A stretch of DNA of 64,000 nucleotides from a virus (taxonomy: Duplodnaviria > Heunggongvirae > Uroviricota > Caudoviricetes). The notes under the pieces were generated by a model. It did not search any database and was not told the DNA's origin. It saw nothing but the letters and a program-made list of their open reading frames with translations. The stretch is taken from the IMG/VR virus record IMGVR_UViG_3300001688_000696; one strand, written 5' to 3'. The translations under genes and the position numbers were made by a program. Of this stretch, positions 1 through 64,000 are shown one piece after another. Within the stretch, counting starts at the first letter, position 1; each line of letters starts with the position of its first letter.

Positions 1-793
1 TTCCGGCGAGTTCGGTTTTTTCAATCTCATCACTGGAACGCGATGCGCCATCCGTGTGATTGCGGGCGCTCAGAATGTACAGCCCCGACGTAAATTTTGC
101 CGGGTGCGGCGATTCATCAAATACGACCTCGAAAGTATAGGTCTGGTTGGCGTCCATCCAGTCCGTACCAATCTGGTCGAGGTACTCCTTCGCCTTTTTC
201 GTGTAAATTTGCTCCGGGCGGTCGCTGTCCGGGTCATAAAAAGTCTGGCGGGTCGCCAAAAACAGTTTTCCATTTTCTAAGCGGCGAGCCACAATCATCG
301 AGCCGTCAATTTTCTCCGGGAACTTGATTTCCCCGGTCATATTCTCGAAGATAAATTCGTCATCCGGGCACCCCGGTTCGCCCATATTAAAAAACTTCGT
401 CATGGGCAGCATCAAAATCCCATCCGGGCTGCGTCCCTTCAGGTCGATATACAGCCCCCGGCACATCATATCAAAGACGGAAAATTCCCCGAAGTGCCGG
501 CCATAGTCAAGGTTGACCACACCGTTTTTTAAATCTACCTTGATTTCGGATACGATGGGTTCGCCGTTATTTAGCTTGTACCGGGCGACTTCCCGGAAAT
601 AATCGATTTTCTTCTGGATAAGCGCCTTGTTGTTTTGCAGGGATGGGTTATTGACCAGCCCACCGAAAATCTCGTTTGCCAGTTTCGCTGTCTCACAGGC
701 TAACCGGTAGTTATTGCTATGCTTTTCAATTTCTGTAATTTGGAACTGCGGGAAAATCCTCAGTAAGACCTTATTGATTTTCCAAACAGCCAT
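1..793 (-). CDS. 3'-partial (runs off window edge) nucleotidyltransferase / RNA-DNA ligase-like protein
   Basis: Uninterrupted reverse-strand frame from ATG at 793..791 (RBS gaggt upstream) to position 1. Translation MAVWKINKVLLRIF... contains FPEKIDGSMIVARR (KxDG nucleotidyltransferase motif I of ATP-dependent ligases) and TFEVVFDE. Not in the ORF track because it has no stop inside the window. Confidence 0.5.
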   Translation of the reverse strand, partial: MAVWKINKVLLRIFPQFQITEIEKHSNNYRLACETAKLANEIFGGLVNNPSLQNNKALIQKKIDYFREVARYKLNNGEPIVSEIKVDLKNGVVNLDYGRHFGEFSVFDMMCRGLYIDLKGRSPDGILMLPMTKFFNMGEPGCPDDEFIFENMTGEIKFPEKIDGSMIVARRLENGKLFLATRQTFYDPDSDRPEQIYTKKAKEYLDQIGTDWMDANQTYTFEVVFDESPHPAKFTSGLYILSARNHTDGASRSSDEIEKTELAG

Positions 794-952
794 TTGCGAT
801 ACCTCAGTCAAATGTTCTTTAAAGCGGCCACACTCCATTAGTCAGCACTCCTTTTTCAAAGCATCCAATTTTCATTCCTAATATGATGGTAGCAAACGCA
901 AAACCTTTATTTTTTGACGAGAGAAGCACTTTTTTCAACAAAAGAAAAGCCC

Positions 953-979
953 TTGACAACTTAGAAAAAATGGTATAAT
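953..979 (+). promoter_or_regulatory. sigma70-type promoter (TTGACA 953-958, TGn-TATAAT 974-979)
   Basis: Consensus -35 and extended -10 seen directly. RBS gaggag at 999-1004 precedes ATG 1012. Confidence 0.6.
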
Positions 980-1011
980 ATTTATAACAACTTTGTGCGA
1001 GGAGAAAAAAT

Positions 1012-2277
1012 ATGACCCAAATCCCTGTGCAAACCACGAAAGAACTGATTGGATACTTTCCGGGCATGTGGAACGTCTATGCCCGGTTTGCTGTACGGAC
1101 GGCGGATGCCGCTGTCAAAATTCCGGCAGGCAAAGTGCTGACTTTGGTCGAAAAAAGGCCCCGGGCGGAGGATGGCAGTGAGGTGTATATTTACCGTTTA
1201 GTCGATGGTTTATTTATTGCCATCGACCACCAGCTAACCGAGGCTGAAGCCCAACCGGTCAAAGACACAGAACTGCTTCAGGCGGTTTTGGCGTACAAGT
1301 CGCTGTCAGACTGGATGTCCGAAAGTGGCCTTGAACTGGCCAGAGTTTATGAGCCAGTCCCCCCGTTTTCTGTTATTCGCTGCCCGCTTTGCGGCGGCCA
1401 TGAATTTACGTCGGTGGATTTCGCGGCGGTGTATTGCAACACTTGCAATGCCCACTTCAGTGTTCGCCACACTGCTGGCGACCCCGGCTTTGTTGTCGAC
1501 TGTGAGCTAGCATGGTATAGCTGGTGGAACGCGAAATATGTCATTCCCCCGGCTTTGACGTTGTCCTTCTACATGGTTTTGAAGGACACGGATGACCCCC
1601 GCAATATGGATACAGAAAATTGCGGATGCGGCGACCATCCGGCGCTTACCGGCGAAGATGAACGCACCCTGCGCCCCGGACTGCACAAGTGCAATATCGG
1701 CACGGTGTACGAATGGCGACTGGCGGGCACCGTGCCGACCCGGAACGATTTGAAGGGGAACACGACCGCCAACATTGAAGGCGAAATTTGGCCGCAATGC
1801 GCTACGGTTGAATATTTTTCGCCCGGTTACGAACTTCGCTCGGCGCTGGAATCTCTGCTGTTCAACTTCAAGCAGAACGAAAAAAATCCAGCGGTCATCG
1901 ATGCCGTGACAGCCCCCGTCAAAGAGCTATTGGGGCGTCCGAAGCGCCCGGTTTCCGTGATGGTTGATTCTTTACCAGATGCCGAACGGCTTGCCGATGG
2001 AGAGGTGTATCTTTTGCACCACTGGCTGATTGCAGACGATAAAACCGCCCTGCCGGTCTGGTGGGTCGTCAGGCCGAAGGTGGATAATGGCTATTTTGCC
2101 GGGTTTGATGTCGTGCGGAAGAATATCTGCCCGGTCTGCCAATCGGAAGTCACCACAGAAGAATTCAACGAATTGCAGTATTCTTCCCGCCCAGAAAAAA
2201 AGACCAACTGTGAACACCGGTGGTGCGCAGAGACGTGGTTGAAGTACAACTGGGCGTTGCCGCAAGAAGAAAAATGA
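1012..2277 (+). CDS. hypothetical protein with CxxC Zn-ribbon motifs
   Basis: 421-aa ORF with RBS and promoter. Contains CPLCGGHEF...CNTCNAHF and ICPVCQSE motifs. Followed by a terminator. Confidence 0.7.
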   Translation: MTQIPVQTTKELIGYFPGMWNVYARFAVRTADAAVKIPAGKVLTLVEKRPRAEDGSEVYIYRLVDGLFIAIDHQLTEAEAQPVKDTELLQAVLAYKSLSDWMSESGLELARVYEPVPPFSVIRCPLCGGHEFTSVDFAAVYCNTCNAHFSVRHTAGDPGFVVDCELAWYSWWNAKYVIPPALTLSFYMVLKDTDDPRNMDTENCGCGDHPALTGEDERTLRPGLHKCNIGTVYEWRLAGTVPTRNDLKGNTTANIEGEIWPQCATVEYFSPGYELRSALESLLFNFKQNEKNPAVIDAVTAPVKELLGRPKRPVSVMVDSLPDAERLADGEVYLLHHWLIADDKTALPVWWVVRPKVDNGYFAGFDVVRKNICPVCQSEVTTEEFNELQYSSRPEKKTNCEHRWCAETWLKYNWALPQEEK

Positions 2278-2300
2278 AGTAGGGGGGCTTGGTTGTAATT

Positions 2301-2338
2301 AAAGCGCCCGACCAAAAATGGGCGCTTTTTGTTTATTT
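2301..2338 (+). terminator. intrinsic terminator
   Basis: agcgccc / gggcgct hairpin followed by a T-run. Confidence 0.7.
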
Positions 2339-2410
2339 ATAGACTCTGCGGCCTGAAAACCACCCGCTTCAGCAGCTGGTAGTTCACTAGAACAAAATAG
2401 AAAAAACATT

Positions 2411-2507
2411 GCAATTTCGTTGCAATATACAAGCAATATTGACATATGTCAATAGTGCTTGTATAATAAATAAAACAAACAAAAAACAGAAAAAAACAGG
2501 AGGGAAC
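2411..2507 (+). promoter_or_regulatory. promoter/operator cassette copy 1
   Basis: TTGCAA-N5-TTGCAA direct pair of palindromic hexamers. A ~34-bp near-perfect palindrome (acaagcaatattgacatatgtcaatagtgcttgt) is centred on catatg and contains the -35 TTGACA (2439-2444); TATAAT at 2463-2468. A-rich UTR and RBS caggagggaac lead to ATG 2508. About 87% identical to the copy at 3531-3630. Confidence 0.7.
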
Positions 2508-2942
2508 ATGGACACCACTAGTTTATGGCACGCACAGGATGATGAGGAAATTGAAGTAGGAAGTCTTCCTGTAGAGGAGGACTACTATGATGTCGACTGG
2601 GGGCAATTCGTCATCGCCACCCGCGATACGACAGCATTTGTCGGAGGCCACTCCGATGAAATTTACGGCTTCTGGGTTGTAGAAGCCGTTGATAAACTAG
2701 AGGATGCTGCTATTTTCCGCCATCCTGACTCTGCAAAGGCTTTCATCCGCGATAATGCGGACGAACTTAAGTGGGAGGGACTTGACCCTTCCACCCTCGA
2801 AATCTATCGGATTCCCTTGGCATATTTCTCTCTTATATATGCCAGAAAGAATAGCTGGAGTGAAGAGGATATTAAGAGTGCACTAGAAAGTCCATACTCC
2901 CCATGGTTTAAGGATGACCGTGATAGCAGTAATGTAGATTGA
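2508..2942 (+). CDS. hypothetical acidic protein (144 aa)
   Basis: ATG 2508 follows RBS ggaggg. The track ORF 2409..2942 is an N-terminal over-extension through the promoter. Confidence 0.65.
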   Translation: MDTTSLWHAQDDEEIEVGSLPVEEDYYDVDWGQFVIATRDTTAFVGGHSDEIYGFWVVEAVDKLEDAAIFRHPDSAKAFIRDNADELKWEGLDPSTLEIYRIPLAYFSLIYARKNSWSEEDIKSALESPYSPWFKDDRDSSNVD

Positions 2943-2974
2943 TTGTATAAAATTAATAAACAGCTCCAAACAAT

Positions 2975-3020
2975 AGCCCCCTTTACCAGATAATAAAAAC
3001 AGGTGGGGGGTTATTGTTTT
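2975..3020 (+). terminator. hairpin (gccccc...gggggg) + T-run, candidate terminator
   Basis: Seen in sequence; the loop is large. Confidence 0.4.
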
Positions 3021-3063
3021 AACTTTCAATCAGTATAAATAATTGCAATCTAGTTATAAAATT

Positions 3064-3175
3064 GCATGCTTGAATCAAAATTTATCCCATGAAGGGATTG
3101 AAACAGGAGCGACTTGCCCACTTCCAGCAGGCTGGCATGCTTGAATCAAAATTTATCCCATGAAGGGATTGAAAC
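3064..3175 (+). CRISPR. orphan mini-CRISPR array: two identical 41-nt repeats, one 30-nt spacer
   Basis: Repeat gcatgcttgaatcaaaatttatcccatgaagggattgaaac at 3064-3104 and 3135-3175. Spacer aggagcgacttgcccacttccagcaggctg at 3105-3134. The repeat has an internal hairpin (atccc-atgaa-gggat) and ends in ATTGAAAC, the canonical Cas6 crRNA 5' handle. AT-rich leader upstream; no cas genes in the window. Confidence 0.6.
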
Positions 3176-3242
3176 ATTGAATAAAAGAACTATTTTATAT
3201 AGTTTTTATCAGATTTCAACCAACAAAGAAGAGGAGCTTAAA

Positions 3243-3467
3243 ATGACTAAACAAGAATTAATCGAAATGTTAGCCAGTTTCCCTGATGATATGGAAGTAG
3301 TTTTTAGTTATCCTAGTGGGGATTACTGGCATTCTGTAATCACCAAAGAACTTCAAACTGTAGAATCCGGATTAATAGAATATAGTGCTTATCATAGTAG
3401 CAATATTCTATGTAGTAATCAGGATGAATTAACAGTTGATAATAGGGAAGTGATTATCATTTCATAG
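3243..3467 (+). CDS. small hypothetical protein (74 aa)
   Basis: ATG 3243 with RBS aagaggag. The upstream part of track ORF 3114..3467 reads through the CRISPR repeat and is unlikely to be coding. Confidence 0.45.
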   Translation: MTKQELIEMLASFPDDMEVVFSYPSGDYWHSVITKELQTVESGLIEYSAYHSSNILCSNQDELTVDNREVIIIS

Positions 3468-3530
3468 CTTACCATATTACAAGGAGTCTAAATTGATAGT
3501 TATATCAGTATGGGGAAATAGAACAAAAAA

Positions 3531-3630
3531 TTGCAATTTCGTTGCAATATACATGCACTATTGACATATGTAAATAGTGCATGTATAATAAGTACAGCAA
3601 ACAAAAAAAACAGGAAAAACAGGAGGGAAC
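3531..3630 (+). promoter_or_regulatory. promoter/operator cassette copy 2
   Basis: Same architecture as 2411-2507: TTGCAA-N5-TTGCAA, a ~34-bp near-palindrome (acatgcactattgacatatgtaaatagtgcatgt), -35 at 3561-3566, -10 at 3585-3590, and an identical RBS caggagggaac before ATG 3631. Arm substitutions relative to copy 1 preserve the dyad symmetry. Confidence 0.7.
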
Positions 3631-3912
3631 ATGAGCACCAATCTATGGAAAAAATACGCACCGGAAACACGCCCAGAGGATTGGACGGGCATGAGCGAAG
3701 CGGAAGTTCGCGGGGTCTTAGCCCAGGCGGGCGCAACCGATGAGGAAATTGAAGAAGAAATCGTCCTGTTCATGGACGAAATCCCCACCGCGCACACCTG
3801 CGCAAACTGCGGAAGAAGATTTTACACATATATAAATGACACCGCTCAAAGCGGTGAGTGTTTCGGATACCCCGAGTTATGCTGGTCTTGTGGAGTTGAG
3901 AACCAGGAGTAG
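3631..3912 (+). CDS. hypothetical Zn-ribbon protein (93 aa)
   Basis: ORF with cassette RBS. C-terminal CANCGRR...CWSCG motif. Confidence 0.65.
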   Translation: MSTNLWKKYAPETRPEDWTGMSEAEVRGVLAQAGATDEEIEEEIVLFMDEIPTAHTCANCGRRFYTYINDTAQSGECFGYPELCWSCGVENQE

Positions 3913-3989
3913 CATTCACCCCGAGCCGGGGCGGGTAATCCCCGGTATTGGTCCAGGAATTAGCCCTCGCCGGGGAGGCGGTCAGCCCC

Positions 3990-4125
3990 GGCACAAAAAA
4001 CGCTGTTCTGCTTGCCACTACATCAACCCCGATATGCCGCTTTCGATTCGTGAGTGGGATTGCCCCGTTTGTGGCGTTCACCATGGAAGCGCCCGAATCT
4101 ACGCCGAGGGAGTGAATGTAAGCCC
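3990..4125 (+). pseudogene. remnant of IS200/IS605-family TnpB C-terminal Zn-ribbon
   Basis: Frame-2 translation KKRCSACHYINPDMPLSIREWDCPVCGVHHGSARIYAEG resembles the TnpB OrfB Zn-ribbon signature (C..C...REW.C..CG..HDRD.NAA.NI). No upstream TnpB body. GC-rich hairpins follow (cccatcttcggatggg, ccacccgctaaagcgggtgg). Confidence 0.4.
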
Positions 4126-4214
4126 CATCTTCGGATGGGCCGTTCACGCCGAACTCGGAAGCCACCCGCTAAAGCGGGTGGTGCTTCACCGTCTGTTAGA
4201 TAGACAACTATGAA

Positions 4215-5165
4215 ATGATGTGCGAAATGACCTGCGGAAACCAGACAAAACACTCAAATGAGGTTGCTGAACGCGAAGGGGGAACACAGGCACAACAGCA
4301 AGAAAATGTGTTCAAACCATTCAATTATGAAAGCAGCGAGATTCAGAAAATAATGGATACTGCCTATGCAAGGTGGAACTCCGGGGATTTACAAAACCTG
4401 AACTATAAAGAGTTCGTGGACGCACTTTCTCTTAGGGAAAAGATTGTCGTTGTTTTCGGCAACCTTAATTACCAGGTGTACAACGGTGGATTCGCACAGT
4501 GGCAGGGCAATGGATATGATGTTGTCGCACCGGTTTTGGTAGAGGCGCTGGGCAAGCTGCCGAAGTACGGCCCGGAAGTCGCTGCACTGGTAAAACATTT
4601 GGTCAATGAAAAAGAACGGTTTGAAAATCTTTATGCTGATTACCGGCAAGACTACGAAATGTGGGGCTGGGATATACCGCATGAGCCGGATAGAGAAGAT
4701 TTTGACGATGAAGAGTCGTATGAGGCTGCTGTTGATGAATACGAGCAGGAATTTGCCGACTGGCAGTGCGAAGTGCCGTGCGAACCAGAACTGGAATACG
4801 AGTATGAAGGGCAGGATTTGGACGAAGAATATTACTTACGTGCCGACCATCTGGCTTATGAATTAGAAGCCATCGTCAAAATGAGTGATGAGGAGCTGGA
4901 ACGGTGGTGGAATGAAACTCCATCTGTGGTTCCATCAATTGACGAAGTGCTGTTCGGCGTTCCCGCCCCAGCCCCGGCACAGCCTACAAAGCCAACGGTC
5001 AAACTGACCGGCACAGATGGCAACGTCTTTGTGGTCAAGGCGAATATGGAAGCGGCTTTGCGGGATTTCGACCGGGAAAATGGCACAAATCTCCTGGAGA
5101 AGTTCCGCTCCGAGTGGCGGCAGCAGGAGGAAAACCCGGATGCCACGTACGACAAAATGCTTTAG
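4215..5165 (+). CDS. hypothetical highly acidic protein with YNGGFAQW motif (possible DUF4375/DMP19-like DNA mimic)
   Basis: 316-aa ORF. NGGF motif recalled from DMP19/DUF4375-like proteins. Long D/E-rich segment (EDFDDEESYEAAVDEYEQEF...). Terminator downstream. Confidence 0.65.
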   Translation: MMCEMTCGNQTKHSNEVAEREGGTQAQQQENVFKPFNYESSEIQKIMDTAYARWNSGDLQNLNYKEFVDALSLREKIVVVFGNLNYQVYNGGFAQWQGNGYDVVAPVLVEALGKLPKYGPEVAALVKHLVNEKERFENLYADYRQDYEMWGWDIPHEPDREDFDDEESYEAAVDEYEQEFADWQCEVPCEPELEYEYEGQDLDEEYYLRADHLAYELEAIVKMSDEELERWWNETPSVVPSIDEVLFGVPAPAPAQPTKPTVKLTGTDGNVFVVKANMEAALRDFDRENGTNLLEKFRSEWRQQEENPDATYDKML

Positions 5166-5205
5166 CTATGCTTCCGGTTTGCTGATATTCAACAGTTAGC
5201 ATCAA

Positions 5206-5238
5206 AAGCCCGTCCGGACAACAGACGGGCTTTTTCTA
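5206..5238 (+). terminator. intrinsic terminator
   Basis: agcccgtc...gacgggct hairpin + TTTTT. Confidence 0.7.
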
Positions 5239-5377
5239 TAAATAGCATATTGAAACGGAATTCGCTGAAAAATAAGTTTAAACATACAAGGGTGTAAGGT
5301 AAAATTTTCGGCGTTTGGTTATAATTTCTCCCTTGCAAGAACTTGCTGTTATTCCATAAAAATTGAAGTTAGGGCTT

Positions 5378-7318
5378 ATGGGTGCTAATCAAGAACTTTC
5401 TTTATTGACCGGTGACACATCATTTTATGTTGCCGAAAAGATTGCAGCGGCGACATTGGATGACTTTGATGATGTCATTGTCGATGTTTTAACTGAATAT
5501 GCCCGTATTTACCATGCGGTTTCCGCATTTTTGTATCTGATAGCTGACGAAGACAGTTTTGAAATTGTCGCTCATTACGAGTGGCACCAGACTGGAAGAA
5601 TGGCAATTACGCAGCGAGTGGGGGACAACCTTCTGCGATATAAACCCAGTTTGCAGATATTTAAAACGCACGGATTTATCATGCAAGAAATCGACGACAC
5701 CTTGCGAAGCTATGTCCGGCAAGGTTCAAAAATAGGCTATCTGGACGATATTTCCAAAGTTATTTCGTCTTCATTGCATATAGATGGGAAACTGATAGGC
5801 TTCTTCGGTTTTAATATCGGCCGGGATGCGCCTGAAAACTCTGATGACGCCTTTATCAATTCGCTGCTGTTTACCCGCTCCGCGTTACAGGGGCTTATCC
5901 GCCGCAAATATTTGCTTCAGGCATCCAATGGAGACATCAACACCACTTTGAAGTCGCTGGTCGACAGTTTGTCCAGTGGCGCAATGGTCATCGGCGGTGA
6001 TAAAACAATTTTGCTGGCAAATAAAAAGATATTCGGCCTTCTCGGATATTCTTCCGATGAGTTGGTTGGAAAGCCAATTACTTCTGTTTTCCCGTTGATT
6101 TTTCGGCAGGATGTTTCGCACAGTTACCGGAGAATCGAAACTGCCAACCATGTCAAAGGGCAGTATTACAACCTGACCATCAAAACAAAAGACGGGAAGG
6201 AAAAGCACACCATCCTGCACTGGGAACCCATCTATTATGATGAAGCGAACTTTTACGGCCTGATTTGCTCGATTACAGATATTACTGAATGCGTTGAAAG
6301 AGACCTTCTGCTTTCCCATTTTCATGAACCGCTGCCGCAGGAAAACATTGCATCGGAATCCCTCATCCGCAATCTGGAAATTTATACACGTCTGCTGCTA
6401 AACCTGCAATCCAGCGAAGCTATACCGCAAGCCTTCGATGTATTGACACAACATTTCCAGGCATGGTTGTCTAATTATTCCGGGATGGTCGTGCTGGGGA
6501 ACGAAGCCCACCAGATTGAATGTTCCGAGTACGTGTGGAATGGCTTCAATTCGGAAGATTTTTGGACAGCCATGCAGGTAAAAATGGGAAAATGCTGTAT
6601 TGATGGCATTACGCAGGATGATTTTGCAAGGCTTTCTTCAGATACCCGGTTCGTGTGTCCTATCGAAGGGCAGGATACCATCATCGGCGCAATTGTCGTG
6701 GAGTCCAACAAACCGATAACCGACCTTTTGAAGCGTAATTTGAAACTCATCGCGTCACAGTTCGGGTGGATTGCTTTGGACATCCGGTTGAAAGAAAATC
6801 TGCGGCACAAGTCCAGTTATGACCCTTTGTCTGGACTGCTCAATCGCTGGGACATGCTGGATGAAGTGCAGGCAATGGAATATGAGCGCAACAACACAAA
6901 TATTTGCGCTATTATGGTGGACATTGATAATTTCAAACAGTTCAATGACCGATATGGGCATCTTGCGGGCGATAAGGTCATCCAGGCAGTTGGTGAGATT
7001 ATCAGCGGAAACATCCGTAAAGACTCCGACCGTGCATATCGTTATGGCGGCGAAGAATTTCTGGTGATTATGCCGGGTGCATCCAAATCTGTAGCCATGC
7101 AGCGGGCGGAAAATCTAAGGCAGAAAATCGAAAACCTGAAGTTTTTCCCCCGCGAAAATTCGCCTGTCTCGATTACCATTTCGGTTGGTATGTGTTCTTA
7201 CTGCTCGCACATGGGCGAGTTTACTATCAAGCGGATGCTGGTGCTGGCGGATACGGCTTTGTATCACGCCAAACGCACCGGAAAAAACAAGGTGGTCGCC
7301 CTGGACTACAACGAATGA
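5378..7318 (+). CDS. GAF/PAS sensor diguanylate cyclase (GGDEF domain, RYGGEEF)
   Basis: C-terminal GGDEF domain with RYGGEEF and DxLTGLxNR-like motifs. PAS-like segment (GAMVIGGDKTILLANKKIFGLLGYSSDELVGKPI). The track start 5363 is TTG; ATG 5378 is preferred. Confidence 0.9.
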   Translation: MGANQELSLLTGDTSFYVAEKIAAATLDDFDDVIVDVLTEYARIYHAVSAFLYLIADEDSFEIVAHYEWHQTGRMAITQRVGDNLLRYKPSLQIFKTHGFIMQEIDDTLRSYVRQGSKIGYLDDISKVISSSLHIDGKLIGFFGFNIGRDAPENSDDAFINSLLFTRSALQGLIRRKYLLQASNGDINTTLKSLVDSLSSGAMVIGGDKTILLANKKIFGLLGYSSDELVGKPITSVFPLIFRQDVSHSYRRIETANHVKGQYYNLTIKTKDGKEKHTILHWEPIYYDEANFYGLICSITDITECVERDLLLSHFHEPLPQENIASESLIRNLEIYTRLLLNLQSSEAIPQAFDVLTQHFQAWLSNYSGMVVLGNEAHQIECSEYVWNGFNSEDFWTAMQVKMGKCCIDGITQDDFARLSSDTRFVCPIEGQDTIIGAIVVESNKPITDLLKRNLKLIASQFGWIALDIRLKENLRHKSSYDPLSGLLNRWDMLDEVQAMEYERNNTNICAIMVDIDNFKQFNDRYGHLAGDKVIQAVGEIISGNIRKDSDRAYRYGGEEFLVIMPGASKSVAMQRAENLRQKIENLKFFPRENSPVSITISVGMCSYCSHMGEFTIKRMLVLADTALYHAKRTGKNKVVALDYNE

Positions 7319-7339
7319 ATGACACCACACAGAACAAAA

Positions 7340-7366
7340 AAAGAACCGAAGTGGTTCTTTTTTTGT
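7340..7366 (+). terminator. intrinsic terminator
   Basis: agaaccgaagtggttct + T-run. Confidence 0.7.
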
Positions 7367-7375
7367 TTCAATTAT

Positions 7376-7404
7376 TTGACAGGCTGCAATTTTTATAGTA
7401 TAAT
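7376..7404 (+). promoter_or_regulatory. consensus sigma70 promoter TTGACA-17-TATAAT
   Basis: TTGACA at 7376-7381 and TATAAT at 7399-7404, read directly. Confidence 0.7.
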
Positions 7405-7437
7405 AAGTAAGTGAAGCGGATAGGAGACTTAAAAATC

Positions 7438-8112
7438 ATGACAATTCGCCGCATTTCCATCTTTTCACTTTTTGCCATTCTCATCACCCTGCTCGCAACG
7501 CTGGTTCCTGCTGGTACAGGCAGCGCCGATGCTGGTAATACGAACAAAATTTATCTTCCGGTTGTGATTCGTCCGTGTGAAAACAAGATTCCCTGGCAGG
7601 CCAGCTCTGACGAGAACAACGAAACCCGCATCCTTGCTGCACTCAATGAGCAGCGTCGCAAGCATGGAGTACCGGAGTTACAGAGTAACGCTTCTCTGAC
7701 TCAGATTGCCCGCTTCCACAGCCGTGATATGGCAAATAGTGGGGTACTCGAGCATCGGGGTTCTGCCGGAGAAGAATGGTACGAGCGCTACAACTGGATT
7801 TGCGAACAGTTTACATGGAGTGGCGAAATTATCGGCTGGGGCACCCACAGCAACGTAGACAGTATGGTGAATTGGTGGATGAACAGCCCGACACATAAGC
7901 CGCTGGTTCTGAACAGCGATTACGAGGTCGCCGGAGTAGGCTATATTTACCGCCCAGGTTCAAAGTGGCAGCATTTTTGGACGGTGGATTTCGGAAGGGT
8001 GTCTAATCCGCTAGCCCTTCAGGGCGCATCAGCTTTCGCCGAACCACGTGAATGCACCGTAACAATTTATGAATGGGAAGACGGCGGTATGATGGCGACC
8101 ATCTGCGATTAA
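7438..8112 (+). CDS. secreted CAP/SCP (PR-1-like) domain protein
   Basis: Signal peptide MTIRRISIFSLFAILITLLATLVPAGTGSADA. CAP-like motifs (HSRDMANSGVLEHRG, GEIIGWG, WMNSPTHKPLVL). RBS taggag. Confidence 0.8.
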   Translation: MTIRRISIFSLFAILITLLATLVPAGTGSADAGNTNKIYLPVVIRPCENKIPWQASSDENNETRILAALNEQRRKHGVPELQSNASLTQIARFHSRDMANSGVLEHRGSAGEEWYERYNWICEQFTWSGEIIGWGTHSNVDSMVNWWMNSPTHKPLVLNSDYEVAGVGYIYRPGSKWQHFWTVDFGRVSNPLALQGASAFAEPRECTVTIYEWEDGGMMATICD

Positions 8113-8131
8113 CAATTTCTTACTTTTGCGA

Positions 8132-8165
8132 AAACAGCGCCTCATTCGGGGCGCTGTTTCGATTT
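8132..8165 (+). terminator. intrinsic terminator
   Basis: cagcgcctcattcggggcgctg hairpin. Confidence 0.6.
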
Positions 8166-8370
8166 AACTATGGACAATAATTGGATTCTTTGACGATAAT
8201 CGTCATGAATAAAGATTTATATATGAAAAATTTTGTCGGTAAAACATATAAAAGGGGAAAATTGGCTAACCTTCTTACGCATCCCCGTTGAACTTACTAG
8301 CGCAAACAAAAAACAATACTGAAGGAGGAACCGTTCACGAGACATCGTACTGTGAACTAAGCTAAAAGGG

Positions 8371-11300
8371 ATGAAAAAGACAGGGCGTTTCTTCACCTTT
8401 CTCGTTTTGCTTATTTTGGTAGTCTCCTGCCTGTCAGGTGTGCCAATGCCTGCCAATGCCGCTCCTTTACAGCAAGCGGGGGGAACCGTGATTATCGGGC
8501 CATCAGGCGGTGTGTGGACGTACATCAGCACTCCCAGTCCCAGCACAACCACATCGGAATGGTATCCGACTTCGGGAGCATATAAGGACTGGTATAAGCC
8601 TAGTTACGATGAATCGGGATGGTCGCTCAATCCGGCTACGGGCTGGTCAAAGCAATGGGATACTTTAGGATGGAGCGTCCCTAGCGGGTTATCCAAACTG
8701 GCTTACCATTACAGTTCTGACGCGAATTATTCCATTGGCTTGCATCGCCAGTGGTTTGCCATTCCTGCGGGACAGCGGGCGACATCGGTGAAGCTGGAAA
8801 TCTTCGCCGATGACATGTTCACCGCTCATTTGAACGGCGTAAAACTGTTTACCTATGGGGGCGCTCATTCAGAAACCTTCACCAACATTGACCCCAGCAT
8901 TTTGGCTGAAGGCGGCAACCTGCTGGCGATTTCGCTTTTGAACGCATCCGGCCCCGGCGGCCTTGTTTACAGGCTGACGGTGACATACGCCGACACGGTT
9001 CCCCCAACGTTGGGGTTTAGCGGAGCGGTCAGCAATACCTGGTACAACTCGAACCGAACGATTACGGCGGCATCTACTGACCATTATGGAATTGCCGAAC
9101 AATATGTGTCGGACACAAACGGCAACTGGCGCACCAGCTTTACAGCCACCCAAACCACTGACATCTGGTGTAGAGCAAAAGACAATAACGGCAACTGGGC
9201 AGGGCCGAGCATCTGCGGCAAGGTGCTGATTGACAAAACTGCGCCCACGCTTGGTTTTGCCGGTGCGACCAGCGGCAGTTGGTATAACTCCAACCGAACC
9301 ATCACACCGAATTCAAGCGATTCGGGCGGCTCGGGATTGAGCGCTCAATATGTCTCGGATACAAATGGAAACTGGCGTTCCAGCATCACGGTTTCATCGA
9401 CCACCACGATATACTGCTACGCTAAAGACAAGGCAGGGAATGAAAAAAGCGGCACTTGCGGTACAGTAAACATCGATAAATCCGCCCCATCTGCCGGGAA
9501 AAACCCAACGCTGAACCCATCTTCATGGACGAATGGAAACGTAACCGCCACGGTGACAAAAGGTGACGATACGGGAGGTTCAGGTTCAAAGGGAATTAAC
9601 TGTTCGACAACCAGCAGTGTTCCGACCACCAATACAACAGCGACTACTTGTTCCCAAACATTTACCAGCAATGGAACACTTTATTACCGTACAGTAGACA
9701 ACGCGGGGAACTGGAGTGCGGTTGGGTCTGTAGCAGTCACGAATATTGATAAAACAGCTCCTCAGTCGGGCAAAAACCTGACATTGAACCCATCCGCGTG
9801 GACAAATGGGAACGTGGTCGCCACAATTACCAAAGGGGATGATACTGGTGGGTCTGGCGCAAGAGGGGTGAACTGCGCAAAAACCAGTAATGTCCCCACG
9901 ACAGATACCACAGCTTCAACTTGTTCCCTGACGTTTACTGAAAACGGAACATTCTATTATCGCACGGTAGATAACGCCGGGAACTGGAGCGCAGTTGGTT
10001 CTGCGAATATCACCAATATCGACAAAATTCCCCCTCTGCCTTCGGGTGCCGTTTCTTCTGTCGCCCCGGAAGGCTGGACAAATCAAGATGTAATTGTGTC
10101 AGTTTCAACCGATGAAATAGAAGATGAACCGGGCGGCGTCACAATCTTCTGCAAGACAGATTTAGAAAGCTCCTATACCGAGGGGGGCGAAACGTGTGCA
10201 AAAACCTTCCCGCAAAACGGCGTATTCTCTTATTACTTGCAGGACGCAGCAGGAAACAAGAGTATTGTCCAAACGATTGCTGTTACTACGATTGATAAAA
10301 CACCACCGCAGGTTGCCTTCAGGTACCCGCGTTATACCGTTAGCGATGACAGCCTGATTATCACAGTAGATATAGGTGTAGACGATGAATCAGGTGCGAA
10401 AGGTATTGCCTGCGCCGCCGAAAGTGGGGCGGTTTCGATGGATGACACAGCCGCCCAAAGCTGTTCAATCACCGTCCCGCTAACTACGGCCGCTGTCCAT
10501 CTCTATGCCCGGACGCTGGACAATGCCGGGAATTGGAGTTCTGAAGGCATAGCAACTGTTCATCCCCAACTTGCACCCGCGCCCGTGCAGGAGGTTAATG
10601 TTTCTCAACCTGTACAAAGCGGCGTCTGGCAAAACCACAGCAACCAGCTTACATTCAGTTGGGAATCGCCTGACACTCTGGCGATTGGCTACGAGGTCTA
10701 TTGGGGGACAAATGAAAATGCTACCAGTGGGGTTCAGCAAACCGAAACCACCTTCCAGACCCCGGCGCTGACCGATGGTGTACCGCAGTATTTACGCATC
10801 AAAAGCATCGGGTCATACGGTTATGATTCGGACTGGCAAACTGTTTTTGTGTCGCTGTACGACACAAGCAAGCCGACCGGCATCACATCCGCAACGGAAA
10901 TCCACGGGGTTATTTCTTCGGTTGCGCAGTCGGAGATTGACCAGCCGGCCTTTGTTTGGAACCCGGCAACAGATGTGGCGGGCATACTCGGCTATCAAGT
11001 GTACTTCGGCAATAACCCCAATGGTACATCAACCACGCTGGTGACTACTCCCGAATTTACGGTTGAAAGCCCGGTTGAAAACACCGGCCTGTACTATCTG
11101 CGCCTGCGAAGTGTGGATAATGCGGGGAACTATTCCGATTGGAAGCTGGCGTTTATTTTCAATTACAAAGCAGCGGTTATCCCTAACGTCAGCTCGGCGC
11201 GAGAAATTAATGGTCTCACCAGCGATGTGTGGCAGAAGGGCGTGAATCGCCCGAGCTTTGTGTGGGATGTGCCAGATGAAAACATTACCGGTTATCGAGT

Positions 11301-12690
11301 TTACTTTGGGACGAACCCCAATGGTACATCCGATTACTTCACCAGCCAAACTGCGTATAGCCCATCTGAGCCTGTTACCAACACCGGCACATACTATCTG
11401 CGGGTGCAATCCGTATTATCATCGGGCAAGCATTCGGAATGGAATACGGTGTTCGTGTTCAAGTACGACATCAGCCGCCCCGACCCGGTAGCCTACCCGA
11501 TTACCGAGCTGACCGGTTCTCAGCCGAATATTTGCCAATCGGTGACACGCTCACCACACTTCGTCTGGGGAAAACCCGCAGATGTCGGAAGCGGAGTGGC
11601 GGGCTATAAATACCTGTGGACAAAAGACCCGAATGAGATTAATGAAGAAAAGGCTGCTTTTATCGGCGGGGAATCGCTGGTACTCGACAATATTGATGGC
11701 GGCATCCACTTTTTACTCCAAAAAGCATTTGACTATACCGGGAACGAGTCGGACTGGACAATCACCTATGATTTCTGCTACGCACTGGCAGAAGGTTATG
11801 TTTTTCCAACTGAGGATACCGAGATTACGGCGACCCTGCCGGATAGCAACAATCAGGTGACATTACAACTGCCGGCCGGTATGCACGATGACCCGTTGAA
11901 AATCATGGTTTATGACGGGACAGCGAACACGCCGCCCGTTGCTGATTTCCGAATGCTGGGTACTTCGTTCGGTCTGGAAGCCATTTCTGCTACGACTAAC
12001 GAAAACATCAAAAACTTCAACAAACCCTATACTATCCGGGTGACGTATACAGATGAAGATGTTGCTGATATTGACCCGACTACGCTGAAGATTTATTATC
12101 GCAACCCGGAAACCGGAGAATGGGAAGCCCTGCCGACATCTACAGTAGATACGGTCAATCGGGTCGTTACGGCGACGATTGACCATATGTCCGAATATGG
12201 TGTAATGGGGTTACGCCAGACGGAAAATAGCTACGCAGTTGTAAACGTTCAGGGACAAAGCACATTCAACATTGAGGCTGCGCCGGTTGATTTCGGTACA
12301 GTCAATCTGAATGGCGAACCGAAATACCTTGAAGTTGATTCGCCGGGCTGGACAGCCATTGACCCGACCGGACTTGGCAACGGCTGGACATTACAGGTGG
12401 CTGCTTCGGACTTCGTTTCTGGCGAACGTAGCCTGCCAGTTTCCAACCTTTCTATCCTGCTGGACAATACGACCGTGCAGGTCGTTGCAGGTAATGACTC
12501 CCCAGCTTCACTGGTGGAAAATTGGACGGCGTTGAACTATATCCCGCTACCAGTGCTGACCGCCCAAAATGGTAAGGGTATGGGGACGTATACTTTCACG
12601 CCTCGCTTCTCGCTGTACCTTCCGGCATCCACCTATGCGGGTGAATATCATGCGACCATCACCGTTACCATGATTGCAGGCGGTCAATAG
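8371..12690 (+). CDS. 1439-aa secreted repeat protein (Ig-like/FN3-like tandem domains)
   Basis: Signal peptide. Repeated ~90-aa modules IDKTAP...TGG SG...YYRTVDNAGNWS and FN3-like ...YxVYxGTN... modules. Possible adhesin or host-recognition fibre. Confidence 0.85.
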   Translation: MKKTGRFFTFLVLLILVVSCLSGVPMPANAAPLQQAGGTVIIGPSGGVWTYISTPSPSTTTSEWYPTSGAYKDWYKPSYDESGWSLNPATGWSKQWDTLGWSVPSGLSKLAYHYSSDANYSIGLHRQWFAIPAGQRATSVKLEIFADDMFTAHLNGVKLFTYGGAHSETFTNIDPSILAEGGNLLAISLLNASGPGGLVYRLTVTYADTVPPTLGFSGAVSNTWYNSNRTITAASTDHYGIAEQYVSDTNGNWRTSFTATQTTDIWCRAKDNNGNWAGPSICGKVLIDKTAPTLGFAGATSGSWYNSNRTITPNSSDSGGSGLSAQYVSDTNGNWRSSITVSSTTTIYCYAKDKAGNEKSGTCGTVNIDKSAPSAGKNPTLNPSSWTNGNVTATVTKGDDTGGSGSKGINCSTTSSVPTTNTTATTCSQTFTSNGTLYYRTVDNAGNWSAVGSVAVTNIDKTAPQSGKNLTLNPSAWTNGNVVATITKGDDTGGSGARGVNCAKTSNVPTTDTTASTCSLTFTENGTFYYRTVDNAGNWSAVGSANITNIDKIPPLPSGAVSSVAPEGWTNQDVIVSVSTDEIEDEPGGVTIFCKTDLESSYTEGGETCAKTFPQNGVFSYYLQDAAGNKSIVQTIAVTTIDKTPPQVAFRYPRYTVSDDSLIITVDIGVDDESGAKGIACAAESGAVSMDDTAAQSCSITVPLTTAAVHLYARTLDNAGNWSSEGIATVHPQLAPAPVQEVNVSQPVQSGVWQNHSNQLTFSWESPDTLAIGYEVYWGTNENATSGVQQTETTFQTPALTDGVPQYLRIKSIGSYGYDSDWQTVFVSLYDTSKPTGITSATEIHGVISSVAQSEIDQPAFVWNPATDVAGILGYQVYFGNNPNGTSTTLVTTPEFTVESPVENTGLYYLRLRSVDNAGNYSDWKLAFIFNYKAAVIPNVSSAREINGLTSDVWQKGVNRPSFVWDVPDENITGYRVYFGTNPNGTSDYFTSQTAYSPSEPVTNTGTYYLRVQSVLSSGKHSEWNTVFVFKYDISRPDPVAYPITELTGSQPNICQSVTRSPHFVWGKPADVGSGVAGYKYLWTKDPNEINEEKAAFIGGESLVLDNIDGGIHFLLQKAFDYTGNESDWTITYDFCYALAEGYVFPTEDTEITATLPDSNNQVTLQLPAGMHDDPLKIMVYDGTANTPPVADFRMLGTSFGLEAISATTNENIKNFNKPYTIRVTYTDEDVADIDPTTLKIYYRNPETGEWEALPTSTVDTVNRVVTATIDHMSEYGVMGLRQTENSYAVVNVQGQSTFNIEAAPVDFGTVNLNGEPKYLEVDSPGWTAIDPTGLGNGWTLQVAASDFVSGERSLPVSNLSILLDNTTVQVVAGNDSPASLVENWTALNYIPLPVLTAQNGKGMGTYTFTPRFSLYLPASTYAGEYHATITVTMIAGGQ

Positions 12691-12708
12691 TTCCAACCAT
12701 CTATATCA

Positions 12709-12742
12709 AAAGTCCCCGGTAATCCGGGGACTTTTTGTTTTA
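12709..12742. terminator. bidirectional intrinsic terminator shared by convergent genes
   Basis: gtccccgg taat ccggggac hairpin flanked by an A-run and a T-run. Confidence 0.7.
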
Positions 12743-13975
12743 TTGCAGATTTTCGATTTCTAAGCGGATTTTCTGGAAGTCAAGGGCTTTCTGGAAATCT
12801 TCTTTTCCTTCACGCCATTTGACATTACCTTCATCGAATGCCTTTGCTAGTTCATCTCGGACTTCATCCCCGAGCTGGTGGCGTACCAGTTCCAGATACG
12901 TGTAGGCGAACAACTCGCCGTGGGCGGCGTATTTCAGGCTAATATGTTCCGGCTGGCTGTCTACCACCTGATGCGCCAGCTCGTGCAGCAAAATCATCTC
13001 GTACATATGACGGGGAGACAACCGGATGGTGTTGTTCCAGTTGCATGAAGATGATGTCAGGCTGTTGCTTTTGGTCATCTCGATGCGGATGCTCGTCTTT
13101 GGCGTTAGCCTTTTGAACCAGTTTTGAGACAGCACCTCATCGAGGTATGTGCGCGCTTCTTCCGGCGATTCAAACTTTTTCCCTACCCGGCGCAGCAGCT
13201 CGTTTTCTGCCCGGTACAATCGGATTTTCTGCATATCCCGTTTTGCCTTTTCCGGGTAAGGCTCGCTGCCAATAATCTGGTGTTCCAATGGAAGGCGGGT
13301 GTTTTTCCCGTCATTCAAGAAAAAATCAACGAACTTGCCGATGTAGACCCTGCCATTGAACATGTAGTGATAATAGGTCTTTTTCTCAAGATACGGGTTG
13401 CAGCGAGGGCAGGAAGAAATCGTCTTTTCACCGCTCGCATAGCGGGAATGATTATCTTTCCGTTCAAGCTGAACTGTCCAGCCACATTTGTTGCAGGTAA
13501 CTTTTGTGATTTCATCTCTGGGAACGAAGTCCAACAACCGGCTACAAAATTCGGTGTCGTATTTGTACTGGATTTTGTCTGTCAGGTCTTGAAGACGGTT
13601 TTTTATCTTATCAGGGAACAGGTTCGGGCGGGTTGTGCATGTTTCCTTCGCATACTGCCACATCTTGTAGGCATAAGGTGCATCTGTTTCTTTGCTGTCC
13701 GCGAAAGCAAACCCAATGTCTATCAGCTTATTGACGACATCATACAGCTCTGCTTTCGCGTCTGGGCTATCATATGCCAGCTTAGAAAGCAAATTCAGAT
13801 AGTATTGGCCGATGTTGCTGTTTTCCTGAACCTGTTTTCTATCCAAAATGGACGCACTTACATCACACAAGTACTCGAACTTGCGCAGAGAGCCTATCTC
13901 ATAGTTCGCCAAACGAGTAACATTGTTTTCTGCAAGCATATTCAAAATATTAGAGATTTTTTTCTTACATTCCAT
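12740..13975 (-). CDS. SprT/Wss1-like Zn-metalloprotease-type protein (HELAHQ ... HGELF) with Cys4 Zn-ribbon; paralog of 53778..54977
   Basis: HExxH followed 14 residues later by HGxxF. Ribbon CNKCGW...CPRCNP. C-terminal KAFDEGNVKWREGK shared with the paralog. Confidence 0.7.
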   Translation of the reverse strand: MECKKKISNILNMLAENNVTRLANYEIGSLRKFEYLCDVSASILDRKQVQENSNIGQYYLNLLSKLAYDSPDAKAELYDVVNKLIDIGFAFADSKETDAPYAYKMWQYAKETCTTRPNLFPDKIKNRLQDLTDKIQYKYDTEFCSRLLDFVPRDEITKVTCNKCGWTVQLERKDNHSRYASGEKTISSCPRCNPYLEKKTYYHYMFNGRVYIGKFVDFFLNDGKNTRLPLEHQIIGSEPYPEKAKRDMQKIRLYRAENELLRRVGKKFESPEEARTYLDEVLSQNWFKRLTPKTSIRIEMTKSNSLTSSSCNWNNTIRLSPRHMYEMILLHELAHQVVDSQPEHISLKYAAHGELFAYTYLELVRHQLGDEVRDELAKAFDEGNVKWREGKEDFQKALDFQKIRLEIENLQ

Positions 13976-14087
13976 TTGAACCTTGATGATTGATAATTTT
14001 TCAAATGACGATTTGGGGGTATTTTTAGACGATGATTAAATATTACATGGAAGGTTTATTTTTGCAAATAAATCGTCATCATAATAA

Positions 14088-14654
14088 ATGATAGCCTTAC
14101 AAACTAACGGTCTAGGAATAAAAAACATGGAGTGCGGAAAAACGATTACACATGCTGTTAGCAACGCCCTTGAAGCGGGCGGGCAGGTTGTCCAGCAGGT
14201 CAGTGCTGGTGAATATTATCCAGGGATAAAAGAATATGTCACCGTTGAAAACGGCGGTGTTTTTACCCGCTCATTCAGCATGAGACCAGAAATTATCAAT
14301 GGTAAATTTTACCCTGGTGAATTCGGTTCTGAAGCGGTTTTCAACCGGTTTCGGGTGCCAGAGGAAGAACGCGAAGGCATCCACATTTTTTTTGCTGATT
14401 ATGTGAATGAGGATTTTGAGGGATTTGCTTTTGTTGTCTTTGAAAAGAACGGTCAGTTATATGAAGTCCATGCCAGTCATTGTTCGTGTTATGGGCTTGA
14501 AGGACAATGGAAACCGGAAGAAACGAACTTCGATTATCTCAAAACATGGGCGAACAACAACATGTCGTTTTTGAACAACTATTATTCAAATGGGGAATTA
14601 TATGAATTGTTGAATCTGGTGCTTAAAAACTACGAACACAAACATGCCAGTTAG
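14088..14654 (+). CDS. hypothetical protein (alternative start ATG 14127)
   Basis: 188-aa ORF immediately upstream of a methyltransferase in the same orientation. Confidence 0.55.
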   Translation: MIALQTNGLGIKNMECGKTITHAVSNALEAGGQVVQQVSAGEYYPGIKEYVTVENGGVFTRSFSMRPEIINGKFYPGEFGSEAVFNRFRVPEEEREGIHIFFADYVNEDFEGFAFVVFEKNGQLYEVHASHCSCYGLEGQWKPEETNFDYLKTWANNNMSFLNNYYSNGELYELLNLVLKNYEHKHAS

Positions 14655-14733
14655 AACGAAACGAAATCGTCAGTGATTTTCAGCGTTTCTAGATTTTGCG
14701 CAGAAAGCCCCATTGCCATCCTCTTTATAAGGG

Positions 14734-15597
14734 ATGATGACGATGGACATTATTATTTGTGGCGATGTGTTAGATGAACTCAAGAAAATCCCAGATAGTT
14801 CAATCGACCTGATTGTTTGCAGCCCGCCGTACAACAAAGGCGGGGCAGCGCAGGGATATTTGATTGACAACGTTCTTTATTCCCACTTCCGGGACAATCT
14901 TCCTGAAGGAATCTACCAACAGTGGCAGGTGGATGTTTTGAACGAAGCCTACCGGACGGTTAAGCCGGGCGGCTCGCTGTTCTATAATCACAAAATTCGC
15001 TGGAACGATGGGGAGATTATCCATCCTTATTCATGGCTGTGCCGCACGGTCTGGAAAGTCAAGCAGGAAATCATCTGGGACAGGAAACTCGCGGCGAATA
15101 TTCGTGGCTGGCGCTTCTGGCAGACAGATGAACGCATTTACTGGCTGTACAAGCCGTTCAAGGGCAAACACGGAAATATTGGGGTGGAGTTGAAATCCAG
15201 ACATGCCTCTTTGCGTTCTATCTGGCAGATTACGCCGGAGAAAAAGAACCGCAACTCGCACCCGGCACCGTTTCCGCTGGCGCTGGCAGCCCGGATAATC
15301 TATTCGATTTTTGACGAAAAAAAGGGGAAGCACGTTTTGGATATGTTCTGCGGTTCGGGGACGACTCTACTGGCAGCGAAACTGTTAGGGCACCACTACA
15401 TTGGCATCGACAACTCCCCAGAATATGTAAAAATGGCACGGAGGCGGCTCGAACAGCCGCCCGAACACGATATAGAACGCTTCCAGCAGGAAATCGCCCT
15501 GCATAAGACCAACACCAGCTATGATGAATTCAGAAGCGCAAAGAAGTCCACGGGGCGTTATAAATCGAAGTACCGGCAGCGCCGCCAATCTTCCTGA
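14734..15597 (+). CDS. DNA methyltransferase, beta-class N6A/N4C (N-terminal SPPY motif IV, C-terminal FCGSGTT motif I)
   Basis: IVCSPPYN near the N-terminus and DMFCGSGTTLLAAKLLGHHYIGID near the C-terminus (PF01555-like order). ATG 14743 is an alternative start with better RBS spacing. Confidence 0.9.
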   Translation: MMTMDIIICGDVLDELKKIPDSSIDLIVCSPPYNKGGAAQGYLIDNVLYSHFRDNLPEGIYQQWQVDVLNEAYRTVKPGGSLFYNHKIRWNDGEIIHPYSWLCRTVWKVKQEIIWDRKLAANIRGWRFWQTDERIYWLYKPFKGKHGNIGVELKSRHASLRSIWQITPEKKNRNSHPAPFPLALAARIIYSIFDEKKGKHVLDMFCGSGTTLLAAKLLGHHYIGIDNSPEYVKMARRRLEQPPEHDIERFQQEIALHKTNTSYDEFRSAKKSTGRYKSKYRQRRQSS

Positions 15598-15642
15598 TAA
15601 TCAAAGTGTCCGGCTGAACATCCCGGACGCTTTGTGCTTTGG

Positions 15643-16086
15643 CTATGAAAGGATTGCCCGATTTTCAATCTGTTCATCAACTTCCAGAATATAACGCGGC
15701 GTGCCAATTTTTACGGTGTCGGGGACAAACTGGCACAGCAGCCAGTAGAACTTTTTCGCTGCGTCATTGCATCCGTCAAAAAACAGGATGGTCACAAGGA
15801 CGTTTTCGTATTTGCTGTCATCGTTCAATCGTTGACAATCCCTGGTGATTTCCGCATAATCGCCGGAAAAGTCCAGATAAATGGCTTTCGTCCTCAGCAG
15901 GTTTTCAGTGATTTGCTGGCTTTGCATGGGGAACAGACGGCTGCGGATGGTGGTGGTCATCAGACAGCCTTTGATTTCGATGTCAACCCACTGTGCCTGT
16001 CCAATAAAAATTTTTGCTGCTGTTACGGCCGCACCGAACACAGCCACCAGCATAATCGTCCCCAAAACATAATTTTGATTGAACAT
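15643..16086 (-). CDS. small membrane protein, paralog family member 1
   Basis: N-terminal TM segment. C-terminal FYWLLCQFVPDTVKIG, similar to the next two genes. Confidence 0.6.
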   Translation of the reverse strand: MFNQNYVLGTIMLVAVFGAAVTAAKIFIGQAQWVDIEIKGCLMTTTIRSRLFPMQSQQITENLLRTKAIYLDFSGDYAEITRDCQRLNDDSKYENVLVTILFFDGCNDAAKKFYWLLCQFVPDTVKIGTPRYILEVDEQIENRAILS

Positions 16087-16110
16087 CGCAACTAGATGGT
16101 CATAAATCAG

Positions 16111-16293
16111 TCACAAAAATAAAAATGGCAATCCGAAGCGAATTTGCTTGATGCTCGGATTATCCATTTCTGCCAGCATCCACAAGTCCAGCGTGAACGC
16201 CAGTCGCTTCTTTTCCGGGTCGCATTCGGTAAATTTAACTGGATATTCTTTTTCGATTGATGAAGTGATATGTTTGATGGCCTGCTGTTTCAT
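16111..16293 (-). CDS. small hypothetical ORF (60 aa)
   Basis: ORF only. Confidence 0.3.
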   Translation of the reverse strand: MKQQAIKHITSSIEKEYPVKFTECDPEKKRLAFTLDLWMLAEMDNPSIKQIRFGLPFLFL

Positions 16294-16298
16294 ATTTC

Positions 16299-16904
16299 CT
16301 ACCGAAATCGAATGTTGTCAGGGATAAACTGGCGCAGAACCCAATAAAAAGCCAGTGCCGTTTCAAAGTCATCGTTGAACTTCAAGAACGGGATGGGAAA
16401 AAACTGCGAACCGCCAATTTTTCGGTTGATGACTATCCGGCAGGACGTAATCTTTTCCTTTTGTGTGCTGAAAATGAGTTCAAAAGAGTCGATGCTTTCA
16501 AAATCAATCTTCCAAAGAGACTCTTTTTTTCTGAATAAAAACAATTTCTGAATGGTAATGCAGTCGTTTAGGATATTGAACTGGGATGCGGTGTAAATGT
16601 GCTGTGCCCGAAAGAAATGGCTAATGACAATATATGCCAGCATCGAATTGCACAACCACCATGCAGCCAGCAAAACGATTGATATTTCACCTTTTTCGAC
16701 CGGTGGGAGATACGTATAAGAAAATATGGATAAAAGCACACCTGCCAAATACGCCAAAATTTTCCGCCTGTTTTTGGCGCACCGCAGCCGCCAGTCGTAA
16801 ACGATAAAAGTCAAACCCGTTCCGAGATTTCGTCTCTTGATACGACAGGGATATTTGCGCTGCAATCGGTAAATGACAGCATCAACATTTTGGGCTTTTT
16901 CCAT
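16299..16904 (-). CDS. membrane protein, paralog family member 2
   Basis: TM helices. C-terminal FYWVLRQFIPDNIRF. Confidence 0.6.
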   Translation of the reverse strand: MEKAQNVDAVIYRLQRKYPCRIKRRNLGTGLTFIVYDWRLRCAKNRRKILAYLAGVLLSIFSYTYLPPVEKGEISIVLLAAWWLCNSMLAYIVISHFFRAQHIYTASQFNILNDCITIQKLFLFRKKESLWKIDFESIDSFELIFSTQKEKITSCRIVINRKIGGSQFFPIPFLKFNDDFETALAFYWVLRQFIPDNIRFR

Positions 16905-16916
16905 GTTCCCCCATAC

Positions 16917-17462
16917 TTATTGATTTGTTGCAAGTTTGCCCCTCGACATATCCAGCACAAAATCATCATCGATGCGGATAGTTTCAGGGAAAAGGCTTTT
17001 CATCAGACTGAAAACTTCTGTGGCGGCGTCATGGTTTCCGCGAATATTGAATACAGTTTGCGGATATGACTCACTGGCGATGTCCTGCTGCTTGGAGATT
17101 TGTAGGCTGGTGCTGGACATATCGAAATAAGGGTCAGTCATGTGGCAGAGACGGCAGGACGCGATGTCTGACAAACTTATATCCAGCTTCACCTTTCCGG
17201 GGATGATGCAGTAAAAATATTCCCGGACGGTTAGCCTGCCGCCAGCGATTTGGATGCGTTCATGCTCAAAGTGACGGTACGAATTCAGCAGCAAGCAAAC
17301 CCGGAACACCATTCCGAACAGGATGGTCGCTATCACTACAATCGCAAACCAACTGCCATCCAAAGCCTTGCCTATAAAAAGGGGAATTAACAGCAGCGTG
17401 AACAGTTCACCCCATTCCATTGGGTATCTATTTTTCATGGTTTTCCAGACGAGCAACCTCAA
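16917..17462 (-). CDS. membrane protein, paralog family member 3
   Basis: Two N-terminal TM helices. C-terminal FSLMKSLFPETIRID. Confidence 0.6.
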   Translation of the reverse strand: MRLLVWKTMKNRYPMEWGELFTLLLIPLFIGKALDGSWFAIVVIATILFGMVFRVCLLLNSYRHFEHERIQIAGGRLTVREYFYCIIPGKVKLDISLSDIASCRLCHMTDPYFDMSSTSLQISKQQDIASESYPQTVFNIRGNHDAATEVFSLMKSLFPETIRIDDDFVLDMSRGKLATNQ

Positions 17463-17550
17463 ATCAAGGCGCTGATTTGCCGGGTCGTAGTCCAGTACCT
17501 TGCAAGGCAGTTTTTTTCGATGCGGGAAATGGTGTCGTCCATGTGTTTTC

Positions 17551-18573
17551 CTATTTGGTCAGTTTCACAATCAGCGGTTCTTGCTTGATAAGACTGATGT
17601 TCGCCGGGTCAAACCGGGATTTTTCCACCAGCTTATAAATGTCATCGATGCTAAAGCCCTTCTGAAAGGTTTTCTTCGGGGTCAGCCAGCCATCTTGCTC
17701 CGGTGTCCAATCGGAGTTCATCTGTTGGTTGAGTTCCTTTGCGGTACGCACTGTCAGGAACAACGTGCCACCCGTGGGAAGGAAATCAAAAATCTCGTTC
17801 AGAACGGCGATGCGCTCCGGTTCGTACAGCGTGTTCAACACGTATGTACAGGTGACGGTTGAGAACCTGCCTGCTTCAAAATCCGCAGGCTTCCGTTCAC
17901 AACGGTGGTTAGGGTCGTAGCCATCGGCATCCAAACCACTCTGGCGGTAGAACTCGATGTCCGTTCCGTAGCCGCAGCCCCAATCAAACACATTCCTTGC
18001 CAGCAATCCTTTTTTCACCAACAGCCGGGCGGTCACTGATGGCGCTGTGCGGTGGATGGCGGTCTTGCCGGACATTTCAAGGGAACTGCCGGACGAAATG
18101 GGTTTCAGCTCGTGGTTTTCAATCCGCAGTCCCTTTTGTGTCAGTAGGTTTTCCCAATAATTTTTCCGCCCAATAAAGCGCAGATGCTCGGGGGCGTATA
18201 ATCCCGCCTGTTCTTCGGCGGCGGTCAAGGCGGCAAATTGTGCGTATTGCGGATGGGCTTCAGAAACGAAGGTTTCCTTGCGGTGCAAAATCAGTGGGTT
18301 ATTGGGCGAACCATTTCCACGCTTGACCTGGCCGCCGGGCATCTCGACCTTGACCCATGCCACCAGTTCGGGGTGCGGGTCGGCGTCAAAATCACGGTAC
18401 TGGCTGAAGGTGACGCTACGCCGGTCTCTGGAAACCTTGATGAGATTCCAATCAAATTCATCTGGCAAATATTTCTTCGCGCTTTCAACCAACTCAGCAT
18501 CCACTTCGTCTAAAAGCGCCTGATAAGAACGGTGAATGTAGATGTTTCCAAAAACGTTTTTGGGCATTTTCAA
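17551..18573 (-). CDS. SAM-dependent methyltransferase-fold protein (VFDWGCGYGTD motif I) with N-terminal extension
   Basis: Class I methyltransferase glycine-rich motif in the C-terminal half. The N-terminal ~180 aa are of unknown function. Confidence 0.65.
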   Translation of the reverse strand: MKMPKNVFGNIYIHRSYQALLDEVDAELVESAKKYLPDEFDWNLIKVSRDRRSVTFSQYRDFDADPHPELVAWVKVEMPGGQVKRGNGSPNNPLILHRKETFVSEAHPQYAQFAALTAAEEQAGLYAPEHLRFIGRKNYWENLLTQKGLRIENHELKPISSGSSLEMSGKTAIHRTAPSVTARLLVKKGLLARNVFDWGCGYGTDIEFYRQSGLDADGYDPNHRCERKPADFEAGRFSTVTCTYVLNTLYEPERIAVLNEIFDFLPTGGTLFLTVRTAKELNQQMNSDWTPEQDGWLTPKKTFQKGFSIDDIYKLVEKSRFDPANISLIKQEPLIVKLTK

Positions 18574-18810
18574 TTCCTGAACAATCTTTTGTTTTTATGA
18601 TAGGAATTGGAAGGGGAAGGCTGGCGACTGAAGAAATTGGACAAAAGGTCAGTAATGAACGACTTTTCGTCTGATAATTGCCCCCTTGATTGCAAAACAG
18701 AAAAAGGCGGAGATAAACCGCCTTTTTCTGTTAATTGTGGATTGGTCAAACAAACCATCTTTTCTATAGCTTGCGCGTTGTGGCGAGAAAATATTTTCAA
18801 AGGACATCAA

Positions 18811-25985: not shown

Positions 25986-26869
25986 CATCGAAACCTGTTG
26001 AAAAAATCCTTGTAGGTGGCGATGCCCGCACGGTGCAGACAGTAAACAAATTTTGTCTCTTGTTGCGGGTTGTCACGATTGCTAGTAGACAGGAAATAGA
26101 GACAGTACCGGCAATTCAAAGCCAATCCCCATTTGATATGTTTTAGGCAGGTCGTGTTATTTTCCTGCAAGGGGCAGCCCATTACAACCCAATCGTTCAG
26201 CGAATCATTGAAGTTGACTGCCCTCTGGTCAGCCATTGATGCCATCGTTACCCAGATTTGTTCTGGCATCGGATTGTTCAACCAGTTCATCATGCGCACC
26301 GGATTGGTGAGGATTTTGGCAAGTTCCTGACGGTCTGGAAAATGTCTAAGACGATGTAAATCGACCTCAATCGCCGGCCAACCGTTTTGCTCAATGATGC
26401 GAAGTTTTTCCCGCCCAACGCGGTGAGTGACGTAGATTTCAAGCAGCAGTGGTTCGCCAGCGGAAAAGATAACGATGTCCGGGACAATCCTACCCAGTCT
26501 GGTTTCCAGCGCCACTTCGTCAATTTTGACTTCGATTTTTTCGTCTTTACGAAAGGTGCGATATACCCGGCGAAAGTAAACGCTGCGACCAGAACGGGTG
26601 AAAAACGATAAAAATTCAATCCCGTATCCCGGAATAAAAATGGTTTTTTGCTGGCTGAGGATTTCTTTCGTCAGAAGGTGCAGTGTGGTTTCGCCAGCCC
26701 ATTCGCATTCCGGCGAATTGAGATGGGCGAAGTGATGGATTTTGATGCTCCCCTTACGGGCGACCAGCGGGGCGTTGCAGGTGGGGCAGATGCACTGACA
26801 GGCAGCTCCGCTTTCGACTTCAGAGATATGAACCAGCTTGCCGTTTTTTAGGCCATAGGGAATTTTCAT
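25967..26869 (-). CDS. CoiA-like competence protein family nuclease
   Basis: N-terminal CICPTCNAPLVARKGSIKIHHFAHL, matching the CoiA signature recalled from memory. The 3' end overlaps the tRNA-Glu 3' end by ~19 nt on the opposite strand. Confidence 0.6.
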   Translation of the reverse strand: MKIPYGLKNGKLVHISEVESGAACQCICPTCNAPLVARKGSIKIHHFAHLNSPECEWAGETTLHLLTKEILSQQKTIFIPGYGIEFLSFFTRSGRSVYFRRVYRTFRKDEKIEVKIDEVALETRLGRIVPDIVIFSAGEPLLLEIYVTHRVGREKLRIIEQNGWPAIEVDLHRLRHFPDRQELAKILTNPVRMMNWLNNPMPEQIWVTMASMADQRAVNFNDSLNDWVVMGCPLQENNTTCLKHIKWGLALNCRYCLYFLSTSNRDNPQQETKFVYCLHRAGIATYKDFFNRFRCLPKRI

Positions 26870-26922
26870 GGGATTGATAGATTAATCATATCGAATGCTA
26901 TTTTAAATGTCAAATAATCCCC

Positions 26923-26950
26923 TTGACAAAACTAGCAAATTGCATATAAT
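26923..26950 (+). promoter_or_regulatory. sigma70 promoter TTGACA-16-TATAAT
   Basis: TTGACA at 26923-28 and TATAAT at 26945-50. Shares the 14-nt ATATAATTATCCAC motif with the promoter region at 62390. Confidence 0.6.
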
Positions 26951-27080
26951 TATCCACAGAACGCAGGACACTTCTACAGTTACTTCTTGCTCTAGCCGAG
27001 CAGATTCGAATCGGACGAATCCTTCTTAAGGTCTTGCGTTCCCCACATCAACAAAAAACGGCCGCCCGGCCGTTTTTTTA
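26951..27080 (+). ncRNA. candidate ~125-nt non-coding leader/sRNA ending in an intrinsic terminator
   Basis: No start codon between the promoter and the terminator (acggcc gccc ggccgt + T7 at 27052-27080). The downstream gene 27157 has no promoter of its own. Confidence 0.35.
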
Positions 27081-27156
27081 TTTTTCCTAGTAGATTTCTT
27101 CAAAGTTGGGAATTTGTGGTATCCGCAGCAGCGGCATCCCGGCTTCTGGAGCAAAC

Positions 27157-27909
27157 ATGATAGAAACGATTGTTGATTTTGAAAATGCCGTGCGTCGGGC
27201 AGTCGCCAGCATGGAAAAATTCAGCCCCGGTTTTCTCGATTTCTTGAAGCAAAAAATCGGTGGAGTGGCTGGGATGGATTTTGATAAGTTCCTGACCTTT
27301 AAGGCTGGAATGGGCTACCGGGATTTCGAAAATATGGAAAACATTGGGAACGCGACCCCACCCATTCCTGTTGTTGCGTTGAACATCATGCTTGGCGACT
27401 GGATGGCATTCCGGGGAATGAGCTATCCGCATATCCCTATCCTTCATGCCGGATACGTCTCGCTCGTCCCGCCACTGCCCTCGTGGGAATCAATTTATCG
27501 GGAGTGTGGCTGGCCTGATAACGATGGCAGGCTGCCAATCCCGAGCAGGCTGCAATTTGAGGTTTTTGCGGCTTCTGACCCTATCATGCCTCTCCACATC
27601 GTTTTCGAGGACGGCGAATTTGATAAGGCGGTTGCTGCGCTGAGAGATGAAACTACCGTCCGCATTGATTTTCGGACGGGTCATGCGGGGCAGGCTTTTC
27701 GTCTGAATAAGACAACTGAAGGGTTGAATGTTGAGGCTCGTTATTGGGACACACAGGTGGTCAACCGGCCTTTAGTTGGGGATATCGCGGAAGACTTCAT
27801 ATACCGCTGGGAAGAAGTCCTCCCGCATGTCCAGCATTGGTTTAAAATTGTGCGTTTTGTTCGGTCGGTGCTGATGGAAATGAGGATGGGGATAGAAGTG
27901 GCTGCCTGA
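27157..27909 (+). CDS. hypothetical protein (250 aa)
   Basis: ATG 27157 with RBS ctggag. The upstream part of track ORF 27106 lacks an RBS. Contains GFLDFLKQK, also found in the 62477 protein. Confidence 0.65.
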   Translation: MIETIVDFENAVRRAVASMEKFSPGFLDFLKQKIGGVAGMDFDKFLTFKAGMGYRDFENMENIGNATPPIPVVALNIMLGDWMAFRGMSYPHIPILHAGYVSLVPPLPSWESIYRECGWPDNDGRLPIPSRLQFEVFAASDPIMPLHIVFEDGEFDKAVAALRDETTVRIDFRTGHAGQAFRLNKTTEGLNVEARYWDTQVVNRPLVGDIAEDFIYRWEEVLPHVQHWFKIVRFVRSVLMEMRMGIEVAA

Positions 27910-27935
27910 TAAGTCCCTAAACACAGACATTTTGC

Positions 27936-27970
27936 GGAGACCAGCCATTTTTTGGCTGGTCTCCGATTTT
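27936..27970. terminator. bidirectional intrinsic terminator
   Basis: ggagaccagcc attttttt ggctggtctcc (11-bp stem). Confidence 0.75.
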
Positions 27971-27978
27971 GTTCTTTG

Positions 27979-28932
27979 TTATTCGCTTATCAGAATAAAT
28001 TTGACATTCCAGGATGCGGTTTTTGTTTCGCTAGACACACCGGCGCTGTTCGTGTAAGTGATTTCTGCCGTCCATATCCCAATAGCATCGGATGGTTTTT
28101 CACCGCCCCGGACACATTTGCCGAGTGTTGTCCCCCAGCATGACCTGTCGCTGTTCACCGGGCATTGACTAATCCATGTCCCGTTACAAGTCAGCCCCAT
28201 ATTCATTTCGATTGTTTTGATGGTTGATTCATTGATTTTGACGGTATAGGTGTTTCCTTCTACCGTCGCAATCGTTTTGATGTCACTTTCTGACAGCGTA
28301 TAGGTGGCAAATTCGCCCTTTGGGGTATTGACTTTTATGGTTAACGTTCCGCCGAACAGGTTCGTAATTTGAATATCAAAATCCGGCAGTTCGGTGTTCG
28401 GGGCAATATCTTTTGAGTTCCAAAAATAATGTACTATCGTTGGATTCGTGACTTCAACTATTGGGGCAGGAATCGGTGTGGGGGTTGGGGGTGGAACAGG
28501 TGTTGGTTCGGGTTCTTCGCCACCATCATCCCCTGATTCATCCCCACCATCACATCCAACAAAGAAAGCCCCACACGAGTGTGGTTCCAAATCTTTCGAT
28601 GGGCCACAGGTAATATTTCCCTGCCTCATCCCCCGTGAACCGCTGTAATAGCATAATGGTTTGGAATATTCAAAATAGCACGGCGTACCTTTCCATCCAC
28701 TAAGTGAGTGGCGATAGCAAGTTCCACTCCCCGCGGAGACCATTTTCCCATTGAAACCGTTCCTATCGCAATTTACCGCCATGTTTCCCTTGCCATTTGT
28801 GCCGCAACTTTCAACCATCGCCGGAACGTATTTGCAAAGGGCATGGGCTATAGTCGGGTGGCTCATCCAGTCAATCGTCAAAAATATCCCGACTATAAAT
28901 ACAGCGATTATTGCCTTTTTGATAGCCTTCAT
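27979..28932 (-). CDS. secreted protein with PT-rich linker and a C-terminal domain shared with 46398..48089
   Basis: Signal peptide MKAIKKAIIAVFIVGIFL. PEPTPVPPPTPTPIPAPIV linker. C-terminal CPVNSDRSCWGTTLG...KPSDAIGIWTAEI. Confidence 0.7.
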   Translation of the reverse strand: MKAIKKAIIAVFIVGIFLTIDWMSHPTIAHALCKYVPAMVESCGTNGKGNMAVNCDRNGFNGKMVSAGSGTCYRHSLSGWKGTPCYFEYSKPLCYYSGSRGMRQGNITCGPSKDLEPHSCGAFFVGCDGGDESGDDGGEEPEPTPVPPPTPTPIPAPIVEVTNPTIVHYFWNSKDIAPNTELPDFDIQITNLFGGTLTIKVNTPKGEFATYTLSESDIKTIATVEGNTYTVKINESTIKTIEMNMGLTCNGTWISQCPVNSDRSCWGTTLGKCVRGGEKPSDAIGIWTAEITYTNSAGVSSETKTASWNVKFILISE

Positions 28933-28965
28933 TGTTGTCCCCCTAGATTGTTGATGATTCGGTTA

Positions 28966-30171
28966 TTAATTGGCTAGTTCACATTCGTTGACAATAAGTT
29001 CTCCTTCTTCAATGTCTACAAGATGGAAAATAAGCTCGCCGGTTGGGAAGAAAATAAAATCTTCAGTCACCTGACCGCCATTCAAAAACGCCAAAATGTT
29101 TTCACCGCCATCGCCTTCGTTCAAAAGAGCGTTCTCCTTTGTGCTACGAACGATGGCGTTCATATACCCTTGCGTGGCGTCTGGGATATTTCCCCTCGTC
29201 ACTCTTTGAATAGATTGCAAGTTGGAGAAATCCGGCTTTCCGTTCTTTAAGCCGATTGTATAGGCAAATCTCACAGTGTGAGGCTTCTGGAAGAACTCAT
29301 CGGCGTTCTCAACCAGGTCTTCATCCTGACGGTAGATGCCGCTCCAGTTATTCAAAAACGATGGCACACTCGTTCCGTCCTGATATTTGACCCCATATGC
29401 CATCCATCCGGTGCGGAAACCACCATTGGTAATGACATACAGGAACTTAACCGCCTTGATTTCGTTCCCCTGGCTGTCCACTACTGTTTTTGTGATTGGA
29501 AGTGTCACAGCATCCACGTAAATGCTGTAGGCATAACCGTCATTGTTGCCAACGACAGCCGAAGTCAACGAATACACAGACGATTTTGCAACTGCCTTGT
29601 AGACCGCTAAACTGGCATCATCCGAGCAACCGTCAGGAGTTGCAAAAGTAATATCCTGGTATTCGCCCTTTTTGATATATGTGCCAAGACTTTCACTGCC
29701 GCCTATCCAGCGGAATTCTACATATTCCCCGACGGGTGTATCTAAAGAATTGTTCTCGTTGACTTTGATAATCGTATAGTAGTTCCGCCCAAGATTGGGG
29801 AATGGGTCAACGTTTTCAAACAGCGGTTCATCCATAACTTGAATGCTTTCACCGCCGTCTGGTGACAGCACAAGGTTTTGTGTTGTCAAGTCAGCAATGA
29901 CGTATTTCCAACCATTGACCACTGGGAATACGTCAACCTTTGGTTTCATCGTCGGAATGAAGGTAAATGTCGGCGCTGGCGTAACAGTCGGCGCGAGAGT
30001 GGCTGTCGGCCGAGGCTCACTGGTCGCATTTTGATGCGAGATTACCTCGATTTTATAGTCTGTTGGCGTTGCTGCCACGACAGGAGTTCCCTGCTTTGCC
30101 TGCCCACATGCCGTTGTCAGCACTAACAGGACAGTCATTGCTAATGTGATTATTCCGCTTTTTCCTTTCAT
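28966..30171 (-). CDS. lipoprotein (lipobox LTTAC), hypothetical
   Basis: Signal peptide + Cys. Confidence 0.75.
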   Translation of the reverse strand: MKGKSGIITLAMTVLLVLTTACGQAKQGTPVVAATPTDYKIEVISHQNATSEPRPTATLAPTVTPAPTFTFIPTMKPKVDVFPVVNGWKYVIADLTTQNLVLSPDGGESIQVMDEPLFENVDPFPNLGRNYYTIIKVNENNSLDTPVGEYVEFRWIGGSESLGTYIKKGEYQDITFATPDGCSDDASLAVYKAVAKSSVYSLTSAVVGNNDGYAYSIYVDAVTLPITKTVVDSQGNEIKAVKFLYVITNGGFRTGWMAYGVKYQDGTSVPSFLNNWSGIYRQDEDLVENADEFFQKPHTVRFAYTIGLKNGKPDFSNLQSIQRVTRGNIPDATQGYMNAIVRSTKENALLNEGDGGENILAFLNGGQVTEDFIFFPTGELIFHLVDIEEGELIVNECELAN

Positions 30172-30422
30172 GGCGTCTCTCCTTATTATACAAATTATAC
30201 TATAAAATATTACTTTTGTAAAGTATGTCCATAATATTTAGATTCAAATAGGCTTTGATTCCAAAAAGTTATCCAATTTTATAACAAAATTTTTGCAATA
30301 CGCACCATCTGTGCGCTTTGTTGGATAGGCTAAAGGTTTTTGGGATGATAATCAAGCATAATGAACTATTTTCGATAGTAAACCGACATATCGCGTCATT
30401 CTTGAAAGAAAGGATGACCAAA

Positions 30423-31067
30423 ATGAACTGTCGAGACAAAACGAAACCGGCGAATAACGAGAACACGAAGGAGGGCGGGGGTTACATCTGCCTGGGTGAT
30501 GTGAAAAAAGATTTCTTTTCCGGCATCCCAGTTGAGCGGCTGGCGCATCTCGAAAATATGTATTACCAGGTTCGCAGCCTAGGTTCGCCGCGCCCCATCT
30601 GCCAATGCTCTCCAGAAGAAAGAACATTAATCAACGAATTTGTGGAAGAAATGAAGCATTTGAAAACCTACATGAAAGGGCGGGAGGCGAACCGAGTAAT
30701 CAAGAACACGGATGGCACGTTGACTATTCAGAATATCCGTCCCAAAAGGTATTGCAGAGCATCCAGCGATGATGACCGGTTGTACAACGCTCACGTGGTG
30801 CCGAACCAGTCTATCCGCGTCCAGATGGTCAGCATATCCGAATTTTTGGAATATGACCGCACCTTCAAGGTTGGCGACCGGGCGGCATACGGTTCTCACA
30901 ACACTATTTATATGGGGAAAATTGTGGGCATTTCTGATAAAACAGTCACCATCCAACCGGATGGGAGCAACAAGAAGATACGCATGAACCTGTGGGAGTT
31001 TTGCTGGCGGAATCATGCTTTCAATCATGATGACTCTGAATGGCGGAACTCAAAATGGATGGATTAG
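30423..31067 (+). CDS. hypothetical protein starting MNCRDKT (shares its first 20 nt with the gene at 41556)
   Basis: RBS aaagg 10 nt upstream of ATG 30423. atgaactgtcgagacaaaac is identical to the start of 40804..41556(-). Confidence 0.6.
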   Translation: MNCRDKTKPANNENTKEGGGYICLGDVKKDFFSGIPVERLAHLENMYYQVRSLGSPRPICQCSPEERTLINEFVEEMKHLKTYMKGREANRVIKNTDGTLTIQNIRPKRYCRASSDDDRLYNAHVVPNQSIRVQMVSISEFLEYDRTFKVGDRAAYGSHNTIYMGKIVGISDKTVTIQPDGSNKKIRMNLWEFCWRNHAFNHDDSEWRNSKWMD

Positions 31068-31490
31068 AAAAATCCCCGGTAGATGCCGGGGATTTTTGTT
31101 CGTTTTTAGGCTTAAAAACTTACTGGTCGAGGTTCATCCAATCGGCGTTGTCAAAATTCGTCGCCCATCCCCATGTCATCCAGCACTCCGGGGCTTCCGA
31201 AAGCATGTTGGTGGCAAAAGCAGCGTTTACAGAATCCTTGCCCAGAACCCACCGACTTTAGCCGGTGGAGCTTCAGTGGGAGAAAAACAAAATAAGGCAA
31301 ATGCTGCCCGCTGCCATATGTTGTGGTGGTTCATCAGTAAGGCAGATGTTTTTGCGAGAGAAGACTGCAATGACCGGAATATTGAATATTCCCCGAATTA
31401 ATCTGGTAACACGAACTCTGGTTATTGCTATAATTATTATGAATAGACACACCGTTCTTTAACAACCGAATAAAGGAGACCGTCAACTAC

Positions 31491-32561
31491 ATGCGCAGAA
31501 CCCTTTTTGTACTCGGTATCATCGTGGTAGTGCTAGTCGTCTCTTTGCTGGTGCTATCCCCCCATATGTACTTCTTGCAGCGCGTTGAACAGCAGGAAGT
31601 CGGCATCAAGATGCGTTCCGGGCAAATTGTGGACGTTGTTCCGCCCGGCGTGTACTCAGATGTTGGTCTTTATGCCAATCTGGTGAAGGTCAATACTCAG
31701 GCGGTTGCCTTAGACGTGACCGACCCGGAGTTGATTACTTCGGACAAACAACGGGTTGGCGTACAAGTGACCGCAGATGTGTTCCGTCCGGGGTACGCAC
31801 AGCGAGACACACTGCTGAAAAACTGGGCACAATATCGTCTCCTGTATGTAGATGATGATGTTTTGAAGTCAAAGGTGAACAGCTTCGCGCTGCAAGCCAT
31901 GAAGGTCTGTGTGGGCGACCGAACTTTTGACCAAAGCGTCATCGGTTCGGGGCGTGATGACCTTCGTGAGTGCATTGATAGGGAATTGAGCGCCTTGACC
32001 GAAGCTGTTGGCCTGGATGTTCAGAACGTCGTCGTACCGCAAATTTTAATTTCGCCGGAAGTGCAGGCTTCGATGGATGCGATTGTCCAGAGCCGGTTAG
32101 CAACCGAAAAAGCACGCCAGGATGCTATCAAGGCGAAGGAAGAAGCCGCTGCGAAGCAGGCAGCTCAAGAAGGTGAAATCCGTGTCCAGCAATCAGTGCA
32201 GCAGGAAACGCTCCGCCAGCAGGTTATTACCTCTGAACTGGAACGGCAGAAATTGGAAGCCCAGCTCGCCGTTTTGGATGCGCAGATGGTCAATGCTCAG
32301 AAGGAACTGGAACTGAAACAGCTTCAATCGCAGGTTGCTTCAGAACAGGCAAGAATTGACCTCGCCAAAGAAATTGCACTGGCGGAACTGTATACGGAAC
32401 ATCCCGAATACCTGAACCTGCAACTGGCTTTGGCAAACGCCAGCGCCATCAAGAATACCGACAAACTCATTTTCACCCCCGGGGGTGTCATGCCGAACCT
32501 GATTTTTGGGAACGGCGTCACCCCGACCATCCCGGCCTATCCCGTCCCCGGAACTGAATAA
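31491..32561 (+). CDS. SPFH/Band-7 (stomatin/HflK-like) membrane protein with coiled-coil tail
   Basis: N-terminal TM. Band-7-like core. A/E/Q-rich coiled coil. RBS aaaggag. Confidence 0.75.
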   Translation: MRRTLFVLGIIVVVLVVSLLVLSPHMYFLQRVEQQEVGIKMRSGQIVDVVPPGVYSDVGLYANLVKVNTQAVALDVTDPELITSDKQRVGVQVTADVFRPGYAQRDTLLKNWAQYRLLYVDDDVLKSKVNSFALQAMKVCVGDRTFDQSVIGSGRDDLRECIDRELSALTEAVGLDVQNVVVPQILISPEVQASMDAIVQSRLATEKARQDAIKAKEEAAAKQAAQEGEIRVQQSVQQETLRQQVITSELERQKLEAQLAVLDAQMVNAQKELELKQLQSQVASEQARIDLAKEIALAELYTEHPEYLNLQLALANASAIKNTDKLIFTPGGVMPNLIFGNGVTPTIPAYPVPGTE

Positions 32562-32597
32562 GTAACCGGTAGGGGGAAAGGCATTACCGGAACGGAC

Positions 32598-33262
32598 GTG
32601 TCAATAAAAGACCGCCAAATCAGGCGGTCTTTTGATTTAAACGATTTTGAAAAAATCAAAATGGCGCTTGCTATTGTCTATCATATATATAGACAAACAC
32701 CACGATGGAAAAGAATGGCATATCAGGATTTAAATTTTTGGGACAATGACAAGCTAGCCACCGTTTTCAGCCGTTATCGTTTTGGTGAAACGGTGGATAA
32801 ACACCTGACCGGTTCGCCGCGGGGCAGGGGCTACCCGTCCTTCTTGATTATTTTCGAGCGGTTGGACAGCGGTACGCGGGTACATTTCCACCGGGTCAAT
32901 CCGTTCCGGTCGAAGGAAATGAGTCGAACAATGTCAACAACTGGGTCAGGACGGCATATAACTGGATGGTCGGCAACGTCAACATGGAACGCGTTGTCGG
33001 TCAGCAGGGAGATTTGGTGTTTGTTGACATCGTGCCTAATCTAAGCAAAGCGGAATGGCAGATGGTGGAAGAATACGACAGCCACCGCTTCACGGTTCTG
33101 GTGCGATATACGGACTTCAGCTCGAAAGACAGGAGCAACAACATCTTAGGCTATGTTGAACTGGCGGAAGCGACCGAACTCACTCACCCGGAACACAAGC
33201 GAATTTTATTGCCCCCGGCATTTATCAGGTGCGCCAGTGCCGCAGTTGGGAAGCAAGCCTGA
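32598..33262 (+). pseudogene. gene apparently split by a frame change at short G runs (32816-32819 / 32821-32824; sequence ccgcggggcagggg)
   Basis: Frame 0 (MSIKDRQ...TGSPRGRG) degenerates into low-complexity sequence. Frame 2 is open from 32801 to 33262 with a protein-like sequence but has no start codon before 32966. Inserting one G into the G4 run at 32816-32819 fuses them into ~220 aa. Confidence 0.45.
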
Positions 33263-33556
33263 AAGGTGTTTTCCATCTGCGAATCGACTAACAAAACAGC
33301 CAGCAGTGGGACAACTGCTGCTGGCTAACCACAAGGGGTAATAAATGAAAAAGGTGCTTTGGTCTATTGCTTTCGGTGCAAGTGTTTTGCTGGCGCTTGG
33401 AGCGTCAATATTGACCGGGCTGTGCCTTTGGGGAGACATTTTCAGCACAACATCGCCGACCAGCTCGAAGCTGTTTTGTTATTTCGGTTGAGCAGGAGTG
33501 GTTTCGTTTGCCCACAAAGACCTGCACCGGCAGGATTTCATAAGCAGGGAGATTTG

Positions 33557-33638
33557 AACTGTTAACATTTTGCGGGAAACTGCAAGATGTTAACAGTTTT
33601 TTCCGTGAAAAAACAAGAAACCCGCAAAATGTTAACAG
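33557..33638. repeat. perfect 18-bp inverted repeat pair (ctgttaacattttgcggg ... cccgcaaaatgttaacag) with a third GTTAAC-core site
   Basis: Read directly. Sites centre on GTTAAC at 33559-68, 33587-96 and 33629-38. A related aacattttgcgg lies at 33721. Confidence 0.7.
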
Positions 33639-33770
33639 GCGAAAAAGCTCGACCTGCAAATTTCGCATAGCCGTCAAGGGAAGAAACTCGCCTCATGAAA
33701 ACTGTAGGGTAGGTGCGGCAAAACATTTTGCGGCAGCGGCAACGATTGGAGTCAAGCTCACAGAAAAATA

Positions 33771-33799
33771 TTGACGGCTGCATCCGATAGTATTATAAT
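33771..33799 (+). promoter_or_regulatory. sigma70 promoter TTGACG-17-TATAAT
   Basis: Read directly. Confidence 0.6.
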
Positions 33800-33817
33800 A
33801 ATTATACCAAAATTGTA

Positions 33818-34213
33818 ATGAGAGGAATGATGGTGTCCATTCAACTGAACATTAATGAGAGCGATGCTGTTCGCACCGAAGCTTTTTCTCTGCTGGTGAA
33901 GAAGTTGCGGCGGCTTGCACAAGACGGCAAGTTTGCCCCGCTTTCGTTGAAGCTGAAGCTATTCCAGAACGAGGTGATGAGCGGGGTTCTGGTACGGGCG
34001 CAGCTTCCGCAGCTTTTAGGCTGCACTCGGTCGCTGTACTTATATCCGGCCGAAAACGGGATTGAAGTCGCGGTCGAGGACGATTCTACCGGGAACTATC
34101 GGGCATATGAGCGCTCCTTCGACCATTCTGAATTGAAAAAGGCGTGCAGTTATATCCTGCATCGTATCAAGGCCTGGCAAAAGCGAGTTGCTGCGAAGGA
34201 ACTAGCGAAATAA
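33818..34213 (+). CDS. hypothetical protein (start 33818/33827/33830)
   Basis: RBS gagagga. Confidence 0.55.
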   Translation: MRGMMVSIQLNINESDAVRTEAFSLLVKKLRRLAQDGKFAPLSLKLKLFQNEVMSGVLVRAQLPQLLGCTRSLYLYPAENGIEVAVEDDSTGNYRAYERSFDHSELKKACSYILHRIKAWQKRVAAKELAK

Positions 34214-34332
34214 AAGACTGGCAAGCTGGTCTTTTTGAAACGATAGCGCCGTTTTGGTTAGCAAGCCGATTGTCTATCATTTAAATATAAGATTTTCATT
34301 GTTGAGAGGTAAGAATAAACATTGGCGAATCT

Positions 34333-34788
34333 ATGTACTTAGGCACATATATCATTTGCAATAATTCAACGGTGACTGTGGCCGTCGCACATGGCGGGTG
34401 CGTAAATCCAGGCTGCCCATTGTTCCATCGTTTTGTTTCCGCCAAGTTTTGCGCAGAATGCGGTAAGCCGGTAGGGGAGTTCACCGTTCCTGAAACCAAA
34501 AGACGGGTCTACACCTGGGACATCGACACCCGCGAAAGACTAACCGTGATTGAATGCGCCGATGAAATCGACATCTGGCTGCCGAATCTGTACGAGCCGG
34601 AAACTTCGGTAGATTTCGGTGAGTTGTTCAAAACTGGACGTATGGCGCTGGATAAACCAGGGGAACTGGCAGACCGGCACACAAACAACCTGCTGACCGG
34701 TTTTTCGCAGGAAGTCGAGCTGCTAAAAGAGTTTTACGGTGCTGAGAACGTCTCGATAAAGTGGGGGCTGATATTTCACGACACCTAG
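34333..34788 (+). CDS. hypothetical protein with CAECGKP Zn-ribbon-like motif
   Basis: ORF with a terminator. Confidence 0.55.
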   Translation: MYLGTYIICNNSTVTVAVAHGGCVNPGCPLFHRFVSAKFCAECGKPVGEFTVPETKRRVYTWDIDTRERLTVIECADEIDIWLPNLYEPETSVDFGELFKTGRMALDKPGELADRHTNNLLTGFSQEVELLKEFYGAENVSIKWGLIFHDT

Positions 34789-34792
34789 TAAG

Positions 34793-34823
34793 CAAAAGCC
34801 CGGCTGAAAAACCGGGCTTTTTG
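34793..34823. terminator. bidirectional intrinsic terminator
   Basis: agcccgg ctgaaaaa ccgggct + T. Confidence 0.75.
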
Positions 34824-34846
34824 TTCGCTCTAAACGCGTTTTTGCT

Positions 34847-36100
34847 CTAGTTAATATCTTTCCTGAACATCTTTTCCAAACATGCCTCATAAGGGTTGAC
34901 TAGCCATTCTTTTGGGCAGTTTTTTGCCTTTTCTTTCAAAAAGAAAATGAATTTGGGATTTTTCAGTTTATGCATAGCGAAGATAAAATCCCGGTAGTTT
35001 TTGCCCTGCTCGGCTAGTTTATGGTGAAGGCGTATGACCTCATAAGTAAATTCGTCATCGTTCAACCCCTGTGTGGCGGCGACGATACAAGAGACCGCCC
35101 GGCTTTCTATGTCATTGTTCGGATTGTTCCAAAATAGCCTGCACTGTGCGATAATGCGTTCCTTCCGGTTTGGGTCACTATTATTTTGAAGAGCATACAT
35201 ATAGGATGACCACAAATCCCGGTTGGTTTCCTTATGAATCTGGCTAAGGGCATAATCGCACATCAAATCCGGGTTTTTTCTAACAGCCACAGAAACAAAC
35301 CACTTCTTTTCTTCTGGCATAAATTTGAATTTGTTCATGGCTGCCAGCATGTTCTTGATGGCATTATCAGAGAGGTTTAGATGCCAGGTTATCCAGCCGC
35401 CATTACCGGAAAGCAATTTGGATGCGGCGATAAATTTTTCAGGGTCATTTACACTTTCCTCCGCAAGCTGTTCAACCAAAGCGTTTGCTTTTTCAACTAC
35501 CCACGGATTATTCAACACAGATGTAAAGTTGAGACTGTCCAACCACTCATCGACTTTCCCTTGTGATAATAAATAATCCTGCGCTTCTTTGAAATTGCTG
35601 CAATCAGTGCGGCGAAGCTTTAATAATTCAATTGCGCTGCCTTCGCGAATTTTGCTCCTATGATTATTGCGCATCTGGTTCACCAGATATTCCTGTACTT
35701 GCTCCGAATTGTTGACAAATTTTCCGAGATTGCGAATTGTTTCAATCTTGACATTCTCTGTATCCATGTAATTCATGGCGGTCATCAAGATAGCGTTCTC
35801 ATCGAGGTTTTCCCAAATTGTCTTGGGATGGTTGGCGATAAGGTCAACCATGCGTTCCAAGACAAATTGGTTGATTTTTTTCGGGTCTTCCAAAATTTCA
35901 GCACGCTGTTGCTCGGGCAATTTGGTAAATTTAATGTTTAGATACCACTCAAGGTTTTCACTCTTTGCGACAAATTCATTGGCGAGATATTTTTTTAAAT
36001 CAGCAGGTGAACGTTGAACGGCGGAGGTATTTTGAGACTGAACGCTATTTCCACCGTGTTCTTCGACAGTTTCTTTTGAGCTATTAGTTGAACAGCTCAT
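34847..36100 (-). CDS. hypothetical protein (417 aa), possible helical-repeat protein
   Basis: Long ORF with no recognisable motifs. Confidence 0.65.
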   Translation of the reverse strand: MSCSTNSSKETVEEHGGNSVQSQNTSAVQRSPADLKKYLANEFVAKSENLEWYLNIKFTKLPEQQRAEILEDPKKINQFVLERMVDLIANHPKTIWENLDENAILMTAMNYMDTENVKIETIRNLGKFVNNSEQVQEYLVNQMRNNHRSKIREGSAIELLKLRRTDCSNFKEAQDYLLSQGKVDEWLDSLNFTSVLNNPWVVEKANALVEQLAEESVNDPEKFIAASKLLSGNGGWITWHLNLSDNAIKNMLAAMNKFKFMPEEKKWFVSVAVRKNPDLMCDYALSQIHKETNRDLWSSYMYALQNNSDPNRKERIIAQCRLFWNNPNNDIESRAVSCIVAATQGLNDDEFTYEVIRLHHKLAEQGKNYRDFIFAMHKLKNPKFIFFLKEKAKNCPKEWLVNPYEACLEKMFRKDIN

Positions 36101-36258
36101 AATTGTGTCTCCTTGGGAAGATAATAGCTCTTTCTGATAGACGAAACGACGAGATTAAAAAGCAAAATTGCATAACACTTGAATTGACGACTGGACAATT
36201 AAACGAAATGCCCTTCCATTGCGTCTTAAATAAACATCCTATTTTTTGAGGGACAAAG

Positions 36259-37326
36259 ATGAAGCCAAAGTATCCATTTTTTGTTGTTTCAATTTTGCTT
36301 ATCGTGTCTTTGCTGGTCTCCGGCTGTTCGCTTTTTTCAACCCCGACCGATGAATCTTCGCCGGAAGGGGAGTCTCCCATTGAAGAACCTGTTCCAACCG
36401 ACCCGGTGGATGAGCTTCCGTCCCCCGAGCCGACGCAACCCGAAATAATTATTCCTACTCGTATGCCAACTCTGCCGCCAACACCGACTACTGAAGTGGT
36501 CGTAGAACCGACAGAAGAAATTATCATCCCGGAAGTCCCCTCGGATGAGATTTCCGAACCGGTTGATGAACCAGTAGAAGAACCGGCAGAAGAAACGCCT
36601 GCTGTACATCCAACGGAAGGACAAGAAGAAGCGCCCGCTGATACACCGGAAGATGTCCCGGTCGAAACCCCGCCAGAGCCATCGGAACCGGCTGGGAACT
36701 CAACTACTCCACCTGAACAACCAGTTCAAAGCCCGATTTATATCAATATCCACCGAGCTGCGATGGATTCGGGTTATGCGACAATCATGGGCGAGGCGGT
36801 CAACAACCTACAGGTGGACTTGATGAATTTTGTCCTGCATATCAAATTCAAGGATAAAAACAACAACGTGGTCTATGAACATGACTATGGCCTCCCGCTA
36901 CAGGTGCTTCCGGCGAACACTGCGCTGGCTTTCCAGATAGATGAACCGCTGACTCATCTCAAAAATCAGGAATTCGTATCCTACGAATATGATTTCACCT
37001 ACAAAGTATCGAATATCGAGAAATACCCGCTGCTGGAAGTCACCTACGAAAAGCCATACGTGAACGACCAGAATCGCTATGTGCTGGACATGCACGCCAA
37101 GAACAAGGGCGATAAGGTCTGCAAGGCGGCGAATATTGTGGTTGCTTTTTACGGCGAAGCGGGCAACCTGCGCAACGTCCAGATAAAAGAGTTCGATAAC
37201 ATTCTGAACGGCAAAAAGGTTGACTTCACCGTCACCACCAGCAAGGGCGACAAAGTGAGCCAGTTCGCTATCTGGTCGGAATGCGAACAGATACTACCAG
37301 GCGTGGACGTAGGAAAGGAAAAATAA
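36259..37326 (+). CDS. lipoprotein (LVSGC) with P/E/T-rich linker, hypothetical
   Basis: Signal + lipobox. RBS gaggga. Confidence 0.75.
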   Translation: MKPKYPFFVVSILLIVSLLVSGCSLFSTPTDESSPEGESPIEEPVPTDPVDELPSPEPTQPEIIIPTRMPTLPPTPTTEVVVEPTEEIIIPEVPSDEISEPVDEPVEEPAEETPAVHPTEGQEEAPADTPEDVPVETPPEPSEPAGNSTTPPEQPVQSPIYINIHRAAMDSGYATIMGEAVNNLQVDLMNFVLHIKFKDKNNNVVYEHDYGLPLQVLPANTALAFQIDEPLTHLKNQEFVSYEYDFTYKVSNIEKYPLLEVTYEKPYVNDQNRYVLDMHAKNKGDKVCKAANIVVAFYGEAGNLRNVQIKEFDNILNGKKVDFTVTTSKGDKVSQFAIWSECEQILPGVDVGKEK

Positions 37327-37506
37327 CCGTCCAACCTCACTACATCAAAAAACCCCGGAGACTCACCGGGGCTTTTTGATGTTAGAAACTATTTTAGTGG
37401 ACTGCATATACACAGTTTGTTAGGCAGAGCCAAAACGGATGATGATGTTCTGTTACCACAAACATTTTCCTATAATATATATAACACTTTCTTTTGTTGG
37501 GGAAAA

Positions 37507-38289
37507 ATGAAAACTACACGTCTCACTTTGTCTGATTTAAACGAACTTGTTGAGTCGAACACTCCTCTTTGGAGCTTCGATGTCAAGCCGCTGTTAGGGC
37601 TGGACTGCATGTGGCTGAGTTTGCTGCAAAATAATGGGGAAGCAATTTATGCCGTCAATATCCCGCTTATCGAACCGGTGACAAATCGACCATATGACCC
37701 GAATGAGGTGGGGAGGTGGTTGGATGAAAGTTGCTACGCCAACAATCTGGTCAGATGGAGTCTGGATTCGGTTCAGAACGCGAAACTACCTCTACCTGAA
37801 AACCTGCTGTTCCCGCTGGAAGTTCCAGCAGAGCAGCAGGCGAATTTCGCCGCCACCCGGTTAGAATTTGTCTCCTCGCCGGTTGAGGACGGGTACGACC
37901 TTTCCGCCTACGAAAAACCAGGAGACGATTTCGAGGAAGAAACTTTTTCCATCGTAGTCGCTCCGCAGAGCCTTCAGTTCGCAGAACGGGTCATCCTCAC
38001 GGAGCATGTCGAACTTGAATCCAAAGTGATGCAATTTTTCGAAATGTTTGACTTGACCCGGATGACCGAAATGACCGCTCGCATTGAGTCAACTTTTTTA
38101 GCTTACAGGCGGCTGGAATCAGGTTATGAAATCGCCCTGTACGCCACGCCTGAAAATGGGGCGTATGTCGTCACAAGCGATGATGACTGGACGCCGGCCG
38201 AGGAGTTCCTGAACACCGCCGAGCATTCGAATTTATCGGATAAAGACATCGAATGGCTGAAAATCCGTTGGAAAGAAGCTCAGAATTAA
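37507..38289 (+). CDS. hypothetical acidic protein (260 aa)
   Basis: ATG 37507 with RBS gggga. Terminator follows. Confidence 0.6.
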   Translation: MKTTRLTLSDLNELVESNTPLWSFDVKPLLGLDCMWLSLLQNNGEAIYAVNIPLIEPVTNRPYDPNEVGRWLDESCYANNLVRWSLDSVQNAKLPLPENLLFPLEVPAEQQANFAATRLEFVSSPVEDGYDLSAYEKPGDDFEEETFSIVVAPQSLQFAERVILTEHVELESKVMQFFEMFDLTRMTEMTARIESTFLAYRRLESGYEIALYATPENGAYVVTSDDDWTPAEEFLNTAEHSNLSDKDIEWLKIRWKEAQN

Positions 38290-38304
38290 TTTCCCGCAGC
38301 ATCA

Positions 38305-38332
38305 AAAAAGCACCTTCGTGGTGCTTTTTTGA
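38305..38332. terminator. bidirectional intrinsic terminator
   Basis: agcacc ttcgt ggtgct + T6. Confidence 0.75.
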
Positions 38333-38341
38333 TTTAAGGAG

Positions 38342-38686
38342 TTAGTAGCTAGAGACTAGCTTCCAACCGACTTTCAAATAGCGTTCCAGATTAGCGGCGT
38401 TCATCAAACAGTAGTAGTCGGGGTTGTGGTTTTCGGTTGGCCGCCCGAACATATTTTGCGCATAGCCATAAACGACATCCCACTCTGCCATAGAAAAATC
38501 CCCGCGCCCCAAATACAGCATAGCGACCAGCTCACATTGTTCGTCGTGAGGCAGGGCGCTCACTGCGTCAACAAACGCCCGAAACTCCGGTGGTAGGTCG
38601 TCGCCTTTCACAGAAATATCCCGCTGGAGTCTGCTGGACAGTTCCAAAATTTTTTCTATCGTTTCTCGCTGAATTTTTATAGACAT
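38342..38686 (-). CDS. hypothetical protein (114 aa)
   Basis: ATG at 38686 with RBS gaggtgg. The track ORF is over-extended to 38875. Confidence 0.55.
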   Translation of the reverse strand: MSIKIQRETIEKILELSSRLQRDISVKGDDLPPEFRAFVDAVSALPHDEQCELVAMLYLGRGDFSMAEWDVVYGYAQNMFGRPTENHNPDYYCLMNAANLERYLKVGWKLVSSY

Positions 38687-38798
38687 AACCACCTCAATTC
38701 TCGGAATATTTTTATGATAGGAACGAAAAGACACCACTTTTGTGAAAAAGCGATAGGAACCGTCTTTTATAAAATAACCAACCGAAAGAGGGGAACTT

Positions 38799-39617
38799 AT
38801 GATTTGCACAGATGACACACAAAAAGTAGAAGATGAAAAAAAGAACAGCGCCGGTTTACCTTGTCTGTTAAACATTACCCGCCAGATAACTCAAAACAGT
38901 ATTTGTGGCCGGGACAGAAGCGGGGAGCTGCGGGAATATAAAAGCGGAATGTGGATTGCCGCCGGCCAGGATAATGAAAAAGGGAATTTTGGCATAGTGC
39001 TGGGCGGCTACATTCATTATTTTGACGAAGAAAATCCTGACCCGAGCGGAAAGAACCGCAAATTTGCTCCAGCAGTTGTTTATCGTTCTTTACAGGGGGA
39101 AGAAAAATTTATCCTGCTTGAAAACATCACCCAACCGGACTGGCGCTATCGCAATCTGGATATTCCGAGCGGTAGGGAAACAATTACAGTGACTATCAAA
39201 GTGGGGGATAAAAGCTATCAAATCCCGATGCCAAAGGTGCAGGTGTTTTTAACCAACGCTTACCTGCGAGACATTTTCGACCGTCTTGAAAATCTGGTTT
39301 GGCTTATCAACGATGTGCAGGAAGGAAAAAGGTTTGATTACCCAAACCAACAAGTTGATATGGAACGGGTGAGCGGGGTCATCAACGGCATTATCCGGGG
39401 CGAAAATGTGGAGGTGGATTTCGACGAGTACAAAATGCTCTATAAGTGTCTGGTTTTGCGGAAAATCCTACTGGTACATCTCGCTTACGGACTTGTGCCA
39501 ATCGGCGAAATCGGGTCTTTATGCTTTGACTATATCAACCGCCAAAAGGAATGGGGAGAACCGGCAGCGGTTGCCCGCTTCCAGGAATGTTTCCTAACCG
39601 TGCCGATACCTTCTTGA
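38799..39617 (+). CDS. hypothetical protein (272 aa)
   Basis: RBS gagggga. Divergent from 38686(-). Confidence 0.65.
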   Translation: MICTDDTQKVEDEKKNSAGLPCLLNITRQITQNSICGRDRSGELREYKSGMWIAAGQDNEKGNFGIVLGGYIHYFDEENPDPSGKNRKFAPAVVYRSLQGEEKFILLENITQPDWRYRNLDIPSGRETITVTIKVGDKSYQIPMPKVQVFLTNAYLRDIFDRLENLVWLINDVQEGKRFDYPNQQVDMERVSGVINGIIRGENVEVDFDEYKMLYKCLVLRKILLVHLAYGLVPIGEIGSLCFDYINRQKEWGEPAAVARFQECFLTVPIPS

Positions 39618-39771
39618 TTTGGGCGGCACAAAATGTTGAGAAAATCGGAGTTATTTACCGATTTATTAAAAAAAGAAATTGCGAAACCGCCTAAAAATAC
39701 CCAAAAATTGAGCGATTTTGACGCCCCTATTCTATTATCTTCATGGAATAACATCATGCCAACATTGACAT

Positions 39772-39842
39772 CCGGGACGGGGAGAGTGTAGGGGCGGCCT
39801 CCCTGTCAGCAAAAACACCTCCGAAGAGGTGTTTTTGTTTTC
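39772..39842 (+). terminator. two tandem hairpins, the second a canonical terminator (acacctc cgaa gaggtgt + T)
   Basis: gacgggga...tccctgtc hairpin, then the terminator at 39811-39842. Confidence 0.5.
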
Positions 39843-39893
39843 AAAAGATATAATAATAAATATATAACAACCTTCAATCAACAGGGAAAAGAC

Positions 39894-40751
39894 ATGGACG
39901 AACCGCGTAAACTCTCCACCTGGATTTCAAACAGAGGGGATGACTTTGTAATAGTCCCGCCGAACAAGGGAACTCTGAATAATGCCAAACTTTATTACGT
40001 TGATTATATTTTGAGAGGTGCGTATCTTGCCAGATGGCTTGCGGCGGCGCTGGGGTTTGAAATAAACCTCGTTTCCACGCCGTGTCTAACCGTATGTGAG
40101 GGAGACCCTGCTACCGGTCGTTATTCATGCACTGATTTGGGCATCCCGCTCATTCGCATCGGAAAGCGGGCGGTAATCGCCAGAAACTACGTTGATTTTT
40201 CAATTGAGTCAAATGACATCCCGCGCGTGACCGGGTGGGACATAACACGGCAGATTCTCCCGGAAGATGGTTCTCTCGCTGATAGATACCTGTTAGTGGG
40301 GGATGATAAATTTTCCAAACCGTGTACTTTCTTCAAGCCTGAAATCGAACTGGCTCGGGCGATTGAGTCTGCGCTTTCACAAAACTGCTGGCAGATTTAC
40401 TGCGAAATTGCCAATCAAATGGCTTCGCAATCGAAGGGAAATGAACTTTCCCACTTCGCTCATATTTATCCCCTTATCCTGAACAGCCTGTCGTTTTTGC
40501 CGACTGGCCTTCAGGTAATGGAACTACCAGACGGAGAAGCCATCATAAGAATTGGTGATTACAAGATGATGCGCATAGAAGATACAAAATCGTCCCCCTA
40601 CGAGTGGCATGTCGTGAAAGAAACAATCGAGGGAACGCAGAAACTCGATGGGCGCTTTGGCGCTTTTCCGAACGTTCACAGTGCTTTTTCCGCTGTGCTG
40701 AAGGATAAGTCGCTGATTTTAATGCGAAAAGCCTACCTGAGCTTGCCTTAG
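39894..40751 (+). CDS. hypothetical protein (285 aa)
   Basis: RBS cagggaaaag. -10 TATAAT at 39849-54. Confidence 0.65.
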   Translation: MDEPRKLSTWISNRGDDFVIVPPNKGTLNNAKLYYVDYILRGAYLARWLAAALGFEINLVSTPCLTVCEGDPATGRYSCTDLGIPLIRIGKRAVIARNYVDFSIESNDIPRVTGWDITRQILPEDGSLADRYLLVGDDKFSKPCTFFKPEIELARAIESALSQNCWQIYCEIANQMASQSKGNELSHFAHIYPLILNSLSFLPTGLQVMELPDGEAIIRIGDYKMMRIEDTKSSPYEWHVVKETIEGTQKLDGRFGAFPNVHSAFSAVLKDKSLILMRKAYLSLP

Positions 40752-40779
40752 CACAGTTTACGCAGCCGGATTGCGCAAT

Positions 40780-40806
40780 AAAAAATCCCCATCTGGGGAT
40801 TTTTTA
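40780..40806. terminator. bidirectional intrinsic terminator
   Basis: aaaaaatcccc atct ggggattttttt. Confidence 0.8.
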
Positions 40807-41556
40807 TTCTTCACCTTCCTTTTCTTCTGGATGCTCGGGAATTCCAAACGGATAGTTGATTTTCCGGGCTTCAAACTCTACCGAGTGCTTTCCAACTAAT
40901 TCATCTATCCATTTAATTTTTTCGTTGTACCAGCGAATGTAATCGGTTTTTCGCTGGTAACGAGGCGCTTCAAACGGGATGAAGCGGTGTCTTCGCCAGT
41001 TGAACAACTCATACAGCCATGGTGGAATCCTATAACGAGCGTAGTAAGAAGTGTCTCCCCCCCTGTACTTGTTGTACAGCTCCACCAGTGCTTGCCGTTT
41101 GGCTTTGTATGCCTGTTCCAGCCGCTCGACTTCCGCCTGCTGTTTGGCTTCCTTCGCCTTTTTCTTCATCTCTGCCAGGCGTTTCTTCATTTTTTCTTCC
41201 GCCTGCTTGAGATTTTCATAAAGAGCAGGGTTGATGCCCTGGAAGTGGTCAATGCAGGTGGAACCGACCTGGTTGGTTGCGCTATCTCTCGGCCGCTTGA
41301 TATAAAAAACATAGCGAATAGAGTGTCCGCAGGCGCATTTCTGTGTTGAATCTTTCCCCGCGTCCACGCATTCGCCAGTATATTCCCACTCAGACGGGTC
41401 TCCAAGCGCCGCAATCAGGTTGCCGATGTAATGCGCTTTGTTCGCCATCCTTTCCAACTTGCGCTCGGTTTTGGAAACAACAGTGTTGTCGGCAACCGTC
41501 CCGCCCTCGATTTCCGTTTCCTTTTTGCAAGTTTCAGTTTTGTCTCGACAGTTCAT
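40804..41556 (-). CDS. hypothetical K/E-rich coiled-coil protein starting MNCRDKT
   Basis: ATG at 41556 with RBS caggagcg. The track start 41616 is over-extended. Confidence 0.6.
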   Translation of the reverse strand: MNCRDKTETCKKETEIEGGTVADNTVVSKTERKLERMANKAHYIGNLIAALGDPSEWEYTGECVDAGKDSTQKCACGHSIRYVFYIKRPRDSATNQVGSTCIDHFQGINPALYENLKQAEEKMKKRLAEMKKKAKEAKQQAEVERLEQAYKAKRQALVELYNKYRGGDTSYYARYRIPPWLYELFNWRRHRFIPFEAPRYQRKTDYIRWYNEKIKWIDELVGKHSVEFEARKINYPFGIPEHPEEKEGEE

Positions 41557-41600
41557 GCTGCGCTCCTGTTTTTTATAGAAAGATGCGCATTGGCAGTATA

Positions 41601-41613
41601 ACTGCGAAATTCG
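41601..41613. promoter_or_regulatory. 13-bp perfect palindrome TGCGAAATTCGCA (candidate operator)
   Basis: Read directly, in the intergenic region upstream of 41556(-). Confidence 0.4.
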
Positions 41614-41618
41614 CACGT

Positions 41619-41978
41619 TTATAGCAAAAATGTACGGTGCTGTTTAATGGACGACCAGTAGTTGAAATAGTGGTCGAACAACCATTCTTCGATAGAAAAT
41701 ATACCGTTGTTCATCTCAAACATGATGTCCTGCGCTTCTTCTACTGGCAACGGGAAGCAAACTGTTTTTAGCCCAGCGATTCTGCTGACCATCACGTAGT
41801 CGATAATGACTTCTACGCCATTCAGGTCGATTTCACCGGGGATAAACGGGCGTAGAAAACAATCCAGTTCGGGATGTTCCCGGAATATCCGCTCGTCATT
41901 TTCTCTGGCTAACTGGCAAACCTGTTCGTCAAAGGCTGGCTGCACCTGCCCATATTCATTATCGAGAGTCGCACACAT
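41619..41978 (-). CDS. hypothetical protein (119 aa)
   Basis: ATG 41978 with RBS ggaggt. Confidence 0.55.
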   Translation of the reverse strand: MCATLDNEYGQVQPAFDEQVCQLARENDERIFREHPELDCFLRPFIPGEIDLNGVEVIIDYVMVSRIAGLKTVCFPLPVEEAQDIMFEMNNGIFSIEEWLFDHYFNYWSSIKQHRTFLL

Positions 41979-42129
41979 GCCTACCTCCACCTGCACAAAG
42001 CTCACTTTTTAATTTATGATGTTAAATGTCAAAGATGTTCAAAAGAGCTGGTCGTTTTGCCAGCCATTTTGTGTTTGGTCACAATATCTATTAACAGAGC
42101 AAGTCTGCCAGTTCGGGCAGTAATTCAGG

Positions 42130-42858
42130 CTACCAATCGTCTCCCTCGCCGTAGTAGCCGTAATCTTCATCTGTTCCCCATCCGATGCTGCGCAGCCCGC
42201 TTTCGTGGTCGCCGTCCATGTAGTCATCGTAGCGCTCGTCCGAGTAGCGTTCCAGCTCGCTGAAGTAGTTCGCATATTCATCAATCACTTCAGCAATATT
42301 GACCGGAATTTCACGATAATCCATGACCTTCGTGCCAAAAATGGCATCATCAATCTCGACGTAATTCATCTCCTGATTGTCTGGGTCAGCGTGCCAGTCA
42401 ATGCTGCTGATGCGATAAAAGTTATCTTCCATTTGCAACACGTAATCATAAGATTCTGTGTGTTTATCCACCGGCATCTTATACAGGGAAAAGTCGTATC
42501 CATTCGACCACAAATTCAAGGACAGATATTCATTTGAGTCAAAGGTCTTCACGCGGTCAGGATTAAGGTAATCAACCATGTGGGCAATTTGCGCCCGCAG
42601 CTTATTGCAAAAATCCAAATCGTCCAGCGGCAGGCTTTCGGCAAAATCTTCGCCAAACTTGTCTGCAAAATATTCTCGCAGGTCGTAGACGGTCACAATA
42701 TCGTTGAGTCCAATGTTGATAGCCTTCGCACGGGCGATTACCAAATCCGCAACCTCGGCCAGAGATTTGCCCGGATTTTGTGCCCCTTGAATCGGAACGT
42801 TTCCGTTTTTGTCCGAAATTTCATTCGGATGCTTTGATTTGTCACTGCATTCCATCAT
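42130..42858 (-). CDS. hypothetical highly acidic protein (243 aa; DEDYGYYGEGDDW tail)
   Basis: ATG 42858 with RBS aggag. Confidence 0.6.
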   Translation of the reverse strand: MMECSDKSKHPNEISDKNGNVPIQGAQNPGKSLAEVADLVIARAKAINIGLNDIVTVYDLREYFADKFGEDFAESLPLDDLDFCNKLRAQIAHMVDYLNPDRVKTFDSNEYLSLNLWSNGYDFSLYKMPVDKHTESYDYVLQMEDNFYRISSIDWHADPDNQEMNYVEIDDAIFGTKVMDYREIPVNIAEVIDEYANYFSELERYSDERYDDYMDGDHESGLRSIGWGTDEDYGYYGEGDDW

Positions 42859-43094
42859 GACATCTCCTAAAAATTCTTTTCTTGATGGACGTTTTCGCTG
42901 CTTATATAATAGGAAATGGAACAAAAAAGGGCGGTCTTAACCTCCCTTCGACTTCAGATACCGGCTGTAATCATTGGCTGGCGTTGGGGTGGTTTTTGGA
43001 ACCGACGCGCCATCTACCGTTGGATATGGAGAACGAGGAACGGTTGATATGATAGCGGTAGCTGTTTGGTGCGATGCCTGAACAATAAGGGGAA

Positions 43095-43126
43095 ACAAAA
43101 AAGCCCGGTTCATCCGGGCTTTTTTG
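43095..43126. terminator. bidirectional intrinsic terminator
   Basis: aaaaaagcccgg ttcat ccgggctttttt. Confidence 0.8.
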
Positions 43127-43131
43127 TTAGT

Positions 43132-44280
43132 TTAGGGAAGCTCGGGCAGGAGCAGGATATGTTCGTATATCGCGTACAAACCGATGTTGTACCAGTCTGG
43201 GTTGACATCTTCGCCCATCAAGAATTGGTAGCCATTCCCACCGATGTTGGGCGTTTCTACTTCATAAGTAATGCGGGAATAACCATCTTTGACGCTCTGA
43301 GGCCACCCGTTGCCCTTATCCGTACGCCCTGTATAAACGTTCCCATCAAGGGAAAAGCCATCATTGATGGTAACAACGAAAGAAACAATTTTCGGAAGCC
43401 CCTGCGTAAACAACTCCTGACACTGTTCATCAGTTTCGATAAGATATTCACCACCGACGAACACCCGGTCATATACGGAAATCGTACCGCAAGTTGTCCA
43501 TGCCTTGTGAGCTTTCTGGTTTACATTGTCAATGTAAACGAACTCGTAGGCATTTGCTTCCTGACCGCCGACTACTACCTTTTTTGACTGTCCTGTAGGA
43601 AGCACTTTAACCGACACGTAGTATTCCTGAGCGGCAGCATATTTTTTAATTGGGCCGAAACTGCCTGTTGACCCCGAATACGCCATAATGGTCATGATAA
43701 TACGGCGGGTGGTTTCGAGGTCGTAGCCTTCCAGCGGGGTGTTGAAAATGTTGGCATCAAAGGGTTCCAGAAGGCTGGATTCGATGTAATAGTCATAATC
43801 GATGATGCCTTCAGGATAGTTGAAGAAGGCAACGTGCCGGTATTCAATGTCGTTGAGAACCTGCGTTTCGGGGTAGGCGATGACCAAAATTGGATACATG
43901 ATATAAGGGTTTGATTCGTAGCCGATAAAACTGCCGCTGTTTGCCCGCAGTTTACCATCCGAAAGCACCGCCAGTGACAGGCGGTAGCGAGTGTTGTCAT
44001 TGATAGCAACCGTCATCAGCTCGCCGCCCTTTTGCATTTCAATAGGCATAACAACTGTGGTCGCCGTAGGAGATGGAACTGCGGTTTCCGTAGGGGCGGT
44101 CGTGGCAGTCGGAGCAGTAGTCGCAGTCTCAGTTGGCGCAGGCAGTTCGGCAACAACCGTTTCCTGAATGGTCACAGGATTTTCGGTAACTTCCACCACC
44201 TGTTCGGTCTGCCCTGATGAACATGCCGAAAGCAGTAGCGCAGCAATCAAAACGACAAAAATCGAAACCTTATTTTTCAT
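43132..44280 (-). CDS. lipoprotein (LSAC) with T/A/P-rich linker, hypothetical
   Basis: Signal + lipobox. Confidence 0.75.
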   Translation of the reverse strand: MKNKVSIFVVLIAALLLSACSSGQTEQVVEVTENPVTIQETVVAELPAPTETATTAPTATTAPTETAVPSPTATTVVMPIEMQKGGELMTVAINDNTRYRLSLAVLSDGKLRANSGSFIGYESNPYIMYPILVIAYPETQVLNDIEYRHVAFFNYPEGIIDYDYYIESSLLEPFDANIFNTPLEGYDLETTRRIIMTIMAYSGSTGSFGPIKKYAAAQEYYVSVKVLPTGQSKKVVVGGQEANAYEFVYIDNVNQKAHKAWTTCGTISVYDRVFVGGEYLIETDEQCQELFTQGLPKIVSFVVTINDGFSLDGNVYTGRTDKGNGWPQSVKDGYSRITYEVETPNIGGNGYQFLMGEDVNPDWYNIGLYAIYEHILLLPELP

Positions 44281-44348
44281 GTGTTATCCTTTCAATTCGG
44301 TATATACTAATTATACCAAATAGTAATTATTTTGTCAATGAACAGCAA

Positions 44349-45044
44349 TTATTGCTGCATCATCGCTTCAGCAATAAACCGCTGGAAAATCGTGAAATCA
44401 ATATAGCCGGAAAAATAGCGGCCGTTGATAATCACGGTTGGCGTTTCATCCCGGTAAAAATGCTGGTTGAAAAGGTCATATTCCAGCCGGACGGTATCCG
44501 CGTAATTGTTCATGCACGCGGTCAGTTCTTCGTCGCTGTACCCTGAATATTCGAGAGCATCTTCTACTGTATCATCACTGGTGTTGGACAGCACTTTGAA
44601 CGCCCAGTTCACATATTTTTCCAGCGATTTGTCATATACACAGCGGCCAGCAAGCGCCGAGTTAAAATTTCCGCTGGCTTCCGGGTTTACCCAATCGTAA
44701 ATCTCGATATACAACTCGTCGCGACTAACGAGAGTAGTTAAAACATTCGCCAACATTTTGCGCGAAGCATCACAGTGGTAATTTAACAGCAAAGCGATTT
44801 GTACCTTGCTGTCTTCGACCCTACCGATTTTGGCGGCCGGCTGGATACCTTTTTCCTTCAATACATCCAGAATATTGGTCTCCGGCAGGTCAGCATAGCG
44901 TGTATTTTCGTCAATTGAAGCGGTAACTACCTGCGCCGATGCGTTTGTCCGCCCGGAATAAATCCAGCCGACCAGAGCGGCAGATGCAATCAGCACAATG
45001 GTCAGCACCCAATTTACAATACGGATAATCGTATTTTTCTCCAT
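44349..45044 (-). CDS. membrane-anchored protein, possibly thioredoxin/DsbA-like fold without CxxC
   Basis: ATG 45044 with RBS aagga. One TM. Fold assignment is a weak guess. Confidence 0.5.
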   Translation of the reverse strand: MEKNTIIRIVNWVLTIVLIASAALVGWIYSGRTNASAQVVTASIDENTRYADLPETNILDVLKEKGIQPAAKIGRVEDSKVQIALLLNYHCDASRKMLANVLTTLVSRDELYIEIYDWVNPEASGNFNSALAGRCVYDKSLEKYVNWAFKVLSNTSDDTVEDALEYSGYSDEELTACMNNYADTVRLEYDLFNQHFYRDETPTVIINGRYFSGYIDFTIFQRFIAEAMMQQ

Positions 45045-45054
45045 GTTTTTTCCT

Positions 45055-46206
45055 TTACTTAAAGCATCTAACCATTTCATCGATGGAAAATTCGTCTGCA
45101 AGTGCGTTCCCGATTATTTCCATCACAAAGCCGTCAATCGGGATAATCATGTATTTGTCGCTGGTCTGCATTCCCTGCACCAGCAGCGGAATTTCGGAAG
45201 TGCCGCCGTTGTCCGCATCCACCAGATATTCAAGCTGGTAAATTATCTGGTTCAGGTCATACCAGCCCTGATACTGAGGGCTGGTGATGCCAAACACCTT
45301 CTGGACATCGTTCAGGTTATCCCAAATGGGCAGCAGTGTTTCCGGGTCTTCGATGTGAAGAACTTGTTTGAATTGCAACACCCGTGGTTGACCTTCAAAA
45401 TCTTTCAGGTCAAATTCCTGCCGTTCGTACTGTTGATTTATAAAGAAACTAATGTGGGCATTGTTATTTGTCGGGTCAGTCGCGCTGAGCGCCAGCCATG
45501 CAGTACGAGGTTGGAACTGAGATGTCAGGTAGCCAACTTTCACCGCTTCAACCGTCATACCATTCGGATAATGAACCGTGCGGGTTTCTCCCAGTGTCAA
45601 AACGGTATAGGTGAGTATGCTGATGCCTTCATATTCATCGTAAGAAACGCTGTTCGGCAGCTTTGTGTAAGCAGACAGGAAAACTGGAAGCTTGCGTCCT
45701 TGATTAAATACACAAGAGTCGAAACGATTATCCGCCAGATATAGCAAGGATGCTCCGTTAATATACCGCTGTTTGCCATCCCAATCCGTTGCAGCAAAAA
45801 ACGGTTCCCAGTCCATCATTTTTGGGCGTTCCCTCGCATCCTTTTCAACCCTGACTAAGGGATAGTTATTGGCCAAAAGGCGAAATTCATCGCGAACATC
45901 AACAGGATAAGGCACTAACTGAACCGCCTTGTCTCCAACCAAAATTTTCGCATGATTAATGTTTACCTCTGCAAATAGCGGGTCAGCTTCAAATATTTCA
46001 CCATTCACCGCCGTTGCTTCCTGTGGTATAGCACCCGGAAAATTAACAACAGGAATATTTCCATCTTGTGATGGAGGTGAAATGACAGCGGTGGTTTCCG
46101 TACTAATAGAACGAAACGCCATGATAGCTAGGCCAATAAAAACACTCACTATCATCAGTGTAGAAATGATAGTAATCAGGATAAACCGGTTGTTTTTATC
46201 ATTCAT
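45055..46206 (-). CDS. membrane-anchored exported protein (383 aa), hypothetical
   Basis: N-terminal TM. Its stop lies 10 nt upstream of the next start (operon). Confidence 0.65.
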   Translation of the reverse strand: MNDKNNRFILITIISTLMIVSVFIGLAIMAFRSISTETTAVISPPSQDGNIPVVNFPGAIPQEATAVNGEIFEADPLFAEVNINHAKILVGDKAVQLVPYPVDVRDEFRLLANNYPLVRVEKDARERPKMMDWEPFFAATDWDGKQRYINGASLLYLADNRFDSCVFNQGRKLPVFLSAYTKLPNSVSYDEYEGISILTYTVLTLGETRTVHYPNGMTVEAVKVGYLTSQFQPRTAWLALSATDPTNNNAHISFFINQQYERQEFDLKDFEGQPRVLQFKQVLHIEDPETLLPIWDNLNDVQKVFGITSPQYQGWYDLNQIIYQLEYLVDADNGGTSEIPLLVQGMQTSDKYMIIPIDGFVMEIIGNALADEFSIDEMVRCFK

Positions 46207-46397
46207 CCAATGCGCTCCTTTTTCAAAACACTTTATTACTATATAGTAGGACGAAAAAGGGGGGGGATTTTACCGTTTAGTCCAAAATTAATCTCCCATT
46301 AAATGAAAATGAAACAAACCAGTTGAATTCGTCTAATAATCGTCATTAAAACGCATATGTTTTTTTGTCAGACATTTTTAGTAGAGAAAGGAATACC

Positions 46398-48089
46398 ATG
46401 AGGGATATTCTTTGGAAGCAAGCTGGAATACTGATTCTCCTACTGATTGCCTTATTTTTACTTTTCGACAATCAGCCCTCTCAAGTCGTCTATGCCGGTA
46501 GCGAAGCCTGCGGGTCGGGGCAGACCTGTTATTCTAGCTTCAGTTATTCGGATGTAACGTCATGTACGGCTGTTTATCGTTGTGCTGGTTGCAATCCTCT
46601 ATACCAGTGCAATAATGCTGGTACGACTACCAAAACCGCTTCGTGTAATACATCTAGCGGACACTGTGAAACATCCTATACCCGCTTTTACTGCGATGGG
46701 TACGGTTCACAAACGGGAAACTGCCCACGACTTACCACCACTGACAGCCGCGGTTGCTGCGGTTCTGGTGGCAGCGGCGGTGGCGGAGGAGGCGACAGTG
46801 GTGGCGGCAGTGGATGTACGATGGTCGTCCCCACCGGGCTAAAGGTTATCGGTACTCAAATTTCGTGGAATTCAATTCCTGGGGTAACGCAATATGATGT
46901 TCGCATCGATGATATGACTGCGAATGGCTGGAATGGTGATTGTGGTGCGCCATTATCCGGCGACTATTGTGTTAACCGATATGCCAGCACAACAATGTCA
47001 TGGAATTTTGTATCGGGGCATACATATCACGTGTGGGTACATGCCCGCATGTGTGGCGGCGTTACCGATGCGGTTCACCTAACCGGAGTGATGATTCTTC
47101 CGAAAGTAACCGGTATCAAAGTTACCTGTGCGGCTGATGCAAAAAAGGCGACTGTTACCTGGAATGCCATTAGTGGCGCAAGCCAATATCAGCTCCGGGT
47201 GAATGTTGACCCTGTATCACAGTGGGCGGGCTGTCCGGCTGCGGGCTGCGACCCAAACGATTATTCGAATTATTACACAACGAATTCGGCTACAATTTCA
47301 ACAACGCCCAATTCACCATTCCAGGTCAATGTCCAGGCTATAAAAAGCGGGGAAACGTATCCATACCCAGCGCCGTGGTCGGACTGGATTAGCGCCAAGT
47401 GTGTTCCTGCCACACCGACAAGGACGCCGACACGCACACCAACGCGGACTCCAACTCGCACACCAACGCGGACTCCGACTCGCACGCCGACACGCACGCC
47501 GACTCGTACTCAGCCGCCTCCGGCAACCAACACGCCGACCCGGACACCGACTTCGGCGGCAACCGCCACACCTTATCCAAATGAGATAGTTGGGTCTATC
47601 TCTGCTGGTTTGCTGCCCGCTTACCAATGGAACGCCAGAGATGCCGACCCGGTGCTGAACCTGCCCACTTTTAACTTGGAGGTTCGCAACTACTACTTGA
47701 CTGACAAGATTTACATCAAGTTGGATGCGCCAGTTGGCAATTTCTACACCTATGTCTTAACTGGTGATGATGTTACGGCTTTAGGGCTTCCTTATGATGC
47801 TGCGACACATACGCTGACATTGAACGCCACACCAGAACTCATGGATGCGATTGAAAGACAGGTCGGCGCAATGGATGGTCTTACACCGCTAAGTCGCTGC
47901 CCGGTTAACCGGAATCGGTTGTGTTGGGGAACAACAATTGGTTCAAAACGCGACGATACTTTCACCAAGCCATCAGATGCGATTGGTGAATGGACAATTT
48001 CGGTTTGGGCTGAACATATCAGCGGTGTCCAGTCAAACACAGTAACGGGCACGTATAGAGTTACCACAACGCTCATCGGAGAGCATTAG
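46398..48089 (+). CDS. secreted Cys-rich protein with Gly-rich and (PTRT)n linkers, FN3-like domains and shared C-terminal CWGTT domain
   Basis: ATG 46398 with RBS aaagga. Signal-like TM. Linkers GSGGSGGGGGGDSGGGSG and TPTRTPTRTPTRT. C-terminal PVNRNRLCWGTTIG...KPSDAIGEWTISV. Confidence 0.75.
   Translation: MRDILWKQAGILILLLIALFLLFDNQPSQVVYAGSEACGSGQTCYSSFSYSDVTSCTAVYRCAGCNPLYQCNNAGTTTKTASCNTSSGHCETSYTRFYCDGYGSQTGNCPRLTTTDSRGCCGSGGSGGGGGGDSGGGSGCTMVVPTGLKVIGTQISWNSIPGVTQYDVRIDDMTANGWNGDCGAPLSGDYCVNRYASTTMSWNFVSGHTYHVWVHARMCGGVTDAVHLTGVMILPKVTGIKVTCAADAKKATVTWNAISGASQYQLRVNVDPVSQWAGCPAAGCDPNDYSNYYTTNSATISTTPNSPFQVNVQAIKSGETYPYPAPWSDWISAKCVPATPTRTPTRTPTRTPTRTPTRTPTRTPTRTPTRTQPPPATNTPTRTPTSAATATPYPNEIVGSISAGLLPAYQWNARDADPVLNLPTFNLEVRNYYLTDKIYIKLDAPVGNFYTYVLTGDDVTALGLPYDAATHTLTLNATPELMDAIERQVGAMDGLTPLSRCPVNRNRLCWGTTIGSKRDDTFTKPSDAIGEWTISVWAEHISGVQSNTVTGTYRVTTTLIGEH
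47414..47510 (+). repeat. 12-nt tandem repeat (~8 units) encoding (PTRT)n
   Basis: ccgacacgcaca / ccaacgcggact units, read directly. Confidence 0.8.
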
Positions 48090-48098
48090 CCCTCAAAA

Positions 48099-48175
48099 AA
48101 GAAACCGCCCATCATCAAAAGGTGGGCGGTTTCTTTTTCTTATTAAAGAAAAAATGCCCTTGCGGGCATTTTTCG
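48099..48175 (+). terminator. two tandem intrinsic terminators
   Basis: gaaaccgccca...tgggcggtttc + T, then atgccc ttgc gggcat + T. Confidence 0.75.
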
Positions 48176-48177
48176 AG

Positions 48178-48490
48178 ATGTGCGGACTAGGCGCGTCCCC
48201 GCTCCATCTCACGCCGGAATAGCCACGGCTTTCAGGACTCTGCCTCTCGTGGACTTGCCTTCACCGACGTACCGAGCACACCATGGTTCCACCGCACTGT
48301 CCGATAAGGCAGACCTTACGGTCTTCGAAACCTTATCGTAAGGCAAACATCTCCGCGGGGCATCTAACCGGATTTAGTTTGCCATGCCTCCGAGTTCGCG
48401 TAACCGCGCCCTACCTCGGAGTGTCCTCGACCCCACACCCGGCAAGTATCGTAGTTATCGGTGTCCTACGCATTCCGACTTCCGGACTTA
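48178..48490. ncRNA. GC-rich highly structured non-coding region (candidate structured RNA, family unknown)
   Basis: Multiple nested helices, e.g. ccgataagg[c agacc ttac ggtct tcgaaa]ccttatcg, and cctccgag[ttcgcg taac cgcg]...ctcggag. No credible ORF. Strand undetermined. Confidence 0.3.
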
Positions 48491-48792
48491 TCTGTTTGTA
48501 AGGTTCTGAATTGATATATTTATTATACATGCTTTTTTGCGAATTGTCAAGAGCGAAAATGCATTTAATGCCAATTCATTCGAGATTTTTTCTCGAATTG
48601 CGAATGAGATTTCCGCCCGGATTGCCGGTGAAATCGTTTTTTTTAGTGGAATGTGGAAAATGCACTCGGCGGAGCAAAGAAAGCGCCAGGGAAATGGGGA
48701 GCGTCCGTTCATGGTAGCGCCAGCCCATATCACGCGCTGTTGCAAAGGACTAACAGCGCCAAGTTTCGTGCGTGGTTTGGTGACAGCAAAAT

Positions 48793-48825
48793 AAAAAGAC
48801 CAGCGGTTTGCTGGTCTTTTTTTTC
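48793..48825. terminator. bidirectional intrinsic terminator
   Basis: agaccagc ggtt gctggtct + T8. Confidence 0.8.
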
Positions 48826-48838
48826 AAAAGTTGCTGCA

Positions 48839-49912
48839 TCAATCCGCATCGAAATTTAGCAACTGTTCGATTTTGTCCGCCACTTCCGGGCTGATGACTT
48901 TAGCGATTTGTTCCTTCAAACTTAAATCATCCCATTCGCACATAAGCTCGGCGCGCCTTTCTTCAGCGCCTTCGCCATAAATAGTGGAAAAGTTTGCCCG
49001 ATGGATGGAGTAGATAATTTTTTCGAGTTCCAAAACATTGATATGCGGCTTTGTTGGGATATTAGAAACTCCATAGTCAACCAGGTCATATGGTGTGATA
49101 TTCCCAAAGCTGAAGTGCTGCCGCTCGCCGTTCTCGACAAAAAAATTAACCCGCTCATTCATACTGTTGATGAAATAGGAATAGCCGTTTTTTTCTGTCA
49201 AAATCCGGTCGAACTCATCGCTGACCTCTTTGACCTTCTGGATATATCTATCAACCTTGCTTCCATAGCATTTCTTTGCAGCGAAAGCCATCCGCCCGTT
49301 ATGTCCGAAATCTCCGCCAATAGAATGCAAATCAATGCCAAGCTGGGTCATGGCGATTTTGTCGCCGTAATTCAGGGCGTACTCACGGATTTCGTCACCG
49401 GATGCGTTCCGGGGCAGGCGGGGTATCCACCAGCGTTTTGTGTTTTTGCCAATCTTTTTCCATCCTTGACCTTTGATGAAATAATCCGGGTCGCTCGCTT
49501 CAACCGGGATGTACTGCTGCGTACTCTTATCGTAAACAGCCAGAATTTCCTTTTCTGTGACCGTTGCCATGCCATTCGGCCAAAAGTTTCCCCTGACACC
49601 ATCGGTATCTTTTTCCGGGTCATATTTCCGCCGTTCCACGCCGCGCAACTGGCGGAACTGGTTGACCATTTTCAATTCCAGCAAAGCAAATGGCTTTTTG
49701 GCAAAATCATCCTTTTCCAACTTGCCATATTCAGAACGAACCATCTCGATAATGGCTTCAAGCGTTTGTGGGTCTTTGATATTTGCGGTTGCCGCAGAGA
49801 GATTGTCAACGCTGAAATTCAGTGCCTTATCCAGCTCCGCCCACATCGCTATATCTTCATCAGAACGGTGGGTTTCAAAATTCTTTTTGAATTCCTGATA
49901 AGCTTTTTGCAA
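48839..49912 (-). CDS. hypothetical protein; N-terminal part separated in another frame (50063..49966) by a homopolymer frame change
   Basis: Main ORF has only a TTG start. Upstream ORF MKCRKQVKELQKTFASSGTMVAKAAALKGEKVR* has RBS aagga. They meet at ctgaagggggaaaaagta (G5A5; plus strand T5C5 at 49973-49982). Deleting one G gives ...AALKGKKYDNEALKFFAGYL... in frame. Same orientation as, and directly downstream of, the methyltransferase at 50116. Confidence 0.6.
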   Translation of the reverse strand: MQKAYQEFKKNFETHRSDEDIAMWAELDKALNFSVDNLSAATANIKDPQTLEAIIEMVRSEYGKLEKDDFAKKPFALLELKMVNQFRQLRGVERRKYDPEKDTDGVRGNFWPNGMATVTEKEILAVYDKSTQQYIPVEASDPDYFIKGQGWKKIGKNTKRWWIPRLPRNASGDEIREYALNYGDKIAMTQLGIDLHSIGGDFGHNGRMAFAAKKCYGSKVDRYIQKVKEVSDEFDRILTEKNGYSYFINSMNERVNFFVENGERQHFSFGNITPYDLVDYGVSNIPTKPHINVLELEKIIYSIHRANFSTIYGEGAEERRAELMCEWDDLSLKEQIAKVISPEVADKIEQLLNFDAD

Positions 49913-50115
49913 AGCTGCACTATAAACGGGCAGATAGCCAGCGAAAAATTTCAGCGCCTCGTTATCGTACTTTTTCCCCCTTCAGCGCGGCAGCCTTAGC
50001 AACCATAGTGCCGGAACTGGCGAAGGTTTTCTGCAACTCTTTAACTTGCTTACGACATTTCATGATTTTTTATCCTTTGATATTTGGATGATAGCAAGCA
50101 AAAAGCCGCCTATTT

Positions 50116-50874
50116 TCAGGCGGCCTTTTCCAGTCTATTTTTTGCCAGCTCAAACGAAGTCGGGTCAATTTCAACCCCGATAAAATTTCTACCAGTCTGT
50201 CTGGCAACCAGACCGGTTGTACCCGAACCCATAAACGGGTCAAGGACGGTCACGCCGACCCAACTGTACAGCTTGATGCAGCGGTAGGGGAGTTCTTCCG
50301 GGAAGGGAGCGTTGTGCCCCAACACATTTTTTCCTTTTGAATTGATTTTGACCTTGCCGGGGAACGACCAGACCGATTTGGTGAATTTTGCAAATTCTTC
50401 TTTGGTCAGGTCGCTGACGCCTTTCGTCATCAACTTTCGCTGCATCTTATAAAACACGAAAACAAACTCATGGTCAGGTCGCACCGATGGGCAGGACGGA
50501 GATTTAAACGACCCCCATGCAGTGCTACCTACATGGTTCGGCTTGTACCAGATGTGAGTTGCCCGCCACATCCAGCCAAGATGAATGATTTTGGGAAACA
50601 GCTCCCAGATATTCCAGCGGTTTTCGCCGTTACTGGTGCTTTCAGGCAGGTTCAGGCACAGCCGGCCACCCGGCTTTGTCACCCGGTAAATCTCAGCCAA
50701 ACGCTCCAGCAGCCAACAGAAATAAGTGGTCGCCGAACGGTTGTCGTCAAAAGTTTTGTAATCTATCCCTACGTTGTAGGGTGGACTGGTCACAGTCAGG
50801 TCAACCGTGTCGGCTGGCAGCCCCTTCAGAATATCCAGGCAATCTCCCAAATAAAGTTGGCATGTCGTCGTCAT
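50116..50874 (-). CDS. DNA methyltransferase, beta-class N6A/N4C
   Basis: N-terminal LTVTSPPYNVGIDY. C-terminal DPFMGSGTTGLVARQTGRNFIGVEID. Confidence 0.9.
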   Translation of the reverse strand: MTTTCQLYLGDCLDILKGLPADTVDLTVTSPPYNVGIDYKTFDDNRSATTYFCWLLERLAEIYRVTKPGGRLCLNLPESTSNGENRWNIWELFPKIIHLGWMWRATHIWYKPNHVGSTAWGSFKSPSCPSVRPDHEFVFVFYKMQRKLMTKGVSDLTKEEFAKFTKSVWSFPGKVKINSKGKNVLGHNAPFPEELPYRCIKLYSWVGVTVLDPFMGSGTTGLVARQTGRNFIGVEIDPTSFELAKNRLEKAA

Positions 50875-51016
50875 TTAAAGCTCCCATCTTTCCCGGTTGT
50901 CTTGCGCATGGGGAAGACGGGGAGCGCCAGGGATGAACAATTTTTGAAAACTGGCTGCTGTGGTTTGTTGTTAAAGGAAGTGACCGCCTTCAAGCAGGCG
51001 GCGACTTTTATTGAGA

Positions 51017-51490
51017 TTACAATGCTGTAAGCCGGTATTCCAGCACCGAAACGCTCCGCCCGGCAAGCCCGATTTGGGCGGTCTCCTGCCAGCCTCGTTT
51101 CTGAAACCAGTCCGCATGGTTGGCTGTCCAAAGGTACAGCCGGTGGCGGTTCAATTCACGAGCGGTTTCGCAAACGGCATCAAGGAAAGAAGTCTCAATT
51201 CCCTGACCCCGGTACTTCGGGAAAATATAAAAGGACAGCCACGGCTTCAGATGAGAAAATCCGGGCAAATCATCCGTCGGTGTAATATATGCAAAACCGC
51301 ACAGCTTTTTTCCATCGAGGGCTATCAAGGTCAGAGGGAGTTCAATTTTGTTACGGCTGTGCCGGAAACCTCTAGCTACACGTTCAATTCTCATTTGCGG
51401 AATAAATGGTTTTCGTTTTTTATAAAAAGCCAGAGAAATTGGAAATGTGTGTTCTGGATAATCGCTAAGATATTCAACGGTGATAGTCAT
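51017..51490 (-). CDS. GNAT family N-acetyltransferase
   Basis: FYIFPKYRGQGIETSFLDAVCETARE motif A (RxxGxG/A). Size 157 aa. Confidence 0.8.
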   Translation of the reverse strand: MTITVEYLSDYPEHTFPISLAFYKKRKPFIPQMRIERVARGFRHSRNKIELPLTLIALDGKKLCGFAYITPTDDLPGFSHLKPWLSFYIFPKYRGQGIETSFLDAVCETARELNRHRLYLWTANHADWFQKRGWQETAQIGLAGRSVSVLEYRLTAL

Positions 51491-51582
51491 ATGTTTATAT
51501 GATAGAAAATAGCGCTCACCTCTAAATAGCGCCCAATTGTCTAGACCTATAATAGAAATAAATATTGTGTGGAAGGACAGAG

Positions 51583-51834
51583 ATGAAGATGCAGAATCAA
51601 CTCAATATCGCTTTGGACGATGCGGCTGGTTGGGCGAGGCATTACCGGGAAACCGGGCAGTATCCGCCAGCCGGTGCGGTCATCAACTGGCAGGTGACTG
51701 TTTATGACCCGGAAGAGAACCAAATTGCGAAATGGACAATTGAAGGGCGCACGCAGCAGGAAGCTGCTGCGGAAGCGGAAGCCGATATTTTTTATATCAC
51801 TGATGCGGACGATTGGACGCTGGTTCCGGCGTAG
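51583..51834 (+). CDS. hypothetical protein (83 aa)
   Basis: RBS aaggacag. -10 TATAAT at 51548-53. Terminator follows. Confidence 0.55.
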   Translation: MKMQNQLNIALDDAAGWARHYRETGQYPPAGAVINWQVTVYDPEENQIAKWTIEGRTQQEAAAEAEADIFYITDADDWTLVPA

Positions 51835-51854
51835 CTTATATTTTGCGCCACCAC

Positions 51855-51884
51855 AAAAAAGACCGGGCTGACCGGTCTTTTTTG
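51855..51884. terminator. bidirectional intrinsic terminator
   Basis: aaaaaagaccgg gctga ccggtctttttt. Confidence 0.8.
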
Positions 51885-51899
51885 TCAACTGGATACGGT

Positions 51900-52223
51900 T
51901 CAATAACTGCTTCCTCTGCAAAACTTCACCACATCGATGTGGATAGTGTTATCCGGGACGATTTCATCCAGCTTGGTAATCCCCCATTCACAGCCCTGAA
52001 TGAGCCAATCTTTCAAAGTGTCAAGCGACCGCTGGAAAATATCCCCCGCTTCGTTTGTTGGGGTGTTGAGAACGGCAGGGAACAGCAGGATAATGATGAC
52101 CCCGGCGATAATCGTTGCCCCAATCACAGCTTTTGCCGCCTTCAGCAAAATTTCCGCAAGAACCAGCACAATCATCAAAACAAATACGCCAATCACAATC
52201 GTTGGTAGATAATCGCCTAACAT
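51900..52223 (-). CDS. small two-TM membrane protein (107 aa), holin-like topology
   Basis: ATG 52223 with RBS aaggag. Two hydrophobic helices followed by a charged tail. Confidence 0.5.
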   Translation of the reverse strand: MLGDYLPTIVIGVFVLMIVLVLAEILLKAAKAVIGATIIAGVIIILLFPAVLNTPTNEAGDIFQRSLDTLKDWLIQGCEWGITKLDEIVPDNTIHIDVVKFCRGSSY

Positions 52224-52389
52224 AATGCCTTTTCTCCTTGTGTTTATTGTTACTAACAAGACGCGTAAAACCGAATATTGGCATAAAACGGCGAAATTGC
52301 TTTTTGCCAGTTTGCTATCATCGAACTGCGCGCCGAACTTTTTAAACATCATAGTGTCGACAAATATTTATGTTGTGGGGAGTTCGAGA

Positions 52390-52803
52390 ATGGACTTGCA
52401 GGAATTTTGTGACTTAATTGATTTTCAGGCAAACCGGTGCGTTTTGAGCTATTTCGGACTGAAGCCGTATGTCAACCGGAAGGGAAAATCCATCTTGTGC
52501 TGCTGGTTCCACTTCGATATTGAAGGACACGACCGTTATCAGGCGGTTGAACTGCCTGCCATTAACCCTTCCAATGGCGAGCCGATTTATATGGGAGAGG
52601 TTGGCAGCCCGTTCATGAACTACTTTACCGAAGGCATGGAAGGCTTTGTGTTGGAAAGCATCGAAACGCCTTTCCCCGAGCTGGATGAAAACTTCATCGT
52701 ACTGATTGTTGCACCGTCACCGGAGGCGACGGCAAAAGAACATCGCATGTACAATTTGCACAGGGATGCGGTTTTGCGGGCAGAGCTGTTCGAGAAGGAT
52801 TAG
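52390..52803 (+). CDS. hypothetical protein (137 aa)
   Basis: ATG 52390 with RBS ggggag. Confidence 0.55.
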   Translation: MDLQEFCDLIDFQANRCVLSYFGLKPYVNRKGKSILCCWFHFDIEGHDRYQAVELPAINPSNGEPIYMGEVGSPFMNYFTEGMEGFVLESIETPFPELDENFIVLIVAPSPEATAKEHRMYNLHRDAVLRAELFEKD

Positions 52804-52936
52804 CGCAAATCGTCCCGAAAACGCCACTTCTCGTCCATGAAAAAAACAGAATCCCCTTGAATTTTCAAAAATATTGTGCCATACTAATTATACAAAATAA
52901 GATTGCTTTTGACAGGGGATAATAAATAACAGGCAG

Positions 52937-53113
52937 AATGACGAACTCAACACGCAGGAAGCGACCGAATTGGCTCAGGTTTACGGCGTACAGGCTACTC
53001 CGCAGTCGATTTGGTACGCAGCCTACAGCGGTTATCTTCCCGGCGCGGTGCGGAACGGTTCTGATTATCGCATCCCGGTCAATAGACTGATGAATTACAT
53101 CCGCCCGCAGTAG
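52937..53113 (+). pseudogene. excisionase/AlpA-family HTH DNA-binding ORF lacking an in-frame canonical start
   Basis: Frame translation NDELNTQEATELAQVYGVQATPQSIWYAAYSGYLPGAVRNGSDYRIPVNRLMNYIRPQ* fits the excisionase-family HTH pattern. The frame opens at 52913 with no ATG, GTG or TTG before the HTH. An ATG at 52938 lies one nucleotide out of this frame. Confidence 0.45.
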
Positions 53114-53229
53114 GGCGGCCTTATCCTGACTTTTTGCCCGCCAGATATTCTGACGGGTTTTGTTTTGGGAACAAAAAATGTAGTTATTTCGCCTTATTTA
53201 AATAACACAATTGTGAAGGAGAAACATCT

Positions 53230-53655
53230 ATGAGGTCTTACTTTCGTTTTGCTATTTTCGTTATGATTTTCGTTTTCCTGGCGGCATGTCAAGCGCGGCC
53301 TGAAGCGACTCTGCCGGTAGAACCAGAACCAACCGCGGAGGATTTGCCCGCGCTTATCACCTCGATTACCCCCGAAGAAGTCGCGCCGGTCGTAGATGCC
53401 AAAACTGGCAAGGTCAGCGTGCTGTTTAGCGGGTACATGGGGGCGTGCGAGACTCTGAATATCGTTGTATCCAAACCGGACGAGAACAACCGCATCAATG
53501 CAAAGGTCTACACGGTCAACGAAAATCCCGAACAAGTTTGCATCGAAATTGCGCTGAAGTTTGACAAAATCATAGAGTTGGGCACCCTCACTCCGGGCGA
53601 GTACAGCATCCTAGTCAACGATACAGACCAGATTATCAGCTTTATTGTCGAATAG
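53230..53655 (+). CDS. lipoprotein (LAAC), hypothetical
   Basis: RBS aaggag. Signal + lipobox. Confidence 0.7.
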   Translation: MRSYFRFAIFVMIFVFLAACQARPEATLPVEPEPTAEDLPALITSITPEEVAPVVDAKTGKVSVLFSGYMGACETLNIVVSKPDENNRINAKVYTVNENPEQVCIEIALKFDKIIELGTLTPGEYSILVNDTDQIISFIVE

Positions 53656-53675
53656 ACCATATCCCAACAGGCACA

Positions 53676-53711
53676 AAAGCGGCGGTACTTAGCCGCCGTT
53701 TTTCTTTTTAA
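53676..53711 (+). terminator. intrinsic terminator
   Basis: gcggcgg tactta gccgccg + T-run. Confidence 0.8.
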
Positions 53712-53777
53712 GTGCAAAAACGCCCTGGCATCCGTTCCCATTCGTCTTTTTGAAAACGAATATCTGCCGAGGTCAAC

Positions 53778-54977
53778 ATGGAGTGCAAAAACCGGATAAA
53801 ACATGCAGTTGAGCGAGTAAAAGAAAGCGGCGGAGTGAATGCCGAGCAAAGTAAGGCTCTGGACGAACTGTTTTCCCCGTTTTCCAGTTTTACAGACGTG
53901 CGCAGGTACATTCTCGCAAAGGAAAACCTGCGCCGCAGCAACAATTCATGGCGCGTGTTTCAAGCCCTGCTGTTTACCGCCCAAATAGATGCAGAGATAA
54001 AAGAACAGTACCAAAAAGTTATCGAGGAGATGATTGGCGCGCTCAAAGATTATCTGGACGGGGCGAACAGTGATTACGAATATGCGACCGTTCTCAAAGA
54101 CCTGCTTTCCAGCCTGCACAACAGCCAGAAATTTTTTGCCAATGGGCAGGAAGTTTATCTTTCCCGTTCCGAATTTGACCAGCTCACTGAAATGCTTCCG
54201 AAGCTGGAAAAGAAAGTCAAGGAAGATTACGGAAACAGCCTGTGTGTGACGCGGTGCAAAAAGTGTGGCTGGCAAATTGGCATCCCCAAAAAATACGGAA
54301 TTCATGGAATGAACGATGTGGATGCCTGTCCCAACTGCACGCCTGGACTTCCGGTAAGCACCCGCTGCGAGCAGGAGAGCGGAGACAACTATCTGGTTGG
54401 TAAGTTCGGTGTTTTCTATCTGGACAGGAAGCCCTACCCGTACCTCCATGAGGTCAAAAAAATTGTCCCAATACCGAAAAAAGTTAACTTTACACCCCGT
54501 GACCACCAAAAAGGGCGGATGTATAGTGCAGAGGCCAGATGTGAAATTAAGCAGGATGGCATCCAGTTTCAAAGTTTGGAAGAAATGCAGGCGTATACAG
54601 ATGAACTGGTCTCATCCGATGAATTCCGCAAGCAGTTCGGGGGCGTTGGGCATTTATCGGTGATAAGCAATGAAAACCGAAGCGAATCCTATGCCATGGT
54701 GGATAGCGGCATCATTGCCATTGCCAATTCCATGAAAAATGAATACGTACTTCTGCACGAAATTGCCCACCACATCCTGTGGAACCAGCCGACTTACATC
54801 AAAAATAACCAGCAGCAGCACGGAGCGCTGTACGCCTATATTTTGCTGAAACTCGTGCGCATGAAAATGGGAGACCGTGTGGCAGACAAGCTGGCGAAGG
54901 CTTTTGACGAAGGAAAAGTCAAGTGGCGGGAAGGCAAGCCATTGTTTGATGAAATGCAGCAGGTTATCGTTTATTGA
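53778..54977 (+). CDS. SprT/Wss1-like HExxH protein with Cys4 Zn-ribbon; paralog of 12740..13975
   Basis: LLHEIAHHIL...HGALYAY. Ribbon CKKCGW...CPNCTPG. C-terminal KAFDEGKVKWREGK. RBS gaggt. Confidence 0.7.
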   Translation: MECKNRIKHAVERVKESGGVNAEQSKALDELFSPFSSFTDVRRYILAKENLRRSNNSWRVFQALLFTAQIDAEIKEQYQKVIEEMIGALKDYLDGANSDYEYATVLKDLLSSLHNSQKFFANGQEVYLSRSEFDQLTEMLPKLEKKVKEDYGNSLCVTRCKKCGWQIGIPKKYGIHGMNDVDACPNCTPGLPVSTRCEQESGDNYLVGKFGVFYLDRKPYPYLHEVKKIVPIPKKVNFTPRDHQKGRMYSAEARCEIKQDGIQFQSLEEMQAYTDELVSSDEFRKQFGGVGHLSVISNENRSESYAMVDSGIIAIANSMKNEYVLLHEIAHHILWNQPTYIKNNQQQHGALYAYILLKLVRMKMGDRVADKLAKAFDEGKVKWREGKPLFDEMQQVIVY

Positions 54978-55023
54978 CCAATTTAGTTGAAAACACCTCG
55001 CATCTCAGCAAGAAGTTTACATC

Positions 55024-55058
55024 AAAAAACCGAGTCCAAAATCGGACTCGTTTTTTGT
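55024..55058. terminator. bidirectional intrinsic terminator
   Basis: cgagtcc aaaatc ggactcg + T6. Confidence 0.8.
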
Positions 55059-55085
55059 TTTTTGGTGCTGCCGGTAAATTTCAGG

Positions 55086-55340
55086 TCACTCGATTAGCGC
55101 CAGCTCGGGGATTTCGCCTTCGATGCGCAGCCTGCCCTGCGCTAAATAGTGGTTGACCAAATTTCGCCCCATTCGCCAGTCTTCTCCGGCATTAGGACTG
55201 GACGGCGGGTGTTTAACGATTAAATATCGTGTCGTCCAGCCGACAAATTCCATCTCTTGTTCCGGTGATGAATCATCTGCCATAAAAAAAATTTTCGGAT
55301 TTTGTGACACAGGGATAATTTCGTCGGAATAGCTAGTCAT
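55086..55340 (-). CDS. hypothetical protein (84 aa)
   Basis: RBS aggag. Confidence 0.55.
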   Translation of the reverse strand: MTSYSDEIIPVSQNPKIFFMADDSSPEQEMEFVGWTTRYLIVKHPPSSPNAGEDWRMGRNLVNHYLAQGRLRIEGEIPELALIE

Positions 55341-55515
55341 GGCGGCATTTCTCCTGCTTATCGAGATGGTCTAACCGTGGTTGCCCGCTAGAAACTGCTT
55401 TTCGGAAATTCATTATAATAATACTGCAAAATTGTCGTTTCAGTCGCCGGGCTGCCTATTTTGCAATTCGGACGGAATCGCCTGTGTTTGTAATCGTGCG
55501 GCACAACTTCTTGAA

Positions 55516-55546
55516 GAAAAAATCCGGCACTTGGCCGGATTTTTTG
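55516..55546. terminator. bidirectional intrinsic terminator
   Basis: aaaaaatccggc acttg gccggatttttt. Confidence 0.8.
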
Positions 55547-55568
55547 TCGTAATCAGCCGGTTGTCTGC

Positions 55569-55796
55569 CTACCAACCGAAAAAGCCACTTTTCTGTTTGC
55601 CGCTTTGTTTGGCCGTGCTGCCTTGTTTGGTGACAATCCTCAGGGTTAGCGAACTGCCATCACCATTTCCTTTGACCGGTTCCAGTTCGATGGTCTCGCC
55701 GTCCAAATTCGTGAGTTTGACAACGAGCGTCCCATCGTCCCTATCTTCTACCACCATTTTCCATTGATTGCACTGTTGAGTCATTTTAGAAGCCAT
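55569..55796 (-). CDS. small hypothetical protein (75 aa) directly downstream of a methyltransferase
   Basis: ATG 55796 with RBS gggaga. The track extension to 56186 is antisense to the methyltransferase and is rejected. Confidence 0.5.
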   Translation of the reverse strand: MASKMTQQCNQWKMVVEDRDDGTLVVKLTNLDGETIELEPVKGNGDGSSLTLRIVTKQGSTAKQSGKQKSGFFGW

Positions 55797-55860
55797 TGTA
55801 CTATCTCCCCGAATTCGTTTGAAAGTATAATTATTATAATATGGTTTCAAAAAATGCAAG

Positions 55861-56640
55861 CTACTTTGTGCTTTTAATTCTGTTTTGGGCAATTTCACAA
55901 TAATCCGGGCAGCGTTCAATTCCGAGATAATTGCGCCCGAGCTGTCTAGCAGCCAGGGCGGTCGTCCCCGCCCCCAAAAATGGGTCAAGTACGAGGTCGC
56001 CCACGTAGGAATAATACTCAACCACCTTTTGCGCCAGTTCCAGTGGGAAGGGGGCAGGGTGCCCGACTTTACAGGGGTTTTCCGGGCGGATTTGCCATAC
56101 GTTTGTACGCTCATAGCCGTCTGCAACCAACGAAGCCTGAATAATCTCTGGACTGTGGTCACGAATAGCCAAATCCAGCAGCCCATACCCCCTTTTGAAA
56201 ACCAGCAGGTATTCTGTCACCTGAAACGGCTTGTAGGCAACCGGGCGGCGGTGATGAGCGAACTTGATAGCCCGATTGGATGCCCCATCCGGTTTTACCC
56301 AGATGATGTCATCCACGAATTTGAATCCTGTCTGTGTGGCAATCGGCAGGTAATCGAAAGGGATGGCAAGCCGGGTTGATTCGGTTGAACGCTTTTCGCG
56401 GGGGACAATTACGCAGGACAGGTTGATGACAAAAATGCGATTATCCTTCAAAACCCGGAAAACTTGCTTAGTAACCTGCGACAAAAAATCCAGATACTCC
56501 TGATAGGTGGAATAGCTGGCATACTGCTGGCGGGCGTTGAAGTACGGCGGGCTGGTAAAGCACAAATCAACACAGTTATCGGGCATGGACTTCATCACTT
56601 CCACACAATCGCCCTGAATGATTTGATTGGTCAAATCCAT
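55861..56640 (-). CDS. DNA methyltransferase, beta-class N6A/N4C
   Basis: ATG 56640 with RBS aggagg. N-terminal DLCFTSPPYF. C-terminal DPFLGAGTTALAARQLGRNYLGIE. Confidence 0.9.
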   Translation of the reverse strand: MDLTNQIIQGDCVEVMKSMPDNCVDLCFTSPPYFNARQQYASYSTYQEYLDFLSQVTKQVFRVLKDNRIFVINLSCVIVPREKRSTESTRLAIPFDYLPIATQTGFKFVDDIIWVKPDGASNRAIKFAHHRRPVAYKPFQVTEYLLVFKRGYGLLDLAIRDHSPEIIQASLVADGYERTNVWQIRPENPCKVGHPAPFPLELAQKVVEYYSYVGDLVLDPFLGAGTTALAARQLGRNYLGIERCPDYCEIAQNRIKSTK

Positions 56641-56749
56641 CTGCAATCGAGCCTCCTGCAAGGAGGACGCGCAGAAGGGTGGATAAACAAAAAGTTCCAC
56701 CGTTTAGGTGGAGCTTTAAATAGGGCTGGCAGGTCGCCGGTTTGCTTGG

Positions 56750-57379
56750 TCACATGGTTTCCAAAAGTCCAACAAACCTCCGCCAATCTTCAATCATCTT
56801 TTCGTCATCATCGCTGGCTTTTTGCCCGGTAAACGTCCGTTTGCCATTCAGAATGCCGTCGCTTTCGTTGATAAATGCGCAGACATTTTTCTCATCCCGG
56901 AAACAACCGGCCACCTTGCGAAGCATTCGCTTTTGCTGACTGGTAATCGGCTGGTTCATGGTGATGCAGAGTTCATCGTTTTCCGGGGCTGCTTCCAGCC
57001 GGATATAACCCAACTGTGTCAGCCAATATTTGTAGTGACTGCCAAAATCGTCAATCTCGCCTTCAATCTTCGAGATGAGCCCGGCTTTTTCCAAGGCGAG
57101 GGCGGCGCTTCTCTCGTGCAAATCGCTGCAATAAATAATTCTGCCGTTAGGCGACAGCCAATAGCTTCCCCAAACAAGCCCACAGTATTTTTCATCGAAC
57201 AGCTCCCACGGACGGTCGGTTAAATCAACACGGTCAACAGTATACATATCGGAGGTAAGCAGAGCTTGGTCAACTTCTTCCCAAATCGGTCTATTTCGCT
57301 CTGCGTTCTGAACCGGGACAACTCCCATCCCTTTCGCCTTTTCGGTCGCAACTTTATCCGCGTCTTTGCATTTCATCAT
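56750..57379 (-). CDS. hypothetical protein (209 aa), first gene of a methyltransferase operon
   Basis: RBS ggagg. Confidence 0.65.
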   Translation of the reverse strand: MMKCKDADKVATEKAKGMGVVPVQNAERNRPIWEEVDQALLTSDMYTVDRVDLTDRPWELFDEKYCGLVWGSYWLSPNGRIIYCSDLHERSAALALEKAGLISKIEGEIDDFGSHYKYWLTQLGYIRLEAAPENDELCITMNQPITSQQKRMLRKVAGCFRDEKNVCAFINESDGILNGKRTFTGQKASDDDEKMIEDWRRFVGLLETM

Positions 57380-57540
57380 GGTGGCCTCCGAAATTTTTCT
57401 GTCTAATAGACAAGTCGGAGACCATATCAGTCAAATTTTGAAAACCAGCCCCTGACTCACTTGTTTTTTCAAGAGAGCCGGGGGCTTGCTCGTCTCGCAG
57501 CGGGCTGACCCCTAAAAGTTAGCCCGTTTGCTCTGCAAAA

Positions 57541-58266
57541 TTACATTTCAACCCCCACCCGAAACGCCTTGCCTTTCGTAAAAATCGCCAAAAAACCGAA
57601 AACGCAAATGGCGGAGAACAGGGCGGCGGCTGCGACAAGTGTTTTCCAGCGGATAAATTCACTGGTAACGGTGATAACGATGGGCGTTTCGTTGTTTCCT
57701 TTCCAGACCAGCCCGCCATTTTCATCCACAACACCGTTGGTGCTGATGATTTTTCCGGGCAGTTTGAGCCGGAACTGCGTGTCCATCCACGAAATTCCGT
57801 TGGTATTTTCACCGGCAGCCGGTTTTTCCTGTGCATCCATGCCTACAGAAGCAACCATCTCCGGCATATCCAGGACGGCATCAAACGTTATCCAGTCGGC
57901 AAAAATGTCGCGTTTCAAATGGATAGAAACGCTTTGAAACGCCCCGGTGTTCATCAGCAAATCCTTCAGTTCTTCCAAATTGTCAAATTTAAGCGCCCCT
58001 TCTGCCCAATCGTAGTCGCCGCTGCGATACCGGGAAAACGGCGTGTGCTGGTTTCCGCTTTGCTTTTGAAGGAACTGCTGGAAGCTATCGAAGGGGTCTT
58101 CTTCGCTGGTCATTTCTATCCACACATAGGCTTTGGTTGCAATTCCAACCGCGAGATTGACCACACCAGAGAAGTCTTCGCGAATGGTTACCTCGATTTG
58201 TGTCTGAGCGCATGAGGAAAGAAAAAACGCTGCAAGCAGCAGGGCGATGATGGTGTGATATTTCAT
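57541..58266 (-). CDS. lipoprotein (LSSC) with C-terminal TM anchor, hypothetical
   Basis: Signal + lipobox. RBS gagg. Confidence 0.7.
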   Translation of the reverse strand: MKYHTIIALLLAAFFLSSCAQTQIEVTIREDFSGVVNLAVGIATKAYVWIEMTSEEDPFDSFQQFLQKQSGNQHTPFSRYRSGDYDWAEGALKFDNLEELKDLLMNTGAFQSVSIHLKRDIFADWITFDAVLDMPEMVASVGMDAQEKPAAGENTNGISWMDTQFRLKLPGKIISTNGVVDENGGLVWKGNNETPIVITVTSEFIRWKTLVAAAALFSAICVFGFLAIFTKGKAFRVGVEM

Positions 58267-58431
58267 GGAGATGCCTCGGCTGGAGTCTGTCAGATAAAGA
58301 AATGAGGATATTAATATTAATTATACCATAATAGTAACAAATTATTCTAACAATCCCGAAAAGATGCCGATTTATTGCGAACTTCCCCCCATAGCCGTCT
58401 TTTAACCAGACACCTATCAAGGAGTTCGATT

Positions 58432-59004
58432 TTGAAACACAAACCTGTGATTCGATTTTCTTTCACGAGCCGGGAAATCCGCTTCGCCAGAGACTTCGGC
58501 GCGCGCCGCAATAAATCAAAAGGCGGTGGGGTGGTCACCGCGTCTGGCCGGGACGCCATCCGCGATGAGACGGTTGGCGTACTGGGCGAGATGGCGGTCG
58601 GGAAGTTTTTAGGGCAGCACATCAACACAGAAATTTATGAAGGTGGCGATGACGGCGTGGATTTCCGCTACAAGGGCGTCACCATCGATGCAAAATGTAC
58701 GGAGTACATCAACGGAGTGCTGGTTTTCGACGAGATTAAAAAATTCCGCTCCGATGTCGCCTTCTTCGTCATCGTGACCTATAACGACCGGGACGAGTAC
58801 GGCCGGAAACTACCTGTCCACCAGCACACTGCCAGCGCCAAAATCATCGGATGGCTTTCCAAACGCCAGTTTATCGCCAACTGCGTAGAACGCAAAATAG
58901 GCAGGGAAGTGCGAGTGGTCGTCCCGCAGGAATTGTTGAACCCGGTCGAGACCTTTTATCAATATGATGTCAAGGCAGACCGCAAAGTGACCTGGCGTCC
59001 GTAG
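58432..59004 (+). CDS. PD-(D/E)xK nuclease-like protein (candidate restriction endonuclease partner)
   Basis: TTG start 58432 with RBS aaggag. GDDGVDFRYKGVTIDAKCTE fits D...(D/E)xK. Lies immediately upstream of a methyltransferase in the same orientation. Confidence 0.5.
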   Translation: MKHKPVIRFSFTSREIRFARDFGARRNKSKGGGVVTASGRDAIRDETVGVLGEMAVGKFLGQHINTEIYEGGDDGVDFRYKGVTIDAKCTEYINGVLVFDEIKKFRSDVAFFVIVTYNDRDEYGRKLPVHQHTASAKIIGWLSKRQFIANCVERKIGREVRVVVPQELLNPVETFYQYDVKADRKVTWRP

Positions 59005-59094
59005 TGCAGGTTATCCACACAAATGTGGATAACCTTGCCGCCCAAAAATTGAGCAACGGCGGTGTCACGCGTCTTTCTCCATATCAACCAAAAA

Positions 59095-59931
59095 ATGATG
59101 ATGGAGAGAACCGTGGATACTTGCCTGTATTGTGATGATTGTCTTAATGTTCTCAAAAATTTTTCCCACCAGCCGACTTTGACCTTTTTCGACCCACCGT
59201 TTAATGTCGGAAAAAAATATTACATGCACAATGACAACATGCCCGATGAAGAATATTGGGCATGGATGAGCGAAATCCTTTCGCTTATTCGCAAGCACAC
59301 GCTGCCGGGCGGAAGCATTTATTTCATGCAGCGGGAGAAGAACGCTCACAAGGTGATTGAAACCCTGCTAAAGACCGGGTGGACGTTCAAAAACATGATT
59401 ATCTGGAAGAAGATGACTTCAGCCACCCCGATGACGACCGGATTTGGAAAAAGCTATCAGGTCATCGTTTATGCGACCAAAGGGGAAAAACCGAGGGTTT
59501 TCAACCGTCTGCGCATCGACCCGGAGTTGAAGCCCCACCAAAAGGTTGCTCGCAAAAACGGAATTTTTGTCACGGATGTCTGGGACGATATTCGTGAAAT
59601 GACTTCCGGGTATTTCGCCGGGGCTGAACAGCTCAAAAATGAAAATGGGAAAATGGCGCATCACCAGCAGTCGCCAATCGCCCTTCTGGTTCGCATCATC
59701 CTGTCATCGTCCATGCCTGGAGACGTGGTGTTCGACCCGTTTTCCGGCACCGGCACAACCGTAGTCGCAGCCCGCCAGCTCCGCCGCATTGGAGTCGGGG
59801 TTGAGTGCGACCCGCATTACATGGAACTCATTCAAAAGCGTCTGGCTGACCAGCGGGACTGCGACCGGGTTGACCAGTACCGGGCTGATTACAAACACAC
59901 CCCGAATTTGGAAAAAATTTGGGGGGACTAA
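59095..59931 (+). CDS. DNA methyltransferase, beta-class N6A/N4C
   Basis: N-terminal LTFFDPPFNVGKKY. C-terminal DPFSGTGTTVVAARQLRRIGVGVE. The track start 59062 is GTG. Confidence 0.9.
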   Translation: MMMERTVDTCLYCDDCLNVLKNFSHQPTLTFFDPPFNVGKKYYMHNDNMPDEEYWAWMSEILSLIRKHTLPGGSIYFMQREKNAHKVIETLLKTGWTFKNMIIWKKMTSATPMTTGFGKSYQVIVYATKGEKPRVFNRLRIDPELKPHQKVARKNGIFVTDVWDDIREMTSGYFAGAEQLKNENGKMAHHQQSPIALLVRIILSSSMPGDVVFDPFSGTGTTVVAARQLRRIGVGVECDPHYMELIQKRLADQRDCDRVDQYRADYKHTPNLEKIWGD

Positions 59932-59986
59932 ACTCCCCCAAAAAGGTAAAAAATAAAGCCCACGAGTTGTGGACTTTATTTTTTTA

Positions 59987-61159
59987 TTATCCGTTTGGCT
60001 CTTCCGGCATCTGCAAACGATGCAGCGTTCCGACAATCCTGTCGTTTTTGACGGCGACCAGAGCATTGATTTCATCACAATAAGCGATGTAATCGTAGTC
60101 CAGATATTTCTGCATGAGAAGCAGTTTGTGCAGAGGGACAGCCAGCCGGTCATGGAAATCATCCTCGAAAAAAGCGATGTCCACGCCGTATTCGTTTTCG
60201 AGCGCCGAGACACAGCCCAACATCTCCACATTTTTGGGCGGGGCAATAGCTTCTTCAAAGGTTTCTTTCAACTCGCTGTCTGTAGCGGTCGGCAGTCGGT
60301 ACGGATTTTTGGTCTGGCGTACTTTTTGTTCATCCGCAGGCTTTTTGAACTCCTTTGAATCCAGCGAAAGCGAACCATCCGTCAGGTAGCGCGAACCGTC
60401 TTTGGCGATATTCCCGTTCCAGCCCCGCTTGAATGAAAAACGGAAATCACTGGCAGGTTGCAGGGGCTTCCCGTTCCAGAGCGCCAATTTGCGTTTAGCA
60501 ATTTGCGTTTCGCTTTCTGCCAGCACTTTATTTAAAATGGCGGAAAGCTGACCGATGCGCCGGTTGGTTTCGGCCATGTCAAATTCGCCGCCCATCTCTG
60601 CACGGAACTCATAAAGGCGTTCAAGTTCGAGTTCGATTCTGTAATATTCGCCGAGCTTGCACTGTATTTCGTGGTCTTCGGGGCTGAAGCGCCGGACGAT
60701 ATTCCCGCACGCCGGGCATGTCATGATGCTGTGTTCTTTGCAGAGTTCAGGATGCCTGTACAGCGTTCTGCGCAACTGGCTGGAATGGTGGTTGGCTTCG
60801 TGGATAATCCCCTCGATGCTCCCCGCCTTAATCACACAATCAATCTGATTTGAGATAGGTTCACGCGGATACGTTTCGTGCATTGCCTTTGCAAACTGAA
60901 GCAAATTCTTTAACGTGCGTTCATTGCGATACGGGTCTTTTGCGTAGGGGAACTGGTCAAGTATCCGGTTTGCCAGTTCTTCATCTGCCGGGAGACCGGC
61001 TTCCGAAAGATACTGGACAACCTCTTTGGGGAACGTAAGCATCTGGATGGTCTGATTTTTGGCGCAAATCTTCGACCCGCCATGTTCTTGGTTGGTGTTA
61101 TTTGCCTTTTGGCTATCTTTTTCGCAGGACATATTCGCCGTCTTTCGTAGGTAATTCAT
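59987..61159 (-). CDS. HExxH (IIHEANHH) + Zn-ribbon protein, distant third member of the SprT-like set
   Basis: HEANHH followed by CPACGN...EDHEIQC. Confidence 0.6.
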   Translation of the reverse strand: MNYLRKTANMSCEKDSQKANNTNQEHGGSKICAKNQTIQMLTFPKEVVQYLSEAGLPADEELANRILDQFPYAKDPYRNERTLKNLLQFAKAMHETYPREPISNQIDCVIKAGSIEGIIHEANHHSSQLRRTLYRHPELCKEHSIMTCPACGNIVRRFSPEDHEIQCKLGEYYRIELELERLYEFRAEMGGEFDMAETNRRIGQLSAILNKVLAESETQIAKRKLALWNGKPLQPASDFRFSFKRGWNGNIAKDGSRYLTDGSLSLDSKEFKKPADEQKVRQTKNPYRLPTATDSELKETFEEAIAPPKNVEMLGCVSALENEYGVDIAFFEDDFHDRLAVPLHKLLLMQKYLDYDYIAYCDEINALVAVKNDRIVGTLHRLQMPEEPNG

Positions 61160-61675
61160 TCAACTTACTTAAAGAAGCACAAACGCCTATTTCCGCAAGA
61201 AATGCACCTTTGTTATTAATAGCAAAGCGCCCCTGATGTGGTCACAGGGACGCCTGCTTTCAAAGGAGAATCGGCAGAATGCGGTCAGCCCGGCAATTAG
61301 CAAGATAAAATCCCTACCCAGAATTTTTGTGGCAAAGGATGTGATTTGGAGAAGCTGAGGCAGAACCAGCCTTTTGATTCTGCCTCAGCCCCCGCCTGCC
61401 CTCCGAAATTAATCCAAAAATAAATTTTTTGTGAAAGGCAGGCATTACCAATAAGAAAGTTCGATTCGCTTGCCCGTCAGCCCCTTTCCGATAAATTTGT
61501 CCGGGGAACTGTGCCGAACAGTGCGTAATATTACTCAAAATTCACTATAGCGCCAGGTGAGCATAGTCCCATTATTTTTGAGAAAATTGTCATATTGGCG
61601 GATGACGCCTGTCACCGTTTGCATAGTGAGATGACAGGTCAAATGAATAATATTCGCACAGTATTTTTTTTGTCA

Positions 61676-61704
61676 AAAAGGCCAGCTCTCGGCTGGTCTT
61701 TTTG
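61676..61704. terminator. intrinsic terminator
   Basis: aggccagc tctcg gctggtct + T. Confidence 0.75.
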
Positions 61705-61712
61705 AATAATTG

Positions 61713-62243
61713 TTATTTGACTGTTTCCATATTTTGCTGGCGGCTGCGGGTCAGAGTGCGCCGGATGCGGTCGCAGCAATCTTCCCACCGGCTACTTAGT
61801 TCATGCCACTCGAAAAACTGATTCGTACCCATCCGCTTTGTTTTTGTATCATATTCCCGGAAAAACAACAGCCGGTTGCTGCCGTCTGCCGAGAAAAATA
61901 TTTCCAGGTCATCACTGACCAGATACGCTTCGCCGCTCACAGCCGGGCCGCCTGCCGAAAAATAAACCTCAAATTCGCCGGGACGCAGTCCAATTTGACC
62001 AGCAAGGATTTTCAAGAACTTTGTGGCGTTATCCGCAAAAATACGCTTTTCTGAACGCCATTGACCAACCTTAAAAGAATCACCGCAAACTTCCAATCCT
62101 TGTTCCATCTTCCGGACGAACTGCGCCACGAATTCCACCTGTTTTCCACTTAGCGCCGGGCGCTCAAAATCCATCAGACTGGTTAAGTTCCTGTTGGGAA
62201 CATATTCGCTGCGGCGGATTTTCTTTGCGTTACGAGATGCCAT
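61713..62243 (-). CDS. hypothetical protein (176 aa)
   Basis: ATG 62243 with RBS aagga. Confidence 0.6.
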   Translation of the reverse strand: MASRNAKKIRRSEYVPNRNLTSLMDFERPALSGKQVEFVAQFVRKMEQGLEVCGDSFKVGQWRSEKRIFADNATKFLKILAGQIGLRPGEFEVYFSAGGPAVSGEAYLVSDDLEIFFSADGSNRLLFFREYDTKTKRMGTNQFFEWHELSSRWEDCCDRIRRTLTRSRQQNMETVK

Positions 62244-62476
62244 ATATGTTTTTGTCCTTATATGCAAAAAGTTCAAATTGTTCTAAGATTATAGAAATTG
62301 AGAAATATATATTAATTATACTAAAAATTCCGCGCCTGTCAAATCGTTTTGGGAGAAATTCGTCACCTTTTGGTTTAATTAATCTATCTGATATAATTAT
62401 CCACTTACCAATCGGTGATATGATATAATAATTATACTATAATTAAGCTACAGAAAATCTTCAAAAGGAAACTATT

Positions 62477-63376
62477 ATGGGCGCACTAAATCATATCACT
62501 GGCAACGCCAGTTTGTCCGGACAAATTCAATTCGCCGCATCTATATTCCAATTCCTTGAGCAGAAACATGCGGGTTTTCTGGACTTTTTGAAAGCGAAGT
62601 CGCAGAAAGAAGGGCTAGCATCGCTTGACTTGCTGACCGCTTACATCGCCAGCCAGATTTGGCAGATTTTCAAGAGCAACCGGAGCAGGGATGTGAGCGA
62701 CGGGGCGGCGCTGTCCTTCGCCGCATGTGTGGCAGTTCACCCGTCCCTGTTGGAATACCTGCACCCAGATTGCACGGGCGACAAAGGTTATCCGTTTGTT
62801 GGAGGGATGGTCAACGAACGGTTTTTCCGATTTGAACCGTATTCCGCGACCTTTTCGCATTTAACCTTCAAACAGTTGGAACATGCTTTCAACCTGACCA
62901 GCATCAATTTCCGCTACCGGCAACAAATGGTAGAAAGGGAACTGCTTGGGTTGTCAGCGATTATGACCAACGATGCAGTTGATGATATTATTGATGAACT
63001 GGAAGGCGAAGAAGAACTGGCGGCGGATTTCTTTCAGGAATCGCATATTTCCTTCGATTTGAACACCATGCGTTCAATCGAAAAGGCACTGCGCAACGCC
63101 TGTGATACAAAGCTAGAAACCGGGCAGTCTATCGTCCTTTACGAATTTCCCCAAATCGGTCAACAAATGAAACAGCCTGTGTTGGCTATCGCATCCGCTG
63201 AAGGCTTAGAACTCCGCTACGGCTATTTCATCGAATTTGCCAACACCTATCCTTTGCCTGACCTGCGGGCATTTGCTAACTATTGGAGCTGGCTGACAAA
63301 TGAATATGAAATTCACCGGCAGGTAATGGCTTCCATTTTGGAGCTGCATTACGAACTGGCCGGCAAGCCGGAATAG
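62477..63376 (+). CDS. hypothetical protein (299 aa) with GFLDFLKAK motif
   Basis: RBS aaagga. AT-rich promoter region contains ATATAATTATCCAC. Confidence 0.65.
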   Translation: MGALNHITGNASLSGQIQFAASIFQFLEQKHAGFLDFLKAKSQKEGLASLDLLTAYIASQIWQIFKSNRSRDVSDGAALSFAACVAVHPSLLEYLHPDCTGDKGYPFVGGMVNERFFRFEPYSATFSHLTFKQLEHAFNLTSINFRYRQQMVERELLGLSAIMTNDAVDDIIDELEGEEELAADFFQESHISFDLNTMRSIEKALRNACDTKLETGQSIVLYEFPQIGQQMKQPVLAIASAEGLELRYGYFIEFANTYPLPDLRAFANYWSWLTNEYEIHRQVMASILELHYELAGKPE

Positions 63377-63437
63377 CAGTTCAACACCTACCATTTCGTT
63401 TTAGAGACAAAAACAGAAAAATAACCGTCTATTGCAA

Positions 63438-63464
63438 CAAAACCCGGCGACCACCGGGTTTTTG
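63438..63464 (+). terminator. intrinsic terminator
   Basis: acccgg cgaccac cgggt + T. Confidence 0.75.
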
Positions 63465-63697
63465 TTATTGCCTTCTTCCAAAGCGGTCAATAGTCATTTT
63501 TATATACTATTTATACAAAAGTGCGCAGGGAAATTTTCACTTGTTCTCTGCAAAGCGATGCACGGCGGGTAATTTCCCTGGTTCCTATCATGACTATATG
63601 GACAACAAATCGATATATTGGTGTTGGAACTTTTTTGGGCGCATTATCATTTTATTGAATATGGTGCGACTCCTGTTGATGCTGGCCGCATATTGAT

Positions 63698-63898
63698 ATG
63701 GCTGCATTTGAACGAAGCCTCGATGAAGTTTATCGGATAATTATTGGTAGCAGTCTCTTTTTTGGAAAAATAGGCTAAAAAAATCCTGTTCTTTTCAATG
63801 AATGGGAAGAATTGGACGTTTTTGAAAAAATTGCCCGGCTGACAACCGAGGACATAGCGGAGAAAATCAGAAGGACACACGTTTTCAAGCCGTGGTAG
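63698..63898 (+). CDS. small ORF interrupted by an in-frame TAA (63776-63778)
   Basis: MAAFERSLDEVYRIIIGSSLFFGKIG*KNPVLFNEWEELDVFEKIARLTTEDIAEKIRRTHVFKPW*. Both halves are in the same frame. A terminator lies at 63922-63960. Confidence 0.3.
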
Positions 63899-63921
63899 CG
63901 AAGTTGCCAGCACCACCCAGC

Positions 63922-63960
63922 TAAAAAGGGGCTGGTCAAACGCCAGCCCCTTTGATTTTT
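63922..63960 (+). terminator. intrinsic terminator
   Basis: aggggctgg tcaaacg ccagcccct + T. Confidence 0.75.
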
Positions 63961-64000
63961 AGACTGTTTCTATTCCCACCAGCCCTGAACGTGCTTGCTC

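What the first reader, a model, noticed from the sequence alone, without database searches (positions are those of the whole stretch)
2411..3630. Duplicated ~100-bp promoter/operator cassette with compensatory dyad-symmetric changes, flanking the mini-array
Positions 2411-2507 and 3531-3630 are ~87% identical. Each carries:
- TTGCAA-N5-TTGCAA;
- a ~34-bp near-perfect palindrome centred on CATATG that embeds the -35 TTGACA and the spacer;
- a -10 TATAAT;
- an A-rich UTR and the identical RBS CAGGAGGGAAC before the start codon.
Between the two copies the palindrome arms differ (caagc...gcttg versus catgc...gcatg), yet the dyad symmetry is kept. That points to selection for binding by a dimeric regulator rather than simple duplication. 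The two cassettes drive unrelated small genes (an acidic protein and a Zn-ribbon protein) and bracket the mini-CRISPR array and a 74-aa ORF. The arrangement looks like a modular, co-regulated expression cassette system. Related half-sites (TGCGAAATTCGCA at 41601, TGCGAATTG at 48536) occur elsewhere in the window.
Basis: seen in the sequence. Interest (0 to 1): 0.7.

Follow-up and report, generated by a model that had tools for sequence, protein, structure and literature searches.

The report
Portable promoter cassette marking gene-module swaps
The two ~115-bp repeats are real copies of a portable strong-promoter/leader cassette. Strain comparisons show they came together when a gene module carrying a mini-CRISPR array recombined into the cassette of a small mobile gene unit, so the pair marks modular gene shuffling more clearly than it marks a repressor site.

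Summary
Window 2403-2517 and 3525-3640 are 87-89% identical. Each copy has TTGCAA-N5-TTGCAA, a 40-bp near-palindrome, a perfect TTGACA-N17-TATAAT promoter, an A-rich leader and the identical CAGGAGGGAACATG. The window holds only these two copies.

Strain-level relatives (99-99.9% backbone identity) change the reading:
- Some strains have an empty site after the DUF7567 gene.
- Others have one cassette plus the Zn-ribbon gene there, inside a decayed IS200/IS605 (TnpB) element (window 2341-4189).
- Others carry an 87%-identical cassette + Zn-ribbon module about 51 kb away (window site 55283-55286).

The window differs from the single-cassette strains by exactly 1122 bp: the acidic ORF, a terminator-like hairpin, the mini-array and ORF74. 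The breakpoint lies in the 24-bp identical TTGCAA stretch. Copy B is 97% identical to the single cassette, while copy A is only 89% identical to B. A is therefore an older paralogue brought in by recombination, not an in-situ duplicate.

Dyad symmetry is only partly conserved. There are three compensatory double changes (P about 0.003-0.01), but 5-6 of 20 pairs are broken in the other-site variants. No regulator was found.

Best reading: a promoter/recombination cassette that works like the PeSLs of T4-type phages. An operator function is possible but unproven.

The parts
2301..2338 (+). Intrinsic terminator of the DUF7567 gene (1012-2277). It ends the conserved backbone just before the insertion point.
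   Evidence: Terminator scan. It is identical in strains with an empty or a filled site.
2341..4189 (+). Whole inserted element: a decayed IS200/IS605 (TnpB)-type element that carries both cassettes and their cargo. It is absent, with precise boundaries and no target duplication, from strains L106/L108/L109 (...TTTATTTAT|CGTCTG...).
   Evidence: Empty versus filled sites. TnpB C-terminal remnant. Shared motif at the left and right ends.
2341..2384 (+). Left-end segment of the IS-like element. It contains CCACCCGCTTCAGCAGCTGG (2360-2379), which is related to the right-end hairpin.
   Evidence: It folds only weakly on its own.
2385..2517 (+). Cassette copy A: left arm CACTAGAACAAAATAGAA, the dyads, the promoter, the leader, the ribosome-binding site and the first ~3-7 codons.
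2408..2431 (+). 24-bp stretch identical in copies A and B (ATTGCAATTTCGTTGCAATATACA). It contains the small dyad ATTGCAA-TTTCG-TTGCAAT, which is the TTGCAA-N5-TTGCAA feature. The recombination breakpoint relative to the single-cassette strains lies here.
   Evidence: Alignment A2. L104/L107 match copy A to the left of this stretch and copy B to the right.
2426..2465 (.). 40-bp near-palindrome A, centred on CATATG, with one mismatched pair.
2439..2467 (+). Promoter A: TTGACA (2439-2444), 17-bp spacer, TATAAT (2462-2467). The predicted transcription start is near 2474, so the palindrome is not in the promoter's own transcript.
   Evidence: The start site is inferred.
2508..2942 (+). Acidic 144-aa ORF of unknown function. 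It has no homologue other than itself.
   Evidence: The structure model is poor.
2969..3020 (+). Terminator-like hairpin (AACAATAGCCCCC...GGGGGGTTATTGTTTT) after the acidic ORF.
   Evidence: Seen in the sequence. The scan did not call it because the loop is long.
3064..3176 (+). Mini-CRISPR array: two identical 42-nt repeat copies (3064-3105 and 3135-3176) around one spacer (3106-3134).
   Evidence: family D9. The spacer has no match in the window, the fetched loci or the viral contigs.
3243..3467 (+). 74-aa ORF, AT-rich (32% GC), the last gene of the extra module.
   Evidence: It is not on record elsewhere.
3516..3640 (+). Cassette copy B. It is 97.4% identical to the single cassette of strains L104/L105/L107.
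3548..3587 (.). 40-bp near-palindrome B, with one mismatched pair (TTGACA versus TTTACA).
3561..3589 (+). Promoter B: TTGACA-N17-TATAAT.
3631..3912 (+). 93-aa Zn-ribbon ORF, the gene that accompanies the cassette in every related strain found.
   Evidence: The structure model has pLDDT 87 but no informative fold match.
3913..4189 (+). TnpB C-terminal remnant plus the structured 3' region and right-end hairpin (CCACCCGCTAAAGCGGGTGG, 4162-4181) of the IS-like element.
55283..55286 (-). Second insertion site, empty in the window, inside the 84-aa ORF 55086-55340(-). In strains L098-L103 an 87%-identical cassette + Zn-ribbon module (491 bp in L103) sits here.

Best explanation
The repeat unit is a portable promoter-leader cassette. 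It comprises:
- a consensus sigma-70-type promoter;
- an upstream TTGCAA dyad;
- a palindrome spanning the -35 box and the spacer;
- an A-rich leader and a strong ribosome-binding site;
- the first few codons of the downstream ORF.

Its usual partner is a small Zn-ribbon gene. Cassette and gene together form a roughly 0.5-kb module. The module is present or absent at two different sites among near-identical strains of a large (about 0.3-0.4 Mb), tRNA-rich genome made mostly of orphan ORFs. That genome could be a huge phage or another extrachromosomal element. At the window's site the module lies inside a decayed IS200/IS605 (TnpB) element.

The 'duplication' arose, or can be undone, by homologous exchange within the 24-bp identical TTGCAA segment. 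The partners were the resident cassette (B type) and a diverged paralogous cassette (A type). The A-type cassette heads a second module containing the acidic ORF, a terminator-like hairpin, the one-spacer mini-CRISPR array and ORF74.

Each copy most likely works as a strong constitutive or early promoter for the ORF that follows it. The pair also acts as a substrate for module insertion and excision, as promoter-early stem-loops (PeSLs) do in T4-type phages.

What is shown: the sequence anatomy, the presence/absence polymorphisms, the breakpoint position and the paralogy of the two copies.

What is inferred: promoter activity, the direction of the event (insertion or deletion) and any role of the palindrome. 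The conserved 22-bp core ACTATTGACATATGTAAATAGT overlaps the -35 box. It is a reasonable candidate operator for a dimeric repressor, but that layer is unproven (my estimate is about 0.35).
For: - Anatomy.
- The window holds eight perfect 12/12 sigma-70 consensus promoters, so host-type promoters are in general use in this genome.
- L104/L105/L107: DUF7567 gene, the same terminator and left flank as copy A, one cassette with the copy-B body, then the Zn-ribbon gene.
- L104 aligns at 99% to window 714-2517 and at 96% to 3516-4085, skipping 1122 bp.
- L106/L108/L109 lack the whole 2341-4189 element.
- L098 is 99.6% identical to window 55287-64000, and L103 is 99.9% identical to 52933-55282. Both carry an 87%-identical cassette + Zn-ribbon module inserted at 55283-55286.
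- A versus B is 89% identical; B versus the single cassette is 97.4%.
- The breakpoint falls within 2408-2431.
- The acidic ORF shares only its first ~7 codons with the Zn-ribbon ORFs, so the cassette was grafted onto an unrelated gene.
- PeSLs are described as strong sigma-70-like promoters plus stem-loops. Recombination between flanking copies inserts or deletes orphan ORFs and yields mini-circles (PMC2839356).
Against: - There are no expression data, so promoter strength is judged from the consensus only.
- Only two copies lie in 64 kb, and only about five sequence variants are known in all. PeSLs occur in dozens per genome. The rest of the ~400-kb genome could not be read: the source contig was not retrievable and did not come up in the metagenome scan.
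- The donor of the A-type module was not found.
- The stem-loop overlaps the promoter and has no T-run, so it is not a PeSL-type terminator.
- The module's move between the two sites is not explained by cassette homology alone. The site-2 junction (TTTTT|CACTAGAAC ... GCGACCAG|TGGCAG) shows no homology, no inverted ends and no duplication.
- Three compensatory changes in the palindrome suggest some constraint that a pure 'promoter + recombination' model does not need.
Confidence: 0.62

Rival explanations
1. Operator model. The 40-bp palindrome, and perhaps the TTGCAA dyad, are binding sites for a dimeric repressor or activator that co-regulates both genes. Selection keeps the dyad symmetric.
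For: - The palindrome overlaps the -35 box and the spacer, the classic position for a repressor.
- The 22-bp core is conserved in four of the five distinct variants.
- There are three double-sided, pair-restoring changes. A simple simulation gives P(>=3) = 0.003-0.01.
- The TTGCAA dyad is nearly invariant, with one A>G change in L107.
- The 7-mer GCAATTT, which is part of the TTGCAA box, is enriched near four other strong promoters of the window: 5 observed versus 0.38 expected, about 0.03 after correction. This includes a 9-bp inverted repeat at 21196-21218.
Against: - Symmetric double changes do not restore binding by a protein that reads each half-site separately.
- The outer arms carry 5-6 mismatched pairs of 20 in L098 and L103, whose promoter hexamers remain intact.
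- No HTH, Zn-finger regulator or other DNA-binding domain was detected in any window ORF.
- The Zn-ribbon protein has no fold match to DNA binders.
Confidence: 0.35
2. Nucleic-acid hairpin model. The palindrome acts as a stem-loop: in single-stranded DNA, as a cruciform, or in read-through RNA. Possible roles are a recombination or replication signal, an RNase III-type processing site, or a barrier to upstream transcripts. Base pairing is what is conserved.
For: - Compensatory changes are the signature of pairing.
- The predicted hairpins are strong in A and B: RNA -25.8 and -26.0 kcal/mol, z -6.5 and -4.9; DNA z -7.7 and -5.3.
- No intrinsic terminator was called between ORF74 and copy B, so read-through RNA would contain the hairpin.
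- PeSLs combine a promoter with a stem-loop.
Against: - The palindrome lies upstream of the predicted transcription start of its own promoter.
- No T-run follows the stem, so it is not an intrinsic terminator.
- In L103 the hairpin is essentially lost (-3.1 kcal/mol, z -0.7), and in L098 it is replaced by a weaker alternative fold (-7.5).
- Rfam gives no family match.
Confidence: 0.15
3. No selected function for the symmetry. The palindrome is a quasi-palindrome kept or 'corrected' by template-switch mutation. Alternatively, it is a by-product of a mirrored -35/-10 arrangement that gives a weak divergent promoter.
For: - A minus-strand promoter-like site exists: TTGACA-N17-TATATT (11/12) in A and TTTACA-N17-TATATT (10/12) in B.
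- The symmetry decays in the other variants.
- Two of the three double changes are G:C to A:T on both sides, the commonest mutational direction in an AT-rich region.
- Template switching in quasi-palindromes is an established mutational mechanism (general knowledge).
Against: - No minus-strand gene follows either copy.
- The minus-strand -10 degrades to TGTATT in L098 (read from the sequences).
- A 40-bp palindrome with 19 of 20 pairs, seen in two diverged paralogues, is far beyond chance.
Confidence: 0.2
4. Site-specific recombination site. The small dyad ATTGCAA-TTTCG-TTGCAAT is the core site of a dedicated recombinase that captures cargo modules, in the manner of an integron or a shufflon.
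For: The breakpoint maps to the 24 bp that contain this dyad. The dyad is the most conserved part of the cassette.
Against: - The breakpoint zone is simply the longest identical stretch, as expected for homologous exchange.
- No integrase or resolvase domain was found in the window.
- The 5-bp spacer is short for a tyrosine-recombinase core (general knowledge).
- Only one exchange event has been observed.
Confidence: 0.08

Closest known systems
PeSLs (promoter-early stem-loops) of T4-type phages (Arbiol et al. 2010, PMC2839356; Comeau et al. 2014, PMC4122927)
   Same: - Short conserved cassettes combine a strong sigma-70-like promoter with a stem-loop and sit in front of small orphan ORFs.
- Recombination between copies inserts, deletes or swaps the intervening ORFs between closely related genomes.
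- Here the breakpoint of a 1122-bp module lies inside the cassette.
   Different: - The stem-loop overlaps the -35 box and spacer instead of lying beside the promoter, and it has no terminator T-run.
- The crossover is upstream of the -35 box, not between the -10 box and the ATG.
- Only two copies are visible in 64 kb.
- The genome is unrelated to T4-like phages.
- The cargo includes a mini-CRISPR array.
- The cassette is nested in an IS200/IS605 remnant.
- Mini-circles have not been shown.
Phage morons (autonomous promoter-gene-terminator units in lambdoid phages; general knowledge)
   Same: A self-contained promoter + small ORF unit that is present or absent between close relatives. Copy A also carries a terminator-like hairpin.
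   Different: Morons are not defined by a shared, repeated promoter cassette that serves as the recombination junction.
Palindromic operators overlapping strong promoters, such as the inverted repeats bound by Aca repressors at anti-CRISPR promoters, or LexA and phage repressor operators (general knowledge)
   Same: Dyad symmetry overlapping the -35 box and spacer of a near-consensus promoter that drives small, acidic or orphan early-type genes.
   Different: - No cognate repressor gene is in the operon or the window.
- The palindrome is 40 bp, longer than typical operators.
- The outer arms are not conserved among variants.
IS200/IS605-family (TnpB) elements and their non-autonomous derivatives
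   Same: - The 2341-4189 insert has a TnpB C-terminal remnant and a structured 3' end with a right-end hairpin.
- A related motif sits near the left end.
- There are no inverted terminal repeats and no target duplication.
- Presence and absence are precise between strains.
   Different: - There is no tnpA, and tnpB is reduced to about its last 60 codons.
- The cassette, the Zn-ribbon gene and the array module are cargo, which is not a standard part of such elements.
- The cassette hairpins do not resemble the IS end hairpins.
Virus-borne mini-CRISPR arrays and solitary repeat units (Medvedeva et al. 2019; Faure et al. 2019; Al-Shayeb et al. 2020; general knowledge)
   Same: A one-spacer array without cas genes on a large, phage-like element.
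   Different: This concerns the cargo, not the cassette. Neither the target nor the host was found here.

Membership tests
Sigma-70-type bacterial promoter | -35 TTGACA and -10 TATAAT hexamers separated by 17 +/- 1 bp | tested here: met
   12/12 matches with a 17-bp spacer in both copies. The hexamers and spacing are kept in all five variants.
Sigma-70-type bacterial promoter | Transcription actually initiates downstream of the -10 box | not testable with these tools
   No transcript data are available. The start sites near 2474 and 3596 are inferred.
Operator of a dimeric repressor | Dyad-symmetric site overlapping the core promoter | tested here: met
   A 40-bp palindrome with 19 of 20 pairs spans the -35 box to the edge of the -10 box.
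Operator of a dimeric repressor | Symmetry and half-site sequence conserved among homologous sites | tested here: inconclusive
   The 22-bp core is kept in four of the five distinct variants. The outer arms carry 5-6 of 20 mismatched pairs in L098 and L103. There are three double-sided changes, P about 0.003-0.01.
Operator of a dimeric repressor | A cognate DNA-binding protein encoded nearby or identifiable | tested here: not met
   No HTH or other DNA-binding Pfam domain was found in any window ORF. The Zn-ribbon protein has no DNA-binder fold match. The rest of the genome was not visible.
PeSL (promoter-early stem-loop) cassette | Strong sigma-70-like promoter within a conserved short cassette upstream of small ORFs | tested here: met
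PeSL (promoter-early stem-loop) cassette | Adjacent stem-loop that is an effective transcription terminator | tested here: not met
   The stem-loops are present, but the large one overlaps the promoter and neither is followed by a T-run. The scan did not call them as terminators.
PeSL (promoter-early stem-loop) cassette | Recombination between copies explains insertions and deletions between close relatives | tested here: met
   A 1122-bp difference between the window and L104/L105/L107, with the breakpoint in the 24-bp identical stretch.
PeSL (promoter-early stem-loop) cassette | Many copies clustered in hyperplastic regions; circular excision products | tested here: inconclusive
   Only 2 copies lie in 64 kb. 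The remaining ~340 kb was not available. Circles are not testable here.
Intrinsic (rho-independent) terminator | GC-rich stem followed by a run of T | tested here: not met
   The palindrome is AT-rich and is followed by AATAAATAAAAC. It is absent from the terminator list.
IS200/IS605-family element (for the 2341-4189 insert that carries the cassettes) | tnpB (or its remnant) at the 3' side | tested here: met
   In L107: PF07282 scores 42.2 bits against a cut-off of 26.3, and NF038281 matches model positions 316-359 of 360. The window copy gives weaker hits.
IS200/IS605-family element (for the 2341-4189 insert that carries the cassettes) | Subterminal hairpins of related sequence at both ends; no inverted terminal repeats; no target duplication | tested here: met
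   The left-end motif 2360-2379 and the right-end hairpin 4162-4181 share CCACCCGCTTnAGCnGnTGG. The junctions are clean, TTTAT|AGACTC and CTTCAC|CGTCTG. The left-end hairpin itself is degenerate.
IS200/IS605-family element (for the 2341-4189 insert that carries the cassettes) | tnpA (Y1 HUH transposase) or evidence of current mobility | tested here: not met
   There is no tnpA in the element, and tnpB is truncated. It is therefore a decayed, non-autonomous derivative.
Integron-like capture site (attC/attI) | Associated tyrosine integrase and recombination at a conserved core | tested here: not met
   No integrase domain in the window. Only a single junction is available.

The most novel reading that the evidence does not exclude
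Large phage-like elements of anaerobic digesters may use a family of palindrome-bearing promoter cassettes as a dedicated capture-and-express system. Cargo modules, including mini-CRISPR arrays used against competitors, would integrate and excise at the invariant TTGCAA dyad. They would arrive already wired to a strong promoter that a common, still unidentified factor controls through the palindrome and the GCAATTT boxes. This would be a promoter-borne analogue of an integron, riding inside IS200/IS605 remnants.
Probability: 0.1. Interest if true: 0.8.

Novelty: new variant of a known kind. Interest (0 to 1): 0.45.

Why it matters
It gives a concrete, strain-resolved example of how a very large, mostly orphan-gene genome gains and loses small expressed modules. 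The route is exchange at a shared promoter cassette, and one such module carries a mini-CRISPR array. That extends the PeSL idea, so far documented in T4-type phages, to an unrelated lineage and to defence or counter-defence cargo.

It also supplies three naturally occurring states (empty, single module, double module) that could be tested directly by PCR in digester samples.

It is also a caution. A 'duplicated operator with compensatory changes' read from one genome turned out to be two paralogues joined by recombination.

Tried and rejected
- **More copies in the window.** Exact, mismatch-tolerant and blastn-short searches found none.
- **Public collection scans with cassette patterns.**
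  - Viral contigs gave only chance hits.
  - The metagenome scan with TTGCAA-N5-TTGCAA-N13-TTGACA gave 81 stretches, none related.
  - Phage and plasmid BLAST gave no match.
- **Source contig.** Exact look-ups of the acidic ORF, the Zn-ribbon ORF, P0001 and ORF74 found nothing on record. The acidic protein has no homologue but itself, on a 399,701-bp JGI contig.
- **Distant DUF7567 loci (38-40% identity).** They carry no cassette.
- **Host identification through the CRISPR repeat in genome contigs.** There were two single hits and no array.
- **Spacer target.** None found.
- **Regulator hunt.** Pfam scans of essentially all window ORFs, some run as concatenates, found no DNA-binding domain. 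The Serglycin hits are linker artefacts.
- **Protein structures.**
  - The acidic protein model is unusable (pLDDT 42).
  - The afdb50 library was unavailable.
- **Rfam.** No family match.
- **Readings rejected.**
  - A recent in-situ tandem duplication: A versus B is 89% identical while the backbone is 99% and B versus the single cassette is 97%.
  - The cassette hairpins acting as IS605 end hairpins: the sequences are unrelated to the right-end hairpin.
  - The full-length TnpB genes in L103 and L111 as parents of the remnant: no similarity.
Full report
**1. The observation**

The two stretches are real repeats. MAFFT aligns 2380-2530 with 3500-3653 at 89% column identity. The repeat finder reports 2403-2496 versus 3525-3618 at 87% and 2481-2517 versus 3604-3640. 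Both copies contain the following:
- TTGCAATTTCGTTGCAAT, exact in both, against 0.22 expected by chance.
- A palindrome of 40 bp rather than ~34 bp (2426-2465 and 3548-3587), with 20-bp arms and one mismatched pair each. DNA hairpin energies are -14.1 and -13.1 kcal/mol, z -7.7 and -5.3.
- A perfect TTGACA-N17-TATAAT promoter.
- An A-rich leader and the identical ACAGGAGGGAACATG.

The similarity continues about 20 nt into the ORFs (MDTTSLW versus MSTNLW). Beyond that the two proteins are unrelated.

Inside the palindrome the copies differ at four positions:
- One pair of changes is complementary (A/T versus T/A at positions 6/33).
- One change repairs a pair.
- One change breaks a pair.

Given four random substitutions, the chance of at least one complementary double change is 0.05. 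No third copy exists in the window. The 'related half-sites' at 41601 and 48536 do not resemble the cassette boxes.

**2. What kind of genome this is**

- The window has arrays of same-amino-acid tRNA genes: Phe x2, Ser x4 and Glu x4.
- It has four N6/N4 DNA methyltransferases, a GGDEF protein, and otherwise almost no Pfam or PHROG matches.
- The acidic ORF's only database match is itself, on a 399,701-bp JGI contig.
- Neighbouring genes in relatives include a T4-type RNA ligase and ADP-ribosyl enzymes.
- A 99%-identical copy of the upstream gene comes from a biogas-fermenter metagenome.
- More distant DUF7567 homologues are annotated in Chloroflexota/Anaerolineae MAGs.
- Eight perfect 12/12 sigma-70 consensus promoters occur in 64 kb.

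This fits a huge phage or another large extrachromosomal element. No structural genes lie in the window, so I cannot decide between these.

**3. Relatives change the picture**

Cassette-pattern scans of viral and metagenome collections gave only chance hits. Searching with the Zn-ribbon protein and looking up the window's own DUF7567 protein retrieved strain-level relatives. BLAST against the window shows three things:

- **Site 1 empty.** L106, L108 and L109 lack everything between 2340 and 4190. The terminator of the DUF7567 gene is followed directly by CGTCTGTTAGATAG and the 316/323-aa gene.
- **Site 1 with one module.** L104, L105 and L107 carry the insert, but with one cassette. The left flank and the cassette up to AAAACATTGCAA match copy A. 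Everything from ATACATGCAC onward matches copy B (97.4% to B). The Zn-ribbon gene follows. L104 aligns at 99% to 714-2517 and at 96% to 3516-4085, so the window has exactly 1122 extra bases.
- **Site 2.** L098 is 99.6% identical to window 55287-64000. L103 is 99.9% identical to 52933-55282 and 99.3% to 55286-55423. Both carry an 87%-identical cassette + Zn-ribbon module inserted at window 55283-55286, inside an 84-aa ORF that is intact in the window. The Logan samples with site 2 filled (SRR25909810, SRR25909818) also yield contigs with site 1 empty.

**4. Anatomy of the insert**

The element is 2341-4189. Its right part is a TnpB C-terminal remnant. In L107, PF07282 scores 42.2 bits against a cut-off of 26.3, and NF038281 matches model positions 316-359 of 360. 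A structured tail follows, with the hairpin CCACCCGCTAAAGCGGGTGG. A related motif, CCACCCGCTTCAGCAGCTGG, lies 20 nt inside the left end.

There are no terminal inverted repeats and no target duplication. These are the marks of a decayed, non-autonomous IS200/IS605-family element. The cassettes and their genes are cargo between its ends.

The site-2 copy lacks that left end. In L103 it also lacks the TnpB tail. How the module reached site 2 is not explained.

**5. How the 'duplication' arose**

- Copy A is 89% identical to B, whereas B is 97% identical to the single cassette and the backbone is 99-99.9% identical. A is therefore not a recent copy of B. It is a diverged paralogue.
- The single-cassette strains are A-like to the left and B-like to the right of the 24-bp identical stretch ATTGCAATTTCGTTGCAATATACA (2408-2431 and 3530-3553).
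- A circular or other donor carrying an A-type cassette, the acidic ORF, the terminator-like hairpin, the mini-array and ORF74 would give this pattern. One homologous crossover with the resident cassette in that stretch would integrate it. The reverse event, a deletion between the two copies, gives the same pattern.
- The extra module is compositionally distinct: ORF74 is 32% GC and the leader regions 24-28%, against 48% for the window.
- The acidic ORF shares only its first ~7 codons with the Zn-ribbon ORFs, so at some earlier time the cassette was grafted onto an unrelated gene.

This behaviour matches that described for PeSLs in T4-type phages. PeSLs are conserved promoter-plus-stem-loop cassettes whose recombination inserts, deletes or swaps small orphan ORFs and produces mini-circles (PMC2839356; PMC4122927).

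**6. The palindrome**

Across five distinct variants the hexamers, the 17-bp spacing and the TTGCAA dyad are kept; L107 has one A>G change in the dyad. The 22-bp core ACTATTGACATATGTAAATAGT is kept in all variants except L103.

The outer arms are not conserved. L098 has 5 and L103 has 6 mismatched pairs of 20. Their hairpins are weak or gone: -7.5 kcal/mol in a different fold, and -3.1 kcal/mol with z -0.7.

Yet three pairs show changes on both sides that restore complementarity. A simple simulation of 14 substitutions on the three branches gives P(>=3) = 0.003-0.01. That model is crude: it assumes B is ancestral and is not tree-aware. Two of the three events are G:C to A:T on both sides.

So some force favours symmetry. 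It could be protein binding, base pairing or palindrome-templated mutation, and it is not strong enough to preserve the outer arms. Other points bear on this:
- The predicted transcription start lies downstream of the palindrome, so the stem is not in its own mRNA.
- No T-run follows the stem, so it is not a terminator.
- The mirrored -35 box creates a promoter-like site on the minus strand (11/12 in A, 10/12 in B). No gene follows it, and it degrades in L098.

**7. Regulator**

No DNA-binding domain was found in any window ORF. The Zn-ribbon protein, which always accompanies the cassette, gave a confident model (pLDDT 87.4) but no informative structural neighbour. The acidic protein could not be modelled.

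One lead emerged. The 7-mer GCAATTT, part of the TTGCAA box, is the most enriched non-core 7-mer near the other strong promoters of the window. It occurs 5 times against 0.38 expected (P = 4.7e-5 uncorrected, about 0.03 after correction for 638 words). The occurrences include AGCAATTTT-CTG-AAAAATTGCT at 21196-21218. This weakly supports a shared factor acting at the TTGCAA box rather than at the large palindrome.

**8. Verdict**

The feature is real. It is best described as a portable promoter-leader cassette that serves as the junction for modular gene exchange. It works like a PeSL but fails one defining PeSL feature, the terminator stem-loop, and its copy number is unknown. An operator role for the conserved core is plausible but unproven.

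The argument for a dimeric regulator does not follow from the evidence. I rate it a new variant of a known kind, of moderate interest. The interest lies mainly in two points: a mini-CRISPR array rides on such a module, and three natural states (empty, single, double) are available for testing.

Noticed in passing
window 2341-4189; L106/L108/L109 (empty), L107/L104/L105 (filled): The whole region is a decayed IS200/IS605 (TnpB)-type element. It has precise presence/absence between 99%-identical strains, no target duplication, and insertion 3' of TTTAT. The window's TnpB remnant has an extra internal deletion compared with L104/L107, which read ...VHHDRDINAA...
   Followed up: yes
window 55283-55286, inside ORF 55086-55340(-); L098-L103: This is a second insertion site for an 87%-identical cassette + Zn-ribbon module. 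It splits an 84-aa ORF after codon ~18. The site is empty in the window. The junctions show no homology, no inverted repeats and no duplication. L098 continues into another TnpB remnant, whereas L103 does not.
   Followed up: partly
window 7386, 21197, 21210, 25406, 26937; inverted repeat 21196-21218: GCAATTT/AAATTGC is enriched within strong consensus promoters other than the cassettes: 5 observed versus 0.38 expected. At 21196-21218 it forms a 9-bp inverted repeat, AGCAATTTT-CTG-AAAAATTGCT, upstream of a perfect promoter. This may be a shared regulatory box.
   Followed up: partly
window 3064-3176: A one-spacer mini-CRISPR array whose repeats end in GGGATTGAAAC, with no cas genes nearby. The spacer has no match in the window, the fetched loci or IMG/VR. 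The repeat was not found as an array in any GTDB species genome.
   Followed up: partly
window 21502-22062 and 25682-25986: Two tRNA gene arrays with redundant isoacceptors: Phe(GAA) x2; Ser(GGA, GCT, TGA, CGA); Glu(TTC x3, CTC).
   Followed up: no
window 14734-15597, 50116-50874(-), 55861-56700(-), 59062-59931: Four N6/N4-type DNA methyltransferase genes in 64 kb, with no restriction partner detected.
   Followed up: no
window 30188-30221, 44304-44337, 52881-52914, 58295-58331, 62290-62326: A second family of look-alike consensus promoters, on the minus strand for the first three sites. They share the pattern TTGACA-N17-(TG)GTATAAT-TAGTAT/TAATAT.
   Followed up: partly
window 26908-26951: Back-to-back divergent consensus promoters (11/12 and 12/12) whose -35 boxes are 9 bp apart. 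A GCAAATTGCA palindrome lies in one spacer.
   Followed up: no
window 4215-5165: A 316-aa protein with a very acidic central stretch and a sub-threshold hit to DMP19-like (DNA-mimic) proteins (E = 6e-4, 20.7 bits against a cut-off of 25). Together with the acidic 144-aa ORF, this hints at an anti-defence neighbourhood.
   Followed up: no
window 31249-31268: CCACCGACTTTAGCCGGTGG is a hairpin closely related to the IS right-end hairpin at 4162-4181. It may be another IS200/IS605 remnant.
   Followed up: no
window 8371-12690 (repeats at 9469-10014 and 10989-11407): A 1439-aa ORF with no family match. It contains internal tandem repeats of 273 nt and about 300 nt.
   Followed up: no
L001 10163-10205 (IMGVR_UViG_3300031760_000192): An unrelated viral contig has three tandem 11-bp units, TTGCAATTT(G/C)G, in a divergent intergenic region. 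The box matches the cassette's TTGCAATTTCG.
   Followed up: no
L110, L111, L112 (contig ends): Three assemblies break 23-25 nt into the left end of the IS-like element. Several others break 30-210 bp downstream of the Zn-ribbon gene. This suggests strain heterogeneity or multi-copy IS sequence at these points.
   Followed up: no

Follow-up and report, generated by a model that had tools for sequence, protein, structure and literature searches.

Two perfect direct repeats of 42 nt, at 3064-3105 and 3135-3176 (GCATGCTTGAATCAAAATTTATCCCATGAAGGGATTGAAACA) and with starts that are 71 nt apart, lie among small genes of the same strand in a 64-kb window, by which we mean the whole stretch of DNA that was analysed. 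The features of the locus to which we refer throughout are the following.

2341-4189, + strand: variable hot-spot insertion of 1,849 bp that includes both cassettes and the TnpB remnant; absent from related strains L001 and L003
2393-3515, + strand: strain-specific cassette of 1,122-1,123 bp; absent from strain L002 (a 296-kb ENA contig)
2439-2467, + strand: promoter A, a perfect TTGACA-17-TATAAT within a 40-nt palindrome
2508-2942, + strand: putative 144-aa ORF of the same cassette, 5' of the array
2968-3019, + strand: terminator-like hairpin, 3' of the 144-aa gene and 48 nt 5' of repeat 1
3020-3067, + strand: AT-rich DNA (21% GC) that separates repeat 1 from the terminator, putative promoter or leader
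3064-3176, + strand: whole repeat-spacer-repeat unit as delimited by the 42-nt identity (42-nt repeat family D2)
3068-3104, + strand: CRISPR repeat 1 (37 nt), GCTTGAATCAAAATTTATCCCATGAAGGGATTGAAAC, a 35/37 match to the type I-D repeat of MAG H61_600
3105-3138, + strand: spacer (34 nt), AGGAGCGACTTGCCCACTTCCAGCAGGCTGGCAT, 61.8% GC, of a length also found among the MAG spacers (34-39 nt)
3139-3175, + strand: CRISPR repeat 2 (37 nt), identical to repeat 1
3243-3467, + strand: 74-aa ORF, 32% GC, 67 nt 3' of repeat 2
3561-3589, + strand: promoter B, second copy of promoter A, 87% identical over 94 nt
3836-4213, + strand: C-terminal remnant of a truncated TnpB (IS605 family) with a weak Cas12f1-like_TNB match

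The two 42-nt stretches are separated by 29 unique nucleotides. A 21-nt core of the repeat occurs at just these two sites in the 64-kb window, even when up to 3 mismatches are allowed, and at none in 100 shuffles. No further units were found at up to 10 substitutions in the window or in 12 loci of related strains, and the pair belongs to no larger repeat family, in particular to none of a longer, non-CRISPR kind. A preliminary description of this DNA had given repeats of 41 nt around a spacer of 30 nt; the two identical copies and the unique spacer stand, with lengths that have to be revised, as the identity spans 42 nt and homology to a cas-linked MAG array (see below) sets the repeat at 37 nt and the spacer at 34 nt. 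Each repeat folds into a hairpin with a 5-bp stem, ATCCC/GGGAT, and the loop ATGAA (-5.9 kcal/mol from folding), directly followed by TGAAAC, and terminates in the 8-nt handle ATTGAAAC, so that both the hairpin and the 3' end are as originally described. The unit is the minimal case of a CRISPR array, defined by at least two near-identical repeats of 23-47 nt and a unique spacer, and has the complete anatomy of a crRNA precursor: a handle donor, a native-length spacer and, 3' of it, a repeat that supplies the hairpin, all on the + strand, so that the crRNA sense is that of the flanking genes. A single spacer and a 64-kb window devoid of cas genes also fit the definition of a mini-array, with 1-2 spacers. 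In Rfam the repeat has a weak match to CRISPR-DR10 (17.7 bits, with a gathering score of 39), and none of the CRISPR-DR families reaches its gathering score.

The identity of the two units exceeds the 37-nt repeat by GCAT on the 5' side (3064-3067 and 3135-3138) and by a single A on the 3' side (3105 and 3176). The MAG array offers no precedent for this extra identity, as it has no conserved bases beyond the 37 nt, and precise integration by Cas1-Cas2 would not yield identity beyond the repeat. We estimate a chance probability of about 1 in 1000, and the additional bases may reflect either a microhomology-mediated event or coincidence. The first GCAT sits within an ATTGCAT motif that is related to the ATTGCAAT motifs found 5' of both cassette promoters.

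The exact 21-nt core is absent from IMG/VR, from 185,579 GTDB species genomes and from the JGI metagenomes. A degenerate pattern of two consecutive TCCC-V-N4-GGGATTGAAAC units, the sole pattern that recovers a related array, returned 42 loci, mostly arrays in Chloroflexota genome bins. The best of these, on contig DAOUAC010000088.1 of the Anaerolineaceae MAG H61_600, has the repeat GCTTGAATCAAAATCTATCCCATAAAGGGATTGAAAC, which agrees with the window repeat at 35 of 37 positions, and the second-best repeat among the 42 loci agrees at 26 of 36. If only those positions left free by the search pattern are counted, 20 of 22 agree, with a binomial p of 1.2e-10 or, corrected for the 42 loci, 5e-9. Relative to the MAG repeat, the window repeat has T instead of C at position 15 and G instead of A in the loop; neither substitution touches the stem or the 8-nt handle, and the hairpin is retained. 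In type I and type III systems it is the stem and the handle that are read by Cas6 and by the 5'-handle pocket of Cascade.

The search for a host CRISPR match that had been proposed for this repeat has thus led to a bona fide cas-linked array, matching at 35/37. The H61_600 array has 35 repeats and a degenerate terminal repeat, spacers of 34-39 nt and periods of about 71-76 nt, the shortest of which equals the 71-nt period in the window. It is located directly 3' of csc2-csc1-cas6-cas4-cas1-cas2 and of a leader of ~290 nt that comes after these genes, and its cas genes are on the strand where the repeat ends in ATTGAAAC, the same orientation as for the window unit. NCBIfam models identify Csc2/Cas7d (6.5e-83), Csc1/Cas5d (3.8e-46), a weak Cas6, and also Cas4 and Cas2; Cas1 scores 1.8e-112 against the type I-D model, its 375.6 bits falling just under the cutoff of 385, and cas10d and cas3 lie beyond the end of the contig. 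The traits of the type I-D repeat family are present in the window repeat, namely a 3' hairpin and an 8-nt handle (AUUGAAAC or ACUGAAAC), with the association to Csc1/Csc2 made via one MAG. Judged from sequence, the window repeat is most likely a member of the type I-D family of repeats from an Anaerolineaceae (Chloroflexota) host. The host system had been expected to be of type I-B or III; the matching system is instead of type I-D (Csc1/Csc2). Since the exact repeat variant occurs in no genome or metagenome that was searched, the link to a host is the 35/37 similarity to a single MAG.

Neither the 34 spacers of H61_600 nor the 825 spacers from all fetched arrays produced more than 12-17-nt chance matches to the window and its relatives, and the GC contents of the window and the MAG contig are 47.6% and 58%, respectively. 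Host clues sought by tblastn against plasmids, with the TnpB of strain L006 and a PAS-GGDEF protein as queries, gave distant and uninformative matches only. A cyanobacterial host was suggested by the likeness of stem and handle to cyanobacterial repeats and by HIP1 in IMG/VR matches; it was rejected, as the window contains no HIP1 or GATC and the close repeat match is in Chloroflexota.

Pfam scans of 78 predicted ORFs, covering ~87% of the 64-kb window, detect no Cas families, and tblastn of six H61_600 Cas proteins against the window gives a best E of 0.08, in line with the preliminary description of an element that has no cas gene in the 64 kb. The sole Cas-like signal in the window is a sub-threshold match to the Cas12f/TnpB zinc ribbon in the TnpB remnant at 3836-4213. 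A PADLOC scan of all ORFs gave output dominated by methyltransferase models that is uninformative on cas. The claim of an orphan mini-CRISPR array on an element without cas genes is strengthened by the existence of a near-identical, cas-adjacent repeat in H61_600 (35/37).

The stretch between a 421-aa and a 316-aa gene, in which the unit is found, is polymorphic, with flanks that are 99.8-99.9% identical to those of relatives. Among strains that are 99.8% identical this hot spot is empty or contains one or two cassettes; in L001 and L003 its flanks are 99.84-99.87% identical to the window, and several short-read contigs end within 2341-4189. The cassette with the unit reads, in order, promoter A, 144-aa gene, terminator, 48 nt at 21% GC, mini-array and 74-aa gene, and its edges are two copies of a promoter region of ~126 nt. 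The single promoter of L002 is a chimera whose left part corresponds to that of promoter A and whose right part to that of promoter B, which fits a deletion or insertion by recombination between the promoter-region copies. Because it is missing from most strains, the cassette is dispensable.

A promoter module of 94 nt is duplicated at 2403-2496 and 3525-3618 with 87% identity; its palindrome also provides a near-consensus promoter on the opposite strand, and ATTGCAAT-N4-TTGCAAT is located 5' of the module. It looks like an operator-controlled module that heads each small-gene cassette and serves as a substrate of recombination for the gain and loss of cassettes. Promoter A may drive the 144-aa gene and, via read-through, the array. 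Between the two, the hairpin at 2968-3019 (-24.9 kcal/mol, z = -3.7) has ~18 paired bases and is followed by UUUUAA. The stretch from 3020 to 3067 holds ATTGCAAT and ATTGCAT motifs (family D5), which resemble those 5' of the two cassette promoters, as well as TATAAAAT at 3055-3062. A promoter scan called no sigma-70-like site on the + strand of this stretch, and the sequence upstream of the unit has no homology to the H61_600 leader. Of the AT-rich leader that had been proposed here, what stands is the base composition of 3020-3067 (21% GC); the stretch has no homology to the MAG leader and no clear + strand promoter.

The genes on either side of the unit offer little by way of homology. The 144-aa ORF has no Pfam, PHROG or PDB match, and no record has its exact product. 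Searched against 5.8 billion clustered proteins, the 74-aa protein matches only its own entry, from a single 399,701-bp JGI contig from which the window probably derives; its N-terminus has a weak match to PHROG 5861 and there is one weak N-terminal match in IMG/VR, with none in Pfam or PDB for the ORF. At 32.5% GC, 2943-3520 lies well below the window as a whole (47.6%) and the MAG contig (58%). Further downstream, the TnpB remnant has a longer, less truncated reading in L002 and is unrelated to the TnpB of L006. An end-like hairpin at 4159-4189 has a similar counterpart at 2357-2387 (repeat D4, inverted repeat I5).

The spacer had been expected to target a rival element, and this expectation is not borne out in the phage, plasmid, IMG/VR and JGI collections or in the relatives that were searched. 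The window, 100 loci that were fetched (838 kb) and the neighbouring genes of close strains (~10 kb on either side of the window) contain no protospacer. Three overlapping exact seeds gave five 17-mer matches in IMG/VR, agreeing at 18-25 of 34 positions, as expected by chance; one 22-mer seed gave none in the JGI metagenomes, and the best BLAST match in the phage and plasmid collections has an E of 0.08, in an ABC-transporter gene. Since these were exact-seed scans and BLAST searches, targets with at least 2 mismatches or outside the collections would be missed. Against the window itself the spacer has six scattered matches of 10-11 nt, where chance predicts ~3 ten-mers and 0.7 eleven-mers. 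The spacers of known phage mini-arrays mostly point to neighbouring genes of close relatives (PMC6858448, PMC11656645); the match to a competing element that is expected of such spacers is absent from the relatives and collections searched, and it is the target that would make the case biologically telling.

The spacer is 61.8% GC, the same value as the average MAG spacer (61.8%, sd 8.7), and just 9% of the element's own 34-mers are as GC-rich. This gives a weak hint that the unit or the spacer came from a host-type array, or that the target is GC-rich, and, again weakly, it makes a sister strain of this element, itself 48% GC, a slightly less likely target.

The window is part of an element of ~300-400 kb in which nearly all genes are without known relatives. 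It is found in an ENA contig of 295,894 bp (L002) and in many Logan contigs, with contigs of the element of 296 and 400 kb, and has no match in IMG/VR or in the phage collection. With its large ORFs scanned against PHROG, Pfam and PDB, the window is almost entirely ORFan; no capsid, terminase, virion or conjugation genes were seen in the window, where PHROG matches are almost absent, and the 10 kb beyond it in relatives contain no decisive viral hallmark. Ten tRNA genes form two clusters, at 21502-22062 and 25682-25986. Isoacceptors are repeated, with Phe(GAA) twice, Ser with GGA, GCT, TGA and CGA, and Glu with TTC three times and CTC once, a set that is unusual for a mobile element. The window encodes four N6/N4 DNA methylases, along with a PAS-GGDEF and a CAP-domain protein. 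GATC does not occur in the 64 kb, where ~245 sites are expected, nor in a further 63 kb of related strains (L001, L002, L100), and has a normal frequency in the MAG contig of the candidate host. GGCC, CGCG, CTGCAG, GGCGCC, CAGCTG, GATATC and CCCGGG are also strongly depleted in the window. The absence of GATC and the depleted sites constitute a strong signature of restriction avoidance. The 10 tRNA genes, the 4 methylases and the lack of GATC give the element the look of a virus under pressure from defence systems, and the carrier is probably a giant phage, as judged from the tRNAs, methylases, missing GATC, ORFans, contig sizes and an RNA ligase; the alternative is a megaplasmid.

That ligase, a T4-type RNA ligase 1, is encoded in the region 5' of the window in relatives (L001/L002 1-9827), together with an ADP-ribosylglycohydrolase, a dual-specificity phosphatase and an ADP-ribosyl-exotoxin-like protein that varies between strains, and this region looks like one of counter-defence or host takeover. 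Within the window, 8371-12690 is a 1,439-aa ORF with no Pfam, PHROGs or PDB match, and the internal DNA repeats that it contains (9469-10027 and 10989-11330, with periods of ~273-300 nt) suggest a repetitive surface or fibre protein.

The anatomy of the unit, its homology to a type I-D array in the same orientation, the lack of cas genes in the window and its presence in some strains and absence in others are, we think, probably best explained by a mini-array on a giant mobile element, itself probably viral, that has no cas genes in 64 kb and uses the type I-D Cas proteins of its host. How the unit would be expressed, processed and loaded, and what it would target, we infer along the following lines. 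A + strand transcript of the unit would arise by read-through from the strong cassette promoter or start in the AT-rich stretch immediately 5', and host Cas6 would then cleave both repeats on the 3' side of the base of the ATCCC/GGGAT hairpin. The predicted product is one mature crRNA in which the 8-nt 5' handle AUUGAAAC precedes the 34-nt spacer and repeat 2 contributes the hairpin. Loaded with this crRNA, the type I-D Cascade of the host would destroy DNA with a matching protospacer, and the target DNA, by analogy with known viral mini-arrays, would be that of a competing mobile element in the same cell. The weak points of this explanation are that no promoter is detected after the terminator, that no target was found and that the host link is to one MAG.

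It is instructive to compare the unit with systems that have been described. Relative to the H61_600 I-D array (DAOUAC010000088.1) it has the same 37-nt repeat length, stem, loop length, ATTGAAAC handle and orientation, with a period of 71-73 nt; the MAG array differs in that it has 35 repeats, a ~290-nt leader and cas genes, whereas the window has 2 repeats, lacks cas genes and shows no relation to the MAG locus in its upstream sequence. Chenard et al. in 2016, for cyanophage N-1, and Al-Shayeb et al. in 2020, for huge phages, reportedly described host-type arrays, some of them without cas genes. The window unit resembles these in that a large phage carries a host-type array with a repeat hairpin followed by a GAAAC tail; those arrays usually have several spacers, whereas here there is one, and the inferred host is from the Anaerolineaceae.

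Viral mini-arrays with neither cas genes nor host-like leaders are documented (PMC6858448, PMC11656645), and the borrowing of Cas proteins has been shown for SPV1/SPV2 and inferred for many phages (PMC6858448; PMC11656645). The window unit shares with those of the Saccharolobus viruses SPV1/SPV2 (Medvedeva et al. 2019, PMC6858448) and of phages (PMC11656645) a single spacer, two host-type repeats, an intergenic location, an element that lacks cas genes and a presence that varies between close strains. It also has no host-like leader, and the lack of leader homology fits phage mini-arrays, which are typically without one. The unit differs from SPV1/SPV2 and the phage mini-arrays in that its repeat agrees with the nearest host array at 35/37 and is not identical, in that no target was found for its spacer, and in its carrier, a giant Chloroflexota-linked element of ~300-400 kb for which the borrowed system would be type I-D.

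Related units occur elsewhere in IMG/VR. Two contigs, L039 and L044, have two-repeat arrays with related repeats and the same 71-nt period, and L041 has five repeats. Many viral contigs among L009-L048 carry solitary ATCCC-N5-GGGATTGAAAC units, including conserved ones that end in CTAACTTAATCCCTACTAGGGATTGAAAC in ten contigs and in CTACAACAATCCCTCGGTGGGATTGAAAC in six. We regard the solitary units as candidate RNA anti-CRISPRs and the multi-repeat units as candidate mini-arrays.

The main rival to a mini-array is a Racr-like RNA anti-CRISPR decoy, in which repeat transcripts bind Cas6 and Cas7d of the host, the resulting dead-end complexes protect the element from type I-D immunity and the spacer is irrelevant. 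Viral repeat mimics on elements without cas genes do inhibit CRISPR-Cas, with candidates for almost all types (PMC10651486), and the many solitary ATCCC...GGGATTGAAAC units of IMG/VR viral contigs, a spacer without a target in the collections searched and the surroundings, which resemble those of counter-defence genes (an RNA ligase and ADP-ribosyl enzymes just 5' in relatives, DNA methylases in the window), are all consistent with such a role. As with Racrs and solitary repeat units (Camara-Wilpert et al. 2023, PMC10651486), there is a mimic of a host repeat, an element lacking cas genes and a counter-defence-rich region; the window differs in that a second full repeat and a native-length spacer are present, and no promoter is detected directly upstream. 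Racrs are defined as solitary, and SRUFinder assigns two-repeat units to mini-arrays (PMC10651486); a solitary unit has no second repeat within ~100 bp, and here the second repeat is 71 nt away. Moreover, RacrIF1 supplied with a second repeat and a spacer becomes a working crRNA (PMC10651486), and a crRNA with a non-matching spacer forms a normal, not an aberrant, complex. A spacer with a full repeat on each side yields a complete crRNA, and perfect repeats at the native period with a native-length spacer exceed what a mere decoy needs, and we therefore consider a decoy unlikely, if the strongest of the alternatives. A unit that is simply passenger DNA, that is, a repeat-spacer-repeat fragment recombined from a host array with no selected function, ranks lower and seems to us rather improbable. 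It would account for a spacer with the mean GC content of the MAG spacers in an element with 9% of its 34-mers that GC-rich, for a cassette that is missing from nearly identical strains, for the lack of a detected promoter or leader homology and for a location within a recombination hot spot with an IS remnant. Because the flanks are 21-33% GC, as opposed to 58% for the MAG contig, only the 108-nt unit could be host-derived; both repeats are intact and identical and their orientation matches that of the flanking genes. Phage mini-arrays are believed to acquire their spacers when they recombine with arrays of the host, and capture from a host array is also the proposed route for functional ones (PMC6858448), so that such an origin is compatible with function.

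A still less probable possibility is that the product is a regulatory, crRNA-like RNA (CreA/crlRNA) that guides Cascade to a partly matching promoter and represses a gene without cleavage. Such RNAs are reported to have repeat-flanked pseudo-spacers and can be orphan (bioRxiv 10.1101/2024.12.27.630466, 10.1101/2024.01.05.574328), and a small gene, the 74-aa ORF, is directly downstream; however, the repeats are perfect rather than degenerate and no partial match of the spacer is found near any promoter of the window, only 10-11-mers at the level of chance. We also hardly credit that the repeats are not CRISPR at all and arose by chance tandem duplication, as a pair of minus-strand terminators or as transposon-end hairpins. 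A scan does call both hairpins terminator-like on the minus strand, the identity exceeds the 37-nt repeat and the locus is inside a decayed IS605/TnpB element; against this stand the 35/37 match to a cas-linked repeat, with a chance of ~5e-9, flanking genes on the + strand, which leave minus-strand terminators with nothing obvious to terminate, and the IS end-like hairpins at 2357-2387 and 4159-4189, which bear no sequence relation to the repeat. The repeat homology effectively rules out an origin other than CRISPR. Quite another possibility concerns what the guide would do. A small, self-contained guide cassette, with its crRNA unit, small genes and a strong promoter under operator control, might move between strains of a giant Chloroflexota virus by promoter-repeat recombination in an old TnpB/IS605 landing site, its host-like, GC-rich spacer aiming the host I-D Cascade and nuclease at DNA of the host or of a resident prophage, for takeover or removal of a defence island, and not at a sister virus; we regard this as doubtful, less so than a CreA-like role and more so than passenger DNA.

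The mini-array that we favour would add to a phenomenon that is already documented as "borrowed immunity", and its value lies in the host clue and the strain polymorphism and not in a new mechanism. Its presence in one strain and absence from strains that are 99.8% identical amount to a natural experiment. The repeat provides a testable host, an Anaerolineaceae (Chloroflexota) with a type I-D system, for a 300-400 kb ORFan element to which a host would otherwise be very hard to assign and, if the unit is functional, the strategy of a mini-array with borrowed Cas proteins on a giant element would be linked to type I-D and to the Chloroflexota.

Follow-up and report, generated by a model that had tools for sequence, protein, structure and literature searches.

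A probable stand-alone small RNA gene beside a deletion scar in a large phage-like or plasmid-like element

Positions 26923-27085 of the window, by which we mean the whole 64,000-nt stretch of viral DNA analysed here, probably form an independent small RNA gene whose product most likely acts in trans. A consensus promoter and an intrinsic terminator frame an ORF-less segment of about 125 nt, and both this framing and the fold of the segment exceed what chance would give. From these features we infer that a stable RNA is produced and that it works in trans. An earlier sequence-only reading of the same DNA had placed three interpretations side by side, namely an independent sRNA, a riboswitch and an attenuator; the predicted fold, the Rfam searches and the comparison with a sister strain favour the independent sRNA and speak against the other two.

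A consensus promoter and a bidirectional terminator frame an ORF-less segment

The promoter is of the sigma-70 type and agrees with the consensus at 12 of 12 positions (TTGACA-16-TATAAT, plus strand, 26923-26950, with TTGACA at 26923-26928 and TATAAT at 26945-26950), just as the sequence-only reading had described it. It is the top promoter-like site within 24000-30500, and the window contains at least eight promoters, this one included, that match the consensus perfectly or nearly so. The predicted primary transcript, whose ends are placed from the promoter and the terminator, would run from 26957 to 27082 on the plus strand (~125 nt), and it is antisense to none of the genes in the window. 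Sequence reading found no ATG or GTG between the predicted start (~26957) and the terminator, in agreement with the earlier description of a leader that contains no start codon. The only start codons in the predicted transcript are two TTG, one of which opens a 2-codon frame (TTG-CTC-TAG) and the other an 18-codon frame that lacks an SD and crosses the terminator. The unit thus presents the hallmark of an sRNA gene, a promoter and its own Rho-independent terminator around an ORF-less segment of 50-300 nt.

The terminator (A6-CGGCC-GCCC-GGCCG-T7, 27053-27085) is intrinsic and works, by prediction, on both strands, closing the RNA in the plus direction and also, in the sister strain described below, a minus-strand HNH endonuclease gene. 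Its hairpin at 27053-27078 (AAAAAACGGCC-GCCC-GGCCGTTTTTT, then TATTTTT) has 11 pairs, five of them G-C, with a 4-nt loop and a T7 tail, and corresponds to the GC hairpin with seven T residues that had been noted at 27052-27080. Pair probabilities in the hairpin are 0.92-1.0, with 0.73 for the outermost A-U pair, and its share of the fold energy is about -15 kcal/mol. Because an A-run precedes the hairpin and a T-run follows it, the site scores as a terminator on the minus strand too.

Upstream of the RNA promoter lies the divergent promoter TTGACA-17-TATGAT (minus strand, 26885-26913, 11/12 match) of gene 25967-26869, which encodes a CoiA_N-like nuclease with a CoiA_N domain. The two promoters stand back-to-back, their -35 boxes 9 nt apart. 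At 26916-26918, between these boxes, the window carries a 3-nt insertion (ATA) that none of the nine other contigs spanning this position has.

The predicted RNA has a structured body, a single-stranded linker and a terminator

The whole ~126-nt transcript has a minimum free energy (MFE) of -44.2 kcal/mol, with z = -6.4 when compared with 200 shuffles and z = -5.7 when compared with 500, none of which was as good. Without the terminator, the body (26957-27043) reaches -29.1 kcal/mol and z = -3.9, a value equalled by one of 500 shuffles. On this thermodynamic evidence, the predicted secondary structure is stable beyond chance.

In the predicted fold, the structured body occupies 26959-27041 on the plus strand and consists of a closing helix, P1, and two hairpins. 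P1 pairs 26959-26973 with 27028-27041 over 14 bp (11 bp, an A bulge and 3 bp), with pair probabilities of at least 0.99 in the 11-bp core and 0.60-0.79 in the 3-bp extension, and it begins 2 nt past the predicted start site. The hairpins P2 (26988-27002, pair probabilities 0.84-0.99) and P3 (27003-27021, 0.92-0.95) are accompanied by multiloop strands that are predicted to be unpaired (26974-26987 and 27022-27027). Downstream of the body, an 11-nt linker predicted to be single-stranded, CCCACAUCAAC (27042-27052), runs into the A-run. As modelled, a closing helix next to the predicted start, a linker and a terminator make up the layout of a stable small RNA.

The minus strand of the body folds similarly (-29.8 kcal/mol, z = -2.8). 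Since fold energies are alike on the two strands, the strand call rests on the promoter, the terminator and a G-U pair in P1 (26966/27034) that would become a C-A mismatch if the region were transcribed from the minus strand.

CUUCU(U) motifs begin at three plus-strand positions, 26971, 26983 and 27022 (span 26971-27027); they lie mostly in the unpaired multiloop strands and could pair with SD-like AGAAG or AGGAG sequences. Their clustering, noticed post hoc, is just marginally notable because the pentamer occurs at background frequency in the window.

Several other identities for the segment were considered and rejected. A MITE or other DNA-level inverted repeat is ruled out by the lack of further copies and by the G-U pair in the helix. 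A tRNA or tmRNA is ruled out by ARAGORN, which finds 10 tRNAs elsewhere, and by Rfam, both of which are blank at 26957-27082. A HEARO or IscB omega-RNA is likewise ruled out, with no Rfam match and with an HNH protein in the sister contig L007 that has 272 aa and HNH-type domains only (205-259).

Fold and database searches do not support a riboswitch or attenuator

Whether the segment is a riboswitch or attenuator bears first on known families, and the sequence-only reading had proposed an Rfam scan as a check. At the gathering threshold, the scan of the whole window returned nine tRNAs and nothing else. At E <= 10, the region 26850-27200 gave chance sRNA and miRNA matches only, which were driven by the terminator and fell far below gathering scores, and no riboswitch or leader family appeared among them.

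Constrained folding, in which the 3' arm or the 5' arm of the terminator or the 5' strand or the 3' strand of P1 was blocked, produced no antiterminator. Under each block the remaining modules folded unchanged, and no helix bridged the body and the terminator. In these models body and terminator are structurally independent, with no expression platform. A leader peptide ORF of the kind used in ribosome-mediated attenuation was also absent from the segment, which has no ATG or GTG and holds just the TTG frames of 2 codons and of 18 codons without an SD. Nor is a co-oriented position upstream of the 27157 family conserved, the next gene in the sister haplotype (L006-L010) being a convergent HNH gene. 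The riboswitch or attenuator proposed by the sequence-only reading is therefore not supported, with no Rfam family, no alternative pairing and another layout in the sister haplotype.

A sister haplotype identifies the window layout as a deletion scar

The exact protein encoded by gene 27157 was found on metagenome contigs of up to ~300-400 kb. Five loci (L001-L005) are identical across the region, the RNA included. Over 24041-27147, the window shares 99% identity with a second haplotype (L006-L010), whose RNA differs by a single G-to-A substitution in the P3 loop (L006-L008 and L010). In L006-L010, a minus-strand gene for a 272-aa HNH endonuclease has its stop codon immediately past the RNA terminator; the L007 protein carries an HNH_5 domain at residues 205-259 of 272. 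With this gene abutting the terminator on the opposite strand, the RNA and its neighbour converge on the bidirectional terminator, which serves both.

The HNH gene is intact in the sister strain, and the window retains its 3' remnant on the minus strand (27087-27147), the last ~20 codons ending in EAGMPLLRIPQIPNFEEIY and the stop codon. The remnant begins at about residue 254 and thus keeps the end of the HNH_5 domain. It abuts a deletion junction at 27147/27148, where ~890 bp of L007 (3101-3990) are absent from the window; this lost stretch contains the larger part of the HNH gene as well as the promoter (TTGATT-17-TATAAT) that belongs to the downstream gene. The sister strain keeps that promoter in front of its 27157 homologue (P0003), which begins ~960 bp farther along, and a tandem paralogue (P0002) likewise has its own promoter of the TTGATT-17-TATAAT type, both sites matching the consensus at 10 of 12 positions. 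The free-standing HNH endonuclease gene itself (L007 3040-3990) is thus a polymorphic feature of these elements, carried by one haplotype and deleted in the other.

Gene 27157 (27157-27909, plus strand) is an ORFan of 250 aa with a GGAG SD that lies 77 nt beyond the RNA terminator and ends in an intrinsic terminator of its own (27935-27965, plus strand). The sequence-only reading described it as lacking a promoter in the window strain and depended on there being none between the RNA terminator and the gene; on both counts it proved correct, as no plus-strand promoter was found in 27060-27160, where the best candidate matches 7 of 12 positions. The 27157 protein is a chimera, resembling P0003 over residues 1 to ~110 and P0002 from ~112 to the end, with the crossover near residues PSWE(S/A)IYREC. 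Overall, the two paralogues (L007 4001-6449) are 64% and 75% identical to it, and in the sister strain a minus-strand gene of 210 aa, lost in the window, stands between them. An AlphaFold model of the 27157 protein has a pLDDT of 55, too poor for a fold search.

Because the 3' scar of the HNH gene is kept and the 27157 protein is chimeric, the window layout is the derived state, and the ~890-bp deletion is recent. Gene 27157 is promoter-less in the window because this deletion removed most of the HNH gene together with the promoter of 27157 itself. The promoter-less gene behind a terminator is a deletion scar rather than a conserved design for regulation. The ancestral order, still seen in the sister strain, was the RNA, the convergent HNH gene, a separate promoter and the 27157 homologue, and 27157 would not be the RNA's target by design; in the window lineage, the ~890-bp deletion took the HNH gene and the promoter, and two tandem paralogues fused. 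With its promoter lost, 27157 can be transcribed by terminator leakage from the RNA promoter, or not at all. A cis effect on 27157 through readthrough in the window strain, which arises because 27157 has in practice nothing but the RNA promoter ahead of it, is a by-product.

Relatives and potential targets of the RNA

The RNA is known from the two near-identical haplotypes only, one loop base apart. Searches of the window with blastn-short and nhmmer found no paralogue, and a 24-mer scan of viral contigs gave no match to the RNA. A 20-mer scan of GTDB genome contigs returned seven chance matches, in coding DNA, and a motif-pattern scan of metagenome contigs returned 74 matches, none of them RNA-like, in a scan that also missed the source element itself. 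Viral contigs with the same tRNA-Glu sequence, at 23 loci, match in the tRNA only. BLAST against phages and plasmids matched neither the RNA nor the window, and IMG/VR held no relatives of the element. None of these collections contained a diverged homologue that could show covariation in the predicted fold.

Searches with the proteins were similar in outcome, as the 27157, CoiA-like and 401-aa proteins have no intermediate-distance relatives among 5.8 billion protein clusters. Distant CoiA_N homologues do exist, in unrelated contexts, and so no link between the RNA and the nuclease can be claimed.

A scan for RNA duplexes across 60 start regions of the window yielded no outlying target. For gene 27157, the 9-nt complementarity between the RNA and the SD (26987-26995 with 27146-27154) and an 8-nt match to codons 5-7 do not exceed chance level.

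A 14-mer links the RNA promoter to that of gene 62477

The sequence-only reading had pointed out that the RNA promoter shares a stretch with the promoter of gene 62477, and this is so. The shared 14-mer, ATATAATTATCCAC, covers the -10 box and the discriminator/start region of the RNA promoter (26944-26957, plus strand) and recurs exactly at 62391-62404, within the TTGGTT-16-TATAAT promoter of 62477 (62370-62404, plus strand). These are its only two occurrences in the window, and the promoters are otherwise unrelated. The sharing is probably not due to chance; by our own arithmetic, the rough p for any two of ~32 promoter-like sites sharing 8 extra bases is ~0.01. At both promoters the 14-mer could be a common regulatory or start-site element. 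What it ties to 62477 is the RNA gene, not 27157.

The peptide GFLDFLK does occur in the proteins of both 27157 and 62477, as had been noticed, and it is not kept in the paralogue P0002; the match is probably chance or merely local. The two genes are ruled out as paralogues by an hhalign probability of 2.5%. Because the proteins are not homologous, the idea of a co-regulated pair of 27157 and 62477 is weak, and with GFLDFLK absent from P0002 and the 14-mer belonging to the RNA promoter, that part of the sequence-only reading is not supported.

A trans-acting small RNA and its alternatives

In the explanation that we consider probable, the consensus promoter would start transcription at ~26957, two bases ahead of the 14-bp closing helix, and a compact three-helix body, an 11-nt single-stranded linker and a strong bidirectional terminator would lead to the release of a ~125-nt product. 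This product would most likely act in trans, either as a regulator or by binding a protein, within a large mobile element that is rich in ORFans and also carries tRNA arrays behind promoters of the same kind. Among known systems, those closest to it are the trans-acting sRNAs of phages and mobile elements, such as lambda OOP and the prophage RNAs DicF and IsrK, which are like this RNA in having their own strong promoter and no ORF. The likeness to this class extends to a length of ~100-130 nt, to a structured body combined with a single-stranded stretch and a U-tailed Rho-independent terminator, and to location on a mobile element. For virulent and giant phages, transcriptome surveys have been published (PMC10914365, PMC11512511). 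Unlike the sRNAs of this class, the RNA described here has no sequence or covariance-model similarity to described families and is not antisense in the window.

It is unlikely that the unit is functionless, with an orphan consensus promoter firing into the bidirectional terminator of the HNH gene and giving a by-product transcript whose fold is fortuitous. Such a unit would fit with the lack of covariation and of conservation past one strain cluster, with the position of the bidirectional terminator exactly at the HNH stop codon in L007, with the way in which such terminators punctuate the whole element, and with the like fold energy of the two strands. However, the 12/12 promoter serves no other product, the body folds with a z of -3.9 that only 1/500 shuffles match and places a 14-bp helix 2 nt after the predicted start, and the RNA is, apart from the one loop base, unchanged in both haplotypes despite the rearranged neighbouring DNA. 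A cis leader, be it a riboswitch, a protein-dependent attenuator or another form of conditional readthrough, in which the body senses a signal and tunes termination at 27053-27078 for 27157, seems very unlikely. Terminating riboswitches and attenuators have the same promoter, structured leader-like RNA, terminator and co-oriented gene, the last being a match in the window strain only, but here there is no known aptamer, no terminator/antiterminator switch and no conserved gene linkage. Neither an Rfam family nor, under any tested constraint, an antiterminator pairing was found; the sister haplotype has the RNA facing a convergent HNH gene and both 27157 paralogues behind promoters of their own, and the layout of the window is a deletion scar. 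The geometry of the window nevertheless fits a leader, with a strong promoter, a structured ORF-less RNA, a terminator and, 77 nt on, a promoter-less gene with a GGAG SD, and factor-dependent antitermination would need no alternative RNA fold.

In phage lambda, the constitutive strong promoter PR' gives rise to a short 6S transcript terminated at tR', which is subject to antitermination by Q. The window is similar in that a strong promoter and a short terminated RNA stand upstream of a gene with no promoter of its own, in a geometry like that of PR'-tR', and a 127-aa protein (24779-25162) matches a PHROG annotated as a Q-like anti-termination protein (E = 2.6e-7). A lambdoid late-promoter or put-like module, in which this Q-like protein or the nascent RNA makes RNA polymerase terminator-resistant, is extremely improbable all the same. 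The PHROG match is generic, being limited to residues 88-121, a CxxC zinc-finger stretch for which the DnaJ CXXCXGXG finger is a match as well, and the gene for the protein lies 1.8 kb off, with a tRNA array and an opposite-strand gene in between. Unlike the lambda case, there is no late operon here, as a single gene follows downstream before the orientation flips, and the arrangement is missing in the sister strain, which has the convergent HNH gene instead. Distinctly unlikely as a package is a joint reading in which the RNA would found a class of structured RNAs not described so far, from a very sparsely sampled lineage of huge phage-like elements (~300-400 kb), the CUUCU(U) motifs serve as a decoy or antisense for AGAAG/AGGAG or as the site of a pyrimidine-binding protein, the RNA and 62477 form a small ATATAATTATCCAC regulon, and the unit at 48550-48152 (see below) shows that there are several orphan non-coding RNAs.

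If it is expressed, the small RNA that we favour would be an orphan structured addition to the non-coding RNAs of huge phage-like elements, which are poorly charted. RNA genes of this kind are already known, and the finding opens no new mechanism. For genome scanning, the lesson is that a recent deletion can place a gene without a promoter behind a promoter, a structured RNA and a terminator, and that comparison of near-identical strains suffices to distinguish stand-alone RNA genes from true leaders.

The host element and the surroundings of the RNA gene

The window has a GC content of ~47% and encodes mostly ORFans, with very few Pfam or PHROG matches. Four N6_N4 DNA methyltransferase genes lie in its 64 kb, and other matches are to a helicase, an integrase, a GGDEF protein and an SPFH protein. 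The element is large (about 300-400 kb), phage-like or plasmid-like and ORFan-rich, it carries tRNA arrays, and its lineage is essentially unsampled. Nearly all of the genes in the window end in an intrinsic terminator, which is often bidirectional, and TTGACA-17-TATAAT consensus promoters are frequent, with two consensus or near-consensus ones preceding tRNA arrays. One array (21502-22062, promoter at 21230) holds two Phe (GAA) and four Ser tRNAs (GGA, GCU, UGA and CGA), and the other (25682-25986, promoter at 25425) holds four Glu tRNAs, three with UUC and one with CUC. The arrays are sorted by amino acid, and their isoacceptor redundancy is unusual for a mobile element.

The RNA gene lies ~1 kb from a tRNA array and beside a strain-variable free-standing endonuclease gene, a place that recalls the long-unexplained small stable RNAs of phage T4. 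The T4 RNAs called species I and II are cut from a tRNA precursor transcript, and we know of no function for them. The two cases are alike in combining a small non-tRNA stable-RNA gene by a tRNA array (at ~1 kb here) with a polymorphic endonuclease gene (HNH here). They differ in that the T4 RNAs arise by tRNA-precursor processing whereas the RNA gene in the window has its own promoter and terminator, and no sequence relationship is expected. In the tRNA gene region of T4, the free-standing homing endonuclease gene is segB, which is present or absent among close relatives (PMC2330249).

A second ORF-less unit occupies 48152-48550 on the minus strand, within a 750-nt intergenic gap. It has a perfect TTGACA-17-TATAAT promoter (-35 box at 48550) and a terminator at 48171-48152, between which ~370 nt of comparatively GC-rich sequence hold no convincing ORF. 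With an MFE of -136.9 kcal/mol, z = -2.1 and no Rfam match at E <= 1, this unit is a candidate for a large non-coding RNA.

Elsewhere in the window, a cassette of divergent back-to-back promoters is present in two copies, at 2439-2452 and 3561-3574. The plus-strand promoter, TTGACA-17-TATAAT, leads into an A-rich start region, and the minus-strand promoter, TTGACA or TTTACA-17-TATATT, leads into GCAACGAAATTGCAAT. The two copies indicate a duplicated intergenic control region.

Follow-up and report, generated by a model that had tools for sequence, protein, structure and literature searches.

The GC-rich block at positions 48178-48490 of the 64,000-nt stretch of viral DNA analysed here (the window) is probably a stand-alone gene, read on the minus strand, for a folded non-coding RNA of about 335 nt, an orphan without a match to any known RNA family. 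As read from the signals in the DNA, the unit shows a minus-strand promoter, followed by the predicted RNA of approximately 335 nt (from 48515 to about 48175) and then by two terminators. The most likely role of this RNA, which we infer from its features and surroundings, is to act in trans as a stable, abundant scaffold or decoy for protein rather than as a messenger.

The G+C content of the block is 57.8%, against a mean of 47.5% (standard deviation 4.7) for segments of the same size, which places it at the 99.3th percentile. The adjoining flanks have 42% and 35% G+C, in agreement with the initial annotation, which had placed the GC content far above that of the flanks; an AT-rich stretch lies on the right side of the block in window coordinates. 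Its minus strand contains 108 G and 73 C (32% and 22%); an excess of G over C is usual for structured RNAs, and the opposite is atypical. No ORF with a ribosome-binding site was found in the block, no ORF longer than 20 aa is present on the RNA strand in any start context, and the ENA, JGI and Logan pipelines called no gene inside the block on any of the nine contigs checked, all of which bears out the earlier impression that there is no plausible ORF. The longest open frame, of 92 aa, is antisense to the RNA. It has no relatives among 5.8 billion proteins, and a HMMER search of 1.8 billion representatives returned one repetitive 552-aa protein at 26% identity, a match that we judged to be spurious. 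No frame of the block resembles a protein. A replication origin was also considered and rejected, there being no GC-skew switch.

A consensus scan located a promoter of the sigma-70 type, TTGACA-17-TATAAT, with a 12/12 match at 48550-48522 on the minus strand (−35 hexamer at 48545..48550, −10 hexamer at 48522..48527), pointing into the block. To the left of the block lie two intrinsic terminators, both predicted to act in either direction; their stems, of 10 bp and 16 bp, are perfect and flanked by A- and T-runs. The first, T1 (48143..48174, minus strand), has its hairpin at 48174-48149 and comprises the stem-loop GAAAAAUGCCC-GCAA-GGGCAUUUUUU and a U-rich tail; its stem, of 10 bp by inverted-repeat count, has 11 bp in the predicted fold (pair probability, P, 0.88), and sRNA models of Rfam align to it with their own terminator stems. 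The second, T2 (48096..48138), has a perfect 16-bp stem and also ends the convergent plus-strand ORF 46365-48089. The predicted RNA body thus spans 48175..48515, its ends being set by the promoter and the terminator. We number the RNA from the likely start at 48515, 7 nt past the −10 hexamer, such that nt n corresponds to window position 48516-n, nt 341 to 48175 and the T1 hairpin to nt 342-367.

The initial annotation had placed the block between tandem terminators and the next promoter. The tandem terminators are indeed present, with perfect stems; the promoter is no plus-strand element downstream of the block but lies on the minus strand and fires into it. Because this 12/12 promoter points inward, we interpret the terminators and the promoter as the two ends of one minus-strand unit, with T1 and T2 as its own stop signals; the initial annotation had read the unit on the wrong strand.

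The promoter at 48550 is made more credible by the fact that it is part of a family of consensus promoters in the window. Eight perfect promoters of the form TTGACA-16/17-TATAAT are present in the 64 kb (2424-2467, 3561-3589, 7376-7404, 21230-21258, 26923-26950, 44338-44310, 62342-62315 and 48550-48522), as are seven with 11/12 matches; by our estimate about 0.02 perfect matches would be expected by chance. The site at 2424-2467 is a divergent, overlapping pair of promoters around the palindrome TTGACATATGTCAA. Both tRNA arrays of the window have a consensus promoter upstream, and downstream of several of the other promoters a ribosome-binding site and an ATG occur at a distance of no more than about 40 nt. 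Unlike those inspected, the promoter at 48550 has neither a ribosome-binding site and ATG nor a tRNA array downstream. For an uncultured element, such a promoter family is in itself striking.

The spacer of the RNA-gene promoter is polymorphic at 48533, where an A-run varies in length: contigs L001, L002 and L005 have a spacer of 16 nt, and the window and contigs L003, L004 and L024-L027 have one of 17 nt. A direct-repeat finding brought up two copies of the motif TTTT(T/C)(G/T)CGAATTG, at 48534-48546 and 48588-48600 (54 bp apart), the first within the promoter spacer; these are the only exact copies in the 64-kb window, and an inverted repeat at 48576-48607 lies near them. The duplication of this candidate operator, with one copy inside the spacer, hints that a repressor may control expression of the RNA by way of this motif, which recurs upstream of the promoter.

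In the predicted fold of the RNA, a 5′ tail of about 40-45 nt (nt 1-45), A/U-rich and mostly unpaired, is followed by six local hairpins with pair probabilities of 0.72-0.99, all given here on the minus strand. Hairpin a (48450..48470, nt 46-66) pairs CGUAG with CUACG around an 11-nt loop (mean P 0.90). H1 (48388..48421, nt 95-128) is formed by CUCCGAG/CUCGGAG, an internal loop and CGCG-GUUA-CGCG (P 0.92-0.97), and H2 (48342..48383, nt 133-174) by GGCAAAC/GUUUGCC and then UCCG/CGGA, with a 13-nt loop (P 0.91-0.99). H3 (48302..48338, nt 178-214) consists of CGAUAAGGU/GCCUUAUCG, an internal loop UUCGA and AGACC-GUAA-GGUCU, the last of these closed by a GNRA loop (P 0.96). H4 (48223..48252, nt 264-293) has a CCACG/CGUGG stem beneath a purine-rich top of 20 nt (P 0.84), while H5 (48175..48210, nt 306-341), which T1 and T2 directly follow, stacks GAGAUG/CAUCUC and GCGGG/UCCGC below an 11-nt loop (P 0.72-0.94). 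The stems that the initial annotation had picked out by eye are all present in the sequence, and they form in the predicted fold at the probabilities given for H1 and H3, with the exception of UCCG-GAAGU-CGGA, which is absent from that fold. In the minimum-energy fold a tight four-way junction is closed by the helices 37-45/295-303 and 69-75/257-263; the long-range helices of the predicted fold reach a P of only about 0.23 and have several alternatives.

Compared with dinucleotide shuffles, the whole unit with its terminator has a folding z-score of −2.47 on the minus strand and −1.24 on the plus strand. On the minus strand nt 37-303 give z −2.38, and the hairpin cluster at nt 85-246 gives z −3.04, against −2.94 on the plus strand; nt 1-340, taken without the terminator, fold no better than the shuffles (z −0.49). 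The block is thus structured only modestly beyond chance in its hairpin core, with z of about −2.4 to −3.0, and the full length without the terminator is not significant. Judged by these folding models, the block is predicted to be structured, less dramatically than the by-eye impression would have it. We stress that the strand was chosen by the promoter and the terminators and not by thermodynamics, because on the plus strand the hairpin cluster reaches nearly the same z-score.

It is very improbable that the feature belongs to the plus strand after all, as the initial annotation had read it, and represents the 3′ UTR of ORF 46365-48089 or the leader of a small unit at 48537-48794. A hairpin with a T8 run at about 48607-48647, which precedes a possible 47-aa ORF, would suit such a reading; however, two strong terminators lie between ORF 46365-48089 and the block, the stretch 47500-49400 yielded no promoter on the plus strand, and the plus strand combines the weaker z-score of the whole unit with a C>G composition atypical for structured RNA.

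Nine contigs, obtained from JGI, ENA and Logan, carry the RNA intact at 99.6-100% identity. The source samples are JGI 3300010265-3300010277 and 3300021045 and the runs SRR259098xx and SRR359467xx. These strain variants were obtained via the cluster members of the protein encoded by the neighbouring 407-aa gene, which are 98-100% identical in protein. Variation within the RNA amounts to two SNPs in 338 nt, both in one strain (L004): C173U turns the H2 pair G134-C173 into G-U, and G235C would break a predicted pair of low probability. Divergence of the RNA equals the background of 0.2-0.7%, with no excess of conservation over the flanks. Copies this similar, all at least 99.5% identical, carry no information for or against covariation; the one stem SNP among them changes G-C to G-U.

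No more distant relative emerged. A blastn search with 11-mer words against 50,697 phage records gave only three marginal matches of 27 nt (E 0.5, Riemerella phages), and blastn against 72,556 plasmids gave no match. Pattern scans of viral, metagenome and genome collections with six parts of the RNA, both exact and purine/pyrimidine-degenerate, returned only chance matches in coding genes or the same element; exact-pattern scans are insensitive, and the scan of the metagenome collection failed to recover contigs in which the RNA is present, such that these are weak negatives. For this reason the data suggest, rather than prove, that the RNA has no relatives beyond its near-identical copies. 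The upstream 407-aa protein forms one 99% cluster and has one distant relative (P0002, 42% identity); by nhmmer the RNA was absent from all six P0002 loci, and a covariance model built on the hairpin core did not find it in the three of them to which it was applied. The element bearing P0002 has a polymorphic insertion of an ISL3 transposase downstream of that gene (12376-13698 in L011/L012 versus about 8400-9500 in L013).

A block with no homologue found and no excess of conservation could be a transcribed but functionless spacer, the remnant of a decayed, GC-richer gene or of inserted DNA caught between a leftover promoter and leftover terminators. The modest thermodynamic significance, similar on both strands for the hairpin cluster, would fit such a relic, and decay does occur at this locus, since the neighbouring 407-aa gene is frameshifted in the contig of the window. 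We nevertheless regard this explanation as unlikely, if one to be taken seriously. No frame of the block is protein-like, and the 92-aa antisense frame has no relatives in either protein collection; the block has a perfect promoter and undamaged terminators; its hairpins follow one another tidily and carry GUAA and GUUA tetraloops; and the block is free of indels in all strains.

Searches for RNA families support the orphan status of the RNA. A cmscan of the whole window against Rfam 15, a search that the initial annotation had proposed for the block, found no family at gathering score in 48176-48520. With permissive filters and E ≤ 10, the region 48000-48900 returned only generic terminator hairpins, all outside the block, and the RNA alone returned nothing at E ≤ 10. 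Rfam 15 presumably includes RNase P, tmRNA, SRP, 6S, HEARO, retron msr, GOLLD, ROOL, group I/II introns and small ribozymes; the initial annotation had likewise not recognised RNase P, SRP or tmRNA by eye. We rejected a tmRNA identity, as ARAGORN found no tmRNA in the window and no tRNA-like T-arm or CCA end is visible in the RNA. RNase P RNA was rejected as well: the resemblance is confined to a local hairpin like P4, with no P1-P3, specificity domain or model score. Seen by eye only, the flanks of H4 (GGCAAGU...CUAU) locally resemble helix P4, in that GGCAAGUCCACG...CGUGGCUAU of the RNA pairs with a bulged U like GGAAAGUCCGG...CCGGCUUA of P4; here, however, the helix is a local hairpin enclosing 20 nt, whereas P4 is a long-range pseudoknot of conserved regions I and V.

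The initial annotation had proposed a structured RNA that might be a ribozyme, an omega-RNA-like guide or a retron-like msr. The general proposal stands, the block being bracketed by a promoter and terminators, non-coding, GC-rich and rich in hairpins, and the specific identities found no support: there is no Rfam match, and the retron and omega-RNA readings lose their defining partner genes, since Pfam searches of the neighbouring genes, up to about 10 kb away, and of the window's large ORFs found no reverse transcriptase, IscB, TnpB or Cas domain. A retron msr-msd was rejected because terminators and a convergent ORF, and no RVT domain, are found downstream of and around the RNA. An IscB/TnpB omega-RNA was rejected because Pfam, PHROG and NCBIfam gave no match for the upstream 407-aa protein and its P0002 relative is not accompanied by the RNA. 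We saw no evidence of catalysis in the RNA.

In a broader version of this proposal, the RNA would serve an RNA-guided enzyme as guide or scaffold, in the manner of an IscB omega-RNA or a tracrRNA, or would be a ribozyme, with its partner protein encoded elsewhere in the genome of about 400 kb. The order of parts (unpaired 5′ segment, multi-helix scaffold, 3′ hairpin, terminator) is the same as in the IscB omega-RNA (HEARO) and in single-guide RNAs, and the scan for partner genes covered the window and the neighbours, about 340 kb of the element lying outside. Several differences make this version quite unlikely. No Rfam family, presumably HEARO included, was matched at E ≤ 10, no IscB, TnpB, Cas or reverse transcriptase domain was found as described above, and the window has no CRISPR-like array; omega-RNAs, moreover, adjoin their nuclease gene inside an IS element, whereas this RNA has its own consensus promoter and lies outside any IS element with no IscB, Cas9 or TnpB nearby.

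Another reading, which we consider improbable, is that of a base-pairing regulatory sRNA, in which nt 1-45 would act as a seed that pairs with mRNAs of the host or the element, and the structured 3′ part and terminator would provide stability and bind a chaperone. The layout fits, with an unstructured A/U-rich 5′ end, a structured part and a U-tailed terminator, and so does the strong promoter of its own. At 335 nt and with six hairpins, however, the RNA is far larger than typical seed-type sRNAs, and within the 64-kb window the 5′ tail has no targets whose complementarity exceeds that of shuffled controls.

Returning to the scaffold or decoy, we favour this role because of the size of the RNA, its many independent hairpins with large loops and the anti-defence flavour of the surrounding genes. 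Host RNA polymerase with a sigma-70-type factor would start at about 48515 from the perfect consensus promoter and transcribe about 335 nt, which would fold into at least six stable hairpins behind the unpaired A/U-rich 5′ tail of approximately 40 nt; transcription would then stop at the two tandem intrinsic terminators, and the stable, structured RNA would act in trans on protein. No partner protein or target was found. By analogy, a protein-sequestering mode such as that of 6S RNA, CsrB/RsmZ or Ms1 is favoured, given that the RNA resembles these in its size of a few hundred nucleotides, its strong promoter and its terminator, with stability and abundance predicted. It differs from 6S RNA in having no rod bearing a central bubble and no Rfam match, and from CsrB/RsmZ in having no GGA motifs displayed in hairpin loops. 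Accordingly, a CsrB-like GGA sponge was rejected: by our own count there are 10 GGA against about 7 expected, mostly outside loops. We likewise rejected AGUCC as a binding motif (four copies in the RNA, estimated to be non-significant after correcting for all 5-mers), and palindromic loops as dimerisation sites, the number of which, by our own count, matches chance.

Among large structured RNAs, the closest parallels are GOLLD and ROOL. They too are stand-alone, hairpin-rich ncRNA genes in phage-like elements with tRNA arrays and no adjacent partner gene. They differ in that this RNA, at about 335 nt, is roughly half their size or less, has no Rfam match and has no demonstrated multimer-forming features. 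The RNA is probably a new family within a familiar kind, that of stand-alone ncRNA genes. A bolder possibility, to which we give distinctly less weight, is that the block encodes the first example of a new class of large structured RNAs that work as ribozymes or as RNP scaffolds or decoys. Such a class would be specific to a lineage of uncultured phage-like elements of about 400 kb and driven by an early-type consensus promoter, and the host or another part of the element would encode its partner or target. Most of the genetic content of very large phage-like elements is dark matter. If the interpretation is true, this RNA of about 335 nt, with its strong promoter, its terminators and its lack of relatives, would be a lineage-specific functional RNA. 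Earlier cases of this sort have proved to be ribozymes, guides or decoys that counter host defence. For now it is one orphan candidate among many, and over-reading it should be avoided.

The window belongs to an element of about 400 kb. A JGI contig of 399,701 bp shares the frameshifted neighbour gene of the window, and the ENA assembly ERZ27245383 has the element in two pieces, of 295,894 and 112,589 bp, which abut in the Pro-Thr repeat of ORF 46365-48089 and give a size of about 400-408 kb. In that assembly the whole genome is represented by contigs k141_34440 and k141_144. This Pro-Thr(-Arg) linker, at 47350-47540, is a 12/24-nt tandem repeat that varies between strains, and most assemblies break there. 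The element looks like a huge phage or a large extrachromosomal element; its identity as a phage is not proven, because the window has no capsid or terminase gene.

The great majority of the approximately 50 larger ORFs scanned in the window match nothing in Pfam, PHROG or NCBIfam. Proteins that could be recognised include four N6/N4 DNA methylases (14734-15597, 50116-50874, 55861-56700 and 59062-59931), with one more just outside the window, as well as a GGDEF-PAS protein and proteins with SPFH, CAP and GNAT domains. Weak matches to a Lar-like anti-restriction protein and a DMP19-like DNA mimic, at 1012-2277 and 4215-5165, both fall below the curated cut-offs. Together with the methylases, these similarities suggest a heavy anti-restriction load. 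ARAGORN identified ten tRNAs with redundant identities, in arrays at 21502-22062 (Phe x2, Ser x4) and 25682-25986 (Glu x4); among them, tRNA-Ser(GGA) at 21664-21750 was missed by Rfam at gathering score. A pair of paralogues, each about 400 aa long and encoded at 12740-13975 (minus strand) and 53778-54977 (plus strand), weakly match the HEXXH metallohydrolase family TIGR04338.

Upstream of the RNA, the 407-aa gene (48839-50063, minus strand) has an extra G at 49976 relative to all nine other contigs, which splits it into ORFs of 33 aa and 357 aa. This change is specific to the 399,701-bp JGI contig; it may be a genuine frameshift, or else an error of assembly in a homopolymer. AlphaFold gave only a poor model for the protein (pLDDT 63). 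No promoter or family match was found for the small plus-strand unit at 48537-48825, which the initial annotation had mentioned and in which the hairpin and T8 run described above are followed by the possible 47-aa ORF, which is basic (ATG at 48651, stop at 48794); JGI called an 85-aa gene within this interval. A bidirectional terminator at 48790-48824 ends both the possible 47-aa ORF and the 407-aa gene.

Follow-up and report, generated by a model that had tools for sequence, protein, structure and literature searches.

A single extra G splits a gene beside a DNA methyltransferase, probably as an ordinary null allele of a rare accessory gene

Introduction

In the 64-kb stretch of DNA analysed here (the window), a gene for a DNA methyltransferase is followed on the same strand by a 33-codon ORF and then by an ORF of ~357 codons. 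This layout raises the question of whether the two ORFs are remnants of one gene and, if so, whether that gene was broken by an ordinary mutation, is switched or recoded at a homopolymer, or appears broken only through an assembly error. It also raises the question of whether the product of this gene is the restriction partner of the methyltransferase, as a preliminary description of the locus had suggested.

Layout of the split gene

The 33-codon ORF and the 357-codon ORF that lacks an ATG start both belong to one gene of 407 codons, here called orf407, and the annotation should give a single frameshifted gene in place of two ORFs. The features of the locus are as follows.

50116..50874, minus strand: beta-class DNA methyltransferase, intact, 252 aa (PF01555, PADLOC MTase_II)
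50100..50129, minus strand: terminator-like hairpin AAAAGGCCGCC-UGAAAAUA-GGCGGCUUUUU, over and just past the methyltransferase stop codon
50077..50073, minus strand: AAGGA ribosome-binding site, 9 nt 5' of the ATG, read from the sequence
48839..50063, minus strand: orf407, whole disrupted gene, 1225 nt in the window
49962..50063, minus strand: 5' fragment of orf407, ATG, 33 codons (MKCRKQVKELQKTFASSGTMVAKAAALKGEKVR), then TAA
49980..49971, minus strand: G5A5 tract (T5C5 on the plus strand), with the G-run at 49976..49980
48839..49981, minus strand: 3' fragment of orf407, +1 frame, 380 codons, stop at 48841..48839
48793..48821, minus strand: intrinsic terminator of orf407, 12-bp stem, then a T-run

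The 5' fragment begins at an ATG (50063..50061) and ends at a TAA (49964..49962), with codons 1-28 being native and the final five out of frame. The good ribosome-binding site that the preliminary description had assigned to this ORF is indeed present, but the end coordinate given there (49966) is off by 1-4 nt. The +1 frame opens at 49981, directly past a TGA (49984..49982), and includes the conserved domain at the C-terminus (residues ~170-407 in intact-protein numbering). Its first ATG occurs only at the equivalent of codon 73, and no Shine-Dalgarno sequence is found near its start; the program-listed ORF begins with a TTG at 49912 (357 aa), which agrees with the earlier observation of a ~357-aa ORF that has no ATG start. 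The string quoted in that description, ctgaagggggaaaaagta, is found in the window, and the two frames overlap at ctgaaGGGGGAAAAAgta, which contains the G5A5 tract. Such T5C5/G5A5 tracts occur only twice in the 64-kb window, the second being at 7142. Removal of one G yields a single continuous protein of 407 aa; the idea that the two ORFs are halves of one gene, separated by a 1-nt length change in the G-run, was therefore correct, but the fused length of ~390 aa was not. We also considered overlapping ORF pairs at 18.6-19.4 kb and 23.9-25.0 kb as further split genes, and rejected them, as the overlaps look like spurious ORFs.

Intact alleles of orf407 in related contigs

The fused protein matched (i) P0001 (407 aa) with 99% identity over 100% of the length (E 1.5e-270) and (ii) P0002 (411 aa) with 42% identity over the full length (E 4e-103), and the P0002 alignment is gapless over the junction (ALKGKKYDNEALKFF versus PLNGNKFDKAFVSFF). 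These full-length matches show that the split is not a chance juxtaposition of two ORFs. The 90%-identity cluster of P0001 comprises seven distinct 407-aa alleles, all of them intact, which come from assemblies of JGI, ENA, and Logan, as well as the fragments of the window itself, namely P0003 (33 aa) and P0012 (357 aa), both of which derive from a 399,701-bp JGI contig. Intact copies of the gene reside in contigs L001, L012, L013, L019-L021, L031, and L032, and intact 407-aa alleles with 99% identity are present in many independent assemblies (JGI, ENA with MEGAHIT and SPAdes, and Logan).

The intact alleles are 1224 nt in length (407 codons and the stop), one less than the 1225 nt of the window. 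In L001, a 4.6-kb contig with 99.4% DNA identity, the tract reads G4A5 in place of the G5A5 of the window. Indeed, G4A5 was found in 21 of 21 distinct related metagenome contigs covering the site, and G5 only in the window, whose G-run at 49976..49980 is one G longer than in all related contigs. The 26 fetched loci behind this tally fall on 21 distinct contigs, which differ in sample and assembler; their DNA identity to the window is 99.1-99.9%, with one at 98.9%. Because an intact orthologue exists, from which the window copy differs by an indel that creates a premature stop, the latter has the form of a frameshift pseudogene or null allele.

The orf407 protein family

The fused protein gave no significant match in Pfam, PHROGs, PADLOC, NCBIfam, or PDB sequence profiles, nor in a tblastn search against phage genomes. 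PADLOC returned no REase for it and only a marginal Csx1/Csm6 match (E 0.0016), of which no stretch passed alone. Pfam and PHROG matches are rare throughout the window, the exceptions including GGDEF/PAS, SPFH, CAP-domain, GNAT, and thioredoxin-like proteins, and the methyltransferases. No relatives of orf407 were detected in GTDB representative genomes or in IMG/VR scans. An exhaustive phmmer search of 1.84 billion representatives retrieved only P0002, P0014 (293 aa, 31% identity), and P0015 (243 aa, 27% identity), besides P0013, which is a 98-aa fragment of orf407 itself (99% identical), and a profile search added P0016 (240 aa). The family consists of five sequence clusters among 5.8 billion proteins.

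The short members of the family match the C-terminal ~230 residues of orf407, which indicates that this part is the conserved core. The protein is predicted to consist of a helical-bundle region at the N-terminus and a conserved alpha/beta domain of ~230 aa at the C-terminus. In the predicted structures (AlphaFold models), we found no nuclease fold, and in the C-terminal domain no recognisable fold or catalytic motif. The residues invariant in the five members, namely Y184, P186, F195, G198, G200, G205, Y232, G233, Q240, S247, G249, G267, D271, P339, S381, and E393, are mostly glycine, proline, or aromatic; the only acidic ones are D271, which resides in a predicted helix, and E393, and none of the invariant residues is a lysine or a histidine. 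A search of orf407 for PD-(D/E)xK, HNH, GIY-YIG, and PLD nuclease folds or motifs found none, and the presence of known nuclease active-site patterns in this protein is thus not supported.

A 399-aa orphan encoded at 53778-54977 (plus strand) starts with MECKNRIKHAVERVKESGG, which resembles the N-termini of the orf407 family (MKCRKQVKELQKTFASSG, MVCQNRIKVIKADLAMSSG), and the pattern M.C..[RQK][IVL]K occurs in the window only at the starts of orf407 and of this gene. The C-terminus of the orphan contains an HEXXH metallohydrolase-like region (TIGR04338, E 6e-9, below cutoff). The two proteins may share an N-terminal module, or the resemblance may be due to chance.

The closest homologue, P0002, belongs to an organism that has other proteins in common with the window, at 50-55% identity. 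An adenylate-kinase fragment from this organism matched GTDB genomes at no more than ~40%, in unrelated phyla. The gene for P0002 lies between one for a HEAT-repeat protein and orphan genes, and within 10 kb on either side of this intact gene, in 17 contigs, there is no adjacent methyltransferase, the only trace being a weak 83-aa match 8 kb upstream. Linkage of orf407 to a methyltransferase was observed only in contigs of the same species (99% identity), and was not conserved across homologues in a comparison that rests on the P0002 loci, the contigs of P0014 and P0015 being too short to judge. The P0002 island (L002-L011) also encodes a NERD protein, RelB/ParE, and, in some contigs, an ISL3 transposase. 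It is flanked by two core genes, and the homologues of these lie side by side in the window, at 40846-41556 and 42352-42789 (40.8-42.9 kb), which makes this region a variable hotspot in this lineage.

The neighbouring methyltransferase

The gene upstream of orf407 had been described as an intact methyltransferase, and our analyses bear this out. Its product matches PF01555 (E 3.6e-46) over profile positions 1-220 of 221, as well as PADLOC MTase_II (E 4.7e-70), and its motif IV (SPPY, residues 30-33) lies ahead of its motif I (FMGSG, residues 214-218), an order that, together with the PF01555 match, defines it as a beta-class N4/N6 methyltransferase. Among the strains, this gene shows five synonymous and three nonsynonymous SNPs. 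The hairpin at 50100..50129 (-21.1 kcal/mol in RNAfold), which has a U-run, separates the methyltransferase from orf407, and orf407 has its own ribosome-binding site; a consensus terminator scan did not list the hairpin because the U-run is part of the stem.

The spacer between the two genes is itself polymorphic. At 50081, an 11-bp indel (GGACTCTAATA, with flanking AATA repeats) produces alleles of 34 and 45 nt, and the window carries the short, 34-nt allele. A promoter considered in the long allele was rejected, as it fits at only 8 of 12 positions by hand and was not called by the promoter scan.

The window encodes four beta-class N4/N6 methyltransferases (14734-15597, 50116-50874, 55861-56700, and 59062-59931), which share 27-32% mutual identity, and of which three contain SPPY and one DPPF. 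Three of the four have orphan genes of ~400 aa beside them; we compared these orphans as possible paralogues, and they proved mutually unrelated. Since a methyltransferase beside a large unknown gene is the rule in this window, such adjacency is no signal of a restriction-modification (R-M) system.

Recurrent inactivation of orf407

Two further frameshift alleles of orf407 were found among the related contigs. The P0006 allele (325 aa) carries a T7-to-T8 frameshift at gene nt ~919 and occurs in three contigs (L027-L029). The P0005 allele (379 aa) carries a 1-bp deletion (ATCACACC to ATCAACC) at nt ~970 and occurs in five contigs (L022-L026), which come from several samples and from MEGAHIT, SPAdes, and JGI assemblies. 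Counting the window, the contigs that span the whole gene comprise eight intact and nine frameshifted copies, counts that are partly non-independent in that some contigs re-assemble the same samples.

All seven SNPs in orf407 are nonsynonymous, with no synonymous ones, whereas the other genes of the 12.7-kb region compared contain 13 synonymous and 21 nonsynonymous SNPs (p = 0.077, on few events). Likewise, orf407 shows frameshift indels and SNPs in a ratio of 3:7, and the other coding sequence in a ratio of 1:34 (Fisher p = 0.03, again on few events), and in both comparisons the retrieval of the contigs via orf407 biases where variation could show. Three frameshift alleles, together with SNPs that are all nonsynonymous, make orf407 look dispensable and decaying in this population. 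The gene looks as though it behaves like neutral DNA in this strain population, where its loss would be neutral or favoured. Against this view, P0002 (42% identity) is full-length and intact in 17 contigs, which places the family under long-term constraint somewhere.

Evaluation of alternative explanations

Homopolymers are a classic site of consensus errors, and one wrong base in the 399,701-bp consensus of the source contig would be indistinguishable from the lesion described here; the organism would then have G4A5 and an intact gene. The occurrence of G5 in the window only, against G4 in 21 other contigs, is what such an artefact in the consensus of one contig would produce, and so is the fact that the orf407 sequences of L019, L020, and L021 equal that of the window apart from the extra G. 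Compared with L019, the window differs by 17 SNPs and one 12-bp indel over 12.6 kb, with the extra G being the only difference within orf407; compared with L020, it differs over 3.4 kb by the extra G and one further SNP, which lies outside orf407. Against an artefact, the G-run is the sole 1-nt indel between the window and L019 across the 12.6 kb. Furthermore, four other homopolymers (at 59090, 57552, 55849, and 52840) differ between the window and L012/L013, and at each of these the independent Logan contig L019 agrees with the window, which argues that the assembly of the window is not error-prone and led us to reject widespread homopolymer error in it. Elsewhere, homopolymer indels between haplotypes fall between genes or at the far 3' end of a gene, as expected of real variants filtered by selection. 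Moreover, the recurrence of the two other orf407 frameshifts across samples and assemblers indicates that real disruption of this gene is common. On balance, we consider the extra G to be probably a real mutation, and an assembly error, the main alternative, to be rather unlikely, at about one chance in four. A switch at this site is much less probable than either. The preliminary description had raised phase variation, in which a G/A homopolymer turns the gene ON and OFF, and one could also envisage programmed recoding, in which +1 ribosomal frameshifting decodes the split gene. The lesion does sit in a homopolymer towards the 5' end of orf407, and on GGG-G a tRNA-Gly in the P site may shift its pairing to the +1 frame, a move that would recover exactly the native sequence. 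However, contingency-locus tracts are typically ~8 or more nt in length, and the tract here has only four or five G followed by five A; G4 is present in 21 of 22 sequences, with no G3 or G6, so that common ON and OFF states are not seen (21 contigs with G4A5, the window with G5A5); and the other two frameshifts occur at different, unrelated positions. As for recoding, the frameshift is conserved in no homologue, all homologues and other alleles being single-frame at the junction, the A-site codon after GGG is GAA, which is neither a stop nor obviously rare, and no stimulator is evident, so that the site does not resemble a prfB-like programmed +1 frameshift. We therefore regard both phase variation and recoding as very improbable. 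Phase-variable homopolymeric R-M genes, which include Type III mod and some Type I/II genes of Neisseria, Haemophilus, Campylobacter, and Helicobacter, resemble orf407 in having a frameshifted G-run close to the 5' end of a methyltransferase-adjacent gene, but the tract of orf407 is much too short (G4/G5) and near-monomorphic in 22 sequences, and its other disruptions lie outside the tract.

A further alternative concerns what the gene encodes, and leaves room for a genuine frameshift. Helicobacter pylori provides well-documented cases of type II R-M systems that have decayed to an active methyltransferase beside a frameshifted res gene, and orf407 could be, or could have been, the REase partner of the methyltransferase at 50116-50874, inactivated in several lineages so as to leave an orphan methyltransferase. 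Such a history would account for the fact that every contig of this species has orf407 next to, and in the same orientation as, a type-II-like methyltransferase, and for the conservation of the methyltransferase (five synonymous and three nonsynonymous SNPs) while its neighbour gathers frameshifts. The island that carries P0002, with its NERD protein, RelB/ParE, and ISL3 transposase, provides a defence-island-like setting, and restriction enzymes are typically orphan-like in sequence. In contrast to a decayed type II system, however, the disrupted gene here is devoid of nuclease signals (no match to PADLOC REase models, Pfam, NCBIfam, or PDB, and invariant residues that lack Lys and His and include only D271 and E393 as acidic ones), its closest homologue is unlinked to a methyltransferase, and a terminator-like hairpin of -21 kcal/mol stands between the two genes; in addition, the four divergent methyltransferases of the window each lie beside different orphan genes. 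The view of orf407 as a restriction enzyme is thus not supported by these sequence comparisons and structural models, the proposal of a restriction partner appears improbable, and no R-M annotation of the methyltransferase at 50116-50874 is warranted on this evidence. We give a slightly smaller chance to the possibility that orf407 and its four relatives form an unrecognised class of toxic or defence effectors, for example a restriction-like enzyme of a new fold with an adjacent methyltransferase of the SPPY type (probably m4C). If this were so, the cost of the effector would drive its repeated independent inactivation, which would explain three frameshift alleles among 99.5%-identical genomes.

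A probable null allele in a rare accessory gene

The explanation that we consider the most plausible, and somewhat probable overall, is an ordinary null allele (G4A5 to G5A5) of a rare accessory gene that is dispensable and on its way to being lost. Under this explanation, a single G would have been inserted into the G4 run at codon 29 of orf407. Ribosomes starting at the ATG at 50063 would then read five wrong codons and stop at the TAA at 49964..49962, and the remaining 380 codons, which have neither a start codon nor a ribosome-binding site, would stay untranslated. Leakage would be confined to a rare +1 slippage of tRNA-Gly on GGG-G that brings back the native ...LKGKKYD... sequence exactly, and the strain would be, in effect, a null mutant for the orf407 protein. 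The methyltransferase is expected to be unaffected by the frameshift, owing to its upstream position and its own terminal hairpin.

The split of orf407 is either a null allele of an ordinary kind or the result of one miscalled base. Like other frameshift null alleles and pseudogenes of bacterial accessory genes, it involves (i) a 1-base indel in a short homopolymer and a stop after 33 codons, as well as (ii) intact alleles in sister strains, several independent inactivations, and an apparent excess of nonsynonymous changes. We see no essential difference from such alleles; orf407 is unusual only as a member of a five-cluster family that has no recognisable fold. As it stands, a lone null allele of a hypothetical gene, or a lone wrong base call in it, is of little consequence. 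Three independent frameshifts among near-identical strains nevertheless flag orf407 as dispensable or costly in these communities, and only this recurrent inactivation and the rarity of the family are noteworthy.

Other features of the window

Downstream of orf407 on the minus strand, a perfect sigma-70 consensus (TTGACA-17-TATAAT, 12 of 12 positions) is found at 48550..48522. It is followed on its 3' side by ~340 nt that are richer in G+C, contain no ORF of more than 39 aa, and end at back-to-back terminator hairpins (48095-48176). The stretch from 48090 to 48550 is 100% conserved in most strain haplotypes, has a folding z-score of only -0.62, and matches no Rfam family; it is a candidate gene for a small RNA or a small protein on the minus strand. 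The spacer of this promoter is 16 or 17 nt, depending on an A5/A6 polymorphism at 48533.

The neighbouring ORF at 46365-48089 (plus strand) encodes a Cys- and Gly-rich protein of 574 aa that has no Pfam match. It contains, at 47411-47506, a tandem repeat of period 12/24 that encodes (PTRT)n, and this repeat region is the most variable stretch between the strain haplotypes.

Two tRNA arrays are present in the window, one at 21502-22062 (Phe-Phe-Ser(GGA)-Ser(GCU)-Ser(UGA)-Ser(CGA)) and one at 25682-25986, which consists of four tRNA-Glu (UUC, CUC, UUC, and UUC).

Finally, in the LppM-like gene at 57541-58266 (minus strand), a G5/G6 polymorphism at 57552, a few codons before the stop, alters the C-terminus of the protein between haplotypes (241 versus 239 aa); outside orf407, it is the only homopolymer indel in coding sequence across the 12.7 kb compared.
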